Counted from the stretch's first letter, positions 1-64,000 are shown. The stretch is 64,000 nt of DNA from Oligoflexia bacterium (GCA_043732485.1 JAYTHP010000175.1:63-64062); one strand, 5' to 3'. The notes: generated by a model not told the origin, from the sequence alone. Translations and numbers: made by a program.

Positions 1-32
1 TTAACCAGTGGCCGCGTTGCCAGTGCCACACC

Positions 33-440
33 ATGAAACAAAAGAACCCCTTTCGCACCCCACCCGCAGCCCCCAAGCCCGACTCCGTTCGCAGCAGGTC
101 GTCTGCTCATACTTCTTCTTCGTCTTCTTGGGTCACTCTTTTCTCACGCGTTTTTTCCACCCCCCGACTGACGCTTTTTTTCTTTCTCAGTTGGCTGATC
201 TTCTTAACCGGATTTTTTCCCTTCTGGAGCTCCCCTCCAGGCCTACTGCAGGCTTATCGCCTGAAAAAGCTCCTAGCCCAACGAACCACCGAGCTGCTAA
301 AACTCCAAAGCGAAATTGCCAGACTGGAAAGTGACGAAAAAAAGCTCACCTCCCAGCTTGAAAGCCAAGCCAGGGAAATTAGAAAAACCCTAGGCTACCT
401 GAAAAAAGACGAGCTGCTATTTGAGTTTCGCGAACCGTAA
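33..440 (+). CDS. FtsB/DivIC-like septum formation initiator (TM + coiled coil)
   Basis: 135-aa ORF. A hydrophobic span (LTLFFFLSWLIFLTGFF) is followed by a coiled coil (LKKLLAQRTTELLKLQSEIARLESDEKKLTSQLE) and a C-terminal REIRKTLGYLKKDELLFEF, which is the FtsB/DivIC layout. The N-terminal 40 aa are low-complexity, so the start is uncertain. Confidence 0.5.
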   Translation: MKQKNPFRTPPAAPKPDSVRSRSSAHTSSSSSWVTLFSRVFSTPRLTLFFFLSWLIFLTGFFPFWSSPPGLLQAYRLKKLLAQRTTELLKLQSEIARLESDEKKLTSQLESQAREIRKTLGYLKKDELLFEFREP

Positions 441-745
441 ACCAGCGACCTGAATCCGGGCTATCCGTCCGTCCCCCTCGGTGTAAAGCCCCGGCCCCAC
501 GTCCGCTTTTAGGCCTCTTTTTTCGCTCACGGCCTTCTTGATTTCTCCTGGCGCAGCCAAGCACACTCAGCAAGAACCAACTCCCTGCTGCGGCTGCTCT
601 CCTACTCTTGCTCCTATACCTACCACTTTGCGCTCCCCCCCCCAAAAGTAAGCCCTCGACAAAAACTGCCAAGGGACCGCAAAAAAGACTCGCGCAGCAC
701 TGAATGTTCATGCCAGAATTAATAAATAGAAGGAGAAAAAACCTG

Positions 746-949
746 ATGACCTCTGGGGTAGTAAAATGGTTCAACGCAAGTAAAGGGTTTGGTTTTATTG
801 AGCAACAAGGCGGCAACCAAATTTTCGTTCACTGGACTGCCATCCTGCTTGAAGGGTATAAAACCTTAGCAGCAGGCCAGGCAGTGGAATTTGATCTCTA
901 CGAAGGTCAAAAGGGACCTGAAGCCCAAAACGTCGTCTTAATGGCCTAA
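746..949 (+). CDS. cspA: Cold-shock protein, CspA family
   Basis: [30 protein letters not shown] carries the KGFGFI and FVHW RNP motifs. The ATG at 746 is preceded by AGGAG at 731-735. The ORF-track start at 704 is probably too far upstream. Confidence 0.9.
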
Positions 950-1096
950 TCACAAAAACCCAAACAGACCCGTCAAGCAAAACTCTGCCACCTGTCTGCC
1001 CGCTCCCACAAAGCCTTGTGGAGAGGGAGCAATGAAGCGAGGAGCTTGCTGGACCTTTGGACTGACGAGGCCCGGCCAAAGACGAGCGAGAGCAAA

Positions 1097-1120
1097 CCAC
1101 CGCCCCCAAGCGGGCGGTGG
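1097..1120. terminator. GC-rich hairpin between convergent cspA and typA (possible bidirectional terminator)
   Basis: CCACCGCCC (1097-1105) and GGGCGGTGG (1112-1120) are perfect 9-bp complements around a 6-nt loop. The hairpin lies directly after the typA stop codon, but the flanking U-tracts are weak. Confidence 0.5.
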
Positions 1121-2986
1121 TTAGTTAATGCGCTCGCTGCGCTTCACGCTGCGATGGTTGAGTGATAAGACCTTCTTGCGCAAGCGAATGGTTTTGGGCG
1201 TGACTTCGATCCACTCATCTTCGTCAATCCATTCGATACACTGCTCAAGTGACATTTTTCGGGTGCCTGCAAGCGTGACTAAAAACTCCGCCCCAGCGGC
1301 ACGAATGTTAGTGAGTTTCTTTTCCTTACAAGGATTGACGTTCAAATCGTTCTCCTTGTTATTTTCACCAATGATCATGCCCTCATAGACCGCAACCCCT
1401 GCGCCAAAGAACAAAATGCCGCGATCTTCCAGCCCCAGTAAACCGTACTCCACCGTATCGCCTGAGCGATCGGAGATCAAAGACCCGATCTGACGGTGCG
1501 GCAAATCACCGCGATGCGGACCATAACCCAGTAAATAAGTGCTAAAAAGCCCGTCACCACGTGTGGCAGTCAGATACTTCGAGCGCATGCCCAGCAAACC
1601 ACGCGTCGGGATATCAAACTCCAAACGCACCCGGTTGCTGCCGTGGCCTGATCCGCCCTCGTACTTCGTCAAAAGCCCCTTGCGCCCTTGGAACATCCCC
1701 GTCACATCCCCGACTGCAGTCTCTGGCAAATCCAAAACCGCACGTTCCATCGGCTCTAGGCGATCACCCTTCTCATCATTCTTGTAAAGCACGGTGGGTT
1801 TACCGATCATAAACTCAAACCCTTCACGCCTCATTTGCTCAATTAAAATGGCAAACTGCAACTCACCGCGCCCCAACACCCGAAACTGATCGTTGGTCGC
1901 GGTTTCTTCTAACCTCAAGGCCACGTTCTGGCGTACTTCGCGTACTAAACGGTCCCGCAGCTTACGCGATTGAATCGCTTCGCCCTCTTTGCCGGCAAGC
2001 GGCGAGGTGTTTACGGAAAAAACCATCCCAAGCGTTGGCTTCTCCACATAAATGCGACTCAACGCCGGCACCGAGTCATCCCCCACCAGTGTGTCGCCGA
2101 TTTCAACCAACTCACTTCCGGCAATCACCCCAATGTCGCCTGCCACCACTTCCTGCACTTCTACCTGCTTTAACCCTTCATAGGTGAACAGCTGAGCGAC
2201 ATTAAAAGATTCCGTCTTGGGCTGACCTTGCTCATTCACGCCCCGTCTGATGATCCGCTGACTCTTCTTTAAAACGCCGGCACTCACCCGACCAATCGCA
2301 AGCCTCCCGACGTAATCCGAGTAGGCCAAATTGGAGACTAACAACTGAAAACCAGGAAAATCAGCCACCTTGGGCGGCGCGACGTGCTCGACAATCTGCT
2401 CAAACAAAGGCACAAGCAAGCCCTTCTTCTCGCCACTTAAAAACTGCGGGATCTCCTTTTCATCCATCGTGCACCAACCCTGCCTGGCGCAGGCATAAAC
2501 AATCGGAAAGTCAGCCTGGCTTTCGCTTGCGCCCAGATCAATAAACAGATCAAAAGCGTGATTGACCACATCTTCAATGCGCGCATCCGGGCGATCGACC
2601 TTGTTGATCACCAAAATCACTTTTAATCCCTGCGCTAAGGCTTTTTGCAAAACAAAGCGGGTCTGCGGCAAGGGACCTTCGGCGGCGTCCACCAGCAAAA
2701 TGGCACCGTCTACCATCCCCATAATGCGCTCAACCTCACCCCCAAAGTCCGCGTGTCCCGGGGTGTCGACAATGTTGATTTTAGTATCATTAAACTGCAC
2801 CGAGGTGTTTTTTGCTAAAATCGTGATCCCACGCTCGCGCTCCAAATCCATCGAGTCCATCACCCGGTCTTCCACCACCTGATGCGTCTGAAAGGTCCCT
2901 GCCTGCTTGAGCAAAAAGTCCACCAGCGTGGTCTTGCCATGGTCAACGTGGGCGATAATACAAACATTGCGAATACTAGAAAACAT
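1121..2986 (-). CDS. typA: Translational GTPase TypA/BipA
   Basis: 621 aa. The N-terminus IRNVCIIAHVDHGKTTLVD and the DTPGHADFGGEVER and NKVDR G-motifs follow the EF-G-like domain order typical of BipA. Confidence 0.95.
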   Translation of the reverse strand: MFSSIRNVCIIAHVDHGKTTLVDFLLKQAGTFQTHQVVEDRVMDSMDLERERGITILAKNTSVQFNDTKINIVDTPGHADFGGEVERIMGMVDGAILLVDAAEGPLPQTRFVLQKALAQGLKVILVINKVDRPDARIEDVVNHAFDLFIDLGASESQADFPIVYACARQGWCTMDEKEIPQFLSGEKKGLLVPLFEQIVEHVAPPKVADFPGFQLLVSNLAYSDYVGRLAIGRVSAGVLKKSQRIIRRGVNEQGQPKTESFNVAQLFTYEGLKQVEVQEVVAGDIGVIAGSELVEIGDTLVGDDSVPALSRIYVEKPTLGMVFSVNTSPLAGKEGEAIQSRKLRDRLVREVRQNVALRLEETATNDQFRVLGRGELQFAILIEQMRREGFEFMIGKPTVLYKNDEKGDRLEPMERAVLDLPETAVGDVTGMFQGRKGLLTKYEGGSGHGSNRVRLEFDIPTRGLLGMRSKYLTATRGDGLFSTYLLGYGPHRGDLPHRQIGSLISDRSGDTVEYGLLGLEDRGILFFGAGVAVYEGMIIGENNKENDLNVNPCKEKKLTNIRAAGAEFLVTLAGTRKMSLEQCIEWIDEDEWIEVTPKTIRLRKKVLSLNHRSVKRSERIN

Positions 2987-3075
2987 AAACTAAGGCTCTT
3001 TCTTGGAAAAAATAGGTTGATCGCAGTGAAAAGGAGCAGAAAAAAAAGGCAAAGCTGTCTCTACCTGCAGACTCT

Positions 3076-4512
3076 TTAGCCTGCGCTGAGAGCATTGACC
3101 AGAGCATCACAAGTCGCTTTGGCGTCTCCAAAAATTAACGAACAATTCGGATAATAGAATAGGGCGTTATCTACCCCTGAGTAACCAGCTTTCATACTTC
3201 TTTTGCTAATAAAAATCTGCTTAGCCTTATAGGCATCTAAAATCGGCATCCCATACAAAGGACTCTGGGGGTCGTTTTTGGCGGCAGGGTTCACCACATC
3301 GTTGGCCCCAATCACCAACGCAATGTCGGTGGCTGCAAACTCCGCGTTCACTTCCTCCATCTCAAAAACCGCGTCATAAGGGATATCAGACTCGGCAAGC
3401 AACACATTCATGTGTCCAGGCATGCGACCAGCCACTGGATGAATCGCAAACTTGACGTCAATCCCTTTGGCACTCAGCACCTGATACAGCTCCTTAACTG
3501 CATGCTGGGCCTGAGCCACCGCTAAACCATAACCCGGAATAATCACCACTCGCGTGGCGTTATCCAACATAAAAGCCGCATCTTCCACCGAAGCCGACTT
3601 GACCCCCTTCACCCCGCCTGGCTGATCACAGGCCGCCTCACCTGCCCCACCACTGCCCCCTGCACTGCCAGCTCCGCCAAAAATCACATTAAAAATCGAG
3701 CGATTCATGGCCTTACACATGATGTAAGACAAAATGGCCCCGCTACTGCCGACCAAAGCTCCCGTTGCAATCAAAAGCTCGTGATTTAAAATAAACCCAG
3801 TTGCTGAAGCCGCCCACCCGGAGTAGGAGTTCAACATCGAGACCACCACCGGCATGTCAGCGCCACCAATTGGCAGTACGAGAAGTAAACCCAGAAGCAT
3901 CGCTAGCACAGTGAGACCGAGCAAAGAAGCCAGATCACCCGTGAAGGTCAGGTGAGTTAACAAACCTAGGGCACTCAAGGCAAGCATTAAATTTAAAAAA
4001 TGCTGCCCATAAAAACTTAAGGGACGCGAACTTAAAAGCTCCTGCAACTTAGCAAACGCCACGAGCGACCCGGTGAAAGTGATGGCACCAATAAAACTGC
4101 CTAAGCCCAGCTCGAACAGCTCTAAGCCCGATAAATCCGCCATCCCGGTTTGCAGCTCGCGGTGGTTGAGAAACGTGCCAAGCGCCACCAAAACCGCAGC
4201 GAGACCCACGAAACTGTGCAAAAGTGCCACCAGTTGCGGCATCGCCGTCATGCTGATTTTGAGCGCTAGTACTCCCCCAACCAGCGCACCTAGTCCCAAA
4301 CCAGCCAGCACCCAGCCGTACTCCTGCAACTCAGGCTGCAGCAAGGTCACCGTAAGCGCCAAGGCCATCCCGAGCATCGCTAAGGTATTGCCCTTCAGCG
4401 CTGTTTTTGGCGAACTCAACCCTTTCAACCCGAAAATGAAGCAAATCGTGGCTAAAAGATTTACAAACGCAAAAAAATCGGCATTCAAAAAACCCAACGA
4501 CTTGAAATCCAT
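3076..4512 (-). CDS. pntB: NAD(P) transhydrogenase subunit beta
   Basis: 478 aa. The N-terminal half is polytopic, and the C-terminal dIII domain carries GYGLAVAQAQH...HPVAGRMPGHMNVLLAE. Confidence 0.95.
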   Translation of the reverse strand: MDFKSLGFLNADFFAFVNLLATICFIFGLKGLSSPKTALKGNTLAMLGMALALTVTLLQPELQEYGWVLAGLGLGALVGGVLALKISMTAMPQLVALLHSFVGLAAVLVALGTFLNHRELQTGMADLSGLELFELGLGSFIGAITFTGSLVAFAKLQELLSSRPLSFYGQHFLNLMLALSALGLLTHLTFTGDLASLLGLTVLAMLLGLLLVLPIGGADMPVVVSMLNSYSGWAASATGFILNHELLIATGALVGSSGAILSYIMCKAMNRSIFNVIFGGAGSAGGSGGAGEAACDQPGGVKGVKSASVEDAAFMLDNATRVVIIPGYGLAVAQAQHAVKELYQVLSAKGIDVKFAIHPVAGRMPGHMNVLLAESDIPYDAVFEMEEVNAEFAATDIALVIGANDVVNPAAKNDPQSPLYGMPILDAYKAKQIFISKRSMKAGYSGVDNALFYYPNCSLIFGDAKATCDALVNALSAG

Positions 4513-4547
4513 GACTCAGTGCATCCTCAATCTTTCAATCCTAATTC

Positions 4548-4832
4548 TTATTTCTTTTTCTTGAACATGGCTAACATGCGATAGGTGACGATAAACCCAC
4601 CAAAAATGTTGATGGAAGCCAAAAAAACCGCAAGAAATCCCAGCTCGTGAATCCCAGTCACGAAACTGGGCGATCCTGCCACCAGCATCGCACCGACCAC
4701 CACAATCGCACTAATCGCATTGGTCACTGCCATCAGCGGCGTGTGTAAAGCAGGCGTCACCCCCCAAATGACATGATAACCCACCACACAAGACAAGACA
4801 AAAACGTAAACAGCCACCATCGTCATGGACAT
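4548..4832 (-). CDS. pntAB: NAD(P) transhydrogenase subunit alpha part 2 (membrane)
   Basis: 94-aa hydrophobic protein ([20 protein letters not shown]) located between pntAA and pntB. Confidence 0.85.
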
Positions 4833-4849
4833 GAGTTCTTTAATTCCTT

Positions 4850-5962
4850 TTACTTTCCTAAGGCTTTCCAGCGATTTTGCCCTTCGTAGACCACCGTTGC
4901 TGCCGCAATAATATCGTCTTGCAGATCTAAACGCAAAACGCCGTCACTCACCAAAAGGCCTAACAAAGCTAGGATATTTTGTCCGTAAAACTGGCTTGCG
5001 TCAGCAGGCAGCAAGGCCGGATACTGCGTGAAACCGACAATTTTCACTTGATGCCTAACCACCACCTGGTCTGGGACACTGAGAGGACAGTTCCCGCCGC
5101 TTGCGGCGGCCATGTCCACCACCACCGACCCAGGGCGCATCCCCTGCACAGCAGCTTCCGTGATCAACACCGGAGCCTTCTTGCCAGGGATATTGGCAGT
5201 CGAGATAATCACATCCATCTTTTGCAGCCGCTCGGTCAGTAATTTCTGCTGGCGCGCCTTGGCCTCAGCCGAAAGCTCCTTGGCATAGCCTCCCTGCCCA
5301 GAACCCTCTTCCTGTAAATCAAGCTCCAAAAACTTCGCACCTAACGAAAGAATTTGCTCCTTCACCGCCGCGCGCACGTCGTAAGCTTCCACCACCGCGC
5401 CTAAGCGCTTAGCCGTGGCAATCGCTTGGAGCCCAGCAACCCCTGCCCCCAAGACCATCACCTTGGCAGGCTTAGCGGATCCGGCAGCAGTCATCATCAT
5501 CGGGAAAAAGCGCCCATACTGGCTTGCAGCCTCAAGCACCGCCCGGTAGCCGGCAATATTGGCTTGCGACGATAAAACATCCATCGCTTGTGCCCGCGAG
5601 GTGCGAGGAATCAGTTCCACCGCCATGGCATTCACACCCGCAAGCGCCACTTGATCAAGCAAGCCGTCTTGCAGATAAGGGTCCATGCAGGCAATCAGCA
5701 ACGCCCCTTTTTTCAGGTGCGCAAGCTCTGAGAGCGAAGGGCGATTGACTTTTACGACCAGTTCGCAGGCCCAAGCCGCTTGCGCGTCACTGAGCTCCAC
5801 CCCGACGTCCTGATAGTCTTGATCCGGAAAGCCCGCGAGCACGCCTCCCGTGCGCTCTAAGCAAAGCGAAAAGCCCTTTTTAATCAGTTTTTGAGCCGTA
5901 AGCGGGGTCAGGGCAATGCGCGTTTCACCGGGCCGGGTTTCCTTAGGCAGACCAATCTTCAT
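4850..5962 (-). CDS. pntAA: NAD(P) transhydrogenase subunit alpha part 1 (dI)
   Basis: [20 protein letters not shown] plus the Rossmann motif [22 protein letters not shown], matching the alanine dehydrogenase/PNT family. Confidence 0.9.
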
Positions 5963-6111
5963 GACAAAAAATCCTCGATCCTTTAAGTCTTAGCGGAAAA
6001 GAGGACCCCAGACCACCTTTTTTCGCAAAAAGGCGACTTAAAAAGGCGCTTTTAAGCGCTCTCTTCAGCAAGAAGGGGACGGCGGGGTTGCTGCACGAGC
6101 AAGCCCGCCAC

Positions 6112-7233
6112 CTAGCTATCTGCTAGCTCCCGGTACCAGGCGGGAGCTGCAAATTTCTCTTTACCAAAGGGCAAGCGATTCATCTCGATTTCCCCCATAA
6201 AGCTCGGCAGGTAGCCTGTGGTAATCAGCTCGCCCACGATGGTCCCATCGGCGGCCCGACCCCGCTGAACGAATTTAAAGATATCATGAATCTGATAGCG
6301 ACCGGTATCGCCCACTTCTGGCATCACTTCGGTAATATGCGTGACCTTGCGACTGCCATCCATCAGTCGCTTGATTTGCACCACCACGTGGATGGCTGAG
6401 GCAATTTGCCGACGAATAGCAGAAACGGGCACCTGCGTTTCCCCCATCATCGCTAAAGTTTCCAGCCGTACCAGGGCGTCATAAGGGTTGTTGGCGTGCG
6501 TTGTCCCCATCGATCCGCCATGGCCGGTATTCATGGCGGTAATTAAATCGAGGGCCTCAGGCCCTCGCACCTCGCCGACGATAATACGATCAGGTCTGAG
6601 CCTAAGCGCTGATTTAATCAAATCGCGCACCGTGATTTCGCCTTTTCCTTGCTCATCTTTCGGTTTAGTTTCAAAGAAGACCACGTGCTCGGTGACGATC
6701 TTCAGCTCAGAGGAGTCTTCGATAATCAGCAGCCGCTGCGCCCCGGGGATGCGCGATCCTAGCACATTGAGTAAGGTGGTTTTGCCGGATCCGGTGCCGC
6801 CGGACAGGATCATGTTTTTTGCCAGAAAAATACAAACGTCCAAGAAACGGGCGGCCTCCTTGGAAAGAGAACCCCGCGAAATGAGATCAATAAAGGTGGG
6901 ACTGCCTTTGGAGAATTTACGAATCGCAAGCGTGGTGCCCTTGCGCGAGCAAGGCGGAATCACCGCCGCCACCCGGCTGCCATCCGGGAGTCGGGCATCG
7001 AGGATCGGATTTTCCTGATCCACCCTGCGGCCAACAAACTGGGCAATGTTGCGCACGGCAGCCTGCAAGGCTTGCTCGTCCTTAAACTGCACACTGGTTT
7101 TCTCTAGTAACCCCTTGCGCTCGATGAAAATCTCGCTTGGGCCATTAATCAGCACCTCAGACACGGAATCATCACTCAGAAATTGGGCCACCGGAGCAAG
7201 AAAAGTGCCCACGGAATCTTCAAAAATCCCCAA
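6112..7233 (-). CDS. CpaF/TadA/VirB11-family type II/IV secretion ATPase
   Basis: 373 aa. Walker A is SGGTGSGKTTLLN. The Asp box (LLIIEDSSEL), Walker B (RPDRIIVGEVRG) and His box (MNTGHGGSMGTTHAN) are also present. Confidence 0.85.
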   Translation of the reverse strand: MGIFEDSVGTFLAPVAQFLSDDSVSEVLINGPSEIFIERKGLLEKTSVQFKDEQALQAAVRNIAQFVGRRVDQENPILDARLPDGSRVAAVIPPCSRKGTTLAIRKFSKGSPTFIDLISRGSLSKEAARFLDVCIFLAKNMILSGGTGSGKTTLLNVLGSRIPGAQRLLIIEDSSELKIVTEHVVFFETKPKDEQGKGEITVRDLIKSALRLRPDRIIVGEVRGPEALDLITAMNTGHGGSMGTTHANNPYDALVRLETLAMMGETQVPVSAIRRQIASAIHVVVQIKRLMDGSRKVTHITEVMPEVGDTGRYQIHDIFKFVQRGRAADGTIVGELITTGYLPSFMGEIEMNRLPFGKEKFAAPAWYRELADS

Positions 7234-7239
7234 AGCTTT

Positions 7240-8175
7240 TTAATCCCTTCCCACCCTGACTTGAGAAACTCTCAAGCGCGGATCGCGCACAATTAACGTC
7301 CCGCGTGCACCATTGATCGGACAGTACATCTGGAACTGTCCGACTTCGGTCGGGGTAAAATTAAGCTCGCCCATCTCAGCCATTTTAATCTGCTTACGCA
7401 CTTGCAATTCATCAATAATCAGACAGGTCACCTTCTTGGTGGCGCTGGTGATCAGCAACCGCACCGGGATGTCTTGGGTGACAAATAACGTATGAGGGAA
7501 AAAATCACTCTCACCACTAATCAGCGCAATTTCTTGCACCCCTTGCCGGAGCGCTGCATTGGCGAGCGGAGAAAGGGTTTGGGCAGACAACACCCCCACT
7601 TTTTGCGACCCTAAGGAATTTTTTTCCCAGCGCTTTTCACCCGACGGCAGATGAGACTCTGTGGACATCTTGCCCCTCTCAGACCTCTTCGACCTCTTCG
7701 ACCTCTTTGACCTCTTTTTTGCCCCACCTTTTTTAGCGCCACATTCATCCTGCTCGCACGAACCCATCGCCTCCGCCGACCCCTCTTCTTCCCCTTCGCT
7801 GGCAGGAGCACGGCCCCCCATCCCGCCGCCACCTTCCATCGGACTTACGCTGGCACTCAGGAGCTGCTGTTCTTCAGCTAAAAAATTTCGGGAGCTGCGG
7901 GAAGAACCCCAACCCCCTGGCTGCTCCAGCCTGGCTCGAGGCGACTCCGGTTGCGCCCCAAAGCGCGACGGGGCAAACTCCTCCGTCTCGGACGCCTGAC
8001 TAACCGGCTCCTGATTTTGCAAAAACGGGGAAACCATCGGCACCTCAGCCCTCAAAACGCCCCCACCCCACGGCAAGGGCAATAACGGCAGCAGTGCTCC
8101 TACCAGGACGGCCAAGCGATATCCCGCCTTAAATGTGCCAACCACTAATTTTTGGTTCGTTTTTGTGACTCGCAA
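7240..8175 (-). CDS. Membrane-anchored protein with low-complexity spacer and C-terminal cupredoxin-like domain
   Basis: The open frame runs to 8412. A TTG at 8175 with GAGGG 8 nt upstream gives an N-terminus of MRVTKTNQKLVVGTFKAGYRLAVLVGALLPLLPLPW (charged stretch then TM). The middle is Gly/Glu/Ser/Lys-rich (KRSKRSKRSKRS). The C-terminus PVRLLITSATKKVTCLIIDELQVRKQIKMAEMGELNFTPTEVGQFQMYCPINGARGTLIV resembles the cupredoxin_1 pattern (TC...ftP...G.y.f.C...M.G.l.V). The stop lies 6 nt before the ATPase start. Confidence 0.5.
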   Translation of the reverse strand: MRVTKTNQKLVVGTFKAGYRLAVLVGALLPLLPLPWGGGVLRAEVPMVSPFLQNQEPVSQASETEEFAPSRFGAQPESPRARLEQPGGWGSSRSSRNFLAEEQQLLSASVSPMEGGGGMGGRAPASEGEEEGSAEAMGSCEQDECGAKKGGAKKRSKRSKRSKRSERGKMSTESHLPSGEKRWEKNSLGSQKVGVLSAQTLSPLANAALRQGVQEIALISGESDFFPHTLFVTQDIPVRLLITSATKKVTCLIIDELQVRKQIKMAEMGELNFTPTEVGQFQMYCPINGARGTLIVRDPRLRVSQVRVGRD

Positions 8176-8548
8176 CGCATCTACCCTCAAAGAAGAGACT
8201 CCATGAAAAAACACCGGGACAACACACCCAGACAAAAACCTTAAAAGAAGAAAAAAAAGAGGAGAGTCACCTCCACCTTGGCACAGGATTCTCCCACCTG
8301 AGCCCGAAGGCTTTCTCTTAGCTTCCCCATCGGCACTTGCGTCCAAGACCCTTACACCTAAACGCCAATAAAAATCACGACACACTGAGACTCTCCCACA
8401 TCCCCTCAGCAATGAAGGTGGGTAGGTAGAGGTAGATCAGGCAAGTAGGTCAGTCAGGATTTTGGCGGAAGGCAGAGCCGGGGAAGCGGCAGTGGCTTGG
8501 CTGCGTGTTGCCTCCTCAAAGAAAGCCAGAAGACAGCCGCTTCATTTT

Positions 8549-8583
8549 GGTCACAGGGTGGTCACAGGGCGGTCACAGGGCGG
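8549..8583. repeat. 11-bp tandem repeat, about 3.2 copies (GGTCACAGGGY)
   Basis: GGTCACAGGGT GGTCACAGGGC GGTCACAGGGC GG read directly from the sequence. It is intergenic, upstream (minus sense) of the cupredoxin-like/ATPase pair. Confidence 0.8.
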
Positions 8584-8728
8584 TTAAAAGCTTTTTGCGC
8601 GAAAATCAAAAACTTGAAGCCTCACGTGAGACCAAACACGAGCCAAAGCGCGACAGAAAAAAACTCAAGCCAGAGGAGAGGAGGAAAGAGGGAGCAGTAA
8701 AAGGCAGACCACTAAGCCCCCGCGGCCG

Positions 8729-9340
8729 TCACAGCGAAACGCGAACCACAGCCTGGGCCTGAAAATCAATCAGACTGAGCGCACTTGACGCGGCAAGCGC
8801 CGGCTCATAGAGCAAACTCACTTGCGGCCCCACGGAGAGCCCGTGCTCCCACACAAACTGATAACCCGTCACCACCCCTAAGGCCAAAGCAGTGAGGGAT
8901 CCAGCAGTCACTCCGGTAAGAGCCGCAAACTCGGTTGCCGCAAAGCCTACGGCGCTGGCACTTAAAATCCCCACGCCCACCCGGGCGCCGCAGTAAAGCG
9001 CTCTCAAGACGCCCGTAAAATAATAGGTAAGATCGGCTGTCAGGAAGGTCTGATGAGCACTGAGCCCTAAAGCCGTGAGACTGACCCCGGAAGAGCTGAG
9101 ACTCAAAGCCATCGAGGTTACACTCGCCCCAAGCTCAAAGCGGGGATGGATCTGATAACCCACCCGGCCGCCATAACTCAAGGAAGAGGAAGACGCCGTC
9201 GTGCCCGTGATATTCAACGAGACCACATCCAGCCCGACCCATCCACTGAAATTGAGCCCCTGCTCCTGGGCGTTACTCGTTAAAACGCCTAACCAAAAAC
9301 AAAGCACCATCATAGCCCCAAGCCTGAGCGAGCGCCTCAT
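8729..9340 (-). CDS. Putative outer-membrane beta-barrel protein, paralog A
   Basis: The signal peptide is MRRSLRLGAMMVLCFWLGVLTSNA-QEQ, from the ATG at 9340. The sequence is alternating-hydrophobic and Gly/Ser/Ala-rich. It is colinear with the neighbouring ORF: GGRVGYxxHPxxELGASV, DLxYxFxG, LYxGARxGVG, GLSVGPxVSxxY, DxQAQAxxR. Confidence 0.55.
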   Translation of the reverse strand: MRRSLRLGAMMVLCFWLGVLTSNAQEQGLNFSGWVGLDVVSLNITGTTASSSSLSYGGRVGYQIHPRFELGASVTSMALSLSSSGVSLTALGLSAHQTFLTADLTYYFTGVLRALYCGARVGVGILSASAVGFAATEFAALTGVTAGSLTALALGVVTGYQFVWEHGLSVGPQVSLLYEPALAASSALSLIDFQAQAVVRVSL

Positions 9341-9484
9341 CAAAAGGCTAAAGTTTCCTAGATTCTCCTGAGATCTCGTGACTTGCAACCCCCCCCAAAC
9401 CCTTCGACGGTTAGGTGAACCAGGTGCCTAAGAACACCTGAAGGCTCCCACCCTCTAAAAACATTCAAAAAAGAACACAGCGCG

Positions 9485-10048
9485 CTAGAGCGCGTAGCGG
9501 AGCGCCGCCTGAGCCTGAAGGTCCGTCAGGTTTGCTTGACTACTGGCTGCCTGCGTTGCGTACATGAAGCTCACGCGAGGGCCGACTGATAATCCCATAA
9601 GAATTGGAAAATCACAACCAGCCACCGCTCCGAAAGCAAAAGAAGTGTTCGTCGTCGAATTAAAAACACTAAAAACACCCACACCCGCGCGAGCCCCCAC
9701 ATAAAGCGGACTGATCAATCCTGGAAAATGATACTGAAGATCACCCGTGATGAAGGTCTCTGTAACATAGAGTCCCAGATCCGCTAAATTCTTCCCTAAA
9801 TAGGAGGGATTCAACTCACTGGTCACGACGCTCGCACCGAGCTCGACACTAGGATGGACCATGTATCCGACTCGGCCACCCCAACCGAAGGAAGTTGAAC
9901 TCGCGGACGCACCTGAGGCGTTCAGGCTTGAAAGATCCACGCCCAGTAAAGCACTGACATTAAGGCCTAATTCAGCAGCCTGGCTCACAGAACCACTCAA
10001 GGAAAACAACAATCCGACAACCGCGACGACTCTGGTCATTCGCCTCAT
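9485..10048 (-). CDS. Putative outer-membrane beta-barrel protein, paralog B
   Basis: The signal peptide is MRRMTRVVAVVGLLFSLSGSVSQA-AE, and the conserved blocks match those of 8729..9340. Confidence 0.6.
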   Translation of the reverse strand: MRRMTRVVAVVGLLFSLSGSVSQAAELGLNVSALLGVDLSSLNASGASASSTSFGWGGRVGYMVHPSVELGASVVTSELNPSYLGKNLADLGLYVTETFITGDLQYHFPGLISPLYVGARAGVGVFSVFNSTTNTSFAFGAVAGCDFPILMGLSVGPRVSFMYATQAASSQANLTDLQAQAALRYAL

Positions 10049-10342
10049 ACTTCCTTTCTCCTCCGGGTTACTTGGACCCTAGCAATTTTAAGTCCTTTCT
10101 TGATTCTAGCATAAAGAAGGAACCTAATAAAAAATAATAAAAGAATAAAATTAGCGTTGTCACCCGACACCCAAGAGTGATTTTTTGTCAAAATCCTGAC
10201 TCGAAAATTCGACCAAAACAGCGGGGCTCGCTCTCAGGTGACCTTCGCCTGGTATTTCCGCTGTTTTTTCGGCAAGAAAAGCCCCCAAGATCCCAACCTT
10301 CACTCGTTGCCCTGCCGCAATCCCTACTCCCACCGCCCGCGG

Positions 10343-11701
10343 TTACAGCAAATTACTTGCCAACTCCGACAGCTTCGAGCGCTCGCCTTTGGTCAGCGTA
10401 ATATGCGCTGCAATCGGCTCATCTTTAAAGCGATCCACTAAATAGACTAGCCCGTTGTTGGCCGAATCGACATAGGGATTATCGATTTGAAAGCTATCCC
10501 CCGTTAACACGATTTTGGTGTCATCCCCTGCACGCGTCACAATGGTCTTAATCTCATGGGGAGTGAGATTTTGTGACTCATCAACAATCAAGTACTGCTG
10601 CGGAATTGAGCGACCACGGATGTAGGTCAACGGCTCGATTTGCAGCAAACCCTGATTTAAAAGCTCCTGACAACCTTTCCCCGCTCCGCGACCCCCTTTG
10701 GCGCCCGTGGCACCAAAGAGAAAATCGATGTTATCATAGATCGGCTGCATCCAAGGATTGAGCTTCTCTTCAATGTCGCCCGGTAAAAACCCAATATCTT
10801 TGCCCAGCGGAAAAACTGGACGCGAGACCAGCAAACGGTGATAAACGCTTTCATCCACTGTTTTTGCTAAGCCTGCTGCAATCGCAAGCAAGGTCTTCCC
10901 GGTGCCTGCTTTGCCCACCAAACTCACTAGCTTGATCTCATCATTGAGCAACGCATCAATGGCAAAGGCTTGCTCAGCATTTTTGGGGAAAATACCCCAC
11001 AAACCCTCAGCCGGCTTAAAAATCGGCACCAAACATTCGAGCTCCTTGGAATAGCGCGCCATCGCAGTATGGGTCGGATTAGCCAGATCCTTTAAAATCA
11101 CATACTGGTTGGGACGCACCGCCTGCAAGTGGGCGTCTCTTAAAGCCAGTTTCTTGTACTGATAAAACTCATCCACCTTGTGCGACTCAACCAACAGCGT
11201 CAAGGTGCCTGAAAAAAGCTCATCCGGACTCACCCGCGAAGGCTCATAATCATCAGCGCTAATGCCTAAAGCGTCAGCCTTGATCCTTAAATTGATATCC
11301 TTGGTCACAAAGACCACCGGACGCTTCGGGAAGTCCTTGCGCATCGACAAGGCCACCGCTAAAATGCGATTATCGGCTTTATCGGCGTCGAGCTCCAACG
11401 GTAAGGGGTGCAAGCCCCCTAAAACGATGGTTAAAATCCCCCCGTTGGCTAATTTTACCCCTTTAGAAAGCTCACCGTCTTTGCGCATTTCATCAATTAA
11501 GCGGGAGAAAAGCCTGGCATGGCGGCCGTTTTCACTCATTTCCCGCTTAAAACGGTCCACTTCTTCCACCACCACAATCGGGATGACCACATCATTGTTC
11601 CCGAACTTAAAAAGTGCCTGGGGATCAAACAACAAAACATTGGTGTCTAAGATAAAGGCTTTACGCAAAGTGAACCTCGTTTCACAACTCTCACCGATCA
11701 A
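10343..11701 (-). CDS. PhoH2-type protein (N-terminal PIN domain + PhoH ATPase)
   Basis: 452 aa. The PIN-like start is FILDTNVLLFDP. The PhoH Walker A is VGKAGTGKTLLAIAAGL, and LIVDESQNLTPHE is also present. Confidence 0.9.
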   Translation of the reverse strand: MIGESCETRFTLRKAFILDTNVLLFDPQALFKFGNNDVVIPIVVVEEVDRFKREMSENGRHARLFSRLIDEMRKDGELSKGVKLANGGILTIVLGGLHPLPLELDADKADNRILAVALSMRKDFPKRPVVFVTKDINLRIKADALGISADDYEPSRVSPDELFSGTLTLLVESHKVDEFYQYKKLALRDAHLQAVRPNQYVILKDLANPTHTAMARYSKELECLVPIFKPAEGLWGIFPKNAEQAFAIDALLNDEIKLVSLVGKAGTGKTLLAIAAGLAKTVDESVYHRLLVSRPVFPLGKDIGFLPGDIEEKLNPWMQPIYDNIDFLFGATGAKGGRGAGKGCQELLNQGLLQIEPLTYIRGRSIPQQYLIVDESQNLTPHEIKTIVTRAGDDTKIVLTGDSFQIDNPYVDSANNGLVYLVDRFKDEPIAAHITLTKGERSKLSELASNLL

Positions 11702-11824
11702 AAATCTTCTCTCAGCAACACGCGATTTTTTTTCGTGAGGTTTGGTTAACTAGCAACAAGAAATTAAAAAAACTGTCACCCAGCGGCCGGAAGTGAAAGC
11801 TCCCCACCCCCTACCACCTTAGGC

Positions 11825-12433
11825 CTACAACCCAAACTGTAGACCGACTAAGCCGCAAAAGAGATTCATTTGCTGCGTCCCGGCGTTGGAGAAATCATAC
11901 CGGGCCTGCGGCTGTATAAAAAAAGCCATGGAGCGACCGATTGCGATGGCAAGTTTGAGATCTCCAGCCACGCCATAAATCGTATTACCAAAACCGCTGA
12001 GCGGGAGCGAATAAAAACCGCCCGCTCCCAAAGAAAGCACTTTGCCGAGGTGCCAGCGCAAAAGAACCGGCACATCGAGGTAATTACCCAGCGACTGCCC
12101 GATTTGCGTCAAGTTTCGTTTGGTGTAGATCAAGGAAAAATCGAGACCCACTTTGCCGACTAACCTCATTTCGTAGCCAAAACCCAGCCCAAAACCATTT
12201 TTTTGGGGATCAGCCCCAGTACTAAAATTGCGATCCAACACGTTGGCAATGAGATTAAAGCGCGGCGCGGCAATCGCCAACTGCGTGCTGAGCAACCAGC
12301 CGATCAGGCTCAAGAAGAAGACGGAAGGAGCAGAAAACGAGACTATGGCAAACTTTTGACACTGACAAGCCGCGACCAACCCACCGGCCTTCAAAGCTCT
12401 TACGCCAAAATTACCGTTGCCAAAAATGCCCAT
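11825..12433 (-). CDS. Small outer-membrane beta-barrel protein (OMP_b-brl-like)
   Basis: Alternating beta-strand pattern (GFGLGFGYEMRLVGKVGLDFSLIYTKR ... GLVGLQFGL-stop). The start was taken at the ATG at 12433 rather than the ORF-track 12556, which would overlap the upstream gene. The start is uncertain. Confidence 0.5.
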   Translation of the reverse strand: MGIFGNGNFGVRALKAGGLVAACQCQKFAIVSFSAPSVFFLSLIGWLLSTQLAIAAPRFNLIANVLDRNFSTGADPQKNGFGLGFGYEMRLVGKVGLDFSLIYTKRNLTQIGQSLGNYLDVPVLLRWHLGKVLSLGAGGFYSLPLSGFGNTIYGVAGDLKLAIAIGRSMAFFIQPQARYDFSNAGTQQMNLFCGLVGLQFGL

Positions 12434-12545
12434 AAAACCCCTCTTTCTTGCTGACTTTTTGCATACCCTTTTTACCGGACCACGATGAATCGGGCTGTCG
12501 TCCGCCTCAGCCGTCTCAGCCACCTCAACCTTAACCAATCGATTC

Positions 12546-13772
12546 TCAAAAATCAAACTGAAGTGACGTATAAGCTAGACTCCGCCGCTCCGTACTCACC
12601 CCATTGAGGGCACCGAGTTGCTCGGCGTAAGACAAATAACCGACGCGAAACAAGGCCAGATGCACCATCACGCCGTAACTAGGCAGCAATTGATTGAGCC
12701 CGGCAAAAAAACTCACCACCGGCAACTGCACTTCCCAGCCGAAATGCAGCTTATTGCGGTAATCCAGCGACTCAAAAACATGCCCATAATCAAAGGAAAA
12801 AAGCGTGCTGACGTCTTGCGTCTCAAGCTTCAAAGCCAAGCCAGCCACCAAGTTGGACGCAATCGGAGCTCCGCCACCCGATAAAAACGAAGTCATTCCA
12901 ATGTCCGTATAGGCTAGTGCCCCTGAAAGTTGCACCTTTTTGCTCAAACGATAGACTAGCTGAGCGCCGGCATCCGCACCATAACCGCGGCCAAAGATAC
13001 TCGCTTTTGAATAAATTGAGCTCACCTGGAAGGTCATTAAATCAGTCAAAGACGGCGTGGTATAGCCGCCCGCCCGCCACAGCATCTTAAGCGCCACGCC
13101 TAAGCGCAATCCCCCCTTTTTTTTCCGGAACTTCAGCACCTGAAAGCCCCAGGCCGCCTGGCCACCATAAGTAGTTTGCAATCCAACGGTCAGCGCAGGA
13201 CTGGCAGGATTTTGCAGCCGCAAAGCAATCTCTTCGCTGCCAATCACGCTAAAGCCAAAACCAGGGAGTAGGATCTCGGCATTGCCTTGCGCTCTCAAGA
13301 AGAGATTTTTGCCCATCAAGGCATTCAAGGTGGTGAGACCCGATTGATTGGCCACCGCGGCTAAACTCGTCCCACTGCTCAAGGCGTCCCCCGACAACTC
13401 GAGCTGCAGCGCCGCCAGTTGCAAAGAAATTTTTGTTTGCCCAGCAAGCCCTGCGGGGTTAAAAAAAATCGCTTGCTCGTCATCCGCCACCGCCGTAAAG
13501 GCATTCCCCATGGCTTGTGCTCTCAGCCCACGGTAAAGCGGCCGACCCTCAAACCCTACAGCCGCCCCCTCCCCCCACCCAACCAGCAGCAGGCCCAGCC
13601 AACCCACACTCGTCAAGAGCGCAAGCCGACTGGCCTCGCCTAGGCAACTGCCGCCCGCCCTTACGCTCTGTTGCAGCAAGAGCAGCAGGAGACAACCGCT
13701 CTTCGTTTTAAACTTTGTTCCGCTCGGCACTTTACTACCCCCCACGCCACCGCCTACGCCAGCTCTCCCCAT
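12546..13772 (-). CDS. Outer-membrane beta-barrel, PorV/TraF/UPF0164-like
   Basis: The N-terminal mature motif is RAQAMGNAFTAVADDEQAIFFNPAGLAG, which fits the GMGGAxxAxxDDxxAxxxNPAGLA signature of these barrels. The C-terminus is YTSLQFDF with a terminal Phe. The start is uncertain. Confidence 0.55.
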   Translation of the reverse strand: MGRAGVGGGVGGSKVPSGTKFKTKSGCLLLLLLQQSVRAGGSCLGEASRLALLTSVGWLGLLLVGWGEGAAVGFEGRPLYRGLRAQAMGNAFTAVADDEQAIFFNPAGLAGQTKISLQLAALQLELSGDALSSGTSLAAVANQSGLTTLNALMGKNLFLRAQGNAEILLPGFGFSVIGSEEIALRLQNPASPALTVGLQTTYGGQAAWGFQVLKFRKKKGGLRLGVALKMLWRAGGYTTPSLTDLMTFQVSSIYSKASIFGRGYGADAGAQLVYRLSKKVQLSGALAYTDIGMTSFLSGGGAPIASNLVAGLALKLETQDVSTLFSFDYGHVFESLDYRNKLHFGWEVQLPVVSFFAGLNQLLPSYGVMVHLALFRVGYLSYAEQLGALNGVSTERRSLAYTSLQFDF

Positions 13773-13836
13773 CTTCTAAGCCTCCCGCACCCTCTCACCA
13801 CAAAAAACCTGACGCCCACACACCGCAAGCGCTGCC

Positions 13837-14946
13837 TCAAAGCCAGCTAGGATTGATCAAAAAATGAATCAGCCCAGCCCCGGCGCAGGAATTAACATCC
13901 GTATCGAGCCCCGTACAACTAGTGCGATCCCGTAAAGTGACCGGACACTGCGAGCAAGTCACCGAATTATTGCAGCCCAAGACCGATTGGCACCCTAAGG
14001 CACAAGCAAGATCTAAACCCGCGCCGAGATAAACTTCAAGCTGGCCAAAAGCCTCAGAGAACTTCCCCGTGCTATTTTGCTGCAACGCCTGCAAACTGTC
14101 ATAAAAATGCATCACCCCCGAGACCAAGGCACAAGGATCGCCTTTCATCCCGGAAGCAGCCGTCCACGAACTCGGTAACTGGTGGTTGACGCCATTTCGG
14201 CTCAACAGCGAACCCATCAAGGACATGCTCATCAAAAGCAAATAGCTATTGGCGTCCCGCGCCCGGTCCTCAAACAAAAGCGAGCCCGGATTAAAGGACG
14301 TGGTGTTAGCCGAAATTGCAGGCACCAGCAAAGTGCCGGGTTTAAGCGTCGCAATGAGCGCATCAATGGAGTAAGCCGAGGAAAGCGGAATGCGGTCATC
14401 CGGCGAAGCGACGGAGGGAAAGCTGACTGCTAAATAGGCCCATAATCCGGCGGAACTCAAGGCACTAGCGTGAGTCACAAGACTGGCAATCAGGCTAAAA
14501 AACTTCACTCCGGCATAACAGCCGTAGACGGAGGCCATCTGCAGCCTTAAGGCACTGGTTGAGCTACTGGAATTGTAGTAAGGGTAAAGCGTTTGATAGG
14601 CGGCGGCACAATTTTCTTGATCAAGCTGGATTTGCGTTTGCTCAATCAGCGCCGTTTGCATGTCCGTCGTCAAAGTACTACCGACGCTGCCCACCGGCAT
14701 GCTGCAACCGTAAAAGAGCGTACTGGAACTAAGCCCGCCCAGGAGCAAAAAAAGCGAAAAATATTTTCGACACCTTGTGTATTGCAAAACGACTGTCACT
14801 CCCTTGACGATTGAGCCTGACGGCTGCGTAATGAGAAGTGATCCAAGCAGCACCCACCCCAACAACGCTACCTGCGCCGCTGCTACTGCTGCTACTGCTG
14901 CTGCTGCTGCTGCTGTTTTAAGTCGCTGATTTTTTGAGAAAATCAA
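13837..14946 (-). CDS. Cys-rich putative lipoprotein, unknown function
   Basis: It contains KYFSLFLLLGGLSSSTLFYGC-S (lipobox-like) and a C-terminal Cys cluster (ACALGCQSVLGCNNSVTCSQCPVTLRDRTSCTGLDTDVNSC). The 5' end of the ORF overlaps the aminotransferase and is a poly-Ala/(GCT)n tract, so a later TTG start near 14780 is plausible. Confidence 0.45.
   Translation of the reverse strand: MIFSKNQRLKTAAAAAAVAAVAAAQVALLGWVLLGSLLITQPSGSIVKGVTVVLQYTRCRKYFSLFLLLGGLSSSTLFYGCSMPVGSVGSTLTTDMQTALIEQTQIQLDQENCAAAYQTLYPYYNSSSSTSALRLQMASVYGCYAGVKFFSLIASLVTHASALSSAGLWAYLAVSFPSVASPDDRIPLSSAYSIDALIATLKPGTLLVPAISANTTSFNPGSLLFEDRARDANSYLLLMSMSLMGSLLSRNGVNHQLPSSWTAASGMKGDPCALVSGVMHFYDSLQALQQNSTGKFSEAFGQLEVYLGAGLDLACALGCQSVLGCNNSVTCSQCPVTLRDRTSCTGLDTDVNSCAGAGLIHFLINPSWL
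14879..14914. repeat. Imperfect trinucleotide repeat (GCT)2ACT(GCT)2ACT(GCT)6
   Basis: Read directly from the sequence. It lies immediately 3' of the aminotransferase stop and 5' of, or inside the start of, the lipoprotein ORF. Confidence 0.9.
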
Positions 14947-16174
14947 CTAACCTCAGACACCCCCCCTTAAGGGTAGCTTCATTTGTGGCAAAGCTCAACC
15001 GAATTGAATCAGGAGCACCAAAAATGCCACCCGGCACGACGGCAACCCCGCACTGAGTGAGTAACTTCTCTGCCAGATCGCTAGCCGTTTCCTGGGGCGC
15101 AAGATAGGCCTTAATGTCGAGAAATAAATAAAAAGCGCCCTCAGGAATCACCACGCGAGTTCCGCCACCGCTTAAACCTGCCAGATAGCCTACCATCTGA
15201 TTTCTTCGCTCTAAATAGCTGTCTTTTTGCCCCTGAAAACTCTCCTCTGGCAACTTCAAGGCCGCAACACTTGCCCACTGCGCCAAGGAATTAATACCAG
15301 AAGTACTTTGCCCCTGCAAAATCACTAACGACTCAGTCAATCGCTGAGGAGCCACCGACCAGCCAATCCGCCAGCCCGTCATGGCAGCACTCTTGGACAT
15401 GCCATTAATCGTAATCGTTTGCTCGCGCCACTGGGGAGCGGCTGCCAAGAAGGAACAAAAAACCGCAGGCGGAAAGACGATGCGGTCATAAATTTCATCA
15501 GAAAGCACCCACAATTTACGCCCCAGCTCCACAAAAGGCTGACTTTCTAAGACCTGCACTAGCGCCTGAAATTCCTGTGCGCTGTAGACGGCGCCTGTTG
15601 GATTATTAGGCGAGTTGAGGATCAGCATTTTTACCGAACGACCATTCGCTGGAGCGTGCTGCTGTGCCAGTAAGGCTTGTCGCAATTGCTCAGGCTGCAA
15701 CTTATAGCCATGCGCCGGATCAGTCGGGATTATCACCGGCACACCACCGCACAGTTGCACCATCGAGGGATAGCTCAGCCAATAGGGCGCAGGTATCAAG
15801 ACCCGCTCACCGGGCTTGAGTAACGCCAGAAAAGTGTTAAAAATAGCTTGCTTACCGCCGTTGGTGATCACCACGTCTTGCGCGCTCCACCTCTTGACAA
15901 GCTTAGGCTGGGCACGATTAGTTTTCTCAGCCACTTGCGCCCGCAACTCGGGTATCCCGGCCACCGGGGTGTACTTTGAGGCATTAGCCGTAAGGGCCTC
16001 GCGCACCGCTTGCTTGGCCGCCTCTGGCACAAAAAAATCAGGCTCGCCGGCGGTAAAATTAAAGATCTCTTGACCTTGCTTTTTCATCTCAGCCACCAAA
16101 GCATTCAGCCGCAAGGTGGCGCTTTCCGACACCCCGCGCATGCGATCAGCTAAAAAGTCCTGAGAATCCGTCAC
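14918..16174 (-). CDS. Pyridoxal-phosphate-dependent aminotransferase, class I (aspartate aminotransferase-like)
   Basis: 418 aa, with LNSPNNPTGAVYS and the PLP-lysine block NGMSKSAAMTGWRIGW. Confidence 0.9.
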   Translation of the reverse strand: MTDSQDFLADRMRGVSESATLRLNALVAEMKKQGQEIFNFTAGEPDFFVPEAAKQAVREALTANASKYTPVAGIPELRAQVAEKTNRAQPKLVKRWSAQDVVITNGGKQAIFNTFLALLKPGERVLIPAPYWLSYPSMVQLCGGVPVIIPTDPAHGYKLQPEQLRQALLAQQHAPANGRSVKMLILNSPNNPTGAVYSAQEFQALVQVLESQPFVELGRKLWVLSDEIYDRIVFPPAVFCSFLAAAPQWREQTITINGMSKSAAMTGWRIGWSVAPQRLTESLVILQGQSTSGINSLAQWASVAALKLPEESFQGQKDSYLERRNQMVGYLAGLSGGGTRVVIPEGAFYLFLDIKAYLAPQETASDLAEKLLTQCGVAVVPGGIFGAPDSIRLSFATNEATLKGGCLRLVDFLKKSAT

Positions 16175-16182
16175 AGGGGGAT

Positions 16183-16680
16183 TTAAGATGGCGCAACTCC
16201 TTTAAATTTTTCCTGCAATTGCAACGCCACCGCTTTGGGCACATAAGCGGAAATGTCGCCGCCATGGTAGAAAATTTCCTTCATCATCGTCGAGCTCACA
16301 AAATAAAGATGCGGCGCAGTCATTAAAAAAACCGTCTCTGCCTCAGGATTCAGTTTCTTGTTCATACTGGCCATCATAAATTCGAACTCAAAGTCGCTCG
16401 CCGCCCGCAAGCCACGAATCACGGCCACAACCCCTTTTTTCTTCGCGTAATCCATAAGCAAACCGGAACAGCTCTCCACCGACACCCCCGCGCGATCAGC
16501 CGTCACTTCTTGAATGAGTGCCAGGCGCTCGGCAAGCGATAAAAGCGGCTTTTTTTGTCTCGAACCCGCCACCACCAGTGTCACATGGGAAAAAAGCTTC
16601 AAACTGCGATCTAAAATATCCAGATGTCCGTTGGTGATCGGATCAAACGACCCGGGATAGATGGCTTGCTGATGCTTCAT
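16183..16680 (-). CDS. coaD: Phosphopantetheine adenylyltransferase
   Basis: MKHQQAIYPGSFDPITNGHLDILDRS contains the T/HxGH motif. The start was taken at the internal ATG at 16680. Confidence 0.95.
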   Translation of the reverse strand: MKHQQAIYPGSFDPITNGHLDILDRSLKLFSHVTLVVAGSRQKKPLLSLAERLALIQEVTADRAGVSVESCSGLLMDYAKKKGVVAVIRGLRAASDFEFEFMMASMNKKLNPEAETVFLMTAPHLYFVSSTMMKEIFYHGGDISAYVPKAVALQLQEKFKGVAPS

Positions 16681-16836
16681 GCGCTTGTTCGCTTCTTTCT
16701 CTTGGACGCTCGTCAGACGGCACACGGCTGCTGCTTGGGGCTATTTTCTTTTTGCTTGCCACACCCACGCACAACTACCCCAGTCGCGCACGCGACGTAC
16801 TCCATTATTCACCAAGCAACCACCCCACGCCAGCCC

Positions 16837-17466
16837 TTAGTTGGTTTTTTTATAAAAAGTCAGCCGACTCTCGCCGTAACTTTTTTCCCGGGTTTTCTCT
16901 AAACCATTTATCTCATTGGGTAATTCTTGAAATCTTGCTGTCTTGGGACTCCACTCTAAACAAAACAAACCCTGGGGCGCTAAGGCCTGCTCCCAAGGGA
17001 TTTGCTCAAGTAATTTCAGTTCATAGCCCGCCTGGTAAGGGGGGTCGGCAAAGATCAGCTGAAAAGGCATTTCAGGCGCTAAACGCTTCCAAGCCTGCTC
17101 AACGGAGACTGGCAATACTTTGGCTTGCTGCTCAACCTGCAGGGCTTGCAAATTGAGTTGAAGACAGCGAACCGCACTGGGCTCTACTTCGACAAAAACG
17201 GCGCGGGCTGCCCCCCGCGACAAAGCCTCAAGCCCTAGCGCCCCTGAGCCTGCGAAGAGATCTAAAACCAGAGCGCCTGGGAGCTGAAACTGCAAGGCGT
17301 TAAAGCAAGCCTGCCGCAACTTCACGCCGGTAGGCCGGGTCGACTGCTTTAGACCCGCAGTCACCAAGCTGCGGCCACGAAATTCTCCCCCGGTAATGCG
17401 AATCACGGTCAGTAGGCTTCCTTTCTCTGCGTGAGGAGCTGCGGCAGGCGACCTGAGAAGGGTCAA
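16837..17466 (-). CDS. rsmD: 16S rRNA (guanine966-N2)-methyltransferase RsmD
   Basis: IRITGGEFRGRSL, DLFAGSGALGLEALSRGA and IFADPPY are present, and the gene sits in the conserved rsmD-coaD adjacency. Confidence 0.85.
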   Translation of the reverse strand: MTLLRSPAAAPHAEKGSLLTVIRITGGEFRGRSLVTAGLKQSTRPTGVKLRQACFNALQFQLPGALVLDLFAGSGALGLEALSRGAARAVFVEVEPSAVRCLQLNLQALQVEQQAKVLPVSVEQAWKRLAPEMPFQLIFADPPYQAGYELKLLEQIPWEQALAPQGLFCLEWSPKTARFQELPNEINGLEKTREKSYGESRLTFYKKTN

Positions 17467-17670
17467 CGATCATCCACGGCAACTCCCGTTTTCCTCATCT
17501 TTAGACAAAAAGTCGATGCCCCCCCCCGTCTCACCGAACGCACTGGAAGTGCCGTCTGACCAGTTTAAGGGATAAGCCAAAGCTGCCCTTGAAGTAAAGC
17601 AAAGAAGAGGCATCCTTCAGAAAGACATCAGGAGAGAAGATTTTTCGGGTTTTTTCTATGAAAACAAAGA

Positions 17671-17689
17671 AGAGAGAGAGAGAGAGAGA
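17671..17689. repeat. (AG)9 dinucleotide microsatellite
   Basis: AGAGAGAGAGAGAGAGAGA read directly from the sequence, in intergenic DNA. Confidence 0.9.
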
Positions 17690-17765
17690 ACCTCACTCAA
17701 ATCCGCCGGCGCACCTTTAGGCCTTCCTCGCAGCAGCGCGCCTCCTCCCGCCTTTTGCCGGAGGC

Positions 17766-18317
17766 TCAAAGCGGCAATTTGAGAGCTAAACCCTGTTCCA
17801 TCTCCAAGTGAATCGCTTGGTCTTGGAAGCGCAAGACCAAGGACCTGCCTTGGTACTGGAACTGAAAATGCAGATTACCGCTGACTTGCATCATTAAACT
17901 AGCCGGCACACTAGCCGCCAGGTGAGAGGCCGGCGTAGCGGTTGAAACAGCAGCCGCTAGGTGTGCAGCAGCTGCCAGTACCGGAGCCAAAGCAGGACGG
18001 ACAGGCTGGGCTGCGGGCTGTGCGACCTCAAACGGCGACTGCTCTGACTGTGCCAGCGACTGATTTTCTAAAAAAACCTCTTGAGTAAACGCCGCCGCTT
18101 CTGCCATGCTCTTATGGGCGAGGCTGACGCTTGGAGCTGACTGCGGGTGAGTGGCCTCAGGCGTTGCAGCGATAGAGGACTGAGCATTTGAAGGGACGGG
18201 CGCTTCTGCTTTTTTCTGCAGGCGACCGGTTGCATCCCCCATATCTTTTTGGAGTTCCTCAATTTCGTTCATGATTTTACTGATTTCATCATCTGTCTGA
18301 AGGTTGACCTGGGTCAT
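17766..18317 (-). CDS. Hypothetical protein (N-terminal coiled coil, Ala/Pro/Gln-rich middle, C-terminal beta-rich ~45 aa)
   Basis: The ATG at 18317 is preceded by AGGAGA and gives MTQVNLQTDDEISKIMNEIEELQKDMGD. The ORF-track extension to 18560 crosses a G10 tract and does not look protein-like. Confidence 0.4.
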   Translation of the reverse strand: MTQVNLQTDDEISKIMNEIEELQKDMGDATGRLQKKAEAPVPSNAQSSIAATPEATHPQSAPSVSLAHKSMAEAAAFTQEVFLENQSLAQSEQSPFEVAQPAAQPVRPALAPVLAAAAHLAAAVSTATPASHLAASVPASLMMQVSGNLHFQFQYQGRSLVLRFQDQAIHLEMEQGLALKLPL

Positions 18318-18710
18318 TGCAACAATTCTCCTGCCTATCCATTCGGTTATTGTGGCTGGAAAATGAATAAAAATGATGGGTTTCGTTGCAAAAACACTAG
18401 TAATCTGGTGTGCGATTCGCTTTTCAGGCGTTGCGTTGGTATTTTGAAGACAACAAGCGGGTAGTAAGGCGATTCTGAGGCGCGTTTTCTCAGGGCGTGG
18501 GGGGGGGGAGTGGCGGTCTTGCGACCGTGCTCTGCCGCACAGCAGCAACTCTGCACTCAAAGCAGTGAGACGCCGGGGAAGTCAAAAAATTGGCGACTTG
18601 AGAACCCTTGATTGCGCACCCGCCGTTTTGAAGCTTATGGCTGCTTTTTGGTGATCACCAGTTGATGGCAAGACGCGAGCGCGCAAGTAAAAGAGAGAAA
18701 GGAGAGAGCG

Positions 18711-21545
18711 ATGGCCGACAAATTTTCTGAAAACTATATTGATTCAGCCCGCTTCGATCGCCTTCCTCAGCTCGAAGAGCACTCACTCATGTCGGACCTG
18801 CTGGAGTTCAACGATCCCGCCTCACCGCTTGCTCTTCCGCTCAACCCCCCGCTAACACCTGCCTTCCCCTCCCCCCCCGCACTCCCACCCTTGCTCTCAA
18901 CAGGGCCTGGCCTGACCACGAGCTTACCGCTTTTTTCCAGCCCTAGCCGCTTAACACCGCAATTTTCCTCCTACCTGTCGACCTTGCTACCGATTTTTCA
19001 TGAGCTGACGCAAGACTTAGAAAGCAACCTACACCAGCTGATGTCGCTCAATCCCAGTCGCCGAGAAAGCATCGCCCAGTACTTAGACTTGCTGGCAGGA
19101 CAGCAGCCCTCAAGCAGCTTGGCGTCGTCGTCGTCCGCGCCACCTTCTGCAGGTGGTGAGCTCAAGAAACGACTTGAGGGGAAAAAAACCGCGGTCCAGC
19201 TTGCGGCGCTTAAAACCTTCCTAGAAGAGGTGGCATTGATAGCGCTGGGACAGATCCTGCTACTCAAAAGCTGGTCGGATCGCGGGATCAGAAAATGGTG
19301 CCTTAATGATTTAGGACGGCTGAACTGGGCGTTAAGCTCGACCTTAAAATCAGCCTTGCCGCTCGACCGCGAAGGCTGGCAAATCACCAGACCTAACTTA
19401 TACTCCTGGTACAACCCTTCCAAACAGCACCAGGCTGATTTATGGAACAACCTGGAGAAGTGGAACCTCGATCAAGAGGGCTCAGCGCTCTTGCGCCAGT
19501 TGCTGCAGCACCTGCGCAAATCTCCCTCACTGGACGGACAAGCGTCTGGGCGCTATGATTTTCGCTTTTTTGAAAGCCTTTGGCCAAAAATGGAGTCCTT
19601 CGGCTTTGACGCTTCGCCCGAAGGCATGAAGCGCAAAAAAGTGATTTTTACCCCCACTTTGCGTGACGGTGCGCTCTTGCGCTCGGGGCCCAAGGAATTG
19701 ACCTGGATTGGGCTAGAAGCCTCAGCCTTTCAATTCATGATCAGCGAGCTGATGATTCTCTGGCGCGGCCCGATTCCCCCGCCATTGTGGGCGATTGGCA
19801 CCGGGCTTGAAGTGCACAGTCGCGATCAGCTGACGTTCTTATCCCAGGCCTCAAAACCTTCCCTCTATTGCCGAATCGCTGAGATGGAGGCCTGCCAGGC
19901 GGCCTTCATTTTAGAAGAAACCATCTTGCGTGCCCAAAGCAGGCAAGCTGCCTGCCACACGTTCCGCGAGCAGCTCGAGGGGCTCCCTTATTTTAAGAAA
20001 ATCAAAGCTTCAGGTACTAGCCTTGGAACGCTGCAAGCCTGCGTGGCACTGACCAAACTGCGGCCCGGAGGCATCTTGCTGTGGGCAAGAGAAGAGCCGC
20101 TGACGTCCAAAGAGGGGAGCGAGGCGCTCCATTTTCTCTTAGACCGCGCGCGACTCAACCACGAATGGGACTTTTCTCAGATCGAGCATCAATTACCTCA
20201 CGCCGAGGCGCTTTTTCCGAAACATCTCTACCTTTTTCAAAAGGAACTGCAACTCGAAGCCAGGCACTCCCACCGTCCCACCCGCCATGTGATTGAAGGC
20301 TCCTTAAGGAGTCACGTAGAACTGCCCCTGCTGCTGGAGGATGCATTTGCGGCCATTGAGTCCCAAAACCCACCACGCGGCCATTGGTCGGTGATCTCGC
20401 ACGTCAGCCCGCACACCCAACGCGACTGGATGGACAAGTGGCCTGATCCCACCTGCCACCGCGCCGTGAGAAGGCTCAATCAGCTCAGGCAGGCTTCTTT
20501 ACCGCTAGCACAAATCACCACCATTCGGCCAACGCCTGAGGGCGATCCCAAGCGCGGCGGCACCTGGAGCTTGCAACTCGCGCTTAAGGGCTTCTGGATT
20601 AAAGCGGAACTCACCCCCTCCGGTCAAAGAAAACTTGCCGTTTACCCGCTCCCCGCCGCAGGCGAAAATGCCAAAGGGCAGGGATTTTTTATCCTTTTTG
20701 GCCAGGAAGAATGGCTCCACCCCCTGAAAGCCTACCTCAGCTCGCAGTCAACCCAAACGTGGTTGGATCATCACGCGGAGCGCAAAGGCGACCGCTGGCT
20801 CCTCAAAGAGCAAGTCGTGAAGTGGATCCCCATCCCCAAAAACTTGCTCAAGCAACTCCCCATGCCGCTTGAGCCTGAGGCGGGACTCCACTCACAACTG
20901 AAAAAAAACTGGGCTCCCGCTAGCAGCAGCAGTAATGACCACGACTTTTTACCCGACCTGTGGCAGCAGCACTTCAGCGAAATAGACACTCAGCCAAAGG
21001 CCATCATGACGGCCTTACAAAATCTCCCGCCTGACGAGCCTGCCGCAGAGACCATTCATGCCGCCTGTTTCGTGGCTGCCGCCAAAGCCTTAGGCCAACT
21101 GGAGACCTCGCAAAATCGCTTGCTCGGTCTGGTTTCGCCTGAAGGAAAACTGCGCTGGAAAGAGATTCTGGCCATCTTACCGGAAACTGAAGTCGTTTCC
21201 CTCACCCAACACCCCAAAATCAGGCTGATCGGCTCGCTTCCCCCGCACCTCACCATTACCCGGATGGACCGCGTGAAATCACCCACCGCCGGAGTGCTGC
21301 TGACCACCGAGGCTGGCTTTAATCTCCAGTTAGCCTGCTCCTCGAGTCTCTTATTAAGCCTGCTCCTGGATCAACTGGAAGGCTATCCTCATCCCACCTG
21401 GCTTGAGCTGGTTGAGAACGTCAGGCTACCGCGCAAAATCGAATTCGCCGAAGCCACCGCTCTGGACGTCTTAAATGCCCACGCCCAGCAGACCTCGCGC
21501 TTACAGGAATTCCACGATCTTCTGAGCAGCTGTCAACTCTTTTGA
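18711..21545 (+). CDS. Large (944 aa) orphan protein; possible degenerate Eco57I/TaqI-type N6-methyltransferase-like scaffold
   Basis: A long uninterrupted ORF with AGGAGA upstream of its ATG. See the findings for the motif-level argument. No Walker A and no NPPY/DPPY motif was seen. Confidence 0.6.
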   Translation: MADKFSENYIDSARFDRLPQLEEHSLMSDLLEFNDPASPLALPLNPPLTPAFPSPPALPPLLSTGPGLTTSLPLFSSPSRLTPQFSSYLSTLLPIFHELTQDLESNLHQLMSLNPSRRESIAQYLDLLAGQQPSSSLASSSSAPPSAGGELKKRLEGKKTAVQLAALKTFLEEVALIALGQILLLKSWSDRGIRKWCLNDLGRLNWALSSTLKSALPLDREGWQITRPNLYSWYNPSKQHQADLWNNLEKWNLDQEGSALLRQLLQHLRKSPSLDGQASGRYDFRFFESLWPKMESFGFDASPEGMKRKKVIFTPTLRDGALLRSGPKELTWIGLEASAFQFMISELMILWRGPIPPPLWAIGTGLEVHSRDQLTFLSQASKPSLYCRIAEMEACQAAFILEETILRAQSRQAACHTFREQLEGLPYFKKIKASGTSLGTLQACVALTKLRPGGILLWAREEPLTSKEGSEALHFLLDRARLNHEWDFSQIEHQLPHAEALFPKHLYLFQKELQLEARHSHRPTRHVIEGSLRSHVELPLLLEDAFAAIESQNPPRGHWSVISHVSPHTQRDWMDKWPDPTCHRAVRRLNQLRQASLPLAQITTIRPTPEGDPKRGGTWSLQLALKGFWIKAELTPSGQRKLAVYPLPAAGENAKGQGFFILFGQEEWLHPLKAYLSSQSTQTWLDHHAERKGDRWLLKEQVVKWIPIPKNLLKQLPMPLEPEAGLHSQLKKNWAPASSSSNDHDFLPDLWQQHFSEIDTQPKAIMTALQNLPPDEPAAETIHAACFVAAAKALGQLETSQNRLLGLVSPEGKLRWKEILAILPETEVVSLTQHPKIRLIGSLPPHLTITRMDRVKSPTAGVLLTTEAGFNLQLACSSSLLLSLLLDQLEGYPHPTWLELVENVRLPRKIEFAEATALDVLNAHAQQTSRLQEFHDLLSSCQLF

Positions 21546-21914
21546 CACACACCCCTACTCACTCACTTGCTGCGACCGGGCCCTGTCCCGAGACCCCCCT
21601 AACCCCTGCCGCACCCTCCACCCCCTGCTTTGGAGCGTGAGGGACCCCTGGGTCGCTTGCGCACTATTTCAAGCCTTTACGGGGGCGAAGAGACACTTGC
21701 TACCTCTCTTTTAACGCACCATTTCACGCGCCGCCCCCGCAATTCCGCTACCCAAACGGTCTTAGATCCTGGCAAGGGACGTTGGCAGGAGATATTGGTA
21801 AAGACCCTTGGCATAGGGCGTGCATCCTAGTTTCACGTCACCCTTCGGTTCGATCCGATCCGATCTGTTATTTTCATACCAGATTGCCTGTTTCCTCACA
21901 GTGGTATGTGTAGC

Positions 21915-21965
21915 CCCAAAAAAAGTGGTTTCCCCCCTCACCTGAGGTGACCCCTTTTTTTGTGG
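21915..21965. terminator. A-tract / stem / T-tract hairpin (bidirectional-terminator-like)
   Basis: CCCCAAAAAAAGTGG (21915-21929) pairs at 13 of 15 positions with CCCCTTTTTTTGTGG (21951-21965). The stem encloses an inner TCACC-TGA-GGTGA hairpin. Confidence 0.45.
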
Positions 21966-22051
21966 CTCATTAAGGGCTCGTACCTAACGAACCTTAAACG
22001 CGGTTGTCAGAGAAAACGATAAAACCTAATCCCACCTCCACTTTCCCACCA

Positions 22052-22080
22052 GGGCCTCGCACGGATCCGAGGCCCTTTTT
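22052..22080 (+). terminator. Rho-independent terminator
   Basis: GGGCCTCG (22052-22059) and CGAGGCCC (22068-22075) form an 8-bp GC stem with an 8-nt loop, followed by TTTTT. Confidence 0.65.
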
Positions 22081-22484
22081 CTTTCTGGCGCTTCATTGTC
22101 CGTGCCACCACTCCAGCTCCCCTCCTCTTTGACCTAAGTCCGACCATCACCCTTAACTCATTGAAATCAATAAATAAAAATACAACACCCCCAACCTAGC
22201 CGCCGCGTGAAAAAAAAAGTCACGATCTTCGCTCTCCACGAGCTCCTTGCCGCAGGAAGCAAGAACGAGCACACGCGTGGTGTGACACAGCCGAATCAAG
22301 TTGAAAAATACCAAAAAAATAATTTCTTTCATTTTTAAGCAAGAGCCGCTATCCTAAGAAAGCAGTCAGTGTCAACAAGACCGAAAAGAGAAGCAAAGAG
22401 GTGTCGGCGTAGAGGATGACTTGACGCGCTGCGGCCTGCCGCTCCTAGTTGGCTAAAATAACTGCCGCTTAGGGGAACCAAAAA

Positions 22485-23549
22485 ATGGGAAACAAGAGTA
22501 ATAAAATGAGTAATAATAAGAGTAATAAGATGATGATGAACGACTTGCAAAAATCAGTTTTTCCGACTCAACTCATCTCTGCGCCGCTTACCCTGCTGCT
22601 GCTGCTGCTTGCTAGCTGCAACCCTAGCAGCTTCGATAAAAACCCAACCCCGAAGTTCACCCCGCAAGTCACACCTACGATCCAGCCGACGCCCACACCC
22701 ACGCCAACCCCGCCTCCGACGCCTATACCTACGCCAACACCGCCGCCTTCGCCCCTCCCGCCTGGGACAGGTGTTGGGACCTCGGGCAATTTCCTTCTAT
22801 TTGGTGATGAATGGATTACCCGTATTGACGTTGATCAAAACATGTACCCGAACTGGAACAGCACTGCCAACTCAACCAGCATGAGCTACAATCTTGGACT
22901 TTTTTGGCAAGACGCCTTAACGACCATCACGAGCAACAGCACCTTCCAAGGAAACGTCAAGCCAGGGGCCAATCAAATCCTTTTTGCCGTTTTTTCCAAT
23001 GAGTCAAACATCCTCTCTCCTGCCGACTTTGCGGCACACGGGCTGCCCAATGCCAATTTCTTGAACAACTATCACTTTACCACCTACCAAAACTTCAACA
23101 ATAACCCCCTTCCTGACCCCAATTTAAGCCTACAAAACTTACTCAATTTTAACGCCGTCATTATTGTTTCTTACAGCAGAGCGCTTGATTCCAGCGTTCT
23201 GGCCCAGTATATTAAAAAAGGGGGCGGCATCATGGCTTTCCCCGTAGGTTTTGGTAAAGTCTGCCTGGATCCCAGCAATCCTAATTACAATAACGCCGGG
23301 GGCGATCCTGCAACGAGTAATCAATTTACTTCGCCCAACTACGAATGCCTCAACATGAATTCGCTTTTTTCCTCAGCTGGCTTCCCCTATCAATTTGACT
23401 GCGGCAATACCAACGGCAACCTGCAAGCACTGACAACTAATCCAGTTTTCCGGAACATTCAAAACCCCGTCAAAAACCTACCGTTTGATAACGGCTACGG
23501 TGTCATCAACGTGGGCGGAGTGCAAACGACGGCAAATTTTTGTCAGTAA
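22485..23549 (+). CDS. Lipoprotein, paralog 1 of an unassigned four-Cys domain family
   Basis: The signal peptide with lipobox is PLTLLLLLLASC, followed by a TPTPTPPPTPIPTPTPPPSP linker and the conserved C-terminal domain from about 22788. The N-terminus has a duplicated NKSNKM unit, so the exact start Met is uncertain. Confidence 0.8.
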   Translation: MGNKSNKMSNNKSNKMMMNDLQKSVFPTQLISAPLTLLLLLLASCNPSSFDKNPTPKFTPQVTPTIQPTPTPTPTPPPTPIPTPTPPPSPLPPGTGVGTSGNFLLFGDEWITRIDVDQNMYPNWNSTANSTSMSYNLGLFWQDALTTITSNSTFQGNVKPGANQILFAVFSNESNILSPADFAAHGLPNANFLNNYHFTTYQNFNNNPLPDPNLSLQNLLNFNAVIIVSYSRALDSSVLAQYIKKGGGIMAFPVGFGKVCLDPSNPNYNNAGGDPATSNQFTSPNYECLNMNSLFSSAGFPYQFDCGNTNGNLQALTTNPVFRNIQNPVKNLPFDNGYGVINVGGVQTTANFCQ

Positions 23550-23798
23550 CCCCAAGAACTAGCAGGCGTGCACTTTGACTATCGCGGATCATCGAGTGGT
23601 TCTTCCGGCAAGCTATCAGTGATCCGACGCCATCATCCAACCATCCAACCAACACCCCACAGTTAAAAGGTCTTTCGCTTTTGCTCCGTATCCTTGAGCT
23701 CCTGTGCCTGGGTAAAAAAAATAATTAAAATTTCATCCCCAAATTAAAAAAAATAGAGTTACGATGAAGACTGTTATTCTAAAACAAAGGAAATAAAA

Positions 23799-24815
23799 AT
23801 GAAGAAACCAGTTTCGCGCTCTTTTAAAGTAATTGTTCTCATGCTAATGCTCCAAATATTAGTCATCAGTTGCAAGAACAATAACTCCAATAAACCTTAC
23901 TCCGCTGCGGGCGCCTCGAATTCCTCTACTTCCCAAACCTCTTCTGCAAGCACGGGTGCACCCAACTCTGGCGCAAACGGTACTACAAGCGGACCCTCTT
24001 CTTCGCTCACTGTGGCTCCCACAGTTCCCCCAAGCTCGGGTATCGCGACCAATAACAATTTGATGCTCTTTGGCGATGAATGGATTACCCGACTGGATAT
24101 TGTCAGCAAAAATAATCTTTGGAGTGCAAGCCCTAGCCCCACTAGCATGGGCTACAATCTCTCGCTTTTCTGGCAAGACGCCTTGCAACAGATCACCAGT
24201 AATCCAAACTTTCAAGGCAACGTCAAGCCAGGAGCCAATCAAGTGCTTTTTGCACTCTTTAGCGACTTTGAGCATGACGTCTACTCACCTTCTGAGTTCA
24301 TCACGCAAGGGCTTCCTTACTCGGACTTCTTGAATAACTATCACTTCACCAACTATCAAAAGAGCAATAACATCAGCCCTGATCCAGCCTTAAGTCTCGA
24401 GAGCCTTCTCAATTATAATGCCATCATCCTGGTCTCCTATAGCCGTGCCCTAGACCCCCAAGTCCTTTCCCAGTACATTCAGCGCGGCGGTGGCGTGATG
24501 GTGTTTCCGATCGGTTTCGGCTATGCTTGTCCTGATCCCGCTAACCCGAAATTTAATGCGGCAGGCGGTGATCCCACCACCACGACCGAATACTACACCG
24601 CTAATTTTGAATGCCTGAACATGAACTCCTACCTCATGGCAGCCCAGTTCCCTTACCAATTTGACTGTGGTAATCAAGCAGGTAACTTACAAAATCTTGC
24701 CAATTCTCCCTATTTTAGCAACATTCAAAACCCAAGCCAAACCCTGCCTTTTGAAAAAGGCTATACTGTGATTAACGCAGGCGGACCACAGACCACCGCT
24801 AATTTTTGCCAATAG
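23799..24815 (+). CDS. Lipoprotein, paralog 2 of the same family
   Basis: MKKPVSRSFKVIVLMLMLQILVISC carries the lipobox, followed by a Ser/Asn/Thr-rich linker and the conserved domain from about 24057. AAGGAA precedes the ATG. Confidence 0.85.
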   Translation: MKKPVSRSFKVIVLMLMLQILVISCKNNNSNKPYSAAGASNSSTSQTSSASTGAPNSGANGTTSGPSSSLTVAPTVPPSSGIATNNNLMLFGDEWITRLDIVSKNNLWSASPSPTSMGYNLSLFWQDALQQITSNPNFQGNVKPGANQVLFALFSDFEHDVYSPSEFITQGLPYSDFLNNYHFTNYQKSNNISPDPALSLESLLNYNAIILVSYSRALDPQVLSQYIQRGGGVMVFPIGFGYACPDPANPKFNAAGGDPTTTTEYYTANFECLNMNSYLMAAQFPYQFDCGNQAGNLQNLANSPYFSNIQNPSQTLPFEKGYTVINAGGPQTTANFCQ

Positions 24816-25377
24816 ATCCGTTAGCTGGTTCATCTGCAGCGAAGCGATGCCCTGTATCAGCATGAACAGCTAGTAGGCCCGTGCTAGACGAGAGCCCGGA
24901 TACCTGGCGGCTGGTGACGAGGCTATCACACTCACGCACGCCTGAGTGACAGCGCAACTCAAGGCTGCAGGCGATTTGCGTGAAAGTGAGGGCCGCGCCC
25001 GTTGGCCGTTTTTTTCTCGCGCTAGTCCTCAGTCGTCCTGCCGACCTTCTCCCCGCCCGCACTCCAGCCACCCCACGGCCTGCAGCCTCTCACGCGGCCC
25101 ACTTTTTTTTCACCTTATTATTTTTTATTTCTCTTACAATGCTATGCCCTCACTGACTTGCTTGCCCTGTAAATTCTGATACTTGCCGCTAAAACGTCTA
25201 TCCTTTTTAGGCATCTGGAGTTAAAATAAAATGAAGTAGAAAAAAATTTTTAAAAAAAATAAGCTTTCAGACAAAATAGGTCAGTCAGCCAACCTCAGAG
25301 CGAAGTGCAAGTCGGCCCTAGGCAGATAGTTATTAAGTCCCCCAAACTTTAGACCAAAGAGAAGATCAACTAAAAAT

Positions 25378-26496
25378 ATGCATTATCTATTGTTAGCGAT
25401 CATGATTCAGACCTTAGCAGCATGCAACAGCAGCAACTTTAGCGCAATCACTCCACCGCCATCAGCTCCACTACCTCTTGTGACGCCTAAGCCTCTCACT
25501 ACTGCGACTACTAGTGCCCCCTCTGACACTTCACCCCCCTTGATCGACTCCCCAGGCTCGCTTGCGACCCTACCGCCACCCAATCTCCCTCCTCCTAGCA
25601 CCACGATCTCTCCCTCACCTACTGCGAGCATTGAGCCGTCCCCCGGCGTGTCGCCAGCTCCGTCACCATCTGCTTCCCCTTTCGCCTCCCCCAGCCCATC
25701 GGTTGCCCCCAGCGCAGGCGTAGGCAACACCAACAACCTGATTTTATTTGGCGATGAGTGGATTGCTAGGCTTGATCTCGATAAACACCTATCCAACTGG
25801 GCTGCAAGTCCCAGTCCGACGTCGATGGGTTACAATCTCTCGCTTTTTTGGCAAGATGCCCTTGCACAAATCACGAGTAACAGCAACTTTCAAGGCAACG
25901 TCAAGCCAGGTGCCAATCAAATCTTGTTTGTGCAATTTAGCAGCGCGGAAGGTGACGTCTACTCCCCGTCAGACTTTGCGGCGCACGGGCTTCCTAATGC
26001 TGGTTTTCTGAGCAACTATCAATTCACTAATTATCAAAACACCGGTAACAAACCACTCCCGGATGCCACCTTAAGCCTTGAGAACCTACTTAATTACAAC
26101 GCCGTGATCTTGGTCTCCTTTAGCCGAGCTTTGGACCCGAGCGCGCTAGCCCAGTATCTTAAAAAGGGCGGGGGCGTGATGGCTTTCCCGATCGGCTTTG
26201 GCCGCCCGTGTTTAGATTCCACCAGTGGGAGTTACGGCTCGGCAGGTGGCGATCCTGCCACCACGGTGGCTTACAATACTGCTAATTACGAGTGTTTGAA
26301 TATGAATACATTTTTGGCGGCAGCGCAGTTCCCGTATCAGTACGATTGCGGCAACACGTCAGGCAACTTGGAGTCGCTCGCGACCAGTCCGACGTTTAGC
26401 AATATTACTAACCCTTCGCAAACACTGCCTTTTTCAAACGGTTACGCCGTAATCCCCACGGGAGGAGTTCAGACCACTGCCAACTTTTGTCACTAA
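25378..26496 (+). CDS. Lipoprotein, paralog 3 of the same family
   Basis: MHYLLLAIMIQTLAAC carries the lipobox, followed by a ~100-aa Pro/Ser-rich linker and the conserved domain from about 25735. Confidence 0.8.
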   Translation: MHYLLLAIMIQTLAACNSSNFSAITPPPSAPLPLVTPKPLTTATTSAPSDTSPPLIDSPGSLATLPPPNLPPPSTTISPSPTASIEPSPGVSPAPSPSASPFASPSPSVAPSAGVGNTNNLILFGDEWIARLDLDKHLSNWAASPSPTSMGYNLSLFWQDALAQITSNSNFQGNVKPGANQILFVQFSSAEGDVYSPSDFAAHGLPNAGFLSNYQFTNYQNTGNKPLPDATLSLENLLNYNAVILVSFSRALDPSALAQYLKKGGGVMAFPIGFGRPCLDSTSGSYGSAGGDPATTVAYNTANYECLNMNTFLAAAQFPYQYDCGNTSGNLESLATSPTFSNITNPSQTLPFSNGYAVIPTGGVQTTANFCH

Positions 26497-26838
26497 CCTC
26501 AAGCCCCTCCATCGTTCAGGCAGCAGGTGAGTTTAAGCTCTCTTTTTTTCTCTCTTTCTCTTGCCTTCTTGATCAACCAACAGAGGGTCCGATACCAGAG
26601 GGTAATCAAGGGGCGGGGGGAGGGGTGGTGAAGAGAAAGGGGGAAAAGGGCAAAACCAGGGCACGGTGGTAGAGAGCGCACACAACCCCCCTGAGAGACG
26701 TTGCAAGCATTTTTGCGCCGCCTCTTGCACACACACACACGCGCACACCCCTTCTTTTGCTCCGACTTGGCCACAAAAAATGACTTGAAAACCGTTCACC
26801 AAACTTTTAACCTCTACTTTTAGGCAAAAACAAAAATC

Positions 26839-27690
26839 ATGACACGCCACCCTCACCCAACCCCCTCCGTCTCATCGCAGCCAAAACCGCCGCAGTCACC
26901 TTCGCGAAGTTCGGCGTTGCTTCCGCAAGTCACACTCAGCCCGTGGCATCAAAGTGCCGCAAGCCTACAAGACCTTCAGCTTTACCAGCAGATTCTTCAC
27001 CTGCAGGAGCTACTGAGCGATTGCGAGCAAGCGCTAGCACCTTCCCCACCGTCGGTTCAAGAGGCCACGCTTTTCGCGTCACAACCGCAAGAGGGGTTTG
27101 ATGTCCAGCAACCCCCGGCCGTCATGCTGCAAGCACTTTTGGCGCAGCTATGGCAACAAGAACTGGCATTAGTCACCCCCTTGTGTTTGCAGCCTAGTGC
27201 TTCCTGGGAGCTGCTCTTCCGGCTTGCGCATGACTCGGGTCAAAGGTGGTCGGCCAACGCTTGGGGCTTACACTCGGCGTCATCGTCGTCGTCAGCCGCA
27301 AACTTGCGGGAATGGGCTATGATCTTAAGCAACTCCGTGCTTTTAGGCTTTCCACGCTCACCGAATTTGCTGGTGAGGCGCGCACTCGAGCGCACGCTCG
27401 AGGTGGAATTACTGCACTGTCCGCATCAAGCCTTCCGGTCTACCCGCGCTCTTCACCACCCACAACACCGGCAGCAGCATCAGCAGGCGCCAACACCGTC
27501 AGCCCAGCATCCGCTGCACAATCCAGCCGTGTTGCCTCAGGCTGCTGACTTGCTGTGTCAATTTCATACCCACTGGGTAGAGGGCCTCATGACGACCTCC
27601 CTCCCTGAGGTGCAGGTGACCCACAGCCAGGCGCGTGGTCCTGATCGCTGCGTTCTGAGCGCCTCCCTGACCCACAAACTGCACCACTGA
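26839..27690 (+). CDS. Hypothetical protein with C-terminal V4R / ATC-hydrolase-like Cys motif
   Basis: 283 aa. The N-terminus is Gln/Pro/Ser-rich. The C-terminus LEVELLHCPHQAF...LLCQFHTHWVEGLMTTSLPEVQVTHSQARGPDRCVLS fits the C...F / C.....G / G...C spacing of V4R and ATC-hydrolase-type domains. This assignment is by eye only. Confidence 0.45.
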   Translation: MTRHPHPTPSVSSQPKPPQSPSRSSALLPQVTLSPWHQSAASLQDLQLYQQILHLQELLSDCEQALAPSPPSVQEATLFASQPQEGFDVQQPPAVMLQALLAQLWQQELALVTPLCLQPSASWELLFRLAHDSGQRWSANAWGLHSASSSSSAANLREWAMILSNSVLLGFPRSPNLLVRRALERTLEVELLHCPHQAFRSTRALHHPQHRQQHQQAPTPSAQHPLHNPAVLPQAADLLCQFHTHWVEGLMTTSLPEVQVTHSQARGPDRCVLSASLTHKLHH

Positions 27691-27805
27691 GTCGTCTGAG
27701 TGTTCTTGAGACCATCTCAGACGACTCCTCCCGCACACACACCTACTTGCGTGTCCCCCAGGATCAGATACTAAAACCACGCGCTCTTGAAAGCGCTCCT
27801 GAAAG

Positions 27806-29683
27806 GTGAAAAAGCTCATGAAAGTGCCTGCAGCCTCGCCACCCACCCTTACCCTCCACCACCCAGCCCACCCCTCAAAAACAAGACTCGCGCAGGCCTT
27901 AAAATTGCAAAAAGAGATCTATCGCGGCTTACAGCTAGAAATTGAAGAGCTGCTTGGCCCCACCCCTCAGGCCATTGCCCGTTATGCAAGGGAAAATGCC
28001 CGTGACTTTCGGCGGCTGCCGCCTTCCTCTTCTTCTTCTCGGCTTCGGGCTCGGCTTCAAGCTCAGTGTCAAGCGCAAACCCACCCCCCCCTGTCTTACG
28101 CTCGCGTACTTGAGGAGCTGCAGGCAAAGGAGGTGATCTTTATTGGCGATTTTCACGCCTTTCAGCAGTCGCAAAAAACCGCTTTGCGCTTACTGAAAGA
28201 TCTGTCGCTGACCCGAAAGCCCACGGCCATCGGCTTAGAGTTTCTGGGCAGTCAGTTTCAAGCGGCCTTAGAGGACTACCAACACGATCGCTGCTCGCTG
28301 ACTGAATTTTTAACCTTGATCGATTACCAGGAAAACTGGGGATTTCCCTACGCCTACTACGAGCCCCTGATCACTTGGGCCAAGCAGCAAGACATTAGGC
28401 TTGTGGCCTTAAACATGCCCCATGCCCCCGCACGCACAGAGACCGACTTACGAGCGAGAGACCAATGGGCTGCGAAGATCATTACCCACGAGCTCACCCC
28501 AAAGCAACTCGTCCGCACCCAGGCTAACCAGCCGCCGCCGCACCCTCACCACGAGCAGTCCCTCCTCCACCCACTTCATTCCATCCCGATGATCGTCTTG
28601 TATGGGAGCCTGCACGTTGGCTCTGCCCATCTCCCGAAACACTTAACGCAGATCTCCAAAAAACTCCTGAAACGCCCGCTCTCTTGGGCCTCCGTCCACC
28701 AAGACGTTGACTCTTTGTACTGGAAATTAGCCGCACACGGGCTTGAACTCTCCACTGAAGCCTTACAACTCAAAAGCAACGTTTTTGCGCTCTTCCCCTA
28801 CTCCCCCAACGCCAAACTGCACGCCTTAGTGCGCTGGCTAGAAAATAGCGCGTCTGAGGTTGATCCCCAGTTTCTTAGCGACTCCTTCTCGGAAACCGAC
28901 TTTCCCTCCTGGGTGCGCGAGCTTGCCATCAGGCTAGCCAGCTTCTTTGGCTGCCCCCCGCCCTCACTCGATCCACCCACCCTCTATACTTGGGAAAACG
29001 ATAAGACCCTCGATCTACAACACGGAGGCAACCCTCCCACGCGCCTGACCCAAGTGCAAAACCGCGTCATTCGCTTTGCCGTGCGCCACCAGCACACCTT
29101 GAACCTGCCTTTTGCAGGCGTGGGTTATCTTGCCTCAGGCTCTCTCAACCGGGTCGCTGAAATGGCAGCCTTGCACCTCTTTCACAGCCTGCACCCCCAA
29201 CTCCTGCAATCGCAAGCCCTCTCCCTCAGTTTTCACTTCCAGCTGCTCGCCAGAACCTTAGGCTATCTCGGTAGCCTCATGATGAACCCCAAGCGCAAGC
29301 TCGAACCGCCCGGGCATAACCAAGAGCGGTTGCTGGCACTAAAGACAAAAAAGACCCGGCCACTTTTCGTGCGAGAAGCGATGATCAGAGGCCACATGCA
29401 CCGTCTACTCAGTGGCAAGCCTCGCGCAAACACCCCTCCCCAGCGCCGCGGACGCCGCCGCCCCGTCAGCCTCACCCACTGGGAGGTAGCCAGACGGCTT
29501 GGAGCGACACTCGCACAAGACTTGTACCATCAGCTGCGACACGATCAGCTGCCGCAAAACGCCCTCGCTCAGCTGTTCTTTGCACCCCTGACACCCGCTA
29601 AGCTTGAAGCGCGCGCCCAGAAGCTGCTGGAGTTTGCAGCGGCGCCTGCCAACAACAACGCCGGGCCTACCACCACTTTCTGA
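27806..29683 (+). CDS. ChaN/Tiki-superfamily (haem-binding-uptake-like) domain protein with long C-terminal extension
   Basis: 625 aa with a GTG start. KEVIFIGDFHAFQQSQKTALRLLKDL...AIGLEFLGSQFQAALEDYQ...WGFPYAYYEPLITWAKQQDIRLVALNMP matches the ChaN pattern (GExH...GlEmf...Ld.y...W.f....Y.pl..fA.....l.a.N.P). Confidence 0.65.
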   Translation: MKKLMKVPAASPPTLTLHHPAHPSKTRLAQALKLQKEIYRGLQLEIEELLGPTPQAIARYARENARDFRRLPPSSSSSRLRARLQAQCQAQTHPPLSYARVLEELQAKEVIFIGDFHAFQQSQKTALRLLKDLSLTRKPTAIGLEFLGSQFQAALEDYQHDRCSLTEFLTLIDYQENWGFPYAYYEPLITWAKQQDIRLVALNMPHAPARTETDLRARDQWAAKIITHELTPKQLVRTQANQPPPHPHHEQSLLHPLHSIPMIVLYGSLHVGSAHLPKHLTQISKKLLKRPLSWASVHQDVDSLYWKLAAHGLELSTEALQLKSNVFALFPYSPNAKLHALVRWLENSASEVDPQFLSDSFSETDFPSWVRELAIRLASFFGCPPPSLDPPTLYTWENDKTLDLQHGGNPPTRLTQVQNRVIRFAVRHQHTLNLPFAGVGYLASGSLNRVAEMAALHLFHSLHPQLLQSQALSLSFHFQLLARTLGYLGSLMMNPKRKLEPPGHNQERLLALKTKKTRPLFVREAMIRGHMHRLLSGKPRANTPPQRRGRRRPVSLTHWEVARRLGATLAQDLYHQLRHDQLPQNALAQLFFAPLTPAKLEARAQKLLEFAAAPANNNAGPTTTF

Positions 29684-29720
29684 AATCCCACTGGGGGGAT
29701 AGGCTAAGCCGAGAGCGGAT

Positions 29721-30826
29721 CAAAAATGCAAGGCGCACCCTGGCGCTGCGGCCCTGAGCTCAGCTTGGACGGCAGAAGAAAGCCGCTTTTCGTAGGCGCC
29801 CACGCTCAACCACACGAGAGCGTGCGGACGACTTTGCTGCAAAACCTTGGCACATTCTCTTGCCCCCGCGTCCCCCATCTTGGTGCCAAACAGAATCAAT
29901 TTCTTAAGACAAGGGCTCTCTCTTGTCGCTGCTGCCCCCTCAAACCCTATCCGATAGCAGTTGCCACGTCATCCAACATCAAGTTGCAGGCCAACTGCAA
30001 GGAGGTGCGGCGATTGTTTGTACTCCCCAGCGCCCTGCCGATGGCTATGGCAGCTCCTGGCCCGAGAGAGTTGCTCCCAAGATCGCAAGAAATGAGAGCA
30101 TTGTGTAGGCTCGCTAACGCCGGCGCGATTACCGCGACCCCAACGTCGCCAAGCTCGTTACGCTCGAGATCCAAGCAGGTGAGGCCATTGTGCTTGCTCT
30201 CCAGCGCTGCCGCAATGTCGCTTGCACCCTCCCTGCCAATCTTGTTTGACGCTAAATTCAACGAGGTGAGCCGGCTGCGCGGGCTTGCTGCCGCCCGCGT
30301 GAGGGCTGTTACCCCGGCCTTACCTAGAGCAGTGCACCTCAAGTTGAGAGCGCTGAGGCGATTGTGCCTGCTGACTAAGGCCTCAGTAAGGACTCTGGCG
30401 GGTTGCCCCACAAAACTAAAACGATGAGGCGATTGTTCTCGCTCCCCGACGCCTGCGCAATGACTCCGACACCCTCCACGCCAATACGGTTGCCACCCAA
30501 AGCCAACGAGCTGAGGAAGACAGGGTATGCGCCACTACCACCAGGGCCCTCCAACGCCTGCGCGATGACTCTGGCGCCCCCGTCCCCCAAATCTCTCTAG
30601 CCCCCTCCGCGCCAATCTTGTTGAACCCCAGCCTCAACGCGCTAAGTCGTGCGAGGTGATTGAAGCTTCTCAAGGCCCGGGCGAGGTCTCTTGCACCCTC
30701 GTCTCCTAGCTCAAATCGCCTCAAATTAAGCTCAATCTCTTGTGTCCGCGGTAGTTGCTGCAGCAATCCCTTGTCCAGTGACCCGATGCAAAAACTGAAT
30801 CGAGACTCGCTTAAAATCCCTAGCAA
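29721..30826 (-). pseudogene. Ribonuclease-inhibitor-type leucine-rich-repeat (LRR_RI) gene, broken into four reading frames
   Basis: 28-aa repeats of the form L..L.L..N.IG.EGA..LA.AL are readable in ORFs 30416..30826, 30375..30590 and 29947..30411, and in a fourth frame down to a TGA at 29721 (KKLILFGTKMGDAGARECAKVL). The frame junctions fall where part of a repeat unit is missing. Confidence 0.7.
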
Positions 30827-31082
30827 CCAGAGACCCTAGGCAAAGCGCTCATTTCCGGAACATCGTAAAAGTACAGTTTTAGGGCCTTCGACCTATATAG
30901 GGCAGCTTGAGAGACCTACCGGGCCTTGGATTGCACTAAGTACACTCAAGCCAGTGACAGCCCGGAGGAGAGTGCCCTTTCAGGGGGGTTCGTGCCAAAA
31001 ACCGTGGATCAGTCATTTGCCGGAACCTCGCTCAGCTGATCCCGACTCTGTCGCCACCTCTCCTGGACTGCCTCTCGACTGG

Positions 31083-31337
31083 TCAGCAGTCTGAAGCCAG
31101 CCTGAGGTAAGCCGCAGGGTCCAGCGCTAGTCGAATCTAGCGCAGGATCTCCGGAGGTAACTCGGTGAGAAGGAAACAATTCACATCAGCCCTCAGCGAG
31201 GCTGAGGCGGTGACGGGCTGAAGGGTTGACTCCTTGGAAACGCAAGCTCCCCCAAGGGTGGATCTTTCAAAAAAGAGCCCAAGGGGGAGGAGGTGAAGCA
31301 GCAGGAAACAGAGAACTCTTTTCTCAGGGTGCGTCAT
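31083..31337 (-). pseudogene. Possible F-box-like N-terminal fragment belonging to the LRR gene
   Basis: The minus-strand reading is LTELPPEILR-TAG-IRLALDPAAYLRLASDC-TGA, compared with the F-box consensus LPdEiL..I...Ldp.dLlrLr.V. It is interrupted by two in-frame stops. A shifted frame a few codons on reads AVQERWRQSRDQL. Confidence 0.3.
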
Positions 31338-31377
31338 CAGACTGCTTCAGACTATCTCGGCCTGCGGGGTGGTGTCA

Positions 31378-33078
31378 TTAATCCTTCAGATTCAAGACCA
31401 CCACGGCAAAACCTTCCAGGCCGCCTGCCACTTCCCGGCGGATGCGAATCAAGTAATTCTTCTTTAATTTCACAATCGCAAAGAACTCCTCAAGGTTTTT
31501 CACCTTCTTTTGATCCACATCGACAATCAGATCGCCTGACAAGAAACCCGAGCGCGCCGCAGGACCACCTTCGGCCACTTCTAGCACCACGACGCCCTTA
31601 TCCGCCACCGACAACCCAAGCTGTTGCGCCAATTCTGGCGTAAGATTCTCCAAGTGCATGCCCGTGTCAATCTCAGCGGTGGGCTTAGTCTTCTTGCGAT
31701 CGACTTCAGCCACTGCGCCGTTCGGCCTTTGCGCAATCTTGATCTGCACGGTTTTTGCTTTCCCCCCGCGCAAGACCTTCATCGCCACCGTCTCACCCAC
31801 CGCAACGGACGTCACGGCCACCACCAACTCATTAGAAGAGTGGACCGTCTTGCCGTTGAACTCGAGAATAATGTCATACTCTTGCACGCCCGCAAGATCA
31901 GCAGGCTGCCCCGGGTAGACATGATTGACGTAGGCTGCTTTTAAGTCATTGGGCGCGCCTAATTGCGTACTCACTTCCGGGGTCAACTGATCGACTCCCA
32001 CCCCGATAAAGCCCCGAGCCACGCTGCCTTTTTCCCGTAATTGCGGCAAGATCGCCTTGACCGCTTTGGCCGGAATGGCAAAACCAATACCGTGCGCCCT
32101 AGCGTCAATCGCGTTATTAATCCCCACCACCAGACCTTTTAAATTCACCAAAGGGCCACCGGAATTACCAGGATTAATCGGCGCATCGGTCTGCAAGTAG
32201 GTGCTGTAATTGTTCATGACAAAATCAGGCAACAAACGTCCCTTGCCCGAGATAATCCCGTGGGTCACCGAATGACCCTGACCAAAGGGGTTTCCCACCG
32301 CAATGACGTATTCTCCGACTTCCAGCCCATCGGAGTCTCCCAGCGCAAGCGCCACGAGCGGCCTAGTGGTTTTCACTTGAATCAGCGCCACGTCGAGTTC
32401 CGCGTCGCGTCCCACCACCAGTCCCGTGGTAGGCTTTTCTGACGGGTCTTCCGTGAAACTAACGTTAATTTCATCCGCTTTCTCAATCACGTGGTAATTG
32501 GTCAAAATCAAGCCCGAAGCATCAATAATAAAGCCCGTTCCTAAAGCCATAGCTTTGGGTATCGCAGGTACCGAGTCTTGCGGCTGACCCTGACCACGGC
32601 GCCTTGGATGCTGCCAAGGGTGAATGCCTCCTCCGCCATGCCCGGGAATGTTGCCAAAGAAATCTTCAAAAAACCTGCGCAGCGGATCCCCCGACTCACC
32701 GTGCGGACCGACCGGCATTTTCATCAAGGAAGCAGTTGAGATGTTGACCACAGAAGGAACGATTTTTTTTGCTAATTCCGCAAAAATATTAGGGTTACTC
32801 TCTAAGGTTTTATTCCCTTCTACGGTTGCAGCCTTACGGCCAGCTGCTGCTGCCTCGTCCTCAAGCTTTGGGTCATCAGAAGAAGAAGAGGGCGCGGTCG
32901 CCTGATTCAGAGGCGCCGTGGGAATTGCGCCCTGAAATGAACAGCACGTTTGCATGACTCCGTTTAACGCCACAGCCAGGGTTGCCAGAACCGGGATCCA
33001 AACGGCCTTCTCAAAAAGACTTCGAGTCACAGCTTGGACGTGCTTTTCTTGTCGATCACCTTTTTTTTGTAAGTTCAC
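31378..33078 (-). CDS. htrA: Periplasmic serine endoprotease DegP/HtrA (two PDZ domains)
   Basis: The catalytic blocks TNYHVIEKA, DVALIQV and GNSGGPLVN are present, followed by two PDZ-like regions. The N-terminal TM/signal segment is AVWIPVLATLAVALNG. Confidence 0.9.
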   Translation of the reverse strand: MNLQKKGDRQEKHVQAVTRSLFEKAVWIPVLATLAVALNGVMQTCCSFQGAIPTAPLNQATAPSSSSDDPKLEDEAAAAGRKAATVEGNKTLESNPNIFAELAKKIVPSVVNISTASLMKMPVGPHGESGDPLRRFFEDFFGNIPGHGGGGIHPWQHPRRRGQGQPQDSVPAIPKAMALGTGFIIDASGLILTNYHVIEKADEINVSFTEDPSEKPTTGLVVGRDAELDVALIQVKTTRPLVALALGDSDGLEVGEYVIAVGNPFGQGHSVTHGIISGKGRLLPDFVMNNYSTYLQTDAPINPGNSGGPLVNLKGLVVGINNAIDARAHGIGFAIPAKAVKAILPQLREKGSVARGFIGVGVDQLTPEVSTQLGAPNDLKAAYVNHVYPGQPADLAGVQEYDIILEFNGKTVHSSNELVVAVTSVAVGETVAMKVLRGGKAKTVQIKIAQRPNGAVAEVDRKKTKPTAEIDTGMHLENLTPELAQQLGLSVADKGVVVLEVAEGGPAARSGFLSGDLIVDVDQKKVKNLEEFFAIVKLKKNYLIRIRREVAGGLEGFAVVVLNLKD

Positions 33079-33687
33079 TGTTTCACTCCTTTTCTTGACT
33101 GGTTTTTTTCAAGTCGTTTTTCTTCCGCTTACGCTTTTCAGGGCCATACGATACGACACCCTGACATTCCCCTCTTTAGGTGGCACCGGCCGACCGGCCC
33201 CCACCAAGCAACCGTCTGTCCGCCACCACCCCCGCCTGCTCCAGACAGGCGCAAGGCACTCCCAGGCCAACTCCGCGCCTGAGACCCAGGGGGACCTGCC
33301 ACTCATTGTCTTAAAAAAAACTAAATTGTCAAGTTTTTCAATTTTTTAACGCCGCGCCCCCCGCTTCAAAGGCGGCGTGCCCTGGCAAGGGCATGGCTGA
33401 ACCTAAGGTACGCAATGAGAATTGGCCTGCTACCGCGTCACGCGCCCCCCCGGGGCGCAAAAAACGCAAGAAGTCGTGGTGCAATGAAGGACAAGTGAGG
33501 ATCACGAAATGCACTGACACGCTGCACTCCTTTAAGTTTGCGCCTTAACCCCTCTCAGACCCAAGCCTGAGACTCATTTTTCCTGAAATAGGGGGAGCAC
33601 CCTTCCTGGGAGCCCGCTTCAGAGAATTTTCTCTCGAGAGCTTGCCCTCAGAATCCACCAGCAGGTTCGCAACCCGCCGGGGCCTGC

Positions 33688-34017
33688 TTAAGGCGATTCG
33701 CTTTTAGCGAGCAAGCTTTCCACGGCAGCAGCCTGCGCCTCATTGACGGCCTCTTTGAGGACTTGGGAAGGCTTGAAGGTTAAAACGCGACGGGCTTTAA
33801 TTTCAATCGTTTCCCCGGTTTGCGGATTTCTTCCGGTTCGAGCTCGCTTCTCGCGCACCACGAAGTTGCCAAAGCCCGAGAGTTTGATCTTCTCACCTGA
33901 AGCCAATTTCGACTTCAGGACGTCAAACACCTTTTCGACCAGTTCAACGGCTTCTTTTTTTGAAAATCCAATTTTCTGATACAAAGACTCTACCAAGTCT
34001 GCTTTCGTCATCGCCAC
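33688..34017 (-). CDS. ihfA: Integration host factor subunit alpha / HU-family DNA-binding protein
   Basis: MTKADLVESLYQKIGFSKKEAVELVE...GFGNFVVREKRARTGRNPQTGETIEIKARRVLTFKPS. The position directly downstream of pheST matches the proteobacterial arrangement. Confidence 0.85.
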   Translation of the reverse strand: MAMTKADLVESLYQKIGFSKKEAVELVEKVFDVLKSKLASGEKIKLSGFGNFVVREKRARTGRNPQTGETIEIKARRVLTFKPSQVLKEAVNEAQAAAVESLLAKSESP

Positions 34018-34495
34018 AATCTAGCCTCATTTTCTTTCTTTGATGATCGTTTGGATCTAAGTCTAGGCCTAGGTCTGGATCGAGGCCTAAATCTCATCGA
34101 TTCATTTCAGTTTTAGGTCCGCTGCCAAACTTCACCCAGTTATTTTTCCTACACCGCTTAAACCTACTTGTCGGGTCTGCGGGAACACACCGACTCAGTC
34201 GCTTGCCACTTGTTTACGTTCCGGCTCCCCTACTCTTTTTCTGGACTTAGGCGCACTGACCCGTTTTTTTCCGTTCACTTTTAGCCACGGCCACTCGCGC
34301 TTGCATCTCACCTATCACACGCTTCAAGCCACCCTGCACTTCAAGCCACCGCGTTTCTTATTGGATCATTTTTTGAGCTTTTTTTCATTTTTTTTCAGCC
34401 CTCTCCCACAAAAAAAGGCCTCAATCGCCCAAGACCGCGGCGCCCAACCTGCCGCAGAGCCGACCTGAAACGCTCACACCTTCCCGACAGCGAGA

Positions 34496-37384
34496 CTAAC
34501 GCAGCTCGGCCCCACACTCTTGCCGCCAGCGCTTGACGATCTGCTCAGACAGTTGACTCACCTCAGCCTCAAGCAAACTGCGCGAAGGCGCAGCAAACTG
34601 CAGCCGCAAGGCCAGACTTTTTTGCCCTTCTGCAATCTGGCTGCCCTGATAAATATCAAAAATCTGGGCACTTTTCACCAGCGGCTTACCCACCTTGAGC
34701 GCCAGCTGACACAACTTCTCAGCCGGCAGATGAACAGGTACCAGCAAGGCAAAGTCACGCTCCATCGAGGGGAACTCCGACCACGGCTGAAAAATTCTTG
34801 GTTTTAAGGCTTTTTGCGCAAATCCCGCAAGCCCGTCCCAATCCAACTCGCCTAAAAAAAGTGGAATTTTTAATTTCAACTTAAACGCAAGCAAAGGATG
34901 AATCAAACCTAAAAAACCAAGCGTGGTGGAGCCAAGACTGAAGGAGGCCAATTGCCCGGGATGGCAAAATTGCTGACCCAGGTGCTGACCCAAGTGCCGT
35001 GAGACTTGCTCGCTTGACTGCCCGCCGCTCCACTCCATCTTCACCGCCCCCTTCACCCGCAAGTCCTGGAAAAGGGTTTCCACCACCACTCGCAGATCCT
35101 CAAAGCGACTTTCTCCACGCTGGATACGCAAGCCTTGCGCAAACTGTGGCCCCGCTAGCACGAAAGCCAAGCGCTGGCGCTGAGCAATCCCGGTCTCAGC
35201 GCGTCTCAAGTCAGGGGCGTCGCCTGCTTTTTCCAGCTCTTTTTGAGCACTAGCCACCGTCTTCGCTAAACTAAAGGTGGGACGCAACTCGAAAAGACGA
35301 ATCCCCAGCGGCTCACTGCCAAAATGATGCCGCACGTGATGCATGGCCGTGTGTAATAACCCCGGTAACAGGCTCGGCGCCATCCATTCTTGCTCCTCAC
35401 TTAAGGGGTTTTGAATGCGAACCTCAGCCGGGATTTGAAACTTCTTTAAATCCGCTGAACTCAAAAACGGCAGGTGCACCGTTTCGTAAAAACCGCTTTT
35501 CACCAAGGATTCCTTAGCCAGGCGCTCTAAGGCCACCTCACCGCTGCAGCCGCCTTGGAGAACACTATGGGGCGTCTGCCACCCCGGCAAAGTGGCAGGC
35601 AATCGCTCGTAACCCACCGCCCGGATCACTTCTTCCGCTAAATCCACCGCAAGCCGCAAATCAGCGCGGTGGGAAGGCGGCAACACCCGCCAGACTCGCG
35701 CCGCGCTCCCTATCGTCGTTGCAGCCCGAACAGACACTTCACCGACCTCTCCGACCTCGCAGCCTTGTCGTTGTAAAATCTCCCGACAATCGGAGACGCT
35801 GAGACTGACGCTAGCAGTAGCAGCCTCCTCCTCCTCCTCCTCCTGCTGCTGCTGCTGCTGTGACGCGCCGGACGGAGCAGAATCATCCCGGTTGGACGCA
35901 AAACCCAAGAACCGCTGAAAAAATTCCACCTCACACTCAATGGCAACTTGGGGCGCAGCACACGGCGCCACCCACCGCTTCAGCGGGCCAACCACCCGGC
36001 CACCCGTCAGTGCAATGAGCAAATGCACCAAACGCTCCAGACTGGGCAGCACCCCGGCCGGATCCACTCCTCTTTCAAAGCGCAAGGAGGCCTCAGTCTT
36101 CACACCTACACTCCGGCTACTCCGGCGCACCGCTTGCGGCAGGAACTGTGCACACTCCAACCACAACGTTTGCGTCTGCTCACTGACTGCCGAGGTCACC
36201 CCACCCATCACCCCCGCTAAACTTAAGACCTGAGTCTGATCGACCACCAAGAGCTCGCCGCCACGACACTTGCATTCAGTACCCTCTAACAGACTCACCT
36301 GCTCGCCTAAAGACGCCAGCCTCACCTGCACCTTTCCTTGAATTTTTGCCAAGTCATAAGCATGCGTCGGCTGACCGGTATCCCGCATCAACCACTGGGT
36401 GGCATCCACCACGTTATTGATCGACTTCACCCCGACGCGCTCTAGATCGCGCACCAACCAGGCAGGCGAAGGCCCGACTCGAACCGCTTCCATGGCCAGC
36501 GCAAAAAACTGCAATACCGAGCGAGTCGCCTCGCCGCTAGACTCGCCGTTCGCCTCTCCCGTGACCTCTTCGGTCTGGGTCTCCCAGCTAAAATCCTCCG
36601 TTTCCCTCGCGCTTGGAGCGTCCGGAAAAGGAGTTTTGAGCGACACCCCGCGCAGCATCGCCGCAAGCTCGCGCGCGATCCCCAAGTGACTCAGGCAGTC
36701 ACCGCGATTCGGCGTCGGCTTCACCTCAAAAACCACCTCCTCTAACTCCAACACTACCGCAAGCGGGAGGGCAAGCGGGGTCTGCGGCGGTAAAAGCAGA
36801 ATCCCAGGCCCGGGGTTGGCAGCAGGCGCTCCCCCGCTTTCAAGCGCGGGCTGCTGCAGCTGCTGCAACACCTGGTCCGTGAGACCCAGCTCTTGCAAGG
36901 AACAAAGCATCCCCTGAGAAACCATCCCACGAATGGTGCTTTGCTGGATGGCAAGCCCGTTAGGCAGTTTTGCCCCAATTTTGGCCAAGGCCACACGGTC
37001 GCCCACCTTCATGTTCTGGGCGCCACAAACAATCTGATAACTCTGATCGGCTTGCACCGTGCACAGACTTAAGCGATCGGCTTGAGGATGAGGCTTTTTC
37101 TCCTGGATCTCAGCCACCACCACCTGCTCCAAACCCTCACTCAACACCCGAAAGCTTTCCACTTCGATGCCGCCTTGGGTCAGCAAAGCCGTAATTTTCT
37201 CAGCCAAGACCTGCAGCCCAATAGGCGCGTCTCCTGGCTCGTCGACTAGCCTGTCAACTGGCATGGCTAGAGGTGTCACGGCTCCAAGTAAGCCGACCTT
37301 TAAACTTGGCACACTGGGCTTTGTACTTTTTTCGAGCGACGAGAGATCGACCCACTTCTTAAGCCAGTTCAGTGAAACCTGCAT
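34496..37384 (-). CDS. pheT: Phenylalanine--tRNA ligase beta subunit (expanded, 962 aa)
   Basis: MQVSLNWLKKWVDL, the tRNA-binding block HPQADRLSLCTVQ...IVCGAQN and the B3/4, B5 and C-terminal blocks are all present. Several low-complexity insertions are also present. Confidence 0.95.
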   Translation of the reverse strand: MQVSLNWLKKWVDLSSLEKSTKPSVPSLKVGLLGAVTPLAMPVDRLVDEPGDAPIGLQVLAEKITALLTQGGIEVESFRVLSEGLEQVVVAEIQEKKPHPQADRLSLCTVQADQSYQIVCGAQNMKVGDRVALAKIGAKLPNGLAIQQSTIRGMVSQGMLCSLQELGLTDQVLQQLQQPALESGGAPAANPGPGILLLPPQTPLALPLAVVLELEEVVFEVKPTPNRGDCLSHLGIARELAAMLRGVSLKTPFPDAPSARETEDFSWETQTEEVTGEANGESSGEATRSVLQFFALAMEAVRVGPSPAWLVRDLERVGVKSINNVVDATQWLMRDTGQPTHAYDLAKIQGKVQVRLASLGEQVSLLEGTECKCRGGELLVVDQTQVLSLAGVMGGVTSAVSEQTQTLWLECAQFLPQAVRRSSRSVGVKTEASLRFERGVDPAGVLPSLERLVHLLIALTGGRVVGPLKRWVAPCAAPQVAIECEVEFFQRFLGFASNRDDSAPSGASQQQQQQEEEEEEAATASVSLSVSDCREILQRQGCEVGEVGEVSVRAATTIGSAARVWRVLPPSHRADLRLAVDLAEEVIRAVGYERLPATLPGWQTPHSVLQGGCSGEVALERLAKESLVKSGFYETVHLPFLSSADLKKFQIPAEVRIQNPLSEEQEWMAPSLLPGLLHTAMHHVRHHFGSEPLGIRLFELRPTFSLAKTVASAQKELEKAGDAPDLRRAETGIAQRQRLAFVLAGPQFAQGLRIQRGESRFEDLRVVVETLFQDLRVKGAVKMEWSGGQSSEQVSRHLGQHLGQQFCHPGQLASFSLGSTTLGFLGLIHPLLAFKLKLKIPLFLGELDWDGLAGFAQKALKPRIFQPWSEFPSMERDFALLVPVHLPAEKLCQLALKVGKPLVKSAQIFDIYQGSQIAEGQKSLALRLQFAAPSRSLLEAEVSQLSEQIVKRWRQECGAELR
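35825..35860. repeat. (CTC)6(CTG)6 trinucleotide repeat inside pheT, encoding Q6E6 on the minus strand
   Basis: Read directly from the sequence. The minus-strand reading is (CAG)6(GAG)6, giving SQQQQQQEEEEEEAA. Confidence 0.95.
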
Positions 37385-37403
37385 GTGTTGGTATTGCCTT
37401 TTT

Positions 37404-38435
37404 TTAAAACTGTTGGAGAAATCTCAAGTCATTTTGAAACAAATAGCGCAAATCCGGCAACTCATGCAACAGCATGGCAATGCGCTCCACCCCGATCCCA
37501 AAAGCAAAACCCCGTAAATCCGGGTCTTTGGCCCCATAACCCACCTGCTCGAAGAGCCGCGGATGCACCATCCCTGCGCCCAACACCTCAAGCCAACCTG
37601 AGCCCTTACACACCCGACAACCCACAACCGGGAGCGCGCGGCACTTAAAGCAACTCATGTCTACTTCCACCCCAGGCTCGACAAAGGGAAAATAACTAGC
37701 GCGCATCCTAACTCGTGTTGTCCGACCAAAGAGCTCGCGCACCAGAAACTCTAAGGTCCCCTTCAAGTCACTCATGCGAACGCCGCGATCGACCCACAAA
37801 CCTTCAATTTGATGAAACATCGGGGAGTGCGTGGCATCGTCGTCACAACGATAAACTGCACCCGCACTAATCATCCGGATCGGCCAAGGCTGCTCCATCA
37901 TCGCACGAATCTGAACGCCTGAAGTATGGGTGCGCAGCACCACTCCTTCTTTGATAAAAAAAGTGTCGTGCATGTCGCGTGATGGATGGTCTTTCGGGAT
38001 GTTGACCGCTTCAAAGTTAAAGTACTCCGTCTCCACCTCAGGACCACGCTTGAGCTCAAAACCCAAATGGCCTAGGATCTGGACGATCTGGTGAGTCACC
38101 TGGGTCAACAGGTGCAAAGACCCCCGGTAAGACGAGAGGGCTGGAAAGCTTAAATCAACGAAATCACTCTGAGTTTGCTGCTCAATCTCTTTCAGCTCGA
38201 GCCGCTCAAGACTCTCACGCCAAGCACTCTCAAAGCGCTGCTTCCAGTCATTGGCCACCGTTCCGATCTGAGCGCGCTCTTCGAGTGGCAAGGTGCCAAG
38301 CAGCCGTAAGGTCTGACCTAACGAGCCTTTTTTGCCTAAAAAAGCAGTCTTAATTTTCTCGAGATCATCCCTTTCAATCGCCTGCGCAATGGCCGCTAAA
38401 GCCTGCGCGCCGATCTCATTGAGTTGAGCAATCAT
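37404..38435 (-). CDS. pheS: Phenylalanine--tRNA ligase alpha subunit
   Basis: 343 aa with class II motifs (HPSRDMHDTFF, FRCDDDATHSPMFHQIEGL, GFAFGIGVERIAML). The start codon overlaps the rplT stop (TAATG). Confidence 0.95.
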   Translation of the reverse strand: MIAQLNEIGAQALAAIAQAIERDDLEKIKTAFLGKKGSLGQTLRLLGTLPLEERAQIGTVANDWKQRFESAWRESLERLELKEIEQQTQSDFVDLSFPALSSYRGSLHLLTQVTHQIVQILGHLGFELKRGPEVETEYFNFEAVNIPKDHPSRDMHDTFFIKEGVVLRTHTSGVQIRAMMEQPWPIRMISAGAVYRCDDDATHSPMFHQIEGLWVDRGVRMSDLKGTLEFLVRELFGRTTRVRMRASYFPFVEPGVEVDMSCFKCRALPVVGCRVCKGSGWLEVLGAGMVHPRLFEQVGYGAKDPDLRGFAFGIGVERIAMLLHELPDLRYLFQNDLRFLQQF

Positions 38436-38797
38436 TAAGCGGCAGGTGCGAGCTGACGAACTTGATTCACCACCGCAGTAAAAGCTGCAGGATCCACAAT
38501 CGCCATTTCTGACAAGATTTTACGATCCAAACGAATCTGACCGCTCTTCATCGCTCCCATCAAGCGGCTGTAGCTGATGTCGTTGTCACTGGCTGCGGCT
38601 GATAAACGCGCAATCCACAACTGCCTGAACTCGCGCTTCTTCACCCGTCGGTCACGAAAAGCGTAGACGTGGGCGCGGTCAACAGCTTCAGCCGTTCGTT
38701 TAAATTTATTTTTACGACCTAAGACAAAACCTGAGGCTTTATCCAGTACCTTATTATGACGACGACGGCGTTTAAAACCACGTTTTGCGCGAGGCAT
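38435..38797 (-). CDS. rplT: 50S ribosomal protein L20
   Basis: MPRAKRGFKRRRRHNKVLDKASGF..., starting at the internal ATG at 38797. Confidence 0.95.
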   Translation of the reverse strand: MPRAKRGFKRRRRHNKVLDKASGFVLGRKNKFKRTAEAVDRAHVYAFRDRRVKKREFRQLWIARLSAAASDNDISYSRLMGAMKSGQIRLDRKILSEMAIVDPAAFTAVVNQVRQLAPAA

Positions 38798-39024
38798 GAT
38801 CCACTCCCTTGCTTGCTTTAAGGCTGCGACCCAAAGGTTCGCCACCCAAAGACCTTACTAGTTAAAAGACAGTTGAAAGATAATTAAAAAAATGAATTAA
38901 AAAAACTAAAAGCTTTGAGCTTAAGAGGCACTTAGGGGCACTCGGGGCAATTCAGCAAAAAGCCCGCTCCATGCCCATGTTGGTCAAACCACAAGTAGCC
39001 TTGGGTTTCCCGCAGCACGAGGTC

Positions 39025-39222
39025 TTAGGCGCCGTAAGGCATGCACTTTTCAACGTGCTTCATATCACCACTAGAAACAAAACCGCCTTTTCTCAGGGCT
39101 AATTTCCTGGAAGCGGCTTTTTTCCCTAAATTATGTCTTTTATTGATCCGCTTAAACTTAATTTTCCCAGTGGCGGTGAATGAAAATCGCTTGGCTGCAG
39201 CTTTTTTAGTTTTTAATTTCAT
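39025..39222 (-). CDS. rpmI: 50S ribosomal protein L35
   Basis: MKLKTKKAAAKRFSFTATGKIKFKRINKRHNLGKK. Confidence 0.95.
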   Translation of the reverse strand: MKLKTKKAAAKRFSFTATGKIKFKRINKRHNLGKKAASRKLALRKGGFVSSGDMKHVEKCMPYGA

Positions 39223-39268
39223 ATTTTTGGATAGTTAGCGTAAATCACCGCTTGCGTCAAGCAAAGCT

Positions 39269-40054
39269 TTATTGGAAAAACTCATTCGAGGACCCACTTT
39301 CCGTCTTTTTGGCTAAAAACTGCTCCAAATCAGCCAGACCTTGCCGCGAACCCATCTCGTAAAAACGCTGGTGCACCAAAAAACCAGCGAGCTTCCCCTC
39401 CACGCTTAAAGGATGGCAAATCGCTGCTAAATCGACCACCTCGCCGGGCGCAATGCGATTTAAGATTAACTCCCGCTCAAAACCTAACAGACCGTAATCA
39501 ATGTATTTTTTTTCTCTTACAGGCGATTGCTGGCTCTGACGCTTTTCGTACAGCGTCACTTTTGGCCACTGAAAACAAGCATTACTCTCATCCCAAGCGT
39601 TATGATTCTTGAGCACCACCATCAAGGCCGGGTCCAGCGAACGGGCAAAAAACTCCCAGATGAGACAGTAATCAATCGGCAAGTAGGAGTCCCCGTAGGT
39701 CACTAAAAAGCGCTCTCTTAAGAGCCACTCTCCTTGGGCGTTTTTTTGCGAAGCCACCTCCCGCAAAGCCCCTCCGGTGCCTAAACGCCGCGGACCCTCA
39801 TCGACGTATCGCACCTCAAGCCCCCATTTTTTACCGTCTCCCACATACTGCGCGATCTGACTTCCCAGATGCCCAGTTGCAAAAATCACCTCTTTTAGGC
39901 CTTGAGCGGCAAAGAGCCGCAGCTGATGGTCGACAAACGGTACCCCTTGCACTGGCACCATGGCCTTAGGAACCTGACGAGTTAAACCCCCCAGCCTGGT
40001 TCCTAAACCCCCGGCTAAAACCACGAGTTGCGGAGCAGGAAGTTCCTCAGGCAA
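39269..40054 (-). CDS. Sugar-1-phosphate nucleotidyltransferase (HddC / mannose-1-P guanylyltransferase-like)
   Basis: LVVLAGGLGTRLGGLTRQVPKAMVPV is the signature motif. A TTG at 40054 would overlap the upstream kinase stop by 8 nt. The ORF-track ATG at 40147 would give a 100-nt overlap and is less likely. Confidence 0.75.
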   Translation of the reverse strand: MPEELPAPQLVVLAGGLGTRLGGLTRQVPKAMVPVQGVPFVDHQLRLFAAQGLKEVIFATGHLGSQIAQYVGDGKKWGLEVRYVDEGPRRLGTGGALREVASQKNAQGEWLLRERFLVTYGDSYLPIDYCLIWEFFARSLDPALMVVLKNHNAWDESNACFQWPKVTLYEKRQSQQSPVREKKYIDYGLLGFERELILNRIAPGEVVDLAAICHPLSVEGKLAGFLVHQRFYEMGSRQGLADLEQFLAKKTESGSSNEFFQ

Positions 40055-41024
40055 GAATGGTGGTTCCCCGAAAATCAAAGCGAAAGCGTACTTCTTTGAG
40101 CCCTTCGGCGGCCATTGCCCGCCTGAGCCTGGATTTGTCTTCGGCACAAAACATCAAAAAGCCACCGCCTCCAGCGCCAATCAGCTTACCGCCGAGCGCG
40201 CCGCTTGCCATCCCGGCTTGATAATAGCGGTTAATCGCCGAATTAGTCATTTCCTGCGAGCGGCCCTGCTTACGCTCCCAATGGACGTTTAGCAGCCGGG
40301 AAAACTCTACCAAATCCCCTTTTTCGAGCGCCGCTTGGCTTTGATAGGCTAACTCCTTTATGAAATGGAGGTTGGCCAACATGTCAGGGTTTTTAGCCTT
40401 ACTTTGATCATTTTGGTGCTTCAGGATCTGCGACGCCGAACGGGTCTGACCGGTATAGAAGAGCAATAAGTGCTCCTCTAAATCGAGCAAAGTGGCTTCT
40501 GAGATCTTCAGCGGCGTGACGTCTACTGCGCCTGAGGGATGAAAGGTAAAACAGTTCACCCCGCCATAAGCCGCAATGTACTGATCTTGTTTCCCAATCG
40601 GCTCTTGCAGCCGGTTCATTTCAATGTCACAGGCCTGCTCGGCAAGCTCGCTTGGCTGCACGATTGACTTCTTCGAGGTGTGCAAGGCCTTCAGCAAAGC
40701 GGTGGTAAACGAGCCCGAGGAACCTAAACCGGTCCCGGCTGGGATATCGGCCATGGACGTGATCTCTAAGTGCGGATCCTCAATGGCGAAAGCTTTTAAC
40801 GCTTCCCTGACAATGGGATGCTCCAAGTCCTCCACCCGGTCGACTTTCTCCATCTTGGCGTACTTGACAATTAAACTACGGTAAAAGGTCTGATGCAAGG
40901 TGATATAGACGTACTTATCAATCGCAGCAGCTATTAAAAAACCGGTGTTTTCCTGATAATAGGAGGGCAAATCAGTCCCTCCCCCTCCCAGCGTGATCCG
41001 AAGCGGCGATCGCACAATAATCAT
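40047..41024 (-). CDS. GHMP-family sugar kinase (D-glycero-D-manno-heptose-7-P kinase HddA-like)
   Basis: MIIVRSPLRITLGGGGTDLPSYY together with the GHMP motif PAGTGLGSSGSFTTALLKAL. Confidence 0.8.
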   Translation of the reverse strand: MIIVRSPLRITLGGGGTDLPSYYQENTGFLIAAAIDKYVYITLHQTFYRSLIVKYAKMEKVDRVEDLEHPIVREALKAFAIEDPHLEITSMADIPAGTGLGSSGSFTTALLKALHTSKKSIVQPSELAEQACDIEMNRLQEPIGKQDQYIAAYGGVNCFTFHPSGAVDVTPLKISEATLLDLEEHLLLFYTGQTRSASQILKHQNDQSKAKNPDMLANLHFIKELAYQSQAALEKGDLVEFSRLLNVHWERKQGRSQEMTNSAINRYYQAGMASGALGGKLIGAGGGGFLMFCAEDKSRLRRAMAAEGLKEVRFRFDFRGTTILA

Positions 41025-41112
41025 ATGCTTTCCTTTTAACAGAAAATCTCACTTAGGCAACTCCGGAATTTTGCCTGGAAAACCAAAAGAAAATCAGGTA
41101 AGATCAGGACTT

Positions 41113-41442
41113 ATGAGCTTATTTTCCTGGAAAAAACGCAAGCCAGCCGACGAGTCCAACAGCCCCTCGATTATCTGTCGCGGCAAAGCCATGCGCGTGA
41201 TCTTCTATTACCCCGGCGAAGAGGGCACTTACGTTGACTCAGCCGATGTGACGCTGTTTGCCAACGGCATTGTCCACATTCAATCGGCGCAGGAAGAAAC
41301 CACCGCTCACTTACAAAACTGTGAAATTCTCTGGCGCTTTGAAACCGAAGGTGAAGATCGCGCCGACAAGGTGAGACTTTTGAAACCCAAGCCTGAAAAA
41401 AAATTAGACTTTTCTCACGATCGCACCCCCGATTCAACTTGA
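41113..41442 (+). CDS. Small hypothetical protein
   Basis: 109 aa from the ATG at 41113 (MSLFSWKKRKPADE...). No motif was recognised. Confidence 0.35.
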   Translation: MSLFSWKKRKPADESNSPSIICRGKAMRVIFYYPGEEGTYVDSADVTLFANGIVHIQSAQEETTAHLQNCEILWRFETEGEDRADKVRLLKPKPEKKLDFSHDRTPDST

Positions 41443-41524
41443 CACTCGACTGCAGGTCAATCAAGACTGAAAAGGAAAGAAGTCTCTCTCTTACCGTCTC
41501 AAAACCGCATCAGGAGAATTTCCC

Positions 41525-42856
41525 ATGTCTCAAGTCACCCCCACTTTCAAAAACCTCAGCGCTCCCACTCAAGGCGAGCGAATTACATTTCAAAACGGCA
41601 AATTACAAGTTCCTGATCATCCGATTATTCCCTTCATCGAAGGCGACGGCACCGGCCGGGACATTTGGAAAGCGGCGCAAGCCGTTTTAGATGCAGCCGT
41701 GCTGCACGCCTATCAGGGCCGCAAAAAAATCGAATGGTTTGAAGTTTTTGCAGGTGAAAAGGCTTTTAAAAAATCCAATGACTGGCTGCCTGAAGACACC
41801 TTAACCGCGCTCAGGCATTACTTGGTGTCGATCAAAGGCCCACTGACCACGCCCATTGGCGGCGGGATTCGCTCACTGAACGTGGCCTTGCGTCAAATGC
41901 TCGATCTTTACGTTTGCCTAAGACCCATCCGCTGGTTCAAAGGCGTTCCGTCGCCGGTGAAGCATCCGGAAAAAGTCGACATGGTGATTTTTCGTGAAAA
42001 CACTGAAGACATCTATGCCGGCATTGAGTTTGAAAAGGGCTCGGAAGGCACCCGCCTCCTGTTAACCTTCCTTAAGGAGCATTTTGCTAAGGAATATCAA
42101 AAAATTCGCTTCCCCGACTCCGTGGCGCTGGGCATTAAGCCTGTGTCGCAAGAGGGCACCGAGCGCCTGGTCCGCTCGGCGCTGGAATACACCTTACGGG
42201 AAAAACGCAAGTCGCTGACCCTGGTGCATAAGGGCAACATCATGAAGTTCACCGAAGGCGGCTTTCGCAACTGGGCGTACGCTTTGGCTGAGAAGGAATT
42301 TGGAACTCAAGTCTATACCTGGGAGCAATGGGAGCGCACCAAGCAGCAACACGGGGAGTCGGCTGCTGCCGAGGAGATGAAGAAGGAGCTTGCAGCAGGG
42401 AAGATCCTGGTGAAAGACGCGATTGCCGACATTGCCTTGCAACAGGTCCTCACCCGCCCGGAAGAATTTGACGTCATTGCCACCCTCAATTTAAATGGCG
42501 ATTACTTGTCAGATGCCCTGGCAGCGCAGGTAGGAGGCATTGGCATTGCTCCAGGTGGCAATCTCAATCATCTCACCGGACACGCGGTGTTTGAAGCCAC
42601 CCATGGCACAGCCCCCAAGTACGCGGACCTTGATAAGGTCAATCCAGGCTCAGTCATTCTCTCAGGCGAGATGCTGCTGCGATACTTAGGCTGGGGAGAA
42701 GCCGCTGATCTCGTGATTCGCGGGATGGACGGCGCAATTGCCGGCAAGCAGGTGACTTATGATTTCGCGCGCTTGATGAAGCAGGATCACCTTGAGGGTG
42801 TCACTGAGGTGTCTTGCTCGGGCTTTGGCAAGGCGATTCAAGCGAAGATGGTCTGA
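41525..42856 (+). CDS. icd: Isocitrate dehydrogenase (NADP), homodimeric type
   Basis: 443 aa with [34 protein letters not shown] and [23 protein letters not shown]. Confidence 0.95.
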
Positions 42857-43125
42857 CCCAAGGCTGCCGAGACTTGGAAACCCGCTCATCTCTTTTGCGC
42901 GCTCGTTGCGGTAACGCGTCTACCAGGGTCTCACAGACTGTGATTCGACTGCTGAACCAAACAAGGCATGGCATTTGATACTTTGAAGGTGTGTCATTGG
43001 CTAAGTACCGGTTTCATTGCAAAAGGATCCGTAGAAAAGCAATTTTAAAATAAAAAAATACTTTGCTGTCTAGACATTTTCTCATTTTACCGAAAAAATT
43101 AAAGAAATAGACCGGATCAATGAGG

Positions 43126-43806
43126 ATTGGGCATCTAAAGCGTCATCCAGAAATTACCACGCAAGATGCCTGAGAGGCTGCGTTTGAGGATAGCACAGCT
43201 ATGCCGCTCTTTTCGCCAGATCAGTTACGAGACCCACCTTTGCGTCTTTTTTACACACTAGGTAAAACGAAACTGGCAGGGAGCTGTGGGTGGCTTGGGA
43301 ACTATGGAAAGGTAAGCACCTTGTGACAGCCTGTCCGCCTGATGAGTGAAGGAGACAAATTTATGAAAAAGCAAAAAAAAGCACTTCCGAAAACTGATAA
43401 AGCTGAACCGTAAAGCCCGAATCTCCCAAAGAGCAGCCAGGAATGGGAGGGCCATAAGCTCAAGGCTGCGAGGCTTTACAAAAGTCTCGCAAGCCTTGAG
43501 CTTATGGCCCTCGGGATTTCTACCCCGACGGCAAAGTTGCGACCTATTAAAAAACAGCATGCAAAATGAATCTCATTAAGAATGCCGGCTATGGATCTTA
43601 TTGGAGTCAAGCGGATTGCAGCAAGAAAAGAGTTGCCTTATCAAAAGCTTATTATTCAAGCTGTTGAGCGATTCATCGATGAGGAAGAGGTAAAAGAGCT
43701 CGGGCTGAAGCACAATTGCGCCAGCAGTTGGCATTCGCTCAGTCAGCGTAAACGAACCAAAAACCCAGTTACTTGGGTTGCAAGTCTGGGCTTACCCCCG
43801 AAATGA
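43126..43806 (+). pseudogene. Eroded BrnT/BrnA-like toxin-antitoxin module
   Basis: The toxin-like reading is IGHLKRHPEITTQDA-TGA-EAAFEDSTAMPLFSPDQ...LFYTLGKTKLAGS..., followed by a frameshift into LVTACPPDE-stop. The antitoxin-like part starts at 43363 after AAGGAGA and reads MKKQKKALPKTDKAEP-TAA ... ISLRMPAMDLIGVKRIAARKELPYQKLIIQAVERFI. The expected BrnA pattern is ISIRLP..ll..lK..A...giPYQsLI. Confidence 0.4.
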
Positions 43807-44084
43807 AGCCACTTTTAACTCTCACCCTCGCCGAAAAGCGCGACCTACTTTCGCCTTGAAGAGTTAAAAAAACTCTTGCCCGAACTTAAGGTCCGAACCT
43901 CAGCCCCCCCCTTGGCTGCACCAACCCACTTCTTCCAAAGACGGCGATAGGCATCTCTAGGCCGTTTCATGACTGAATGCGGCAGAGGGCGCCTGAGCCG
44001 ACCTCTTAGCCCTGTCTCTTAGAGCTATCTTGGGAGACTACAAAAATTTCCAGCGTTGGCAGGTCCTCTCAGGGCAGTTAAATC

Positions 44085-47000
44085 TTAGAGCGTAAAGGTA
44101 TCGCTTGAAAGCAGAAGATTGTCATGCGGTTGGGCACCGTCGGTGTTGCCGCCTACAAAAAAATGCAAATAAGTGAGACTCCCTCCTGTGACGGGGAAAC
44201 TAAAAACCATACCGTTATTGCTAGGCCCACCTGCAGACGTCATGCGGTAGAGAGTGGAACTGGCACCAAAAATCACCGTACCGTAGGGCGAGGCCCCGCC
44301 GGTGGCGCCGCCGGTAAAGAAGTGTAGGAAGGTGGAATTGCCGCAGTGTGCGGGAAGGCTAAAGACGGAGCCTAGATTAGTCGGGCAGCCGGTTGAAGTG
44401 AGCCCGGGAAGAGTGCTGCCGTTAGCCGCTAACAACGGCGATTCCCAAGGGTTGGCGCCATCACTGCTGCCACCTGCAAAAAAATGCAAGATACTGAGCG
44501 TGCCACCGCTGGTAGGGATATTAAAAACAGAGCCCAAATTGGCTGCCCCCCCCTTGCAAGGTAAAACTGTAGAGGGTGGAGCCATCTTTTGAGAGCGTGA
44601 GTTCCCCCACGGGAAAGGCGCCGTCGCCTACCCCCCCGCTAACGAAATGCAAATACGTCAGACTGCCACCACTGGCGGGCAGGCGAAAGATCGAGCCGTT
44701 CCCGGTCGGACCGCCGCTACTGGTGACGTCATAAAGGGTTGCGCCGTCGTTGGAAAAAGTGAGATCACCGCAGGACATTGCGCCGTCCCCGCTGCCGCCT
44801 GAAAAGGAATGCAAGTAACTCGGACTGCCTCCACTTGGGGGGATGCTAAACAGCGTGCCGTTATTGCTGGGGCCGCCGTTTTTGGTGATGCTGTAGAGGG
44901 TCGAGCCATCGGCGAAGACCGGGAGAGCCTCGTTGGCGCCTGCGCCGTAAGCAAAGCCTGCGGGGAAAAAATGCAGATAACTCAACGTCACGTTACCGCT
45001 GAAGACAGCGCTGAACGGCAGACTAAACAACCCTCCCCGATTAGCAGGCCCACCCGAAAAAGTCATGCCGTAGAGAGTGGCGCCCTCTTGCGAAAGCGAA
45101 AGACTGCCAAAGGGGATCAAGCCGTCCGTGCTGCTACCGGCAAAAGCGTGTAAGGGCCAACGACCGTAATCGCGCTGGTGTCAGTGAGCGCACCACCATT
45201 GAGTTTTCCCGCAATCACACACTTTCCCGGGGTGGTGCCTGACAAGCGTACTGCAAACACTCCGCCGCCTACGCCTGACACGCTAAAAGCTTCCGTCATC
45301 AAGCCGCTAGGGCTGGCATTGCCGTAAGCATCAAAAGCAGTCAGGGTCGCGGTGGTAGCCGATCCTACTAACAGGCTGCTGGCGCTGCTGCTGAGCCAAT
45401 AAACACCAGGGCTAACGACAATGCCTGACCTTAACACCCTGTGGTCCGAGGTCACTTCTGTGGCGGTCAGCTGGAGGGGGCCAGCCGGGGTATCGGTCAC
45501 CCCCGCAAAAGTAGCAACGCCTGCCGACACCCTGGCCATCTGGGTTCCGCCTAGTGAACCTAAACTGCTCGTGATTGCAAGAGTAGTTACGGTCTTGGTA
45601 TTATTCGTGGTCACCCCGTTATTGTAGGCGTCCTTTAAAACTGCCGTAAAACTGGTCATGGGACTCGACGAGCTTACGGTGTAGGTTGCACTAGGAGGCG
45701 TGCCCCAGGCAACAGCCGCAATCGTGGAAGCCGGCCTCACGACAACACCCGGTTAAGAAACTGCATGCCCTAGGCTATTTTCCGTGGCATTGATCGTCAC
45801 GCTATCGGCTGTGGTGGCCGTCACCTGCGTAAAGCTTGCCATCCCCGTCACTGCCGTGACGCTTGTCGTACCACTTAAGGTACCTGAGCCGCTTACCACA
45901 CTGAGACTGACCACTGCTGAGCTGTTCGAGGTGATCAGATTGCCCGACCCATCCAGCAGCCTTAAGCTAAAAGCGCTCATCGGGTTGGACGAGCTGACTG
46001 CATAGCTCAGCGTCGGCACCGTGCCCCAGACCAGCGAACTGATCGCACTTGCAGGCACAATACTAATAGCCGCCGGGTTGGAGGGAAGAGTCAGCGCATT
46101 GCCATTGAGGGTCGCACCCAAGAGACAGCTCCCCGAGGTCATGGCGGTAAAAATTGCGCTATACAACCCGCCGCCCAGACTGATGGTCGCGCCAAAACTT
46201 CCCATGCCTCCCACCGTGCTTGCGGTAAATGCTATGAGAGTGATTTCTATCGGATTGGGTTTGCCCTAGGCATCACCGGCAATAAGCCTTACCATCACGC
46301 TTGATCCTGCCATCAAGCTGGCAGGGCTGGTAACTTGACTTTGACTTAAGGCAACCACCGCAGGCGCGATCACCACACAGGGAGCGAAACACTATGATGG
46401 GACGTGTTTTTGGTGGCAGTGAGGGTGATCGTGCTTGCGGTGGTTGCCGTTACCAGTACAAAGCGCACCACCCCGCCTCAGACCGTAGCACCGGTGATGC
46501 CAGTCAGGCTAGGAGTTGACGACATGGTGACTTGCGTCGCATTATCGGTGGTGATCACATTAGCCAATGCATCCATCAGCTTAACCGTAAACGGCGTGAA
46601 CGGAGTAGCAGCAATTGCAACCGTGGTGCGCTGAGGCTCAGTACCCCACGTCACAGCGTGAATGGCGCTTTGCGGTAGCGCTAAAATCCACCGTGGCAAT
46701 TGCGCCAGGCAAGAACGCTGTAAAAGTCTTCACTCCAGCCACCTACCCCAGGTTAGGCATGCAAGTGGCTGTCGGTGATGGATCCTGCGCGACCGGCAAC
46801 CGCGCTGCCCTCTCAACTTCCAGCACTCCAACTGACAGCCTCGCCTGCCACCGGATTACCCTTAAAGTCGGTGACCAGCGCCGCCAGTGGCAACGGCAAT
46901 AAGGCTCCGACCGTGCCAGTTTGCTGATTATTGCTTGCAACGCGCATCACACTTGCTGCCGCAGGCATGACCGTCACGGTGGGGACAGCCAACGTAAACG

Positions 47001-47383
47001 GCTTACCATCACTCCAGCCTTGAAACGAGATTGCGGTCCCCGGGCTTACCCCCGTGCAGGTCGCCAGGTACGAGCCATCGCCCTGATTCACGAGCTCCCC
47101 TCATTGTCCCTGACTGGTGCCGCCCACCTGCGTGACTTGCACCTGATAACGCTTGGCCACCATCGGCTGATCAGAGCTATCGATCGTCAAAAGCCTGACA
47201 GAGATCGTTACTGCCCACCACCACGGTCGCTTGAGAAAACTCCACCCGTGAGTGACTGAGTGAAGGCGGCGTGCCCAGCACCGTGCCACTAGGAACTGAC
47301 TGCTTCGAGAGACAACCCAGGAGCAACCCACTTGAGCGCACGACCACCAGCCCTCCCCGCACCCAAGACTGAAAGATTTTCAT
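44085..47383 (-). pseudogene. Giant surface lipoprotein/adhesin (Ig-like repeats + GloVer-type beta-propeller repeats), fragmented
   Basis: The N-terminus is MKIFQSWVRGGLVVVRSSGLLLGC (lipobox). At least four ~100-aa Ig-like repeats follow (WGTxPxxxYxVSSSxPMxxF...). The C-terminal repeats read LYxxTxxGGxxNxGxxFxxPxxGGxxxYLHxFxGGxxDGA, matching the choice-of-anchor GloVer pattern. The coding sense hops through at least six frame changes and carries one in-frame TAA at 45753-45755. Confidence 0.65.
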
Positions 47384-47648
47384 CGTTTTATGGCCTGTTA
47401 TGACCTATTTTTTTGCACTATTTTTTTCTCATTGCGGTGTTTGCCGAGTCCTGTATGCCGAATTCAATGAAACCCAAGGCCCCCACGGCGGCAAGGATCG
47501 TCCAGCCAGCGTGAGCTCTTCTTCTCTCGTCTGAGTCTAGCGGGCAAAGCAGGGTTCTGGTCTAGGGTGACGTCCATTTTGTGTCTGATTGCTTTTTGCA
47601 GGCATCGCACCCATCCCCCCCCCCACGCGCGCTCCCGCTCATCGCTTG

Positions 47649-50600
47649 TTACTCTAAAACATCCTTTTGCTCAAAGATCGCAAACAAGCTATAGCAACAG
47701 GGCACCACAAAGAGCGTTAAAAAGGTCGAGGCAATCACCCCGCCAATCAGCGCCGTGGCCATTGGGATCGTGGTTTCTGAGCCAGGCCCCAGCGACAGAG
47801 CTTCAGGCAAGGCGCCTGCCACCGTGGCAGCTGAGGTCATGAGAATGGGACGTAGCCTGACCGGGCAGGCTTTGAGGAGCGCTTCTCGCACGGAGTGACC
47901 TTCCAGCCGCATTTGGTTGGTAAAGTCGACTAAAAGGATCGAGTTTTTCTTCACAATCCCCATCAGCAAAATGAAGCCAATCATACTGTACATGTTGATT
48001 GATTGATGCCCGAGCCATAAGCCGATAAAAGCCCCTGAGATACTAAACGGCAAGGCCATGAGCACAGTGACGGGGTGCACGAAGCTATTAAACTGCGAAG
48101 CTAGTACCATGTAGGAGACCAGGATCCCGAGGAGAAGTGCTACCAGTAGACTTTGAAAGGACTCGCGAAAGCTTTGCGAACTGCCGGTCATTTTTAACAA
48201 AAACCCGGGTGGCAGTAACGAGCGGGCAAGCTTTTCCACTTTTTGTAGGGCCTCTTGTTGCGAGACGCCTGGGGCCGGATTGGCGTAAACGGTGATGGCG
48301 CGCACCCGGTTGAGGCGGGAAATCAGCATGAGACTGGGTTCGGAGGTTTCATGCACCAGTGCGGATAAAGGCACGGTTTCGCCGCGGTTATTGCGGACGC
48401 GCACTTGCTGCAAATCGACGATCTGGCTGCGGTCCTTGGCCACGAGTCTCAGTTCGATTTCGTAGCGATGGCGGCCCTTTTGATACTCGTTTTGCCCCAC
48501 CAGGATCGCACCGCCCAACAGCGAATTAATGACGCTAGTCACCGCTTTGAGACTCACCCCGTGGGCTGCAAGTTTTTTGCGATCGGGAATGATCTGCACT
48601 TCAGGCATCCCGGCTTGCACGTCGGTGTTCACATCCGTGACAGTACCTGAGGCTTTCATCTTCTCGATCATCAGTTGGGTGACCCCCATCAGCTGTTGCC
48701 AATGCGAGCCTTGCACGATGAACTCGACTGGAAACCCGCGCGAAGCGGCAAACCCGCGCATCGATAAGTCTTGCACGACAATCTCCGCGCCTGGCCACCC
48801 CTGCTTGAGTTGCTTGCGCAACACCTTGGCAAACTCGTTTTGGCTGATCTTGCGCACCTCTGGATCCTTCAGCGTTAAAAAGGCCGTCCCTTGATTCACG
48901 GCGTCGCCCCCAAAACCACCCACGACGCTAAAGATACCCTCCACCTCTCTTAGGGTAAGCAGGTGGGTTTCAACCTGCTGCATCACGCCGTCGGTTTGCT
49001 CAATGGACGAGCCGACTGGCAACTTAAAGCGCAGCAGCAAGAGCGATTGATCTTGGAGCGGCATCATTTCGGAAGGCAAAAGCTTGGCAATCCTCAAACT
49101 CGCCGCAAAAAACATCAGGGTTACGGCAAGCGTTAGCACGCGGTGCCGCAACAGCACGGCCAAAATCCGCAAGTAGAGGTGACTTAAGCGCGCAAAAAAT
49201 CGATCCACCGCCTGCGACCACTGCCAACCCCGCAGCTTGCCTCCCGCATCTGGGCTCGTCGTCGGGTGACTGGTGACGCTTAAAAACCGCGCGCAACGCA
49301 TCGGCGTGAGTGTGAGCGCCTCAAGCAGCGAGAGCAGGACTGCGGCTGTGACCGTTACCCCGAATTGCAAGAAATAGCGACCAATAATCCCTTTCATGAA
49401 GACCACCGGCAAGAAGATCGCCACCACCGCCAGGGTGGCAGCGAGTGCCGCAAAGCTGATTTCTTCTGCTCCCTTTAACGCCGCCTGACGCTTCGAGAAA
49501 CCCAGCTCCCGGTAACGCACAATGTTCTCTAACATCATAATGGCATCATCCACGACGATGCCGATGGCCAGACTTAAGCCCAGCAAGGTAAAGGTATTGA
49601 GCGTGAAATGGAAGGCGTAAAAGACAATAAAAGTGCCAATAATGGAGGTAGGGATGGCTAAAACCACGTTAATCGTTGAGCTCAGCGAACCTAAAAAGAG
49701 ATAACACACCACCGACGTGAGTAGGGCTGATAAGCTCAGGGTAAAGATCAGTTGCTTGACTGATTTTTTGATAAAAACGGTATTGTCCGAACGAATCGCC
49801 AGATGAAAAGGGGCTTTTAACAACGGTTTGAGCTGACTGACCTTCGCGCGAATAAGATTGGCCACCTCCACAGCATTCGAGCCGTGCTGTTTGATCAAGC
49901 CCAAACCGACCGTGCGCACCCCGTCTAAACGGCATTTGCGGCGGACATCGCTTAAGCCCTCTTCGATAGTGGCCACCTGATCCAAACGAATCGGCTTACT
50001 GCTTGCCCCAAACTGCAGCCGCTGATGAATCGTCAGCCTTCCGAAGCTCTCAGGCGATCTGGCCTCTCCCAGCGTCCGTACGAACCACTCTTGATCGTGA
50101 TTGTGCAGCAAGCCTGCTGGCACCTCAATTTGCTCCTGCTGAATCGCACTCAGCACGTCCTCGGCCGTTAAATTGAAATCCTTCAGTCGCTGATTGCTGG
50201 TCCAGACTCTTAAAGCAGGCTCGACGTAACCCCCTAAGATAATGTTCCCGACGCCTGTAATGCTACTAAATTGACCATACAAGTCGTTACGCGCGTAGTT
50301 CATTAAATCAATGGGTAAAGTACTTGGATCAGCGCTTGTGACGCCTAACCACATGATCGGCTGATCTTCTGGGTTGGTCTTGCGCAAGGTGGGCGGTCGC
50401 AGGTTCAGGGGGAGTAAGTTACTGACTTGATTGATCTTATTTTGAATCGCTTGCATAGCGATATCGATATTTTGGTTGACCTCAAACTCAACTGAGACGC
50501 TGCCTGAGCTTTGCTGGGCCGTGGAGTTGATGCTGCGAATGCCCCCTAACTCCATGATGGCATCTTCCACAGGATCAAGCACCTGCGCTTCGATGACCTC

Positions 50601-50768
50601 AGGCGCTGCGCCGCTCAGTGAAAACGACACACTGACCACCGGAAAATCGACATCCGGCAGCAAACTCACTCCCAGGCGCCCAAACGAGATGCCCCCAAAG
50701 ACGAAGAGGGCTGCCATCAGCATCCAGGCAAAAACCGGACGGCGGATCGCTAGACTCGGTAAACTCAT
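47649..50768 (-). CDS. RND efflux transporter permease (AcrB/MdtC-like), second of a tandem pair
   Basis: MSLPSLAIRRPVFAWMLMAALFVFGG. It has about 1039 aa with the 12-TM RND layout and the conserved GLSLAIGIVVDDAIMMLENI block. Its ATG overlaps the upstream RND stop (ATGA). Confidence 0.9.
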   Translation of the reverse strand: MSLPSLAIRRPVFAWMLMAALFVFGGISFGRLGVSLLPDVDFPVVSVSFSLSGAAPEVIEAQVLDPVEDAIMELGGIRSINSTAQQSSGSVSVEFEVNQNIDIAMQAIQNKINQVSNLLPLNLRPPTLRKTNPEDQPIMWLGVTSADPSTLPIDLMNYARNDLYGQFSSITGVGNIILGGYVEPALRVWTSNQRLKDFNLTAEDVLSAIQQEQIEVPAGLLHNHDQEWFVRTLGEARSPESFGRLTIHQRLQFGASSKPIRLDQVATIEEGLSDVRRKCRLDGVRTVGLGLIKQHGSNAVEVANLIRAKVSQLKPLLKAPFHLAIRSDNTVFIKKSVKQLIFTLSLSALLTSVVCYLFLGSLSSTINVVLAIPTSIIGTFIVFYAFHFTLNTFTLLGLSLAIGIVVDDAIMMLENIVRYRELGFSKRQAALKGAEEISFAALAATLAVVAIFLPVVFMKGIIGRYFLQFGVTVTAAVLLSLLEALTLTPMRCARFLSVTSHPTTSPDAGGKLRGWQWSQAVDRFFARLSHLYLRILAVLLRHRVLTLAVTLMFFAASLRIAKLLPSEMMPLQDQSLLLLRFKLPVGSSIEQTDGVMQQVETHLLTLREVEGIFSVVGGFGGDAVNQGTAFLTLKDPEVRKISQNEFAKVLRKQLKQGWPGAEIVVQDLSMRGFAASRGFPVEFIVQGSHWQQLMGVTQLMIEKMKASGTVTDVNTDVQAGMPEVQIIPDRKKLAAHGVSLKAVTSVINSLLGGAILVGQNEYQKGRHRYEIELRLVAKDRSQIVDLQQVRVRNNRGETVPLSALVHETSEPSLMLISRLNRVRAITVYANPAPGVSQQEALQKVEKLARSLLPPGFLLKMTGSSQSFRESFQSLLVALLLGILVSYMVLASQFNSFVHPVTVLMALPFSISGAFIGLWLGHQSINMYSMIGFILLMGIVKKNSILLVDFTNQMRLEGHSVREALLKACPVRLRPILMTSAATVAGALPEALSLGPGSETTIPMATALIGGVIASTFLTLFVVPCCYSLFAIFEQKDVLE

Positions 50769-53700
50769 ACGGGCGAGCCACCAGCGACGCCGACAACGCC
50801 ACCAACCACCGATGGCTCGCCACTTTCTAGCGCGCTTTCCGGTCGCTCCCACACCGTCAGTAAGCTATAGACGCAAGGCACGACAAACAGCGTCAGAAAG
50901 GTCGAGAGCGACACCCCGCCTATCATCGCCACCGCCATCGGGATGCGCGCCTCCGCCCCTGCACCAAAATTAAAGGCCTCAGGCAAGGCCCCGACAATGG
51001 TGGCAAGCGAGGTCATGAGAATCGGGCGCAGCCTGATCGGGCAGGCCTCAAGCAGCGCGGCCTCAGGCGTCATCCCGGCCTCTCGTTTTTGATTCGTAAA
51101 ATCCACCAGCAAAATCGAGTTCTTCTTGACGATCCCCATCAGCAAGACCAACCCAATCAGACTGTACAAGCTCAACGATTGATGGGTCAGCGCCAAGGCA
51201 ATGAGCGCGCCTGAGAGACTAAAAGGCAAGGCAGTCAGCACGGTGAAGGGGTGTAAAAAGCTGTTAAACTGCGAGGCTAAGACCATGTACGAGACCACAA
51301 GCCCTAAGATTAACGCAAAAAACAGGCTTGAAAAGGTCTCTTGAAAGGCTGCCGTTCCCCCGCTCAGGCGGATCTGGTAGCCTGGGGGTAGGATTTTTTC
51401 AGCAAGCGCCACCACCTGCTGAATGGCCGCTTGTTGCGATTGCCCCTCAGCCACATTGGCAAACACCGGAATGGCCCGTGCCCGGTTGACCCGCGAAATC
51501 AACTGAAAACCTTTAGTTGACACCAAGCTTGCCGCTTGCAACAAGGGCACCAGCTCGCCTACCGTCCCACGGTCATTGCGCACCCGCACCGCTTTTAAGG
51601 ACTCGGGCGAGGAATGATCCTCAGGCTCCGAGCGCACCCGAATCGAATAGCGATGCCCACCTTTGGGATACTGGGTGGCGGCGTTAAAAATCTGACCACC
51701 GATCGTATAAGCCACCTCCTGACCCAAAGCGGCAACACTCACCCCGCGCGCGCCCGCTCGCAGCCGATCCGGCACGATGTGCACTTCCGGCATGTCGTCT
51801 TGATAATCGCGGTTCAGATCCTCCAAAAACCCAGTCGCTGCCAGTTGCTCCAAAAGCTGATCGGTGTAGACCTTCAAGTGCTCCCAATCCGGGCCCTCGA
51901 CGGTAAACTCCACCGGGAATCCCCTGGAAGCACTCAGCCCGGTGAGCGATAAATCTTGGGTAAAAAGCGTTAAGTGCGGGAAGCGGTGGCGTAACTCAGT
52001 GCGGGTCTGTTGCATCACTTCTTGCTGCGTCAGGGTTCGCGCGGTGCTAGGCTTTAAAATGACATAAATCACCCCCGCATTGACGACATTGTTGTTCTGA
52101 TAATTGCCAATCGTCGTGTACAAGTCTAAGACTTCCGGACGCTTACACAACTCGGCTTCCACCTGACGAAACGCTTCGTCGGTGGCTTGAATGGCGGTTC
52201 CAACTTTGGTTTTTACTACTAGCAGGAACAAGGATTGATCTTGGGGCGGAATCAACTCCTTGCGCAAAAAACCCACCAACACCATCGAGCCGCAAAAGAG
52301 GGCAAGCGCCAACCCGACTAACTTTAAGCGATGAGCCAGCACCGTGCGCAAGGAGCGGGCGTAAGCGCGCGTGAGTTGCTCCATTGCGCGCTCCATCCAG
52401 CGATTGACACCACTCAGACCGCCGCCGCCTGCGCCGCCTCCATGCGAAGACTGTAAAAAGCGGGCACAACGCATCGGGGTGAGCGTTAAAGCTTCCAGCA
52501 GCGATAAAAAAACCGCCACCGTCACCGTGATCCCGTACTGATAAAAGAATTGCCCGACCACGCCTTTGAGGAAAATCACCGGAACGAAAATGGCCGCAAT
52601 CGCAAGCGTCGTGGCAATGGCCGCAAAGGTGATCTCCTCTGAGCCCTCCAGGGCCGCCTGTCTGCGGGTTTTCCCCATATCAAAATGCCGTACGATGTTT
52701 TCTAGCATCATGATCGCGTCGTCCACCACAATGCCAATAGCTAAACTCAAGCCTAGCAAGGTGAAGGTGTTCAAGGTGAAGCCAAAAAAGTAGAGTGCAA
52801 TGAACGCCCCGACAATCGAGGTCGGGATGGCGAGCAAGACATTGAAAGTCGAGGACCAAGACCCCAAGAACAACAAACACACCACCGAGGTGAGCAAAGC
52901 TGAACCTAAGAGCGCCTGGTTCAACTGATGCACTGAGTCTTGGATAAAGCGGGTGGCATCAAGTTTGACTTCTAAATGGTAGCCTGGGAGCAAACTTTTT
53001 TGCAAACTTTCCACCTGGGCGCGCACCACCTTGCCGACTTCCACGGCATTGGCGCCATGCTGCTTGACCACCCCCAGCCCAACGGCGCTCTTGCCGTTAT
53101 AGCGTGAAATGGCCCTTAAGTCGCCCAGCCCCTCTTCCACCCTGGCCACTTGCTTGAGCAAGACGGGGGCGTAATTCACCCCACCTGCCCGCGAGTTAAT
53201 GCGAATGTTCGAAAAATCAAGCTCGGTATTAGCTTCACCGAGCACCCTGAGGTTGGTCTCCCGGTCGCTAGCCTCAATCCGCCCGGCCGGTTGCTCAATT
53301 TGCTCCAGCGGGATGGCGTTCCAGAGGTCAGACGAGGTCAAATCAAACTGTTTCATCTTCTTGGCGTTCAGCCAGATGCGTAAATTGGGCTCGACATACC
53401 CTGCCAGCACTACGTTCCCCACCCCCGGTAAGGTCGAAAGCTGATTTTTGAAGGTATTGCGCGCCATCATCATCTGCTGATAGCTCGGGATCTCGGGATC
53501 AACCGTCAGCATCACCCACATCAAGGGCTGATCTTCCGGATTAGTCTTAGTGATCACCGGCGGATACAAGGCAGTGGGCAGGCGATTAGCTGACTGATTA
53601 ATGCGGTTTTGCACGTCTTGCAAGGCGACGTTAATGTCCTTGTTCAACTCAAAATTGCAGGTGATATTGGCCGTGCCCTGACTGACACTCGAGCTGACGT

Positions 53701-53935
53701 TACTTAAGCCCTCAATCCCCATCACCGCATCTTCGATCAAATCCACCACGCTAAGCTCCATCACCTCAGGAGCGGCGTTATCCAGTCGCAACGCCACGTT
53801 CACCACCGGGAAATTGACGTCAGGCATCTGACTCATCCCCATCCGCTGAAAGGAGATCCAGCCAAACACCATCAGCCCGAACATCAACATCCAGGCAAAC
53901 ACCGGGCGACGAATCGAAAGGCTTGAAAGACTCAT
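50765..53935 (-). CDS. RND efflux transporter permease (AcrB/MdtB-like), first of a tandem pair
   Basis: MSLSSLSIRRPVFAWMLMFGLMVFGW, 1056 aa, with the same conserved blocks as its partner. Confidence 0.9.
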   Translation of the reverse strand: MSLSSLSIRRPVFAWMLMFGLMVFGWISFQRMGMSQMPDVNFPVVNVALRLDNAAPEVMELSVVDLIEDAVMGIEGLSNVSSSVSQGTANITCNFELNKDINVALQDVQNRINQSANRLPTALYPPVITKTNPEDQPLMWVMLTVDPEIPSYQQMMMARNTFKNQLSTLPGVGNVVLAGYVEPNLRIWLNAKKMKQFDLTSSDLWNAIPLEQIEQPAGRIEASDRETNLRVLGEANTELDFSNIRINSRAGGVNYAPVLLKQVARVEEGLGDLRAISRYNGKSAVGLGVVKQHGANAVEVGKVVRAQVESLQKSLLPGYHLEVKLDATRFIQDSVHQLNQALLGSALLTSVVCLLFLGSWSSTFNVLLAIPTSIVGAFIALYFFGFTLNTFTLLGLSLAIGIVVDDAIMMLENIVRHFDMGKTRRQAALEGSEEITFAAIATTLAIAAIFVPVIFLKGVVGQFFYQYGITVTVAVFLSLLEALTLTPMRCARFLQSSHGGGAGGGGLSGVNRWMERAMEQLTRAYARSLRTVLAHRLKLVGLALALFCGSMVLVGFLRKELIPPQDQSLFLLVVKTKVGTAIQATDEAFRQVEAELCKRPEVLDLYTTIGNYQNNNVVNAGVIYVILKPSTARTLTQQEVMQQTRTELRHRFPHLTLFTQDLSLTGLSASRGFPVEFTVEGPDWEHLKVYTDQLLEQLAATGFLEDLNRDYQDDMPEVHIVPDRLRAGARGVSVAALGQEVAYTIGGQIFNAATQYPKGGHRYSIRVRSEPEDHSSPESLKAVRVRNDRGTVGELVPLLQAASLVSTKGFQLISRVNRARAIPVFANVAEGQSQQAAIQQVVALAEKILPPGYQIRLSGGTAAFQETFSSLFFALILGLVVSYMVLASQFNSFLHPFTVLTALPFSLSGALIALALTHQSLSLYSLIGLVLLMGIVKKNSILLVDFTNQKREAGMTPEAALLEACPIRLRPILMTSLATIVGALPEAFNFGAGAEARIPMAVAMIGGVSLSTFLTLFVVPCVYSLLTVWERPESALESGEPSVVGGVVGVAGGSPV

Positions 53936-54005
53936 GAACGTTTTAACCCCACTTTTTTAGGCCCCGGATCAAGCAAACCCCCCGCCTCCACGTTGCCAGG
54001 CCGCC

Positions 54006-55406
54006 TCACCAAAACAGACCCTCACGATGCCTAAGGCCATCGGTCACCTCCCGGGCATAAGCCGCACTGGCAGTCGCGTCTGAAGACACCGCAGGCATCC
54101 GTCCAACCGCACTCTCCAGGTTCACCCAATCCAGTTTCACTTGCCAGCCGATCTTGCTCATCGCTCGCACACTGTCTTGAAAGGAGGCAAGCGCCGTTAA
54201 GACGTTAAAGTGCGCCACTAACCCCAAACAAAACTCGCGTAACAGCTCCGCATAGTTCTTTTTTGCAGCCTGCACCTGAAGACCATACGCCCGGTATTGC
54301 GCCTGATCGGCACGCAAGGTGCGATAAGTGCTCTTAATCTGTGCTGCCGCTTGCACCTCGGTTTGGCTCAAGGCCATGAGACTTTGCCGCTCCGCCGCCG
54401 TAGCCGCCCGCACTTTTGACATCACGCTGCCCCAGCTAAAAATGGGCATCGTGACGGTGAGCGACAGATCCCAGTGAATTCCCGCTAACGACGGGATGGA
54501 TCGCTCTAAATAGTAATTGGCCACAAAGTTGACCTGCGGCAGGTGACTGGCCCTCGCCATAACGATTGACTCATAGCTCAGATCAGCCAAAATGCGGTTG
54601 ACCGCCAAATCCGGCCGTCCCCCTCGTTGAGCCAAATAAGTTTCAATCGGTGCAGGGGTGAGGGGCATCGGTGAATCATCCACCAGCTTGCTTTCAGGTG
54701 CAAGACCGGTTAACGCCTCGAAGTTCTCGCGTCCCGCTTCGATTTGCCCACGAATCTGCTCCTCACTCGCTCGTAACGCCGCCGTCGAGGACTGAGCGGT
54801 CAAGACGTCGCTCAGCTGCGAGCGGCCGATCCTGACCCGCTGCTTTAAGTCAGCAATTTGAGCGTCAAAAGACGCGATTTCTGCCTGGAGATTCTTTAAG
54901 TCTTGCTCTGCCGAAAGGATGCTAAAAAAGCTTGCAGCCACGCTGCCGTAAACCGTCAGCTCAGTCTGCTGTTTCGTCATCTTCTGGTTTTCCAACTGCA
55001 ACCGCGCCTGCCTGATCCCAGCGTAATCGGCAAAACCCTGAAAAACAGGCTGTGTGAGCGTCAATTGCAAGGTGCGCTGGCTTGAGGGTGACACCTGGCT
55101 GCCAATGGTGCTGTTGGGCTCCGCCTGCTGCCTAAACTTCCCCAGCCCGCTAATCGTCGGCAAGAGCGCCAAAATACTCTGATGCGTCACCTCTTGCGCC
55201 TGATTCACCACCTCTTGCTGCAGCAAAAGTGACCGATTGAACTCTTTGGCCGCCGCAAACGCCTGCTCAAGATTCACCGTAAGCAACTGAGACGGGTCTT
55301 TCTGGTCTCCTTGCTCTATCCGCTCATGAGCACCGGCTGAGAGACTGAGCACTAGCGCCAGTCCCCCGCAAACCAAGCTTGCACGCCTTCCCTCAAGAGA
55401 CCGCAT
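54006..55406 (-). CDS. TolC-family outer-membrane efflux protein
   Basis: The signal peptide from the internal Met is MRSLEGRRASLVCGGLALVLSLSAGA. Two repeated coiled-coil/beta halves follow (NRSLLLQQEVVNQAQ..., DLKNLQAEIASFDAQIADLKQRV). Confidence 0.85.
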   Translation of the reverse strand: MRSLEGRRASLVCGGLALVLSLSAGAHERIEQGDQKDPSQLLTVNLEQAFAAAKEFNRSLLLQQEVVNQAQEVTHQSILALLPTISGLGKFRQQAEPNSTIGSQVSPSSQRTLQLTLTQPVFQGFADYAGIRQARLQLENQKMTKQQTELTVYGSVAASFFSILSAEQDLKNLQAEIASFDAQIADLKQRVRIGRSQLSDVLTAQSSTAALRASEEQIRGQIEAGRENFEALTGLAPESKLVDDSPMPLTPAPIETYLAQRGGRPDLAVNRILADLSYESIVMARASHLPQVNFVANYYLERSIPSLAGIHWDLSLTVTMPIFSWGSVMSKVRAATAAERQSLMALSQTEVQAAAQIKSTYRTLRADQAQYRAYGLQVQAAKKNYAELLREFCLGLVAHFNVLTALASFQDSVRAMSKIGWQVKLDWVNLESAVGRMPAVSSDATASAAYAREVTDGLRHREGLFW

Positions 55407-55888
55407 AACTTGCGGCCCTAACACCAGGCGCACCGCCCTTGACGGAGCCCACCCGAACACTCTCCAGATCATGGATGCTTTTAGGTCCATAGTTTTGTCG
55501 ATTTTCCTTTTTTTTCAGGCTAAAAATGCTTTTTTGCTTCAAAGACGAAAGCAAAAAGCCAAAGCGGGAGCAGATTACATGATGAACTCTTTGAGAGCAC
55601 ACTTTCGGATGTTTTGCGGGGTGTTGCCCCGCGGCGTCTAGGCCCAGCCCCGATCTGAACTCAAGCAAAGATTGGGGCTAGCCACCAGACACCCCAACCT
55701 CACGTGCCCAATTCCAAAGCCCCAAAGCTGGTTTCTCACGTTTGCTGTTCACTTTTTTTAGGCCGTCTTACCCCTTGATTTTAGAAGAAAAAAAAAGGGC
55801 TGTAAAGTTATTTGCAGAATAATACTTTATTTTCTGCTACCAGTCTCTTATACTCAAAGGAAAAACCCCTATTTGTAAGAAAGCAGGA

Positions 55889-56830
55889 ATGATGCGTCGA
55901 CCTAAAATTTCCATTATCGGAGCTGGCTTTGTTGGTTCAACTTGTGCTCATTGGGCGGCAAGTAAAGAACTGGGGGACCTGGTCTTAATCGATCTGAACG
56001 GCGAAGTGGCCCAAGGCAAGGCGCTCGACCTTTTTGAGGCCTCCCCGGTGGAAGGGTTTAACTGCCGCATTCAAGGTGGCAGCGACTATGCCCTGACCAG
56101 CGACTCCGACGTGGTGATACTCACCGCAGGGCTTCCGCGCAAGCCTGGCATGAGTCGCGATGATTTGTTGGCCACCAACTCGAAGATCGTCCATGAGTGC
56201 GCCAAACAGGCTGCCCACTATTCACCGCAAGCCGTGCTCTTGGTCGTGAGTAACCCGCTCGACGCCATGTGCCATGTCGCTTTGAAGGCTTCGGGATTCA
56301 CCAGTGAGCGCGTGATTGGGATGGCAGGCATTTTAGATAGCGCCCGGTTTCGCAGCTTTATCGCAGCCGAGCTGAACGTCAGCGTGGAAGATGTGCAAGC
56401 CTTTGTCTTTGGTGGTCACGGCGACACGATGGTGCCGATGCCTCGGTATGTGTCAGTCGGAGGCATTCCTCTCACGCAATTGCTGGCTGCTTCCAAAATT
56501 GAAGAAATTGTGACTCGTACCCGCAAAGGGGGCGCAGAAATTGTCAACCTGCTGAAGACGGGCTCAGCCTATTACGCGCCTGCAGCCAGCGCCGTGCAGA
56601 TGGCCGAAGCAATCATTCGCGATAAGCGCCGTTACTTGCCTTGTGCCGTCTACCTGAAAGGGGAATACGGGGTTCAGGGTCTTTACTGCGGAGTGATTGC
56701 CCAGCTCGGTGCCGGCGGGATTGTGAGCATTCCGAAGCTGGAGCTTAACGACGCGGAAAAGAAAATGTTTACTTCCTCAGCCGCCGCGGTCCAGGAGTTA
56801 GTAGACGCGATGCAAAAACTGGGCGTCTAG
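55889..56830 (+). CDS. mdh: Malate dehydrogenase (LDH-like type)
   Basis: KISIIGAGFVGSTCAHW, AGLPRKPGMSRDDL and GGHGDTMVP are present. Confidence 0.95.
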   Translation: MMRRPKISIIGAGFVGSTCAHWAASKELGDLVLIDLNGEVAQGKALDLFEASPVEGFNCRIQGGSDYALTSDSDVVILTAGLPRKPGMSRDDLLATNSKIVHECAKQAAHYSPQAVLLVVSNPLDAMCHVALKASGFTSERVIGMAGILDSARFRSFIAAELNVSVEDVQAFVFGGHGDTMVPMPRYVSVGGIPLTQLLAASKIEEIVTRTRKGGAEIVNLLKTGSAYYAPAASAVQMAEAIIRDKRRYLPCAVYLKGEYGVQGLYCGVIAQLGAGGIVSIPKLELNDAEKKMFTSSAAAVQELVDAMQKLGV

Positions 56831-57012
56831 GCTTTTTTTGGTTGCACCCTCAGCCGACCTGACGGTAGACCTAAACCGCAACCCCTTTCCTCAAGCGCTT
56901 TTGACGCCTCGGTGCTCCTGCTTGCCGGTGGCTTGTGGGTAAAACGACAAGACCTAAAAAAGCGCCCAAAACCGATTCGCTCAACCCTCAGTTAGAAAGA
57001 GAGACCTTCCCA

Positions 57013-58206
57013 GTGAACATTCACGAATACCAGGCCAAGCAAAAACTTAGTGAATTTGGCGTCCCGGTTCCCACGGGTCGCCTGATTGAGGAAGGACCTC
57101 AAGTGGCAGCCGCAGCGCTAGCTGCTGCGGAAAGCTTAGCAGCCGAGCGCCACAATGCAGTTTGGGTGGTAAAGGCACAAATTCATGCAGGCGGTCGCGG
57201 TAAGGCAGGCGGCGTCAAATTATGTCGCACGCCCGCTGAAGTACAAGCCGCAGCCACGGCGATGATGGGGCAAGTCTTGGTGACGCCGCAGACCGGTCCG
57301 CAAGGTAAGCAAGTGCACCGGATCTGGATTGAAGAGGGGTCTGACATTGCCCGTGAGTTGTACTTAGGGATCGTCATTGACCGCGCGCTGTCGCAAGTCG
57401 TGATGATGGCTTCGACGGAAGGGGGTATGGAAATTGAGGAAGTGGCAGCCACGCACCCGGAAAAGATCATTAAAGTAGCCATTGACCCCACCACAGGCTA
57501 CCTGCCGTTTCACGGTCGCAAAATGGCGCAGGCCTTGCAGCTGACGCCCGCACAAACTAAGCAAGCCGTGCCGCTATTTGGCGCGCTCTATCGCTGCTTC
57601 CTGGAATCCGATTGCTCGCTGATTGAAATTAACCCCTTGATTGTCACCAAGCAAGATCAGCTGATTGCGCTAGATGCCAAGTTCAATTTTGATGATAACG
57701 CGCTGTTTCGTCATCCAGAGATCGTCAAAATGCGCGATTTTGCAGAGGAAAACCCGCAAGACGTGGAAGCCTCAAAGTTTGAATTAGCCTACATTGCGTT
57801 AGACGGCACGATTGGTTGCCTGGTCAACGGAGCGGGCCTAGCGATGGCGACGATGGACATCATTAAACTGCACGGCGGTGAGCCTGCCAACTTTTTAGAC
57901 GTTGGCGGCGGCGCTTCGAAGGAAAAAGTGGCCCACGCCTTTAAGATCATCTTGAAAGATCCGAAGGTGAAGGCCATCTTAGTCAACATTTTTGGTGGGA
58001 TCATGAAATGCGATGTCATTGCCGAAGGGATCCTGGCTGCGGCCCAAGAGCTGGCTTTAAAGGTTCCGCTGGTGGTGCGGTTACAAGGCACGAACGTGGC
58101 AGAAGGAAAAGCGATCCTGGCCAACTCGACCTTGAAAATCATCTCAGCCGACGGGTTAGCCGATGCCGCCCAGCGCGTGGTGGCTGCCGCCCAAAGCGCG
58201 CATTAA
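57013..58206 (+). CDS. sucC: Succinate--CoA ligase (ADP-forming) subunit beta
   Basis: A GTG start at 57013 gives (M)[19 protein letters not shown], and the [10 protein letters not shown] block is also present. The ORF-track ATG at 56935 adds a non-conserved 26-aa leader. Confidence 0.95.
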
Positions 58207-58311
58207 AAGCGCCCCAAAAAAACATCAACGAACGAGGTCAGATTTTCGGCTTGTTTGGTTCGTCAACGACAACGAAAACTACCCCCACACAGAAAGAAGA
58301 CACAAACACAC

Positions 58312-59181
58312 ATGTCAATTTGGATTAACCAAGAAACCAGAGTCATTGTTCAGGGATTAACCGGTTCTCAAGGGACGTTTCATGCCAAGAGCTGCAGCGC
58401 TTACGGCACGCAGGTGGTCGGTGGCGTCACCCCGGGGCGAGGCGGACAGGTTCATGAGGGGTTCCCGATCTTTAATAGCGTGGAAGAGGCGGTGAAAAAG
58501 ACCCAGGCCAATGCGAGCTTGATTTTTGTGCCACCTCCGGCTGCGGCGGATGCCATTTGTGAGGCTGCCGATGCGAAGGTGCCCCTGATTGTCTGTATCA
58601 CGGAAGGGATTCCGGTTTTAGACATGATGAAGGTCAAGCGCGCGCTGGCCAGTACCCACTCAAGGCTACTGGGCCCCAACTGCCCAGGGATCATCGCCCC
58701 TGGACTGTGCAAAATTGGCATCATGCCGGGACACATCCACAAGAAGGGCAACATTGGGGTCGTATCCCGCTCTGGCACCCTGACTTATGAGGCGGTGTTT
58801 CAGTTAACCCAGCTCGGGCAGGGACAAAGCACTTGCGTGGGGATTGGGGGCGACCCGATCAATGGCACCTCTTTTATTGATGTCTTAGAAGCCTTCCAAA
58901 AAGATCCGGAAACCGAGGCGGTGATCCTGATTGGTGAGATCGGTGGCACGGCGGAAGAAGAAGCCGCTGATTACATTCGCCGCGAGTTCAAAAAGCCTGT
59001 GGTAGGATTCATCGGAGGCGCCACCGCTCCGGCTGGCAAGCGTATGGGCCATGCAGGCGCCATCATTTCAGGCGGCAAAGGTACGGCTGAGGAAAAATTC
59101 CAGGCTTTGGAAGCGGTTGGGGTGAAGATTGCTCGCAGCCCTGCCGACCTGGCCTCGACTTTACTGAAAATGCGCGCTTAA
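58312..59181 (+). CDS. sucD: Succinate--CoA ligase subunit alpha
   Basis: [34 protein letters not shown] and the catalytic-His block [11 protein letters not shown] are present. Confidence 0.95.
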
Positions 59182-59361
59182 AAATGCTGCTCGCTAATTC
59201 CTGTAATCTCGGTTAAAAATAGAAGCTCCCCCATCGGAAGACAAACAGTCTCAACTTCAGATCAAGTCTTGCTTGACGACTGAACTCCAGACCAAGATCC
59301 GCTTAGGGAAAACCTTTTCAACTTAAACCCCCCCCCCATCCCCCCAAAGGAGGATTTCTTC

Positions 59362-59790
59362 ATGGCCATCGAGCGAACTTTTTCTATTATTAAGCCTAAC
59401 GTTGTTGCAAACAACCTCATCGGACAAGTGATCAGCCGCTTTGAGCAACGCGGCCTCAGGATTAGTGCCGCGCAGCTAACGCACTTGGCGCGAGAGAAGG
59501 CCGAGGGCTTTTACATTGAGCATAAGGATCGCCCTTTTTTTCAAGCGTTGATCCATTTCATCACGAGCGGACCTGTGTTGCTAATGTGCCTGGAAGGGGA
59601 AAACGCCGTAGCGTTGAATCGTGAGATCATGGGGGCCACCGATCCCGCCAAGGCTGCGGAAGGAACGATTCGTAAAGACTTCTCAGAAAGCATCGACGCC
59701 AATGCCGTGCATGGCTCCGATAGCTTGCAGTCGGCTGAGCGCGAGTTGGCCTATTTTTTCGAAAAAACTGACTTAATCAAACGCTTCTAA
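59362..59790 (+). CDS. ndk: Nucleoside diphosphate kinase
   Basis: [13 protein letters not shown]...[14 protein letters not shown] lies upstream of the ATG. Confidence 0.95.
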
Positions 59791-59817
59791 GTTTGGGCTT
59801 GAAAGCACACCCCGGAA

Positions 59818-59851
59818 GGTGCGCGCGCACCTTCCGGGGTGACTTCAGTGC
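59818..59851. terminator. 34-nt perfect palindrome downstream of ndk (strong hairpin, no U-tract)
   Basis: CACCCCGGAAGGTGCGC/GCGCACCTTCCGGGGTG equals its own reverse complement. It lies 28 nt after the ndk stop. Confidence 0.5.
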
Positions 59852-60377
59852 ACGCAAAACAAAAAGAACTATTGAAGCCAATGAAGGCCAGATCAGGCGC
59901 GACAAGGCAAGCCGAGTTGAGTCTTGCCATGGACTCACGCTAGTAAGAGTTACGAGAGTCTCCTTCGCGGGTCACCACGAAGATCACTTTGTCCCGCAAA
60001 GCCCAGTCCAACTGAAGGGAAAAGCCAAAAAACCGCGTCACTGCTCTTCTTTATACTTCTCGGGTTCACTTCTTTTTTTTGCTCTCCTCATGCCATTCTC
60101 TTCCTCACCGTGTCTCCCTCCTTAAGTCCCGCCTCTCCTGAGGTGCGCTTTTTCCACTTATTCTCAAGCTTCCCCAGGACAACAGTCACCACTGACCTAG
60201 AGCGCTGGTGACGCACAGCTCAGACGCAGGCTGTCTTCGCGCCTCAGCTGTGGTGCTCGCTTGAGAGACTGGCGCTCAACTTTTTTGATTTTCTGCCGAT
60301 AAGACTCTATACTTTAAAAGTCTGCTGGTGTTAGTGTTTAACCAGTGGTCTTTTGTATCAAAAAAAAGGAATAAAAG

Positions 60378-60824
60378 ATGAAATCCCTGGGCTTAGATCT
60401 TAAAAAATTAGTAAAGCAAGTGCGCGATCTCCAAGAACAGATGCAAGACTTGATTCAAAGCCAGGATTGGATTGAGGAAGCCAAGAAATACGCCCACGGC
60501 AAAAGCAAAAAAGCGCAAAAACGCTTTGGCTCCGACTTTGAAAAGCTCAAGGTTTTCTTGGAAAGCGAACGTAAGGAGCTTGAGCGCCTTCAGAAAAAAA
60601 TTCCTACTGAAGTAAAGAAGATCAAAGCCTTCGTCGAAAGTCAAAAGCAGGAATTCGAAAAAGTCTTAGGCCTTTTTCGCGCCTCAGTCGGCACGCAGGC
60701 AAAAAAAGAATCCGCACCAAAAAAAAAAGTGAAAGCTAGGCTACTCCCTGACAAGCGCCTCAAGAAGGCAGCAACGTCTCCTAAAAAGAAGAAGTCACCT
60801 AAGGCTAAAAAAAGCTCCCGCTAA
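60378..60824 (+). CDS. Lys-rich coiled-coil protein with histone-H1-like SPKK tail
   Basis: 148 aa with AAGGAA upstream of the ATG. The body is helical with heptad character, and the C-terminus is KKAATSPKKKKSPKAKKSSR. Confidence 0.6.
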   Translation: MKSLGLDLKKLVKQVRDLQEQMQDLIQSQDWIEEAKKYAHGKSKKAQKRFGSDFEKLKVFLESERKELERLQKKIPTEVKKIKAFVESQKQEFEKVLGLFRASVGTQAKKESAPKKKVKARLLPDKRLKKAATSPKKKKSPKAKKSSR

Positions 60825-60954
60825 GCCCCCCCACTCCCGCCAGTGATTTTTCCAAAAAAGAGCGCACCTGGCTGCGTGCACGGAAACGCAAGCCAGCAAG
60901 AGCACCCCCTTTTAGGCCACCTAGGCCTGGCTGCGTGGTGACCCCGATCTCGCC

Positions 60955-60983
60955 TTGACAAAGGGGCTGGTTTTGATTACTCT
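60955..60983 (+). promoter_or_regulatory. Candidate sigma70-type promoter upstream of infC
   Basis: TTGACA (60955-60960), a 17-nt spacer, then TACTCT (60978-60983). This is a sequence match only. Confidence 0.3.
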
Positions 60984-61021
60984 AGAGCAATCAAAGGAGT
61001 TTTTAAGAATTAAAGTAAATA

Positions 61022-61705
61022 ATGGCATTTATACCTTCTAGTCCCCAGAATCCCTCAGGTCCTCCCAGTCCCTTCCTTCCCCGTCCTCGCCCCTCCAGAG
61101 GACCCCTTCCCAATCAAAACAAAGATGAACATCGCCTGAATGAACGCATCAGGGTGCCGCAAGTCAGGCTGATTGACGAAAAAGGCAACCAGGTGGGGGT
61201 GATTTCGACGTTTGAGGCCTTACAAATGGCGCGCGACCGTGGGCTTGACCTGATGGAAGTCTCCCCGACTGCCCAACCTCCGGTTTGTAAGATCTGCGAT
61301 TACGGGAAGTTCAAGTACGAGAAAAAGAAAAAAGAACAGACGGCTAAGAAAAAGCAGACCGTGATTAAGGTCAAAGAAATTCAATTGCGCCCGCAAACCG
61401 ATGTGCACGATCTGGATTATAAGTTTAAGAACGTCAAAAACTTCTTGGAAGAAGGCGATAAAGTCAAAATCACCATCATGTTTCGTGGGCGAGAAATTGC
61501 CTACGTCGATCAGGGTTTCAAAATGATGAAACAGCTGGCCGAGCTGGTGAAAGACGTCGCCATCATTGAGGCGCCCCCGAAAGTGGAAGGCAAGAAGCTG
61601 ATCATGATTGTGGCTCCGGCGGGTAAGAAAAATGCCCCTATCAAACCCACACTCAAGGTGAAAATTCCGCCTGCGACCCCGCAATCTGCGCCGCCCTCAG
61701 CTTAA
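61022..61705 (+). CDS. infC: Translation initiation factor IF-3 with Pro-rich N- and C-terminal extensions
   Basis: The core is INERIRVPQVRLIDEKGNQVGVISTFEALQMARDRGLDLMEVSP...IQLRPQTDVHDLDYK...ITIMFRGREI. The gene is not linked to rpmI-rplT. Confidence 0.9.
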   Translation: MAFIPSSPQNPSGPPSPFLPRPRPSRGPLPNQNKDEHRLNERIRVPQVRLIDEKGNQVGVISTFEALQMARDRGLDLMEVSPTAQPPVCKICDYGKFKYEKKKKEQTAKKKQTVIKVKEIQLRPQTDVHDLDYKFKNVKNFLEEGDKVKITIMFRGREIAYVDQGFKMMKQLAELVKDVAIIEAPPKVEGKKLIMIVAPAGKKNAPIKPTLKVKIPPATPQSAPPSA

Positions 61706-62484
61706 GCGCTTGCCCTCCTGCCCAGGGTTTTTCCCGGCAATTCGGTCACTTTTGTCAGCCTCGCCCACCTGGTTTGCTAAGGACGTACTTCGCGTGCGCT
61801 TGCCCTTTCAGGCAAGTGCGGGTGTGTCATGGCTTGTAACGATTGTCGCTCTTACCGACTTTCAAGTCGTGCCCCAAAGCTTGCCAGAAAGAAATGAATG
61901 CTGACCCGCGTGCAAAAGCAATTTATGGACCGTGGCTTGGGATTTGCCGTCAAACTGCTCGACTTGCCGGTGGTGAGACGGTGGTGATAGCCTTGTCGCG
62001 CAAGAAGTCCAGCTTGCCCGGAAGTGGTTGATCCGCCCGCATGTTGACTGCACGCGTGAAGGGTTTGCTATCCTCTGTGGGGTCAGCTCTCCTACTGTTT
62101 TACAATGGGAGCAGACCCATTACGGCTTCGCAGACAGCGACTGCAAAAGAGATCAGGCTCTTGATGACGCCCAGCGCAACCCGAATCCTGACTAATTTTT
62201 AAATAATTACTAGGAGTTATCTAAGATTCCTCAGCAAAAAATGGCCCCACTGCGCTTTGGTCTGGCAACGCTTGAAGTCGCCTTAAGCTATCGCTTTTTT
62301 TGAAAACGAAACGTGACAGGCAGCAGAAGACATCTTAACCGCACGCACACCCAGACACAGGGGAGGCTACCCCTAGGGAGACCGCTCGTGTCAGCCCCCC
62401 CTGCTCGTGGAGTAAACGATTTTGCCACGTACCCTCCCTTTGCCTCGCGCGCTGCGCTCGTGACAGCACCAGCCCCACAGCAGA

Positions 62485-62781
62485 TCACTCCGCGCGTTTT
62501 CTCATGTGCTTTTGCAAAATCGCATGCATTAGGCTCTGATAAGGTTTTCTCACCTGCTTCGCTTCAACTTTTAACGCATCAAGCTGAAGAGAAACCCGCT
62601 TCCGAGTCGCCTGCACCAACAGAGGTTGACCTGGCCCTGTGCACTTCATTTGCCGGAGCTGTTCATCTGAGAATTCAGGTACATCGCTCAAATCAAGCTC
62701 GGAGTCATCAGGCTGGACAGTGGATTTAATTTTTTTTAGTAGACGCTTTTTTTCGTCCTCAAGTATTATATTTACCACCAT
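62485..62781 (-). CDS. BrnA-family (CopG-like) antitoxin
   Basis: 98 aa. DLSDVPEFSDEQLRQMK...TRKRVSLQLDALKVEAKQVRKPYQSLMHAILQKHM fits the BrnA_antitoxin pattern (P.f..e.l........k..vslrld.dvl...k....yQt.in..L). Confidence 0.6.
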   Translation of the reverse strand: MVVNIILEDEKKRLLKKIKSTVQPDDSELDLSDVPEFSDEQLRQMKCTGPGQPLLVQATRKRVSLQLDALKVEAKQVRKPYQSLMHAILQKHMRKRAE

Positions 62782-62963
62782 TTAAAGCTCCCTTGCGTGG
62801 TGGCTTGTCGGACGGAAGGTTGAGATCATTTTTTTTAATGACTTCCCCCCCCCTTGCACTTTCTCTTTTTGAGTGTCAAAGCCTTGCCATGCCTCGACAA
62901 GCTCAAGGAGCTATTTTATTATTTTAATAATATAATATTTTTTAAAACAAAAAAAGCAGCAGC

Positions 62964-63693
62964 ATGGCTAAGAGAAATTTTATTTTAATTTATTTATTTT
63001 TAACTCAAAACGCCTTCGCTGAAAACTCTGACACCTTGAACTCATTTAAGCCCGGGCATGTTTAAGTGACCCCCATCGATGCTCACAAGGCAGCCCCAAC
63101 CCACCGCACAGGCTCACTCTGTGACTACCACCGTCAGCCGCGCTCCTGAAATACCTGCTGCTGCTGCTGCTGCTAAAAAAGTTAACTTCAGGGAGGCCAC
63201 GATCAGTCAAAATCTCTCTCCTAAGACTAGCGCACAACATCTAGAAAAAGCCGGAAACCACAAATTTTTTTGAGGCTTCCATGAAGCCACCCAACACTCC
63301 TTCGTCGTCCCGGTGGGATCATCTCTCAACAGCGGAGACCCAGAACACCTCATGGAAACCATGAAGCTTCACGAGCAGGCATCCACAGAGCATACCGAGG
63401 CCGCGGCAGCCCATCGTGGAACTGCAACGTTTCAGGAGCAGCTGCTTGAAAAACGTAAGACGGCTTCCCCAGTTACTCCTGAGGAAGATTTACAATAGCA
63501 GGCACATCACGCCAAGTCGCAGCAATTATCAGCGGCAGCAGGCGCTGTGACTGAAAAAGCCGAAAATGCCGGCCTTCAATTTGAGGCGCAGGTTGATAAA
63601 AATCAACCTACCTGGAGACCTGATCATCAGGCGCGTCTCGATACCATCAAAGAGGCTAAGAGGGGCGCCAGCAAGGCCCATGTGCAACCGTAA
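62964..63693 (+). pseudogene. Secreted-protein gene remnant (Sec signal peptide followed by a frameshift and in-frame TGA/TAG)
   Basis: The ATG at 62964 gives MAKRNFILIYLFLTQNAFA-ENSDTL (AxA cleavage site) and stops at 63063. The sense appears to continue in the next frame through ORFs 63079..63273 and 63313..63498 and on to the TAA at 63691. All three pieces share one frame and are separated by a TGA and a TAG. Confidence 0.3.
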
Positions 63694-64000
63694 CGCAACC
63701 GACATGAGACTGACAAAAAACAGTAGAGACCCAGGCGTACTTGCCTCCTCTTTGCTGCAGCGTGAGGCGAGAGGGTCTTGACCAAAACCTAGTCACCTGT
63801 CGCGAAGATCATCGATCATAATCTCCCCGCAACGACTCAAGCTCACACCAAGGGCACTAAACGAGACCGCCAGCTGCTTTAAGATTTGGGCTCTAGCTAA
63901 TCCCCCCTTTAAAAGCTTGAAGGCGAGGAAGGGTTTTTGCCCTTATGTTAGCTGCTCCTAGCTCAACAGACGTCATTGAGTCCTTCAACGGAATCTGGAA

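Follow-up and report, generated by a model that had tools for sequence, protein, structure and literature searches.

A rare head domain with remote similarity to GATase1-like proteins in three tandem putative lipoproteins of an Oligoflexia bacterium

Results

Within the 64,000-nucleotide stretch of DNA analysed here (the window), which comes from an uncultured bacterium of the Oligoflexia (Bdellovibrionota), three open reading frames follow one another on the + strand at 22485..23549 (gene 1, 354 aa), 23799..24815 (gene 2, 338 aa) and 25378..26496 (gene 3, 372 aa), and the ORF list agrees exactly with the positions given in an earlier note on this DNA. Each encodes a predicted signal peptide with a lipobox, a low-complexity spacer and, according to the alignments, a conserved C-terminal domain, here called the head. 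Signal peptide and lipobox of gene 1 run up to Cys45 (codon 22617..22619) and are followed by a Pro/Thr-rich spacer (residues 46-101, 22620..22787) and the head (residues 102-354, 22788..23546). Gene 2 has the best canonical signal peptide of the three, MKKPVSRSFKVIVLMLMLQILVIS-C with Cys25 at codon 23871..23873, then a spacer rich in Ser/Asn/Ala/Thr (residues 26-86, 23874..24056) and the head at residues 87-338 (24057..24812). The signal peptide of gene 3, MHYLLLAIMIQTLAA-C, is short and ends at Cys16 (codon 25423..25425), and it leads into a Pro/Ser-rich spacer of 103 aa (25426..25734) and the head at residues 120-372 (25735..26493).

The true start of gene 1 is probably Met16-18, and its first ATG is doubtful because a 12-nt tandem repeat (3.2 copies of GAGTAATAAAAT, 22496..22533, + strand), encoding NKSNKM repeats, makes up the 5' extension. 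Another repeat, 30 nt long and in two direct copies (22686..22744, + strand), lies within the Pro/Thr spacer of the same gene and looks like low-complexity spacer DNA, where slippage could alter the spacer length. A consensus scan, with counts not above those of shuffled sequences, placed terminator-like hairpins with a T-run on the + strand at 22051..22076 (9 pairs), about 400 nt upstream of gene 1 between the cluster and an upstream 944-aa ORF, and at 24991..25007, inside the 562 nt that separate gene 2 from gene 3 and ahead of an A/T-rich stretch. The latter hairpin suggests that gene 3 may be a transcription unit of its own.

The earlier note had proposed a signal peptide with a lipobox for each protein, and all three do match a PROSITE PS51257-type pattern, [LIVMFWSTAG](2)-[LIVMFYSTAGCQ]-[AGS]-C after an uncharged hydrophobic stretch, with LLLLLLASC (Cys45), LQILVISC (Cys25) and IQTLAAC (Cys16) in copies 1 to 3. 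The same holds for every homologue found, which gives a lipobox in 8/8 family members (by regular expression in the window proteins and P0004-P0007, by eye in P0009 with ..VALITTGC). A second mark of a lipoprotein is a positively charged n-region, with K/R among the first ~7 residues, and a Cys at about position 15-35. Gene 2 has the charged n-region and gene 1 has it only when started from Met17 or Met18, while the 15-residue signal peptide of gene 3, with its Cys at position 16, lacks K/R altogether, so that copy 3 is the weakest predicted lipoprotein of the three and its signal peptide appears atypical. In Escherichia coli, a lipobox Cys followed by a residue other than Asp directs a lipoprotein by default to the inner leaflet of the outer membrane (the Lol rule). 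The residue following the Cys is Asn, Lys and Asn in genes 1, 2 and 3, and by analogy the lipid anchor is probably in the outer membrane.

Spacer lengths are 56, 61 and 103 aa, and 79-87% of the spacer residues are P/T/S/N/G/A, in line with the divergent Pro/Thr/Ser/Asn-rich linkers of ~55-100 aa described earlier; the pre-domain regions (signal peptide and spacer) are essentially unalignable between copies, at 24-36% identity. Weak NCBIfam matches to the VlpC N-terminus and to SslE were confined to the signal peptide or spacer. The C-terminal ~253 aa, on the other side of the spacer, are collinear across the three copies and 62-69% identical, with copy-versus-copy BLAST and HMMER E-values of about 1e-100, far beyond chance. 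The by-eye estimate that the heads are identical at well over half of their positions was thus sound, and every conserved block quoted with it was found.

Searches of 5.8 billion clusters and 1.84 billion representatives brought the family to 8 proteins in all; the one named source among its members is an Oligoflexia genome, and the family is missing from most Bdellovibrionota. No match to the head was obtained in Pfam, NCBIfam, PHROGs or PDB sequence models, which agrees with the earlier failure to assign a named family. As judged from these searches, the head is a very rare and previously undescribed protein family of Bdellovibrionota. The window copies are 37-46% identical to all other members, compared with 62-69% to each other, and the other genomes carrying the family have a single copy each, which makes the triplication specific to this lineage. 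Between the copies, synonymous sites of the head domain are saturated (pS 0.76-0.81) and dN is 0.25-0.28, indicating long-term purifying selection on each copy. Recent gene conversion among the three was not found, the longest identical run common to them being only 26 nt. The three genes are therefore old lineage-specific paralogues, each maintained by selection. Conserved neighbouring genes were not found at the loci of family members.

All three copies have the same four cysteines (C260, C288, C306 and C353 in the numbering of protein 1). The earlier statement of four invariant cysteines stands for the window copies and P0004, but not for the whole family, where two are invariant. These two, Cys192 and Cys210 in domain numbering, are sited in the ECLNMN/DCGN module, whereas Cys164 and Cys257 are both present in four proteins and both absent in the other four, which also lack the loop from Cys164 to the ECLNMN block. 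Since the first and the fourth cysteine have been lost together in four homologues, a C1-C4 and C2-C3 pairing is favoured, and this suggests C2-C3 as a core disulfide and C1-C4 as an accessory staple. The data are consistent with the extracytoplasmic, disulfide-bonded fold proposed before.

Across the family, 41 of about 253 head positions are invariant, and Asp, Glu, Asn, Trp and Tyr are frequent among them. They cluster at the C-terminal ends of predicted strands: GDEW follows strand 1, a Ser follows strand 4, GG..M..G.G lies about strand 5, and the core disulfide is surrounded by ECLNxN / DCGNxxxN. A catalytic Cys-His-Glu triad was not found, as had been anticipated; no His is among the invariant positions, and the nucleophile elbow, where a Cys was looked for, is represented by G-F-G.

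The AlphaFold2 model of the head, built from 7 sequences, has a pTM of 0.76, a mean pLDDT of 71 and a core of predicted alternating beta-alpha-beta units. With either model, Foldseek found nothing significant in the PDB (best E 0.02, TM <= 0.26, generic alpha/beta sandwiches); the PF07090 structure 2gk3 was not retrieved in this search, a ThuA-like structure stood at rank 26, and the match to 4pxy_A (ThuA-like) had a prob of 0.51. Against BFVD, Foldseek led to jumbo-phage virion proteins with E 1.7e-4 to 4.1e-4, prob 1.00 and TMq 0.40-0.47 over 245-285 columns. Profile comparison with hhalign gave Prob 88.7%, P 2.5e-6 and a score of 49.1 over 210 columns for the family versus the phage gp201-type domain, more than 10 sd above block shuffles (24.1 +/- 2.4, max 29.6). 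For the phage domain versus PF07090 proteins it gave Prob 93.9% and P 1.6e-7, and for the family versus PF07090 proteins Prob 63%, P 6.9e-5 and a score of 38.7, about 7 sd above the shuffles (22.2 +/- 2.4, max 31.0). The hunch of a ThuA/DUF4159-type GATase-like fold thus holds at the level of the fold, and a stronger connection runs in two steps via the phiKZ gp201-type domain. Because the PDB search was without a significant match, the assignment rests on moderate profile-profile probabilities (63-89%) and a medium-confidence model, and it speaks for a common fold and a remote homology of the head with PF07090 and the gp201-type domain, not family membership. The head is thus best described as a putative new family inside a known fold, a distant and apparently non-catalytic GATase1-like relative.

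At the level of single profiles, the PF07090 Pfam model (gathering threshold 27 bits, bona fide members scoring 238-375 bits) matched none of 7 members even at E <= 10, and DUF4159 was without a match in any scan at the same limit. PF06283 (ThuA) stayed below its gathering threshold of 33.4 bits, the best score being 12.7 bits in one of 7 members, P0005 (E 0.16, with residues 170-224 aligned to positions 28-86 of the profile). Scanning all 7 members against PHROGs, phrog_11065 included, gave no match, and neither did a tblastn search of 50,697 phage records.

Discussion

The PF07090 family (GATase1_like, a 'putative glutamine amidotransferase' with the STM3548-type structure 2gk3) shares with the head an order of elements over 170 collinear columns in the permissive mode of hhalign: strand 1 with G-[DE]-[ES]-W, then 'hydrophobic strand - S' and a helix, the 'Y[VI]xxGGxhxM' strand with a G-rich turn, and later 'P..[LN]GY.V'. 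The aligned motif pairs are GDEW/GESW, YvxxGGxiMaxxiGFG/yvxxGGxLxMiGGY and LPFxNGYxVI/WPxxLGYNxV, and the Cys-His-Glu triad is missing from both. The N-terminal register is ambiguous, as head strand 2 equals GATase1_like strand 1 via the phage family, whereas head strand 1 (GDEW) equals it (GESW) in the direct alignment. Unlike PF07090, the head has either a roughly 50-residue helix-strand insertion or an additional N-terminal strand; it also carries the ECLNMN/DCGN disulfide module, and its C-terminal third differs. PF07090 proteins are cytoplasmic, of about 250 aa, and have none of the signal peptides, spacers and disulfides of the window proteins; their genes adjoin sugar kinases, phosphotriesterase-like genes and M20 peptidases.

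Both in structure and by profile, the head is matched best, along almost its entire length, by the phiKZ gp201 family (phrog_11065) of jumbo-phage virion structural proteins, with RP12 ORF136, PhiPA3 gp235 and SCTP-2 gp99. The domain also occurs inside PaBG gp238 and Dickeya JA29 gp095, where Calx-beta, PA14 and ILEI modules are joined to it within tail-fibre gene clusters. Both the phage domain and the head appear to be extracellular, non-catalytic-looking GATase1-like domains, but their similarity is undetectable by BLAST, HMMER or PHROG. The phage domain is embedded in virion proteins of 600-1200 aa without lipobox, spacer or conserved cysteines, and its own motifs GDHPL and GSES are missing from the head family. 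As PF07090 and phiKZ gp201 are without known function, the homology transfers no activity to the head; phiKZ gp201 goes unmentioned in a 40-protein phiKZ atlas (PMC13250141).

The core of ThuA (PF06283; structure 4pxy) is resembled by the head segment 'L..L..f.a.ifVSY....L....L..Yv..GG..M', with all scores far below the gathering threshold. ThuA acts together with the dehydrogenase ThuB in the formation of 3-keto-disaccharides (PMC8121099). In contrast, no ThuB-like or Gfo/Idh/MocA-type dehydrogenase gene was found near any member of the head family.

Catalytic class-I GATases (TrpG/PabA/CarA) and DJ-1/PfpI probably belong to the same general fold class, but their defining Cys-His-Glu (or Cys-His) residues are missing from the head, whose conserved cysteines resemble disulfide partners rather than a catalytic Cys. 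A catalytic class-I glutamine amidotransferase was ruled out by the lack of an invariant His, the G-F-G elbow and the position of the cysteines in ECLNMN/DCGN.

The reading that we favour, with about equal weight for and against it, is that the three proteins are envelope-tethered lipoproteins whose divergent, non-catalytic GATase1-like head binds a ligand such as a glycan. They would be exported by the Sec route, cleaved and lipidated at the lipobox Cys and anchored in a membrane, and the Pro/Thr/Ser-rich spacer of 56-103 residues, predicted to be unstructured, would keep the globular head of ~253 residues off that membrane. The head itself would have an extremely divergent class-I GATase-like alpha/beta fold of the PF07090 or ThuA type; a disulfide conserved throughout the family (Cys288-Cys306 in protein 1) would stabilise it, and in the window lineage a second disulfide (Cys260-Cys353) may staple the C-terminus to an 18-residue loop. 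Invariant residues, many of them Asp, Glu, Asn, Trp or Tyr, gather at the C-terminal ends of predicted strands, which points to a ligand-binding module; the ligand is probably a glycan, and most likely a cell-envelope carbohydrate. We infer that the heads are placed at the outer membrane or the cell surface, where the three paralogues would hold heads that differ a little from one another, at varying distances from the membrane. Stalked surface lipoproteins have the same architecture of lipobox, low-complexity linker and globular head, but the likeness is architectural only, and the window head is unrelated to any described family of surface-lipoprotein heads.

The cluster of Asp, Glu, Ser and Asn residues would, however, fit a hydrolase as well as a binding site. 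On a rather unlikely, though not negligible, reading the head is an enzyme instead of a binder, a hydrolase or lyase on a tether whose substrate would be a polymer of the envelope (peptidoglycan, LPS or capsule sugar, lipid), with Asp12/Glu13 of GDEW, Asp47, Glu191, Asp209 and/or Ser133 as candidate catalytic groups. Invariant Asp, Glu and Ser come directly after predicted strands, the usual place of the active site in parallel alpha/beta folds, the share of invariant positions across sequences only 35-40% identical is high for a pure binding module, and other families of the GATase1-like fold include hydrolases (class-I GATases, DJ-1/PfpI and peptidase S51). Against this, there is neither an invariant His nor a Cys or Ser at the canonical elbow (GFG after the GG strand), no hydrolase family was matched in Pfam, NCBIfam or PDB, and the closest relatives, PF07090 and phiKZ gp201, have no known activity. 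GATase1-like domains also serve as trimerisation domains in GH42 beta-galactosidases, and the proteins could be periplasm-facing housekeeping lipoproteins, scaffold or oligomerisation modules of the cell's own envelope that are not surface-exposed and have no role toward other cells. The lipobox with a non-Asp residue after it predicts by default just the inner leaflet of the outer membrane, the cluster sits among the housekeeping genes PheT, CoaD, RsmD, TypA and HtrA, and the GC3 of the three genes is within the range of the window. We nevertheless consider this rather improbable, as the lineage-specific triplication and hypervariable spacer lengths fit it poorly, and so do a family of 8 proteins in billions and its absence from most Bdellovibrionota.

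There is also a slim chance that the similarity to GATase1_like and gp201 is a false positive from generic beta-alpha-beta periodicity and that the head has a truly new fold. The hhalign probabilities for the family do not exceed 95%, the PDB search returned only generic sandwiches, the model was built from few sequences at medium pLDDT, and HMMER-level searches (Pfam, PHROGs) and tblastn show no link. On the other hand, Foldseek, nearly over full length, and hhalign independently reach the same phage family, the scores exceed shuffles that preserve local segments, several short motifs align in the same order, and the weak ThuA matches of P0005 and 4pxy_A fall independently in the homologous segment.

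Extending our preferred reading of a ligand-binding head, it is conceivable, though a long shot, that the head is an envelope (glycan) recognition module common to giant-phage virions and to the surface of a largely predatory phylum, and that the paralogues are receptors for prey or partner cells. If so, the three proteins, their heads 62-69% identical and their stalks 56, 61 and 103 residues long, would make up a small receptor repertoire and be the lipoprotein equivalent of the fibre adhesins of Bdellovibrio. They would also offer a first clue to the function of the uncharacterised phiKZ gp201 family of virion proteins.

The public annotation of gene 3 (P0003) starts at an internal Met and is 223 aa long, a choice of start that cuts off signal peptide and spacer together with the conserved GDEW strand.

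Gene layout and protein architecture

The three tandem genes lie on the + strand at 22485..23549 (gene 1, 354 aa), 23799..24815 (gene 2, 338 aa) and 25378..26496 (gene 3, 372 aa), and the ORF list returned these positions exactly as the earlier note had given them. The lipobox signal peptide claimed for each copy was matched by a PROSITE-PS51257-style pattern in all three proteins (..LLLLLLAS/C at Cys45, ..LQILVIS/C at Cys25 and ..IQTLAA/C at Cys16 in proteins 1, 2 and 3, respectively), the signal peptide of gene 3 being without Lys or Arg. Between the lipobox Cys and the conserved C-terminal domain (hereafter the head) lie Pro/Thr/Ser-rich spacers of 56, 61 and 103 aa (proteins 1, 2 and 3), which are composed of P/T/S/N/G/A to 79-87% and hold just 2-4 charged residues. 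In the MAFFT alignment the N-terminal parts could not be aligned in a meaningful way, in agreement with the divergent linkers described before, and the heads are collinear over ~253 aa with 62-69% pairwise identity. The domain judged by eye to be identical at over half of its positions is so, and every quoted block is present.

Two of the gene starts deserve comment. The first 15 codons of gene 1 consist of a 12-nt tandem repeat (22496..22533, 3.2 copies) at the extreme 5' end, encoding 'NKSNKM' repeats ahead of three consecutive Met codons, and because of this Met16-18 is a more plausible start than the first ATG; the repeat region may be an untranslated leader or a slippage-prone N-terminal extension. 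In the public annotation gene 3 begins at an internal Met at ~25825 (P0003, 223 aa), a call that omits the lipobox signal peptide, the 103-aa spacer and the conserved GDEW first strand of the head. The 372-codon open frame with conserved sequence 5' of this Met indicates that the start has been miscalled and that P0003 is too short.

A rare family of stalked lipoproteins

A word-indexed search with the head of protein 1 against 5.8 billion protein clusters returned four proteins, namely the three copies in the window and P0004 (368 aa, 38% identity). When 1.84 billion 50%-identity representatives were scanned exhaustively with a HMMER profile, just three further real members emerged (P0005, P0006 and P0007), and a second search with a seven-sequence profile added only P0009, bringing the total to eight known members. 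One further protein, P0008 (658 aa, repetitive), was rejected as spurious, since its match is confined to a short 'AGGEP..TTT' repeat, and pattern scans of JGI metagenome contigs and IMG/VR found no further loci. With eight members among all these clusters and representatives, the wide distribution of a housekeeping lipoprotein is not seen. P0007 (L009 10001..10900; 217 aa as called) seems truncated, yet is full-length after bridging the single frameshift that splits the gene, the remainder of the head running on in frame +1 to '...AETPY*'; the frameshift probably arose in assembly, the contig being built from long reads.

In each member a lipobox precedes a low-complexity spacer, and only some five uncultured Bdellovibrionota lineages are known carriers. 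P0006 belongs to an 'Oligoflexia bacterium' MAG. The TypA GTPase of the window has its best named relatives (77-79% identical) in Oligoflexia, Bdellovibrionia and Bdellovibrio genomes, which assigns the window to an uncultured Bdellovibrionota organism. This is an undescribed family with eight known members, all of them stalked lipoproteins of uncultured Bdellovibrionota.

The gene is single-copy at the loci examined outside the window. The window copies form a clade, with 62-69% identity to each other versus 37-46% to every other member, which argues for a lineage-specific triplication. Synonymous differences in the head-coding parts reach a proportion of 0.76-0.81 (saturated), dN is 0.25-0.28, and no two copies share an identical nucleotide run longer than 26 nt, pointing to an old triplication and to long-term purifying selection on each head. 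The comparison of substitutions and shared runs, which the earlier note had proposed as a check, revealed neither recent gene conversion nor pseudogenisation among the three copies, and with saturated synonymous sites and such short shared runs recent conversion and recent duplication were both dropped as explanations. A foreign or prophage origin of the cluster was likewise dropped: GC3 of the three genes (0.53-0.57) is inside the range of the window's housekeeping genes, and the neighbourhood showed no mobile-element genes.

The four invariant cysteines of the earlier note hold among the window copies (C260, C288, C306 and C353 of protein 1) but not family-wide, where just Cys192 (ECLNMN motif) and Cys210 (DCGN motif; head numbering) are invariant across all eight proteins. 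Cys164 and the C-terminal Cys257 co-occur in the three window copies and P0004, and both are absent from P0005, P0006, P0007 and P0009, as is the ~18-residue loop after Cys164. Because of this co-occurrence, the simplest reading would be a universal Cys192-Cys210 disulfide and an accessory Cys164-Cys257 staple tying the C-terminus to the loop.

Probable relationship to jumbo-phage virion proteins and the GATase1_like fold

The earlier note could not assign a named family, and none was found to account for the head. Searches of full proteins and heads against Pfam and NCBIfam models gave sub-threshold noise only, the profile search of PDB sequences gave only Cdc25 (E 1.8), and both the comparison with PHROGs and tblastn against phage genomes were empty. 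Matches to FBA_2, GGDEF_2 and New_glue in the Pfam and NCBIfam scans were discarded as chance, and those to SslE, VlpC, ClfB and TonB as restricted to the signal peptide or the low-complexity spacer.

AlphaFold2 gave pTM 0.67 and pLDDT 61 from a four-sequence alignment, and pTM 0.76 and pLDDT 71 (all five models >56) from a seven-sequence alignment. The model alternates strands and helices, with strands at head residues 7-9, 69-73, 100-104, 128-132 and 152-156, plus 206-209 and 243-246. The modelling and Foldseek search suggested in the earlier note had a divided outcome. Against the PDB nothing was found below E 0.02 with either model, and the RecA/KaiC, periplasmic-binding-protein and ATCase sandwiches in the list (TM <= 0.26) were set aside as fold-class noise from generic three-layer alpha/beta structures. 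Against the predicted viral structures of BFVD, however, three jumbo-phage proteins of 649-896 aa matched nearly the full length of the head (E 1.7e-4 to 4.1e-4, prob 1.00, TMq 0.40-0.47, 245-285 columns). Weaker matches there were a Ralstonia phage RP12 'virion structural protein', a PA14-domain protein of PaBG and an ILEI-domain protein of a Dickeya phage.

Residues ~102-341 of RP12 ORF136 (600 aa; L012 35052..36851, - strand) define a domain family carried by 84 jumbo-phage genomes, including phiKZ gp201 (L016 2180..4129), PhiPA3 gp235 and Salicola SCTP-2 gp99; PHROGs places gp201-type proteins in phrog_11065, 'virion structural protein'. PaBG gp238 ('putative tail fiber protein'; L017 466..4119) and Dickeya JA29 gp095 (L018 1344..4877) contain this domain internally, fused to Calx-beta, PA14 and ILEI (GG-lectin-type) modules, and both genes sit inside tail-fibre gene clusters. 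Such fusions fit a cell-surface role. In JA29 gp095, which has ILEI and Calx-beta domains, the gp201-type domain spans ~719-882 and a separate weak ThuA match lies at 168-230 (E 0.018), and this protein may hold two GATase1-like domains. A literature search on the function of phiKZ gp201 found nothing relevant, and the 2026 phiKZ structural atlas (PMC13250141) does not mention it; the 'gp201' of Goslar is PhuZ, an unrelated protein.

When a ten-sequence alignment of the phage domain was compared in hhalign with the seven-sequence alignment of the head family, 210 collinear columns were aligned with Prob 88.7%, P 2.5e-6 and a score of 49.1, versus 14.9 for the reversed profile, at most 19.0 for column shuffles and 24.1 +/- 2.4 (max 29.6) for 10-column block shuffles. 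No Pfam model detects the phage domain directly, and the sole non-spurious hint from its profile in the PDB was 2gk3 (E 0.43), in a strand-helix-GG-strand segment. Full-length relatives of 2gk3 encoded on plasmids carry the annotation 'glutamine amidotransferase' and hit PF07090 GATase1_like with E 1e-70 to 1e-112. Aligned with seven PF07090 proteins, the phage domain reached Prob 93.9% and P 1.6e-7 over 154 columns, and the head family Prob 63%, P 6.9e-5 and a score of 38.7, versus 22.2 +/- 2.4 (max 31.0) for block shuffles. Four motif pairs line up in the same order: the head G-D-E-W with G-E-S-W of PF07090 after the first strand, 'a.ifVSY' with 'd.iilSD', 'YvxxGGxiMaxxiGFG' with 'yvxxGGxLxMiGGY', and 'LPFxNGYxVI' with 'WPxxLGYNxV'. 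Two independent weak matches agree with this assignment, namely Pfam ThuA to P0005 in the homologous segment (E 0.16) and the ThuA-like 4pxy_A at rank 26 of the PDB Foldseek list of the first model.

The register of the first strand is ambiguous. In the direct alignment the GDEW strand of the head corresponds to the GESW strand of PF07090, followed by an insertion of ~50 residues; via the phage family, strand 2 of the head corresponds to PF07090 strand 1, which would make the GDEW strand an extra N-terminal element with a counterpart in the phage 'VVYDGGFPKF' strand. By the models' own criteria the head is not a member of PF07090, ThuA or phrog_11065. With moderate confidence, we place the head among class-I glutamine-amidotransferase-like folds as a very divergent member closest to the non-catalytic GATase1_like/ThuA branch, and the jumbo-phage gp201-type domain in the same branch; with the same confidence, the head belongs to a known fold class and, unexpectedly, is remotely related to proteins of jumbo-phage virions. 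The observation holds, and the earlier reader's interpretation, including the ThuA resemblance, was essentially right. The missing catalytic triad also stands: because no His is found among the 41 family-invariant residues and the nucleophile-elbow equivalent reads G-F-G, the head is not a catalytic amidotransferase. Two other folds were discarded, namely an SGNH/GDSL hydrolase ('FGDEW' resembling 'FGDS'), as there is no invariant His and no GxND or DxxH block and Glu replaces Ser, and VWA/MIDAS, as no DxSxS follows strand 1.

Possible function and significance

We propose that the proteins would be exported, probably lipidated at the lipobox Cys and, given Asn, Lys and Asn at the +2 position, probably directed to the outer membrane, where a flexible Pro-rich stalk that varies in length would carry the globular head. 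The invariant residues (among them G11, D12, E13, W14, R17, W28, N40, W45, D47, Y100, S133, Y146, G150, G151, G159, G161, E191, N194, N196, Y206, D209, N212, N216 and Y242) gather at the C-terminal ends of the predicted strands and around the core disulfide. In parallel alpha/beta folds ligands bind at the C-terminal strand ends, and a composition rich in Asp, Glu, Asn, Trp and Tyr is typical of carbohydrate sites. From this placement and composition, together with the phage-domain fusions in tail-fibre clusters, the head would probably be an envelope-tethered, glycan-binding module.

We give the architecture and fold of this reading an even chance, and the ligand class less than that. The main rival, in which the head would be a tethered hydrolase, is unlikely in our estimate; the family offers no invariant His. 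It is less probable again that the proteins have a scaffold role in the periplasm. The smallest chance, a slight one, is left to the fold assignment being a false positive, a reading favoured by the lack of a significant match in the PDB searches and opposed by hhalign scores above the block shuffles for both the phage domain and PF07090.

If the reading of an envelope-tethered head of this fold is right, the class-I glutamine-amidotransferase-like fold has a secreted, disulfide-bonded and lipid-anchored branch that had gone unrecognised. As a by-product, the conserved domain of the phiKZ gp201 virion family is annotated as GATase1-like; no description of either family was found in Pfam, NCBIfam, PHROGs or accessible papers. 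A predatory lifestyle is common in Bdellovibrionota, and the structure and ligand of the head could show if members of this phylum use stalked lipoproteins in cell-surface recognition. They could also clarify the role of the homologous jumbo-phage domain. The bacterial head is small and easily expressed. In practice the family matters little, given its great rarity and the lack of a known phenotype. It is a tractable target through its link to phages and its clean, compact, predicted disulfide-bonded domain, with a reach limited by extreme rarity and missing context.

Genomic context

The surroundings of the cluster are ordinary chromosomal ones, with CoaD, RsmD and an aminotransferase upstream, a ChaN/Tiki-like protein, HtrA and PheT downstream, and TypA, PntAB, a PilT-like ATPase and PhoH farther away in the window. 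Neighbourhood conservation, another check proposed in the earlier note, was not found: in tblastn the ORFs between 10 and 40 kb of the window matched the lipoprotein gene alone at the loci of P0004, P0005, P0006 and P0007, and a conserved operon partner was therefore dropped. At the P0005 locus the family gene is flanked by opposite-strand genes. As no neighbours are shared at these four loci, the protein seems not to depend on a dedicated conserved partner.

Terminator-like hairpins, by consensus match only, precede gene 1 (22051..22076) and occupy part of the gap separating genes 2 and 3 (24991..25007). Three flanking ORFs, 18711..21545 (944 aa), 26839..27690 (283 aa) and 29726..30427 (233 aa), the first two directly next to the cluster, had no Pfam match at E <= 0.001 and are of unusual, Gln/Leu/Pro/Ser-rich composition. 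The second gene downstream (27806..29683), which shares the strand of the cluster, encodes a 625-aa protein that carries a ChaN/Tiki-superfamily haem-binding-type domain at its N-terminus (PF04187, E 6.8e-23), after which come ~400 residues without assignment. In the Oligoflexia MAG (L002 6991..10109) the homologue at 7653..8645 shares its strand with both neighbours across short gaps; by eye, these are a DsbA-like thioredoxin-fold ORF (6991..7590) and a cytochrome c peroxidase-like ORF with two CxxCH haem-binding motifs (8667..10109), an arrangement that is not kept at the other family loci. On the + strand of the window, GC skew is persistently negative (-0.04 to -0.23) to ~42 kb and mostly weaker thereafter (+0.05 to -0.12), and nearly all long ORFs in the first 18 kb are on the - strand.
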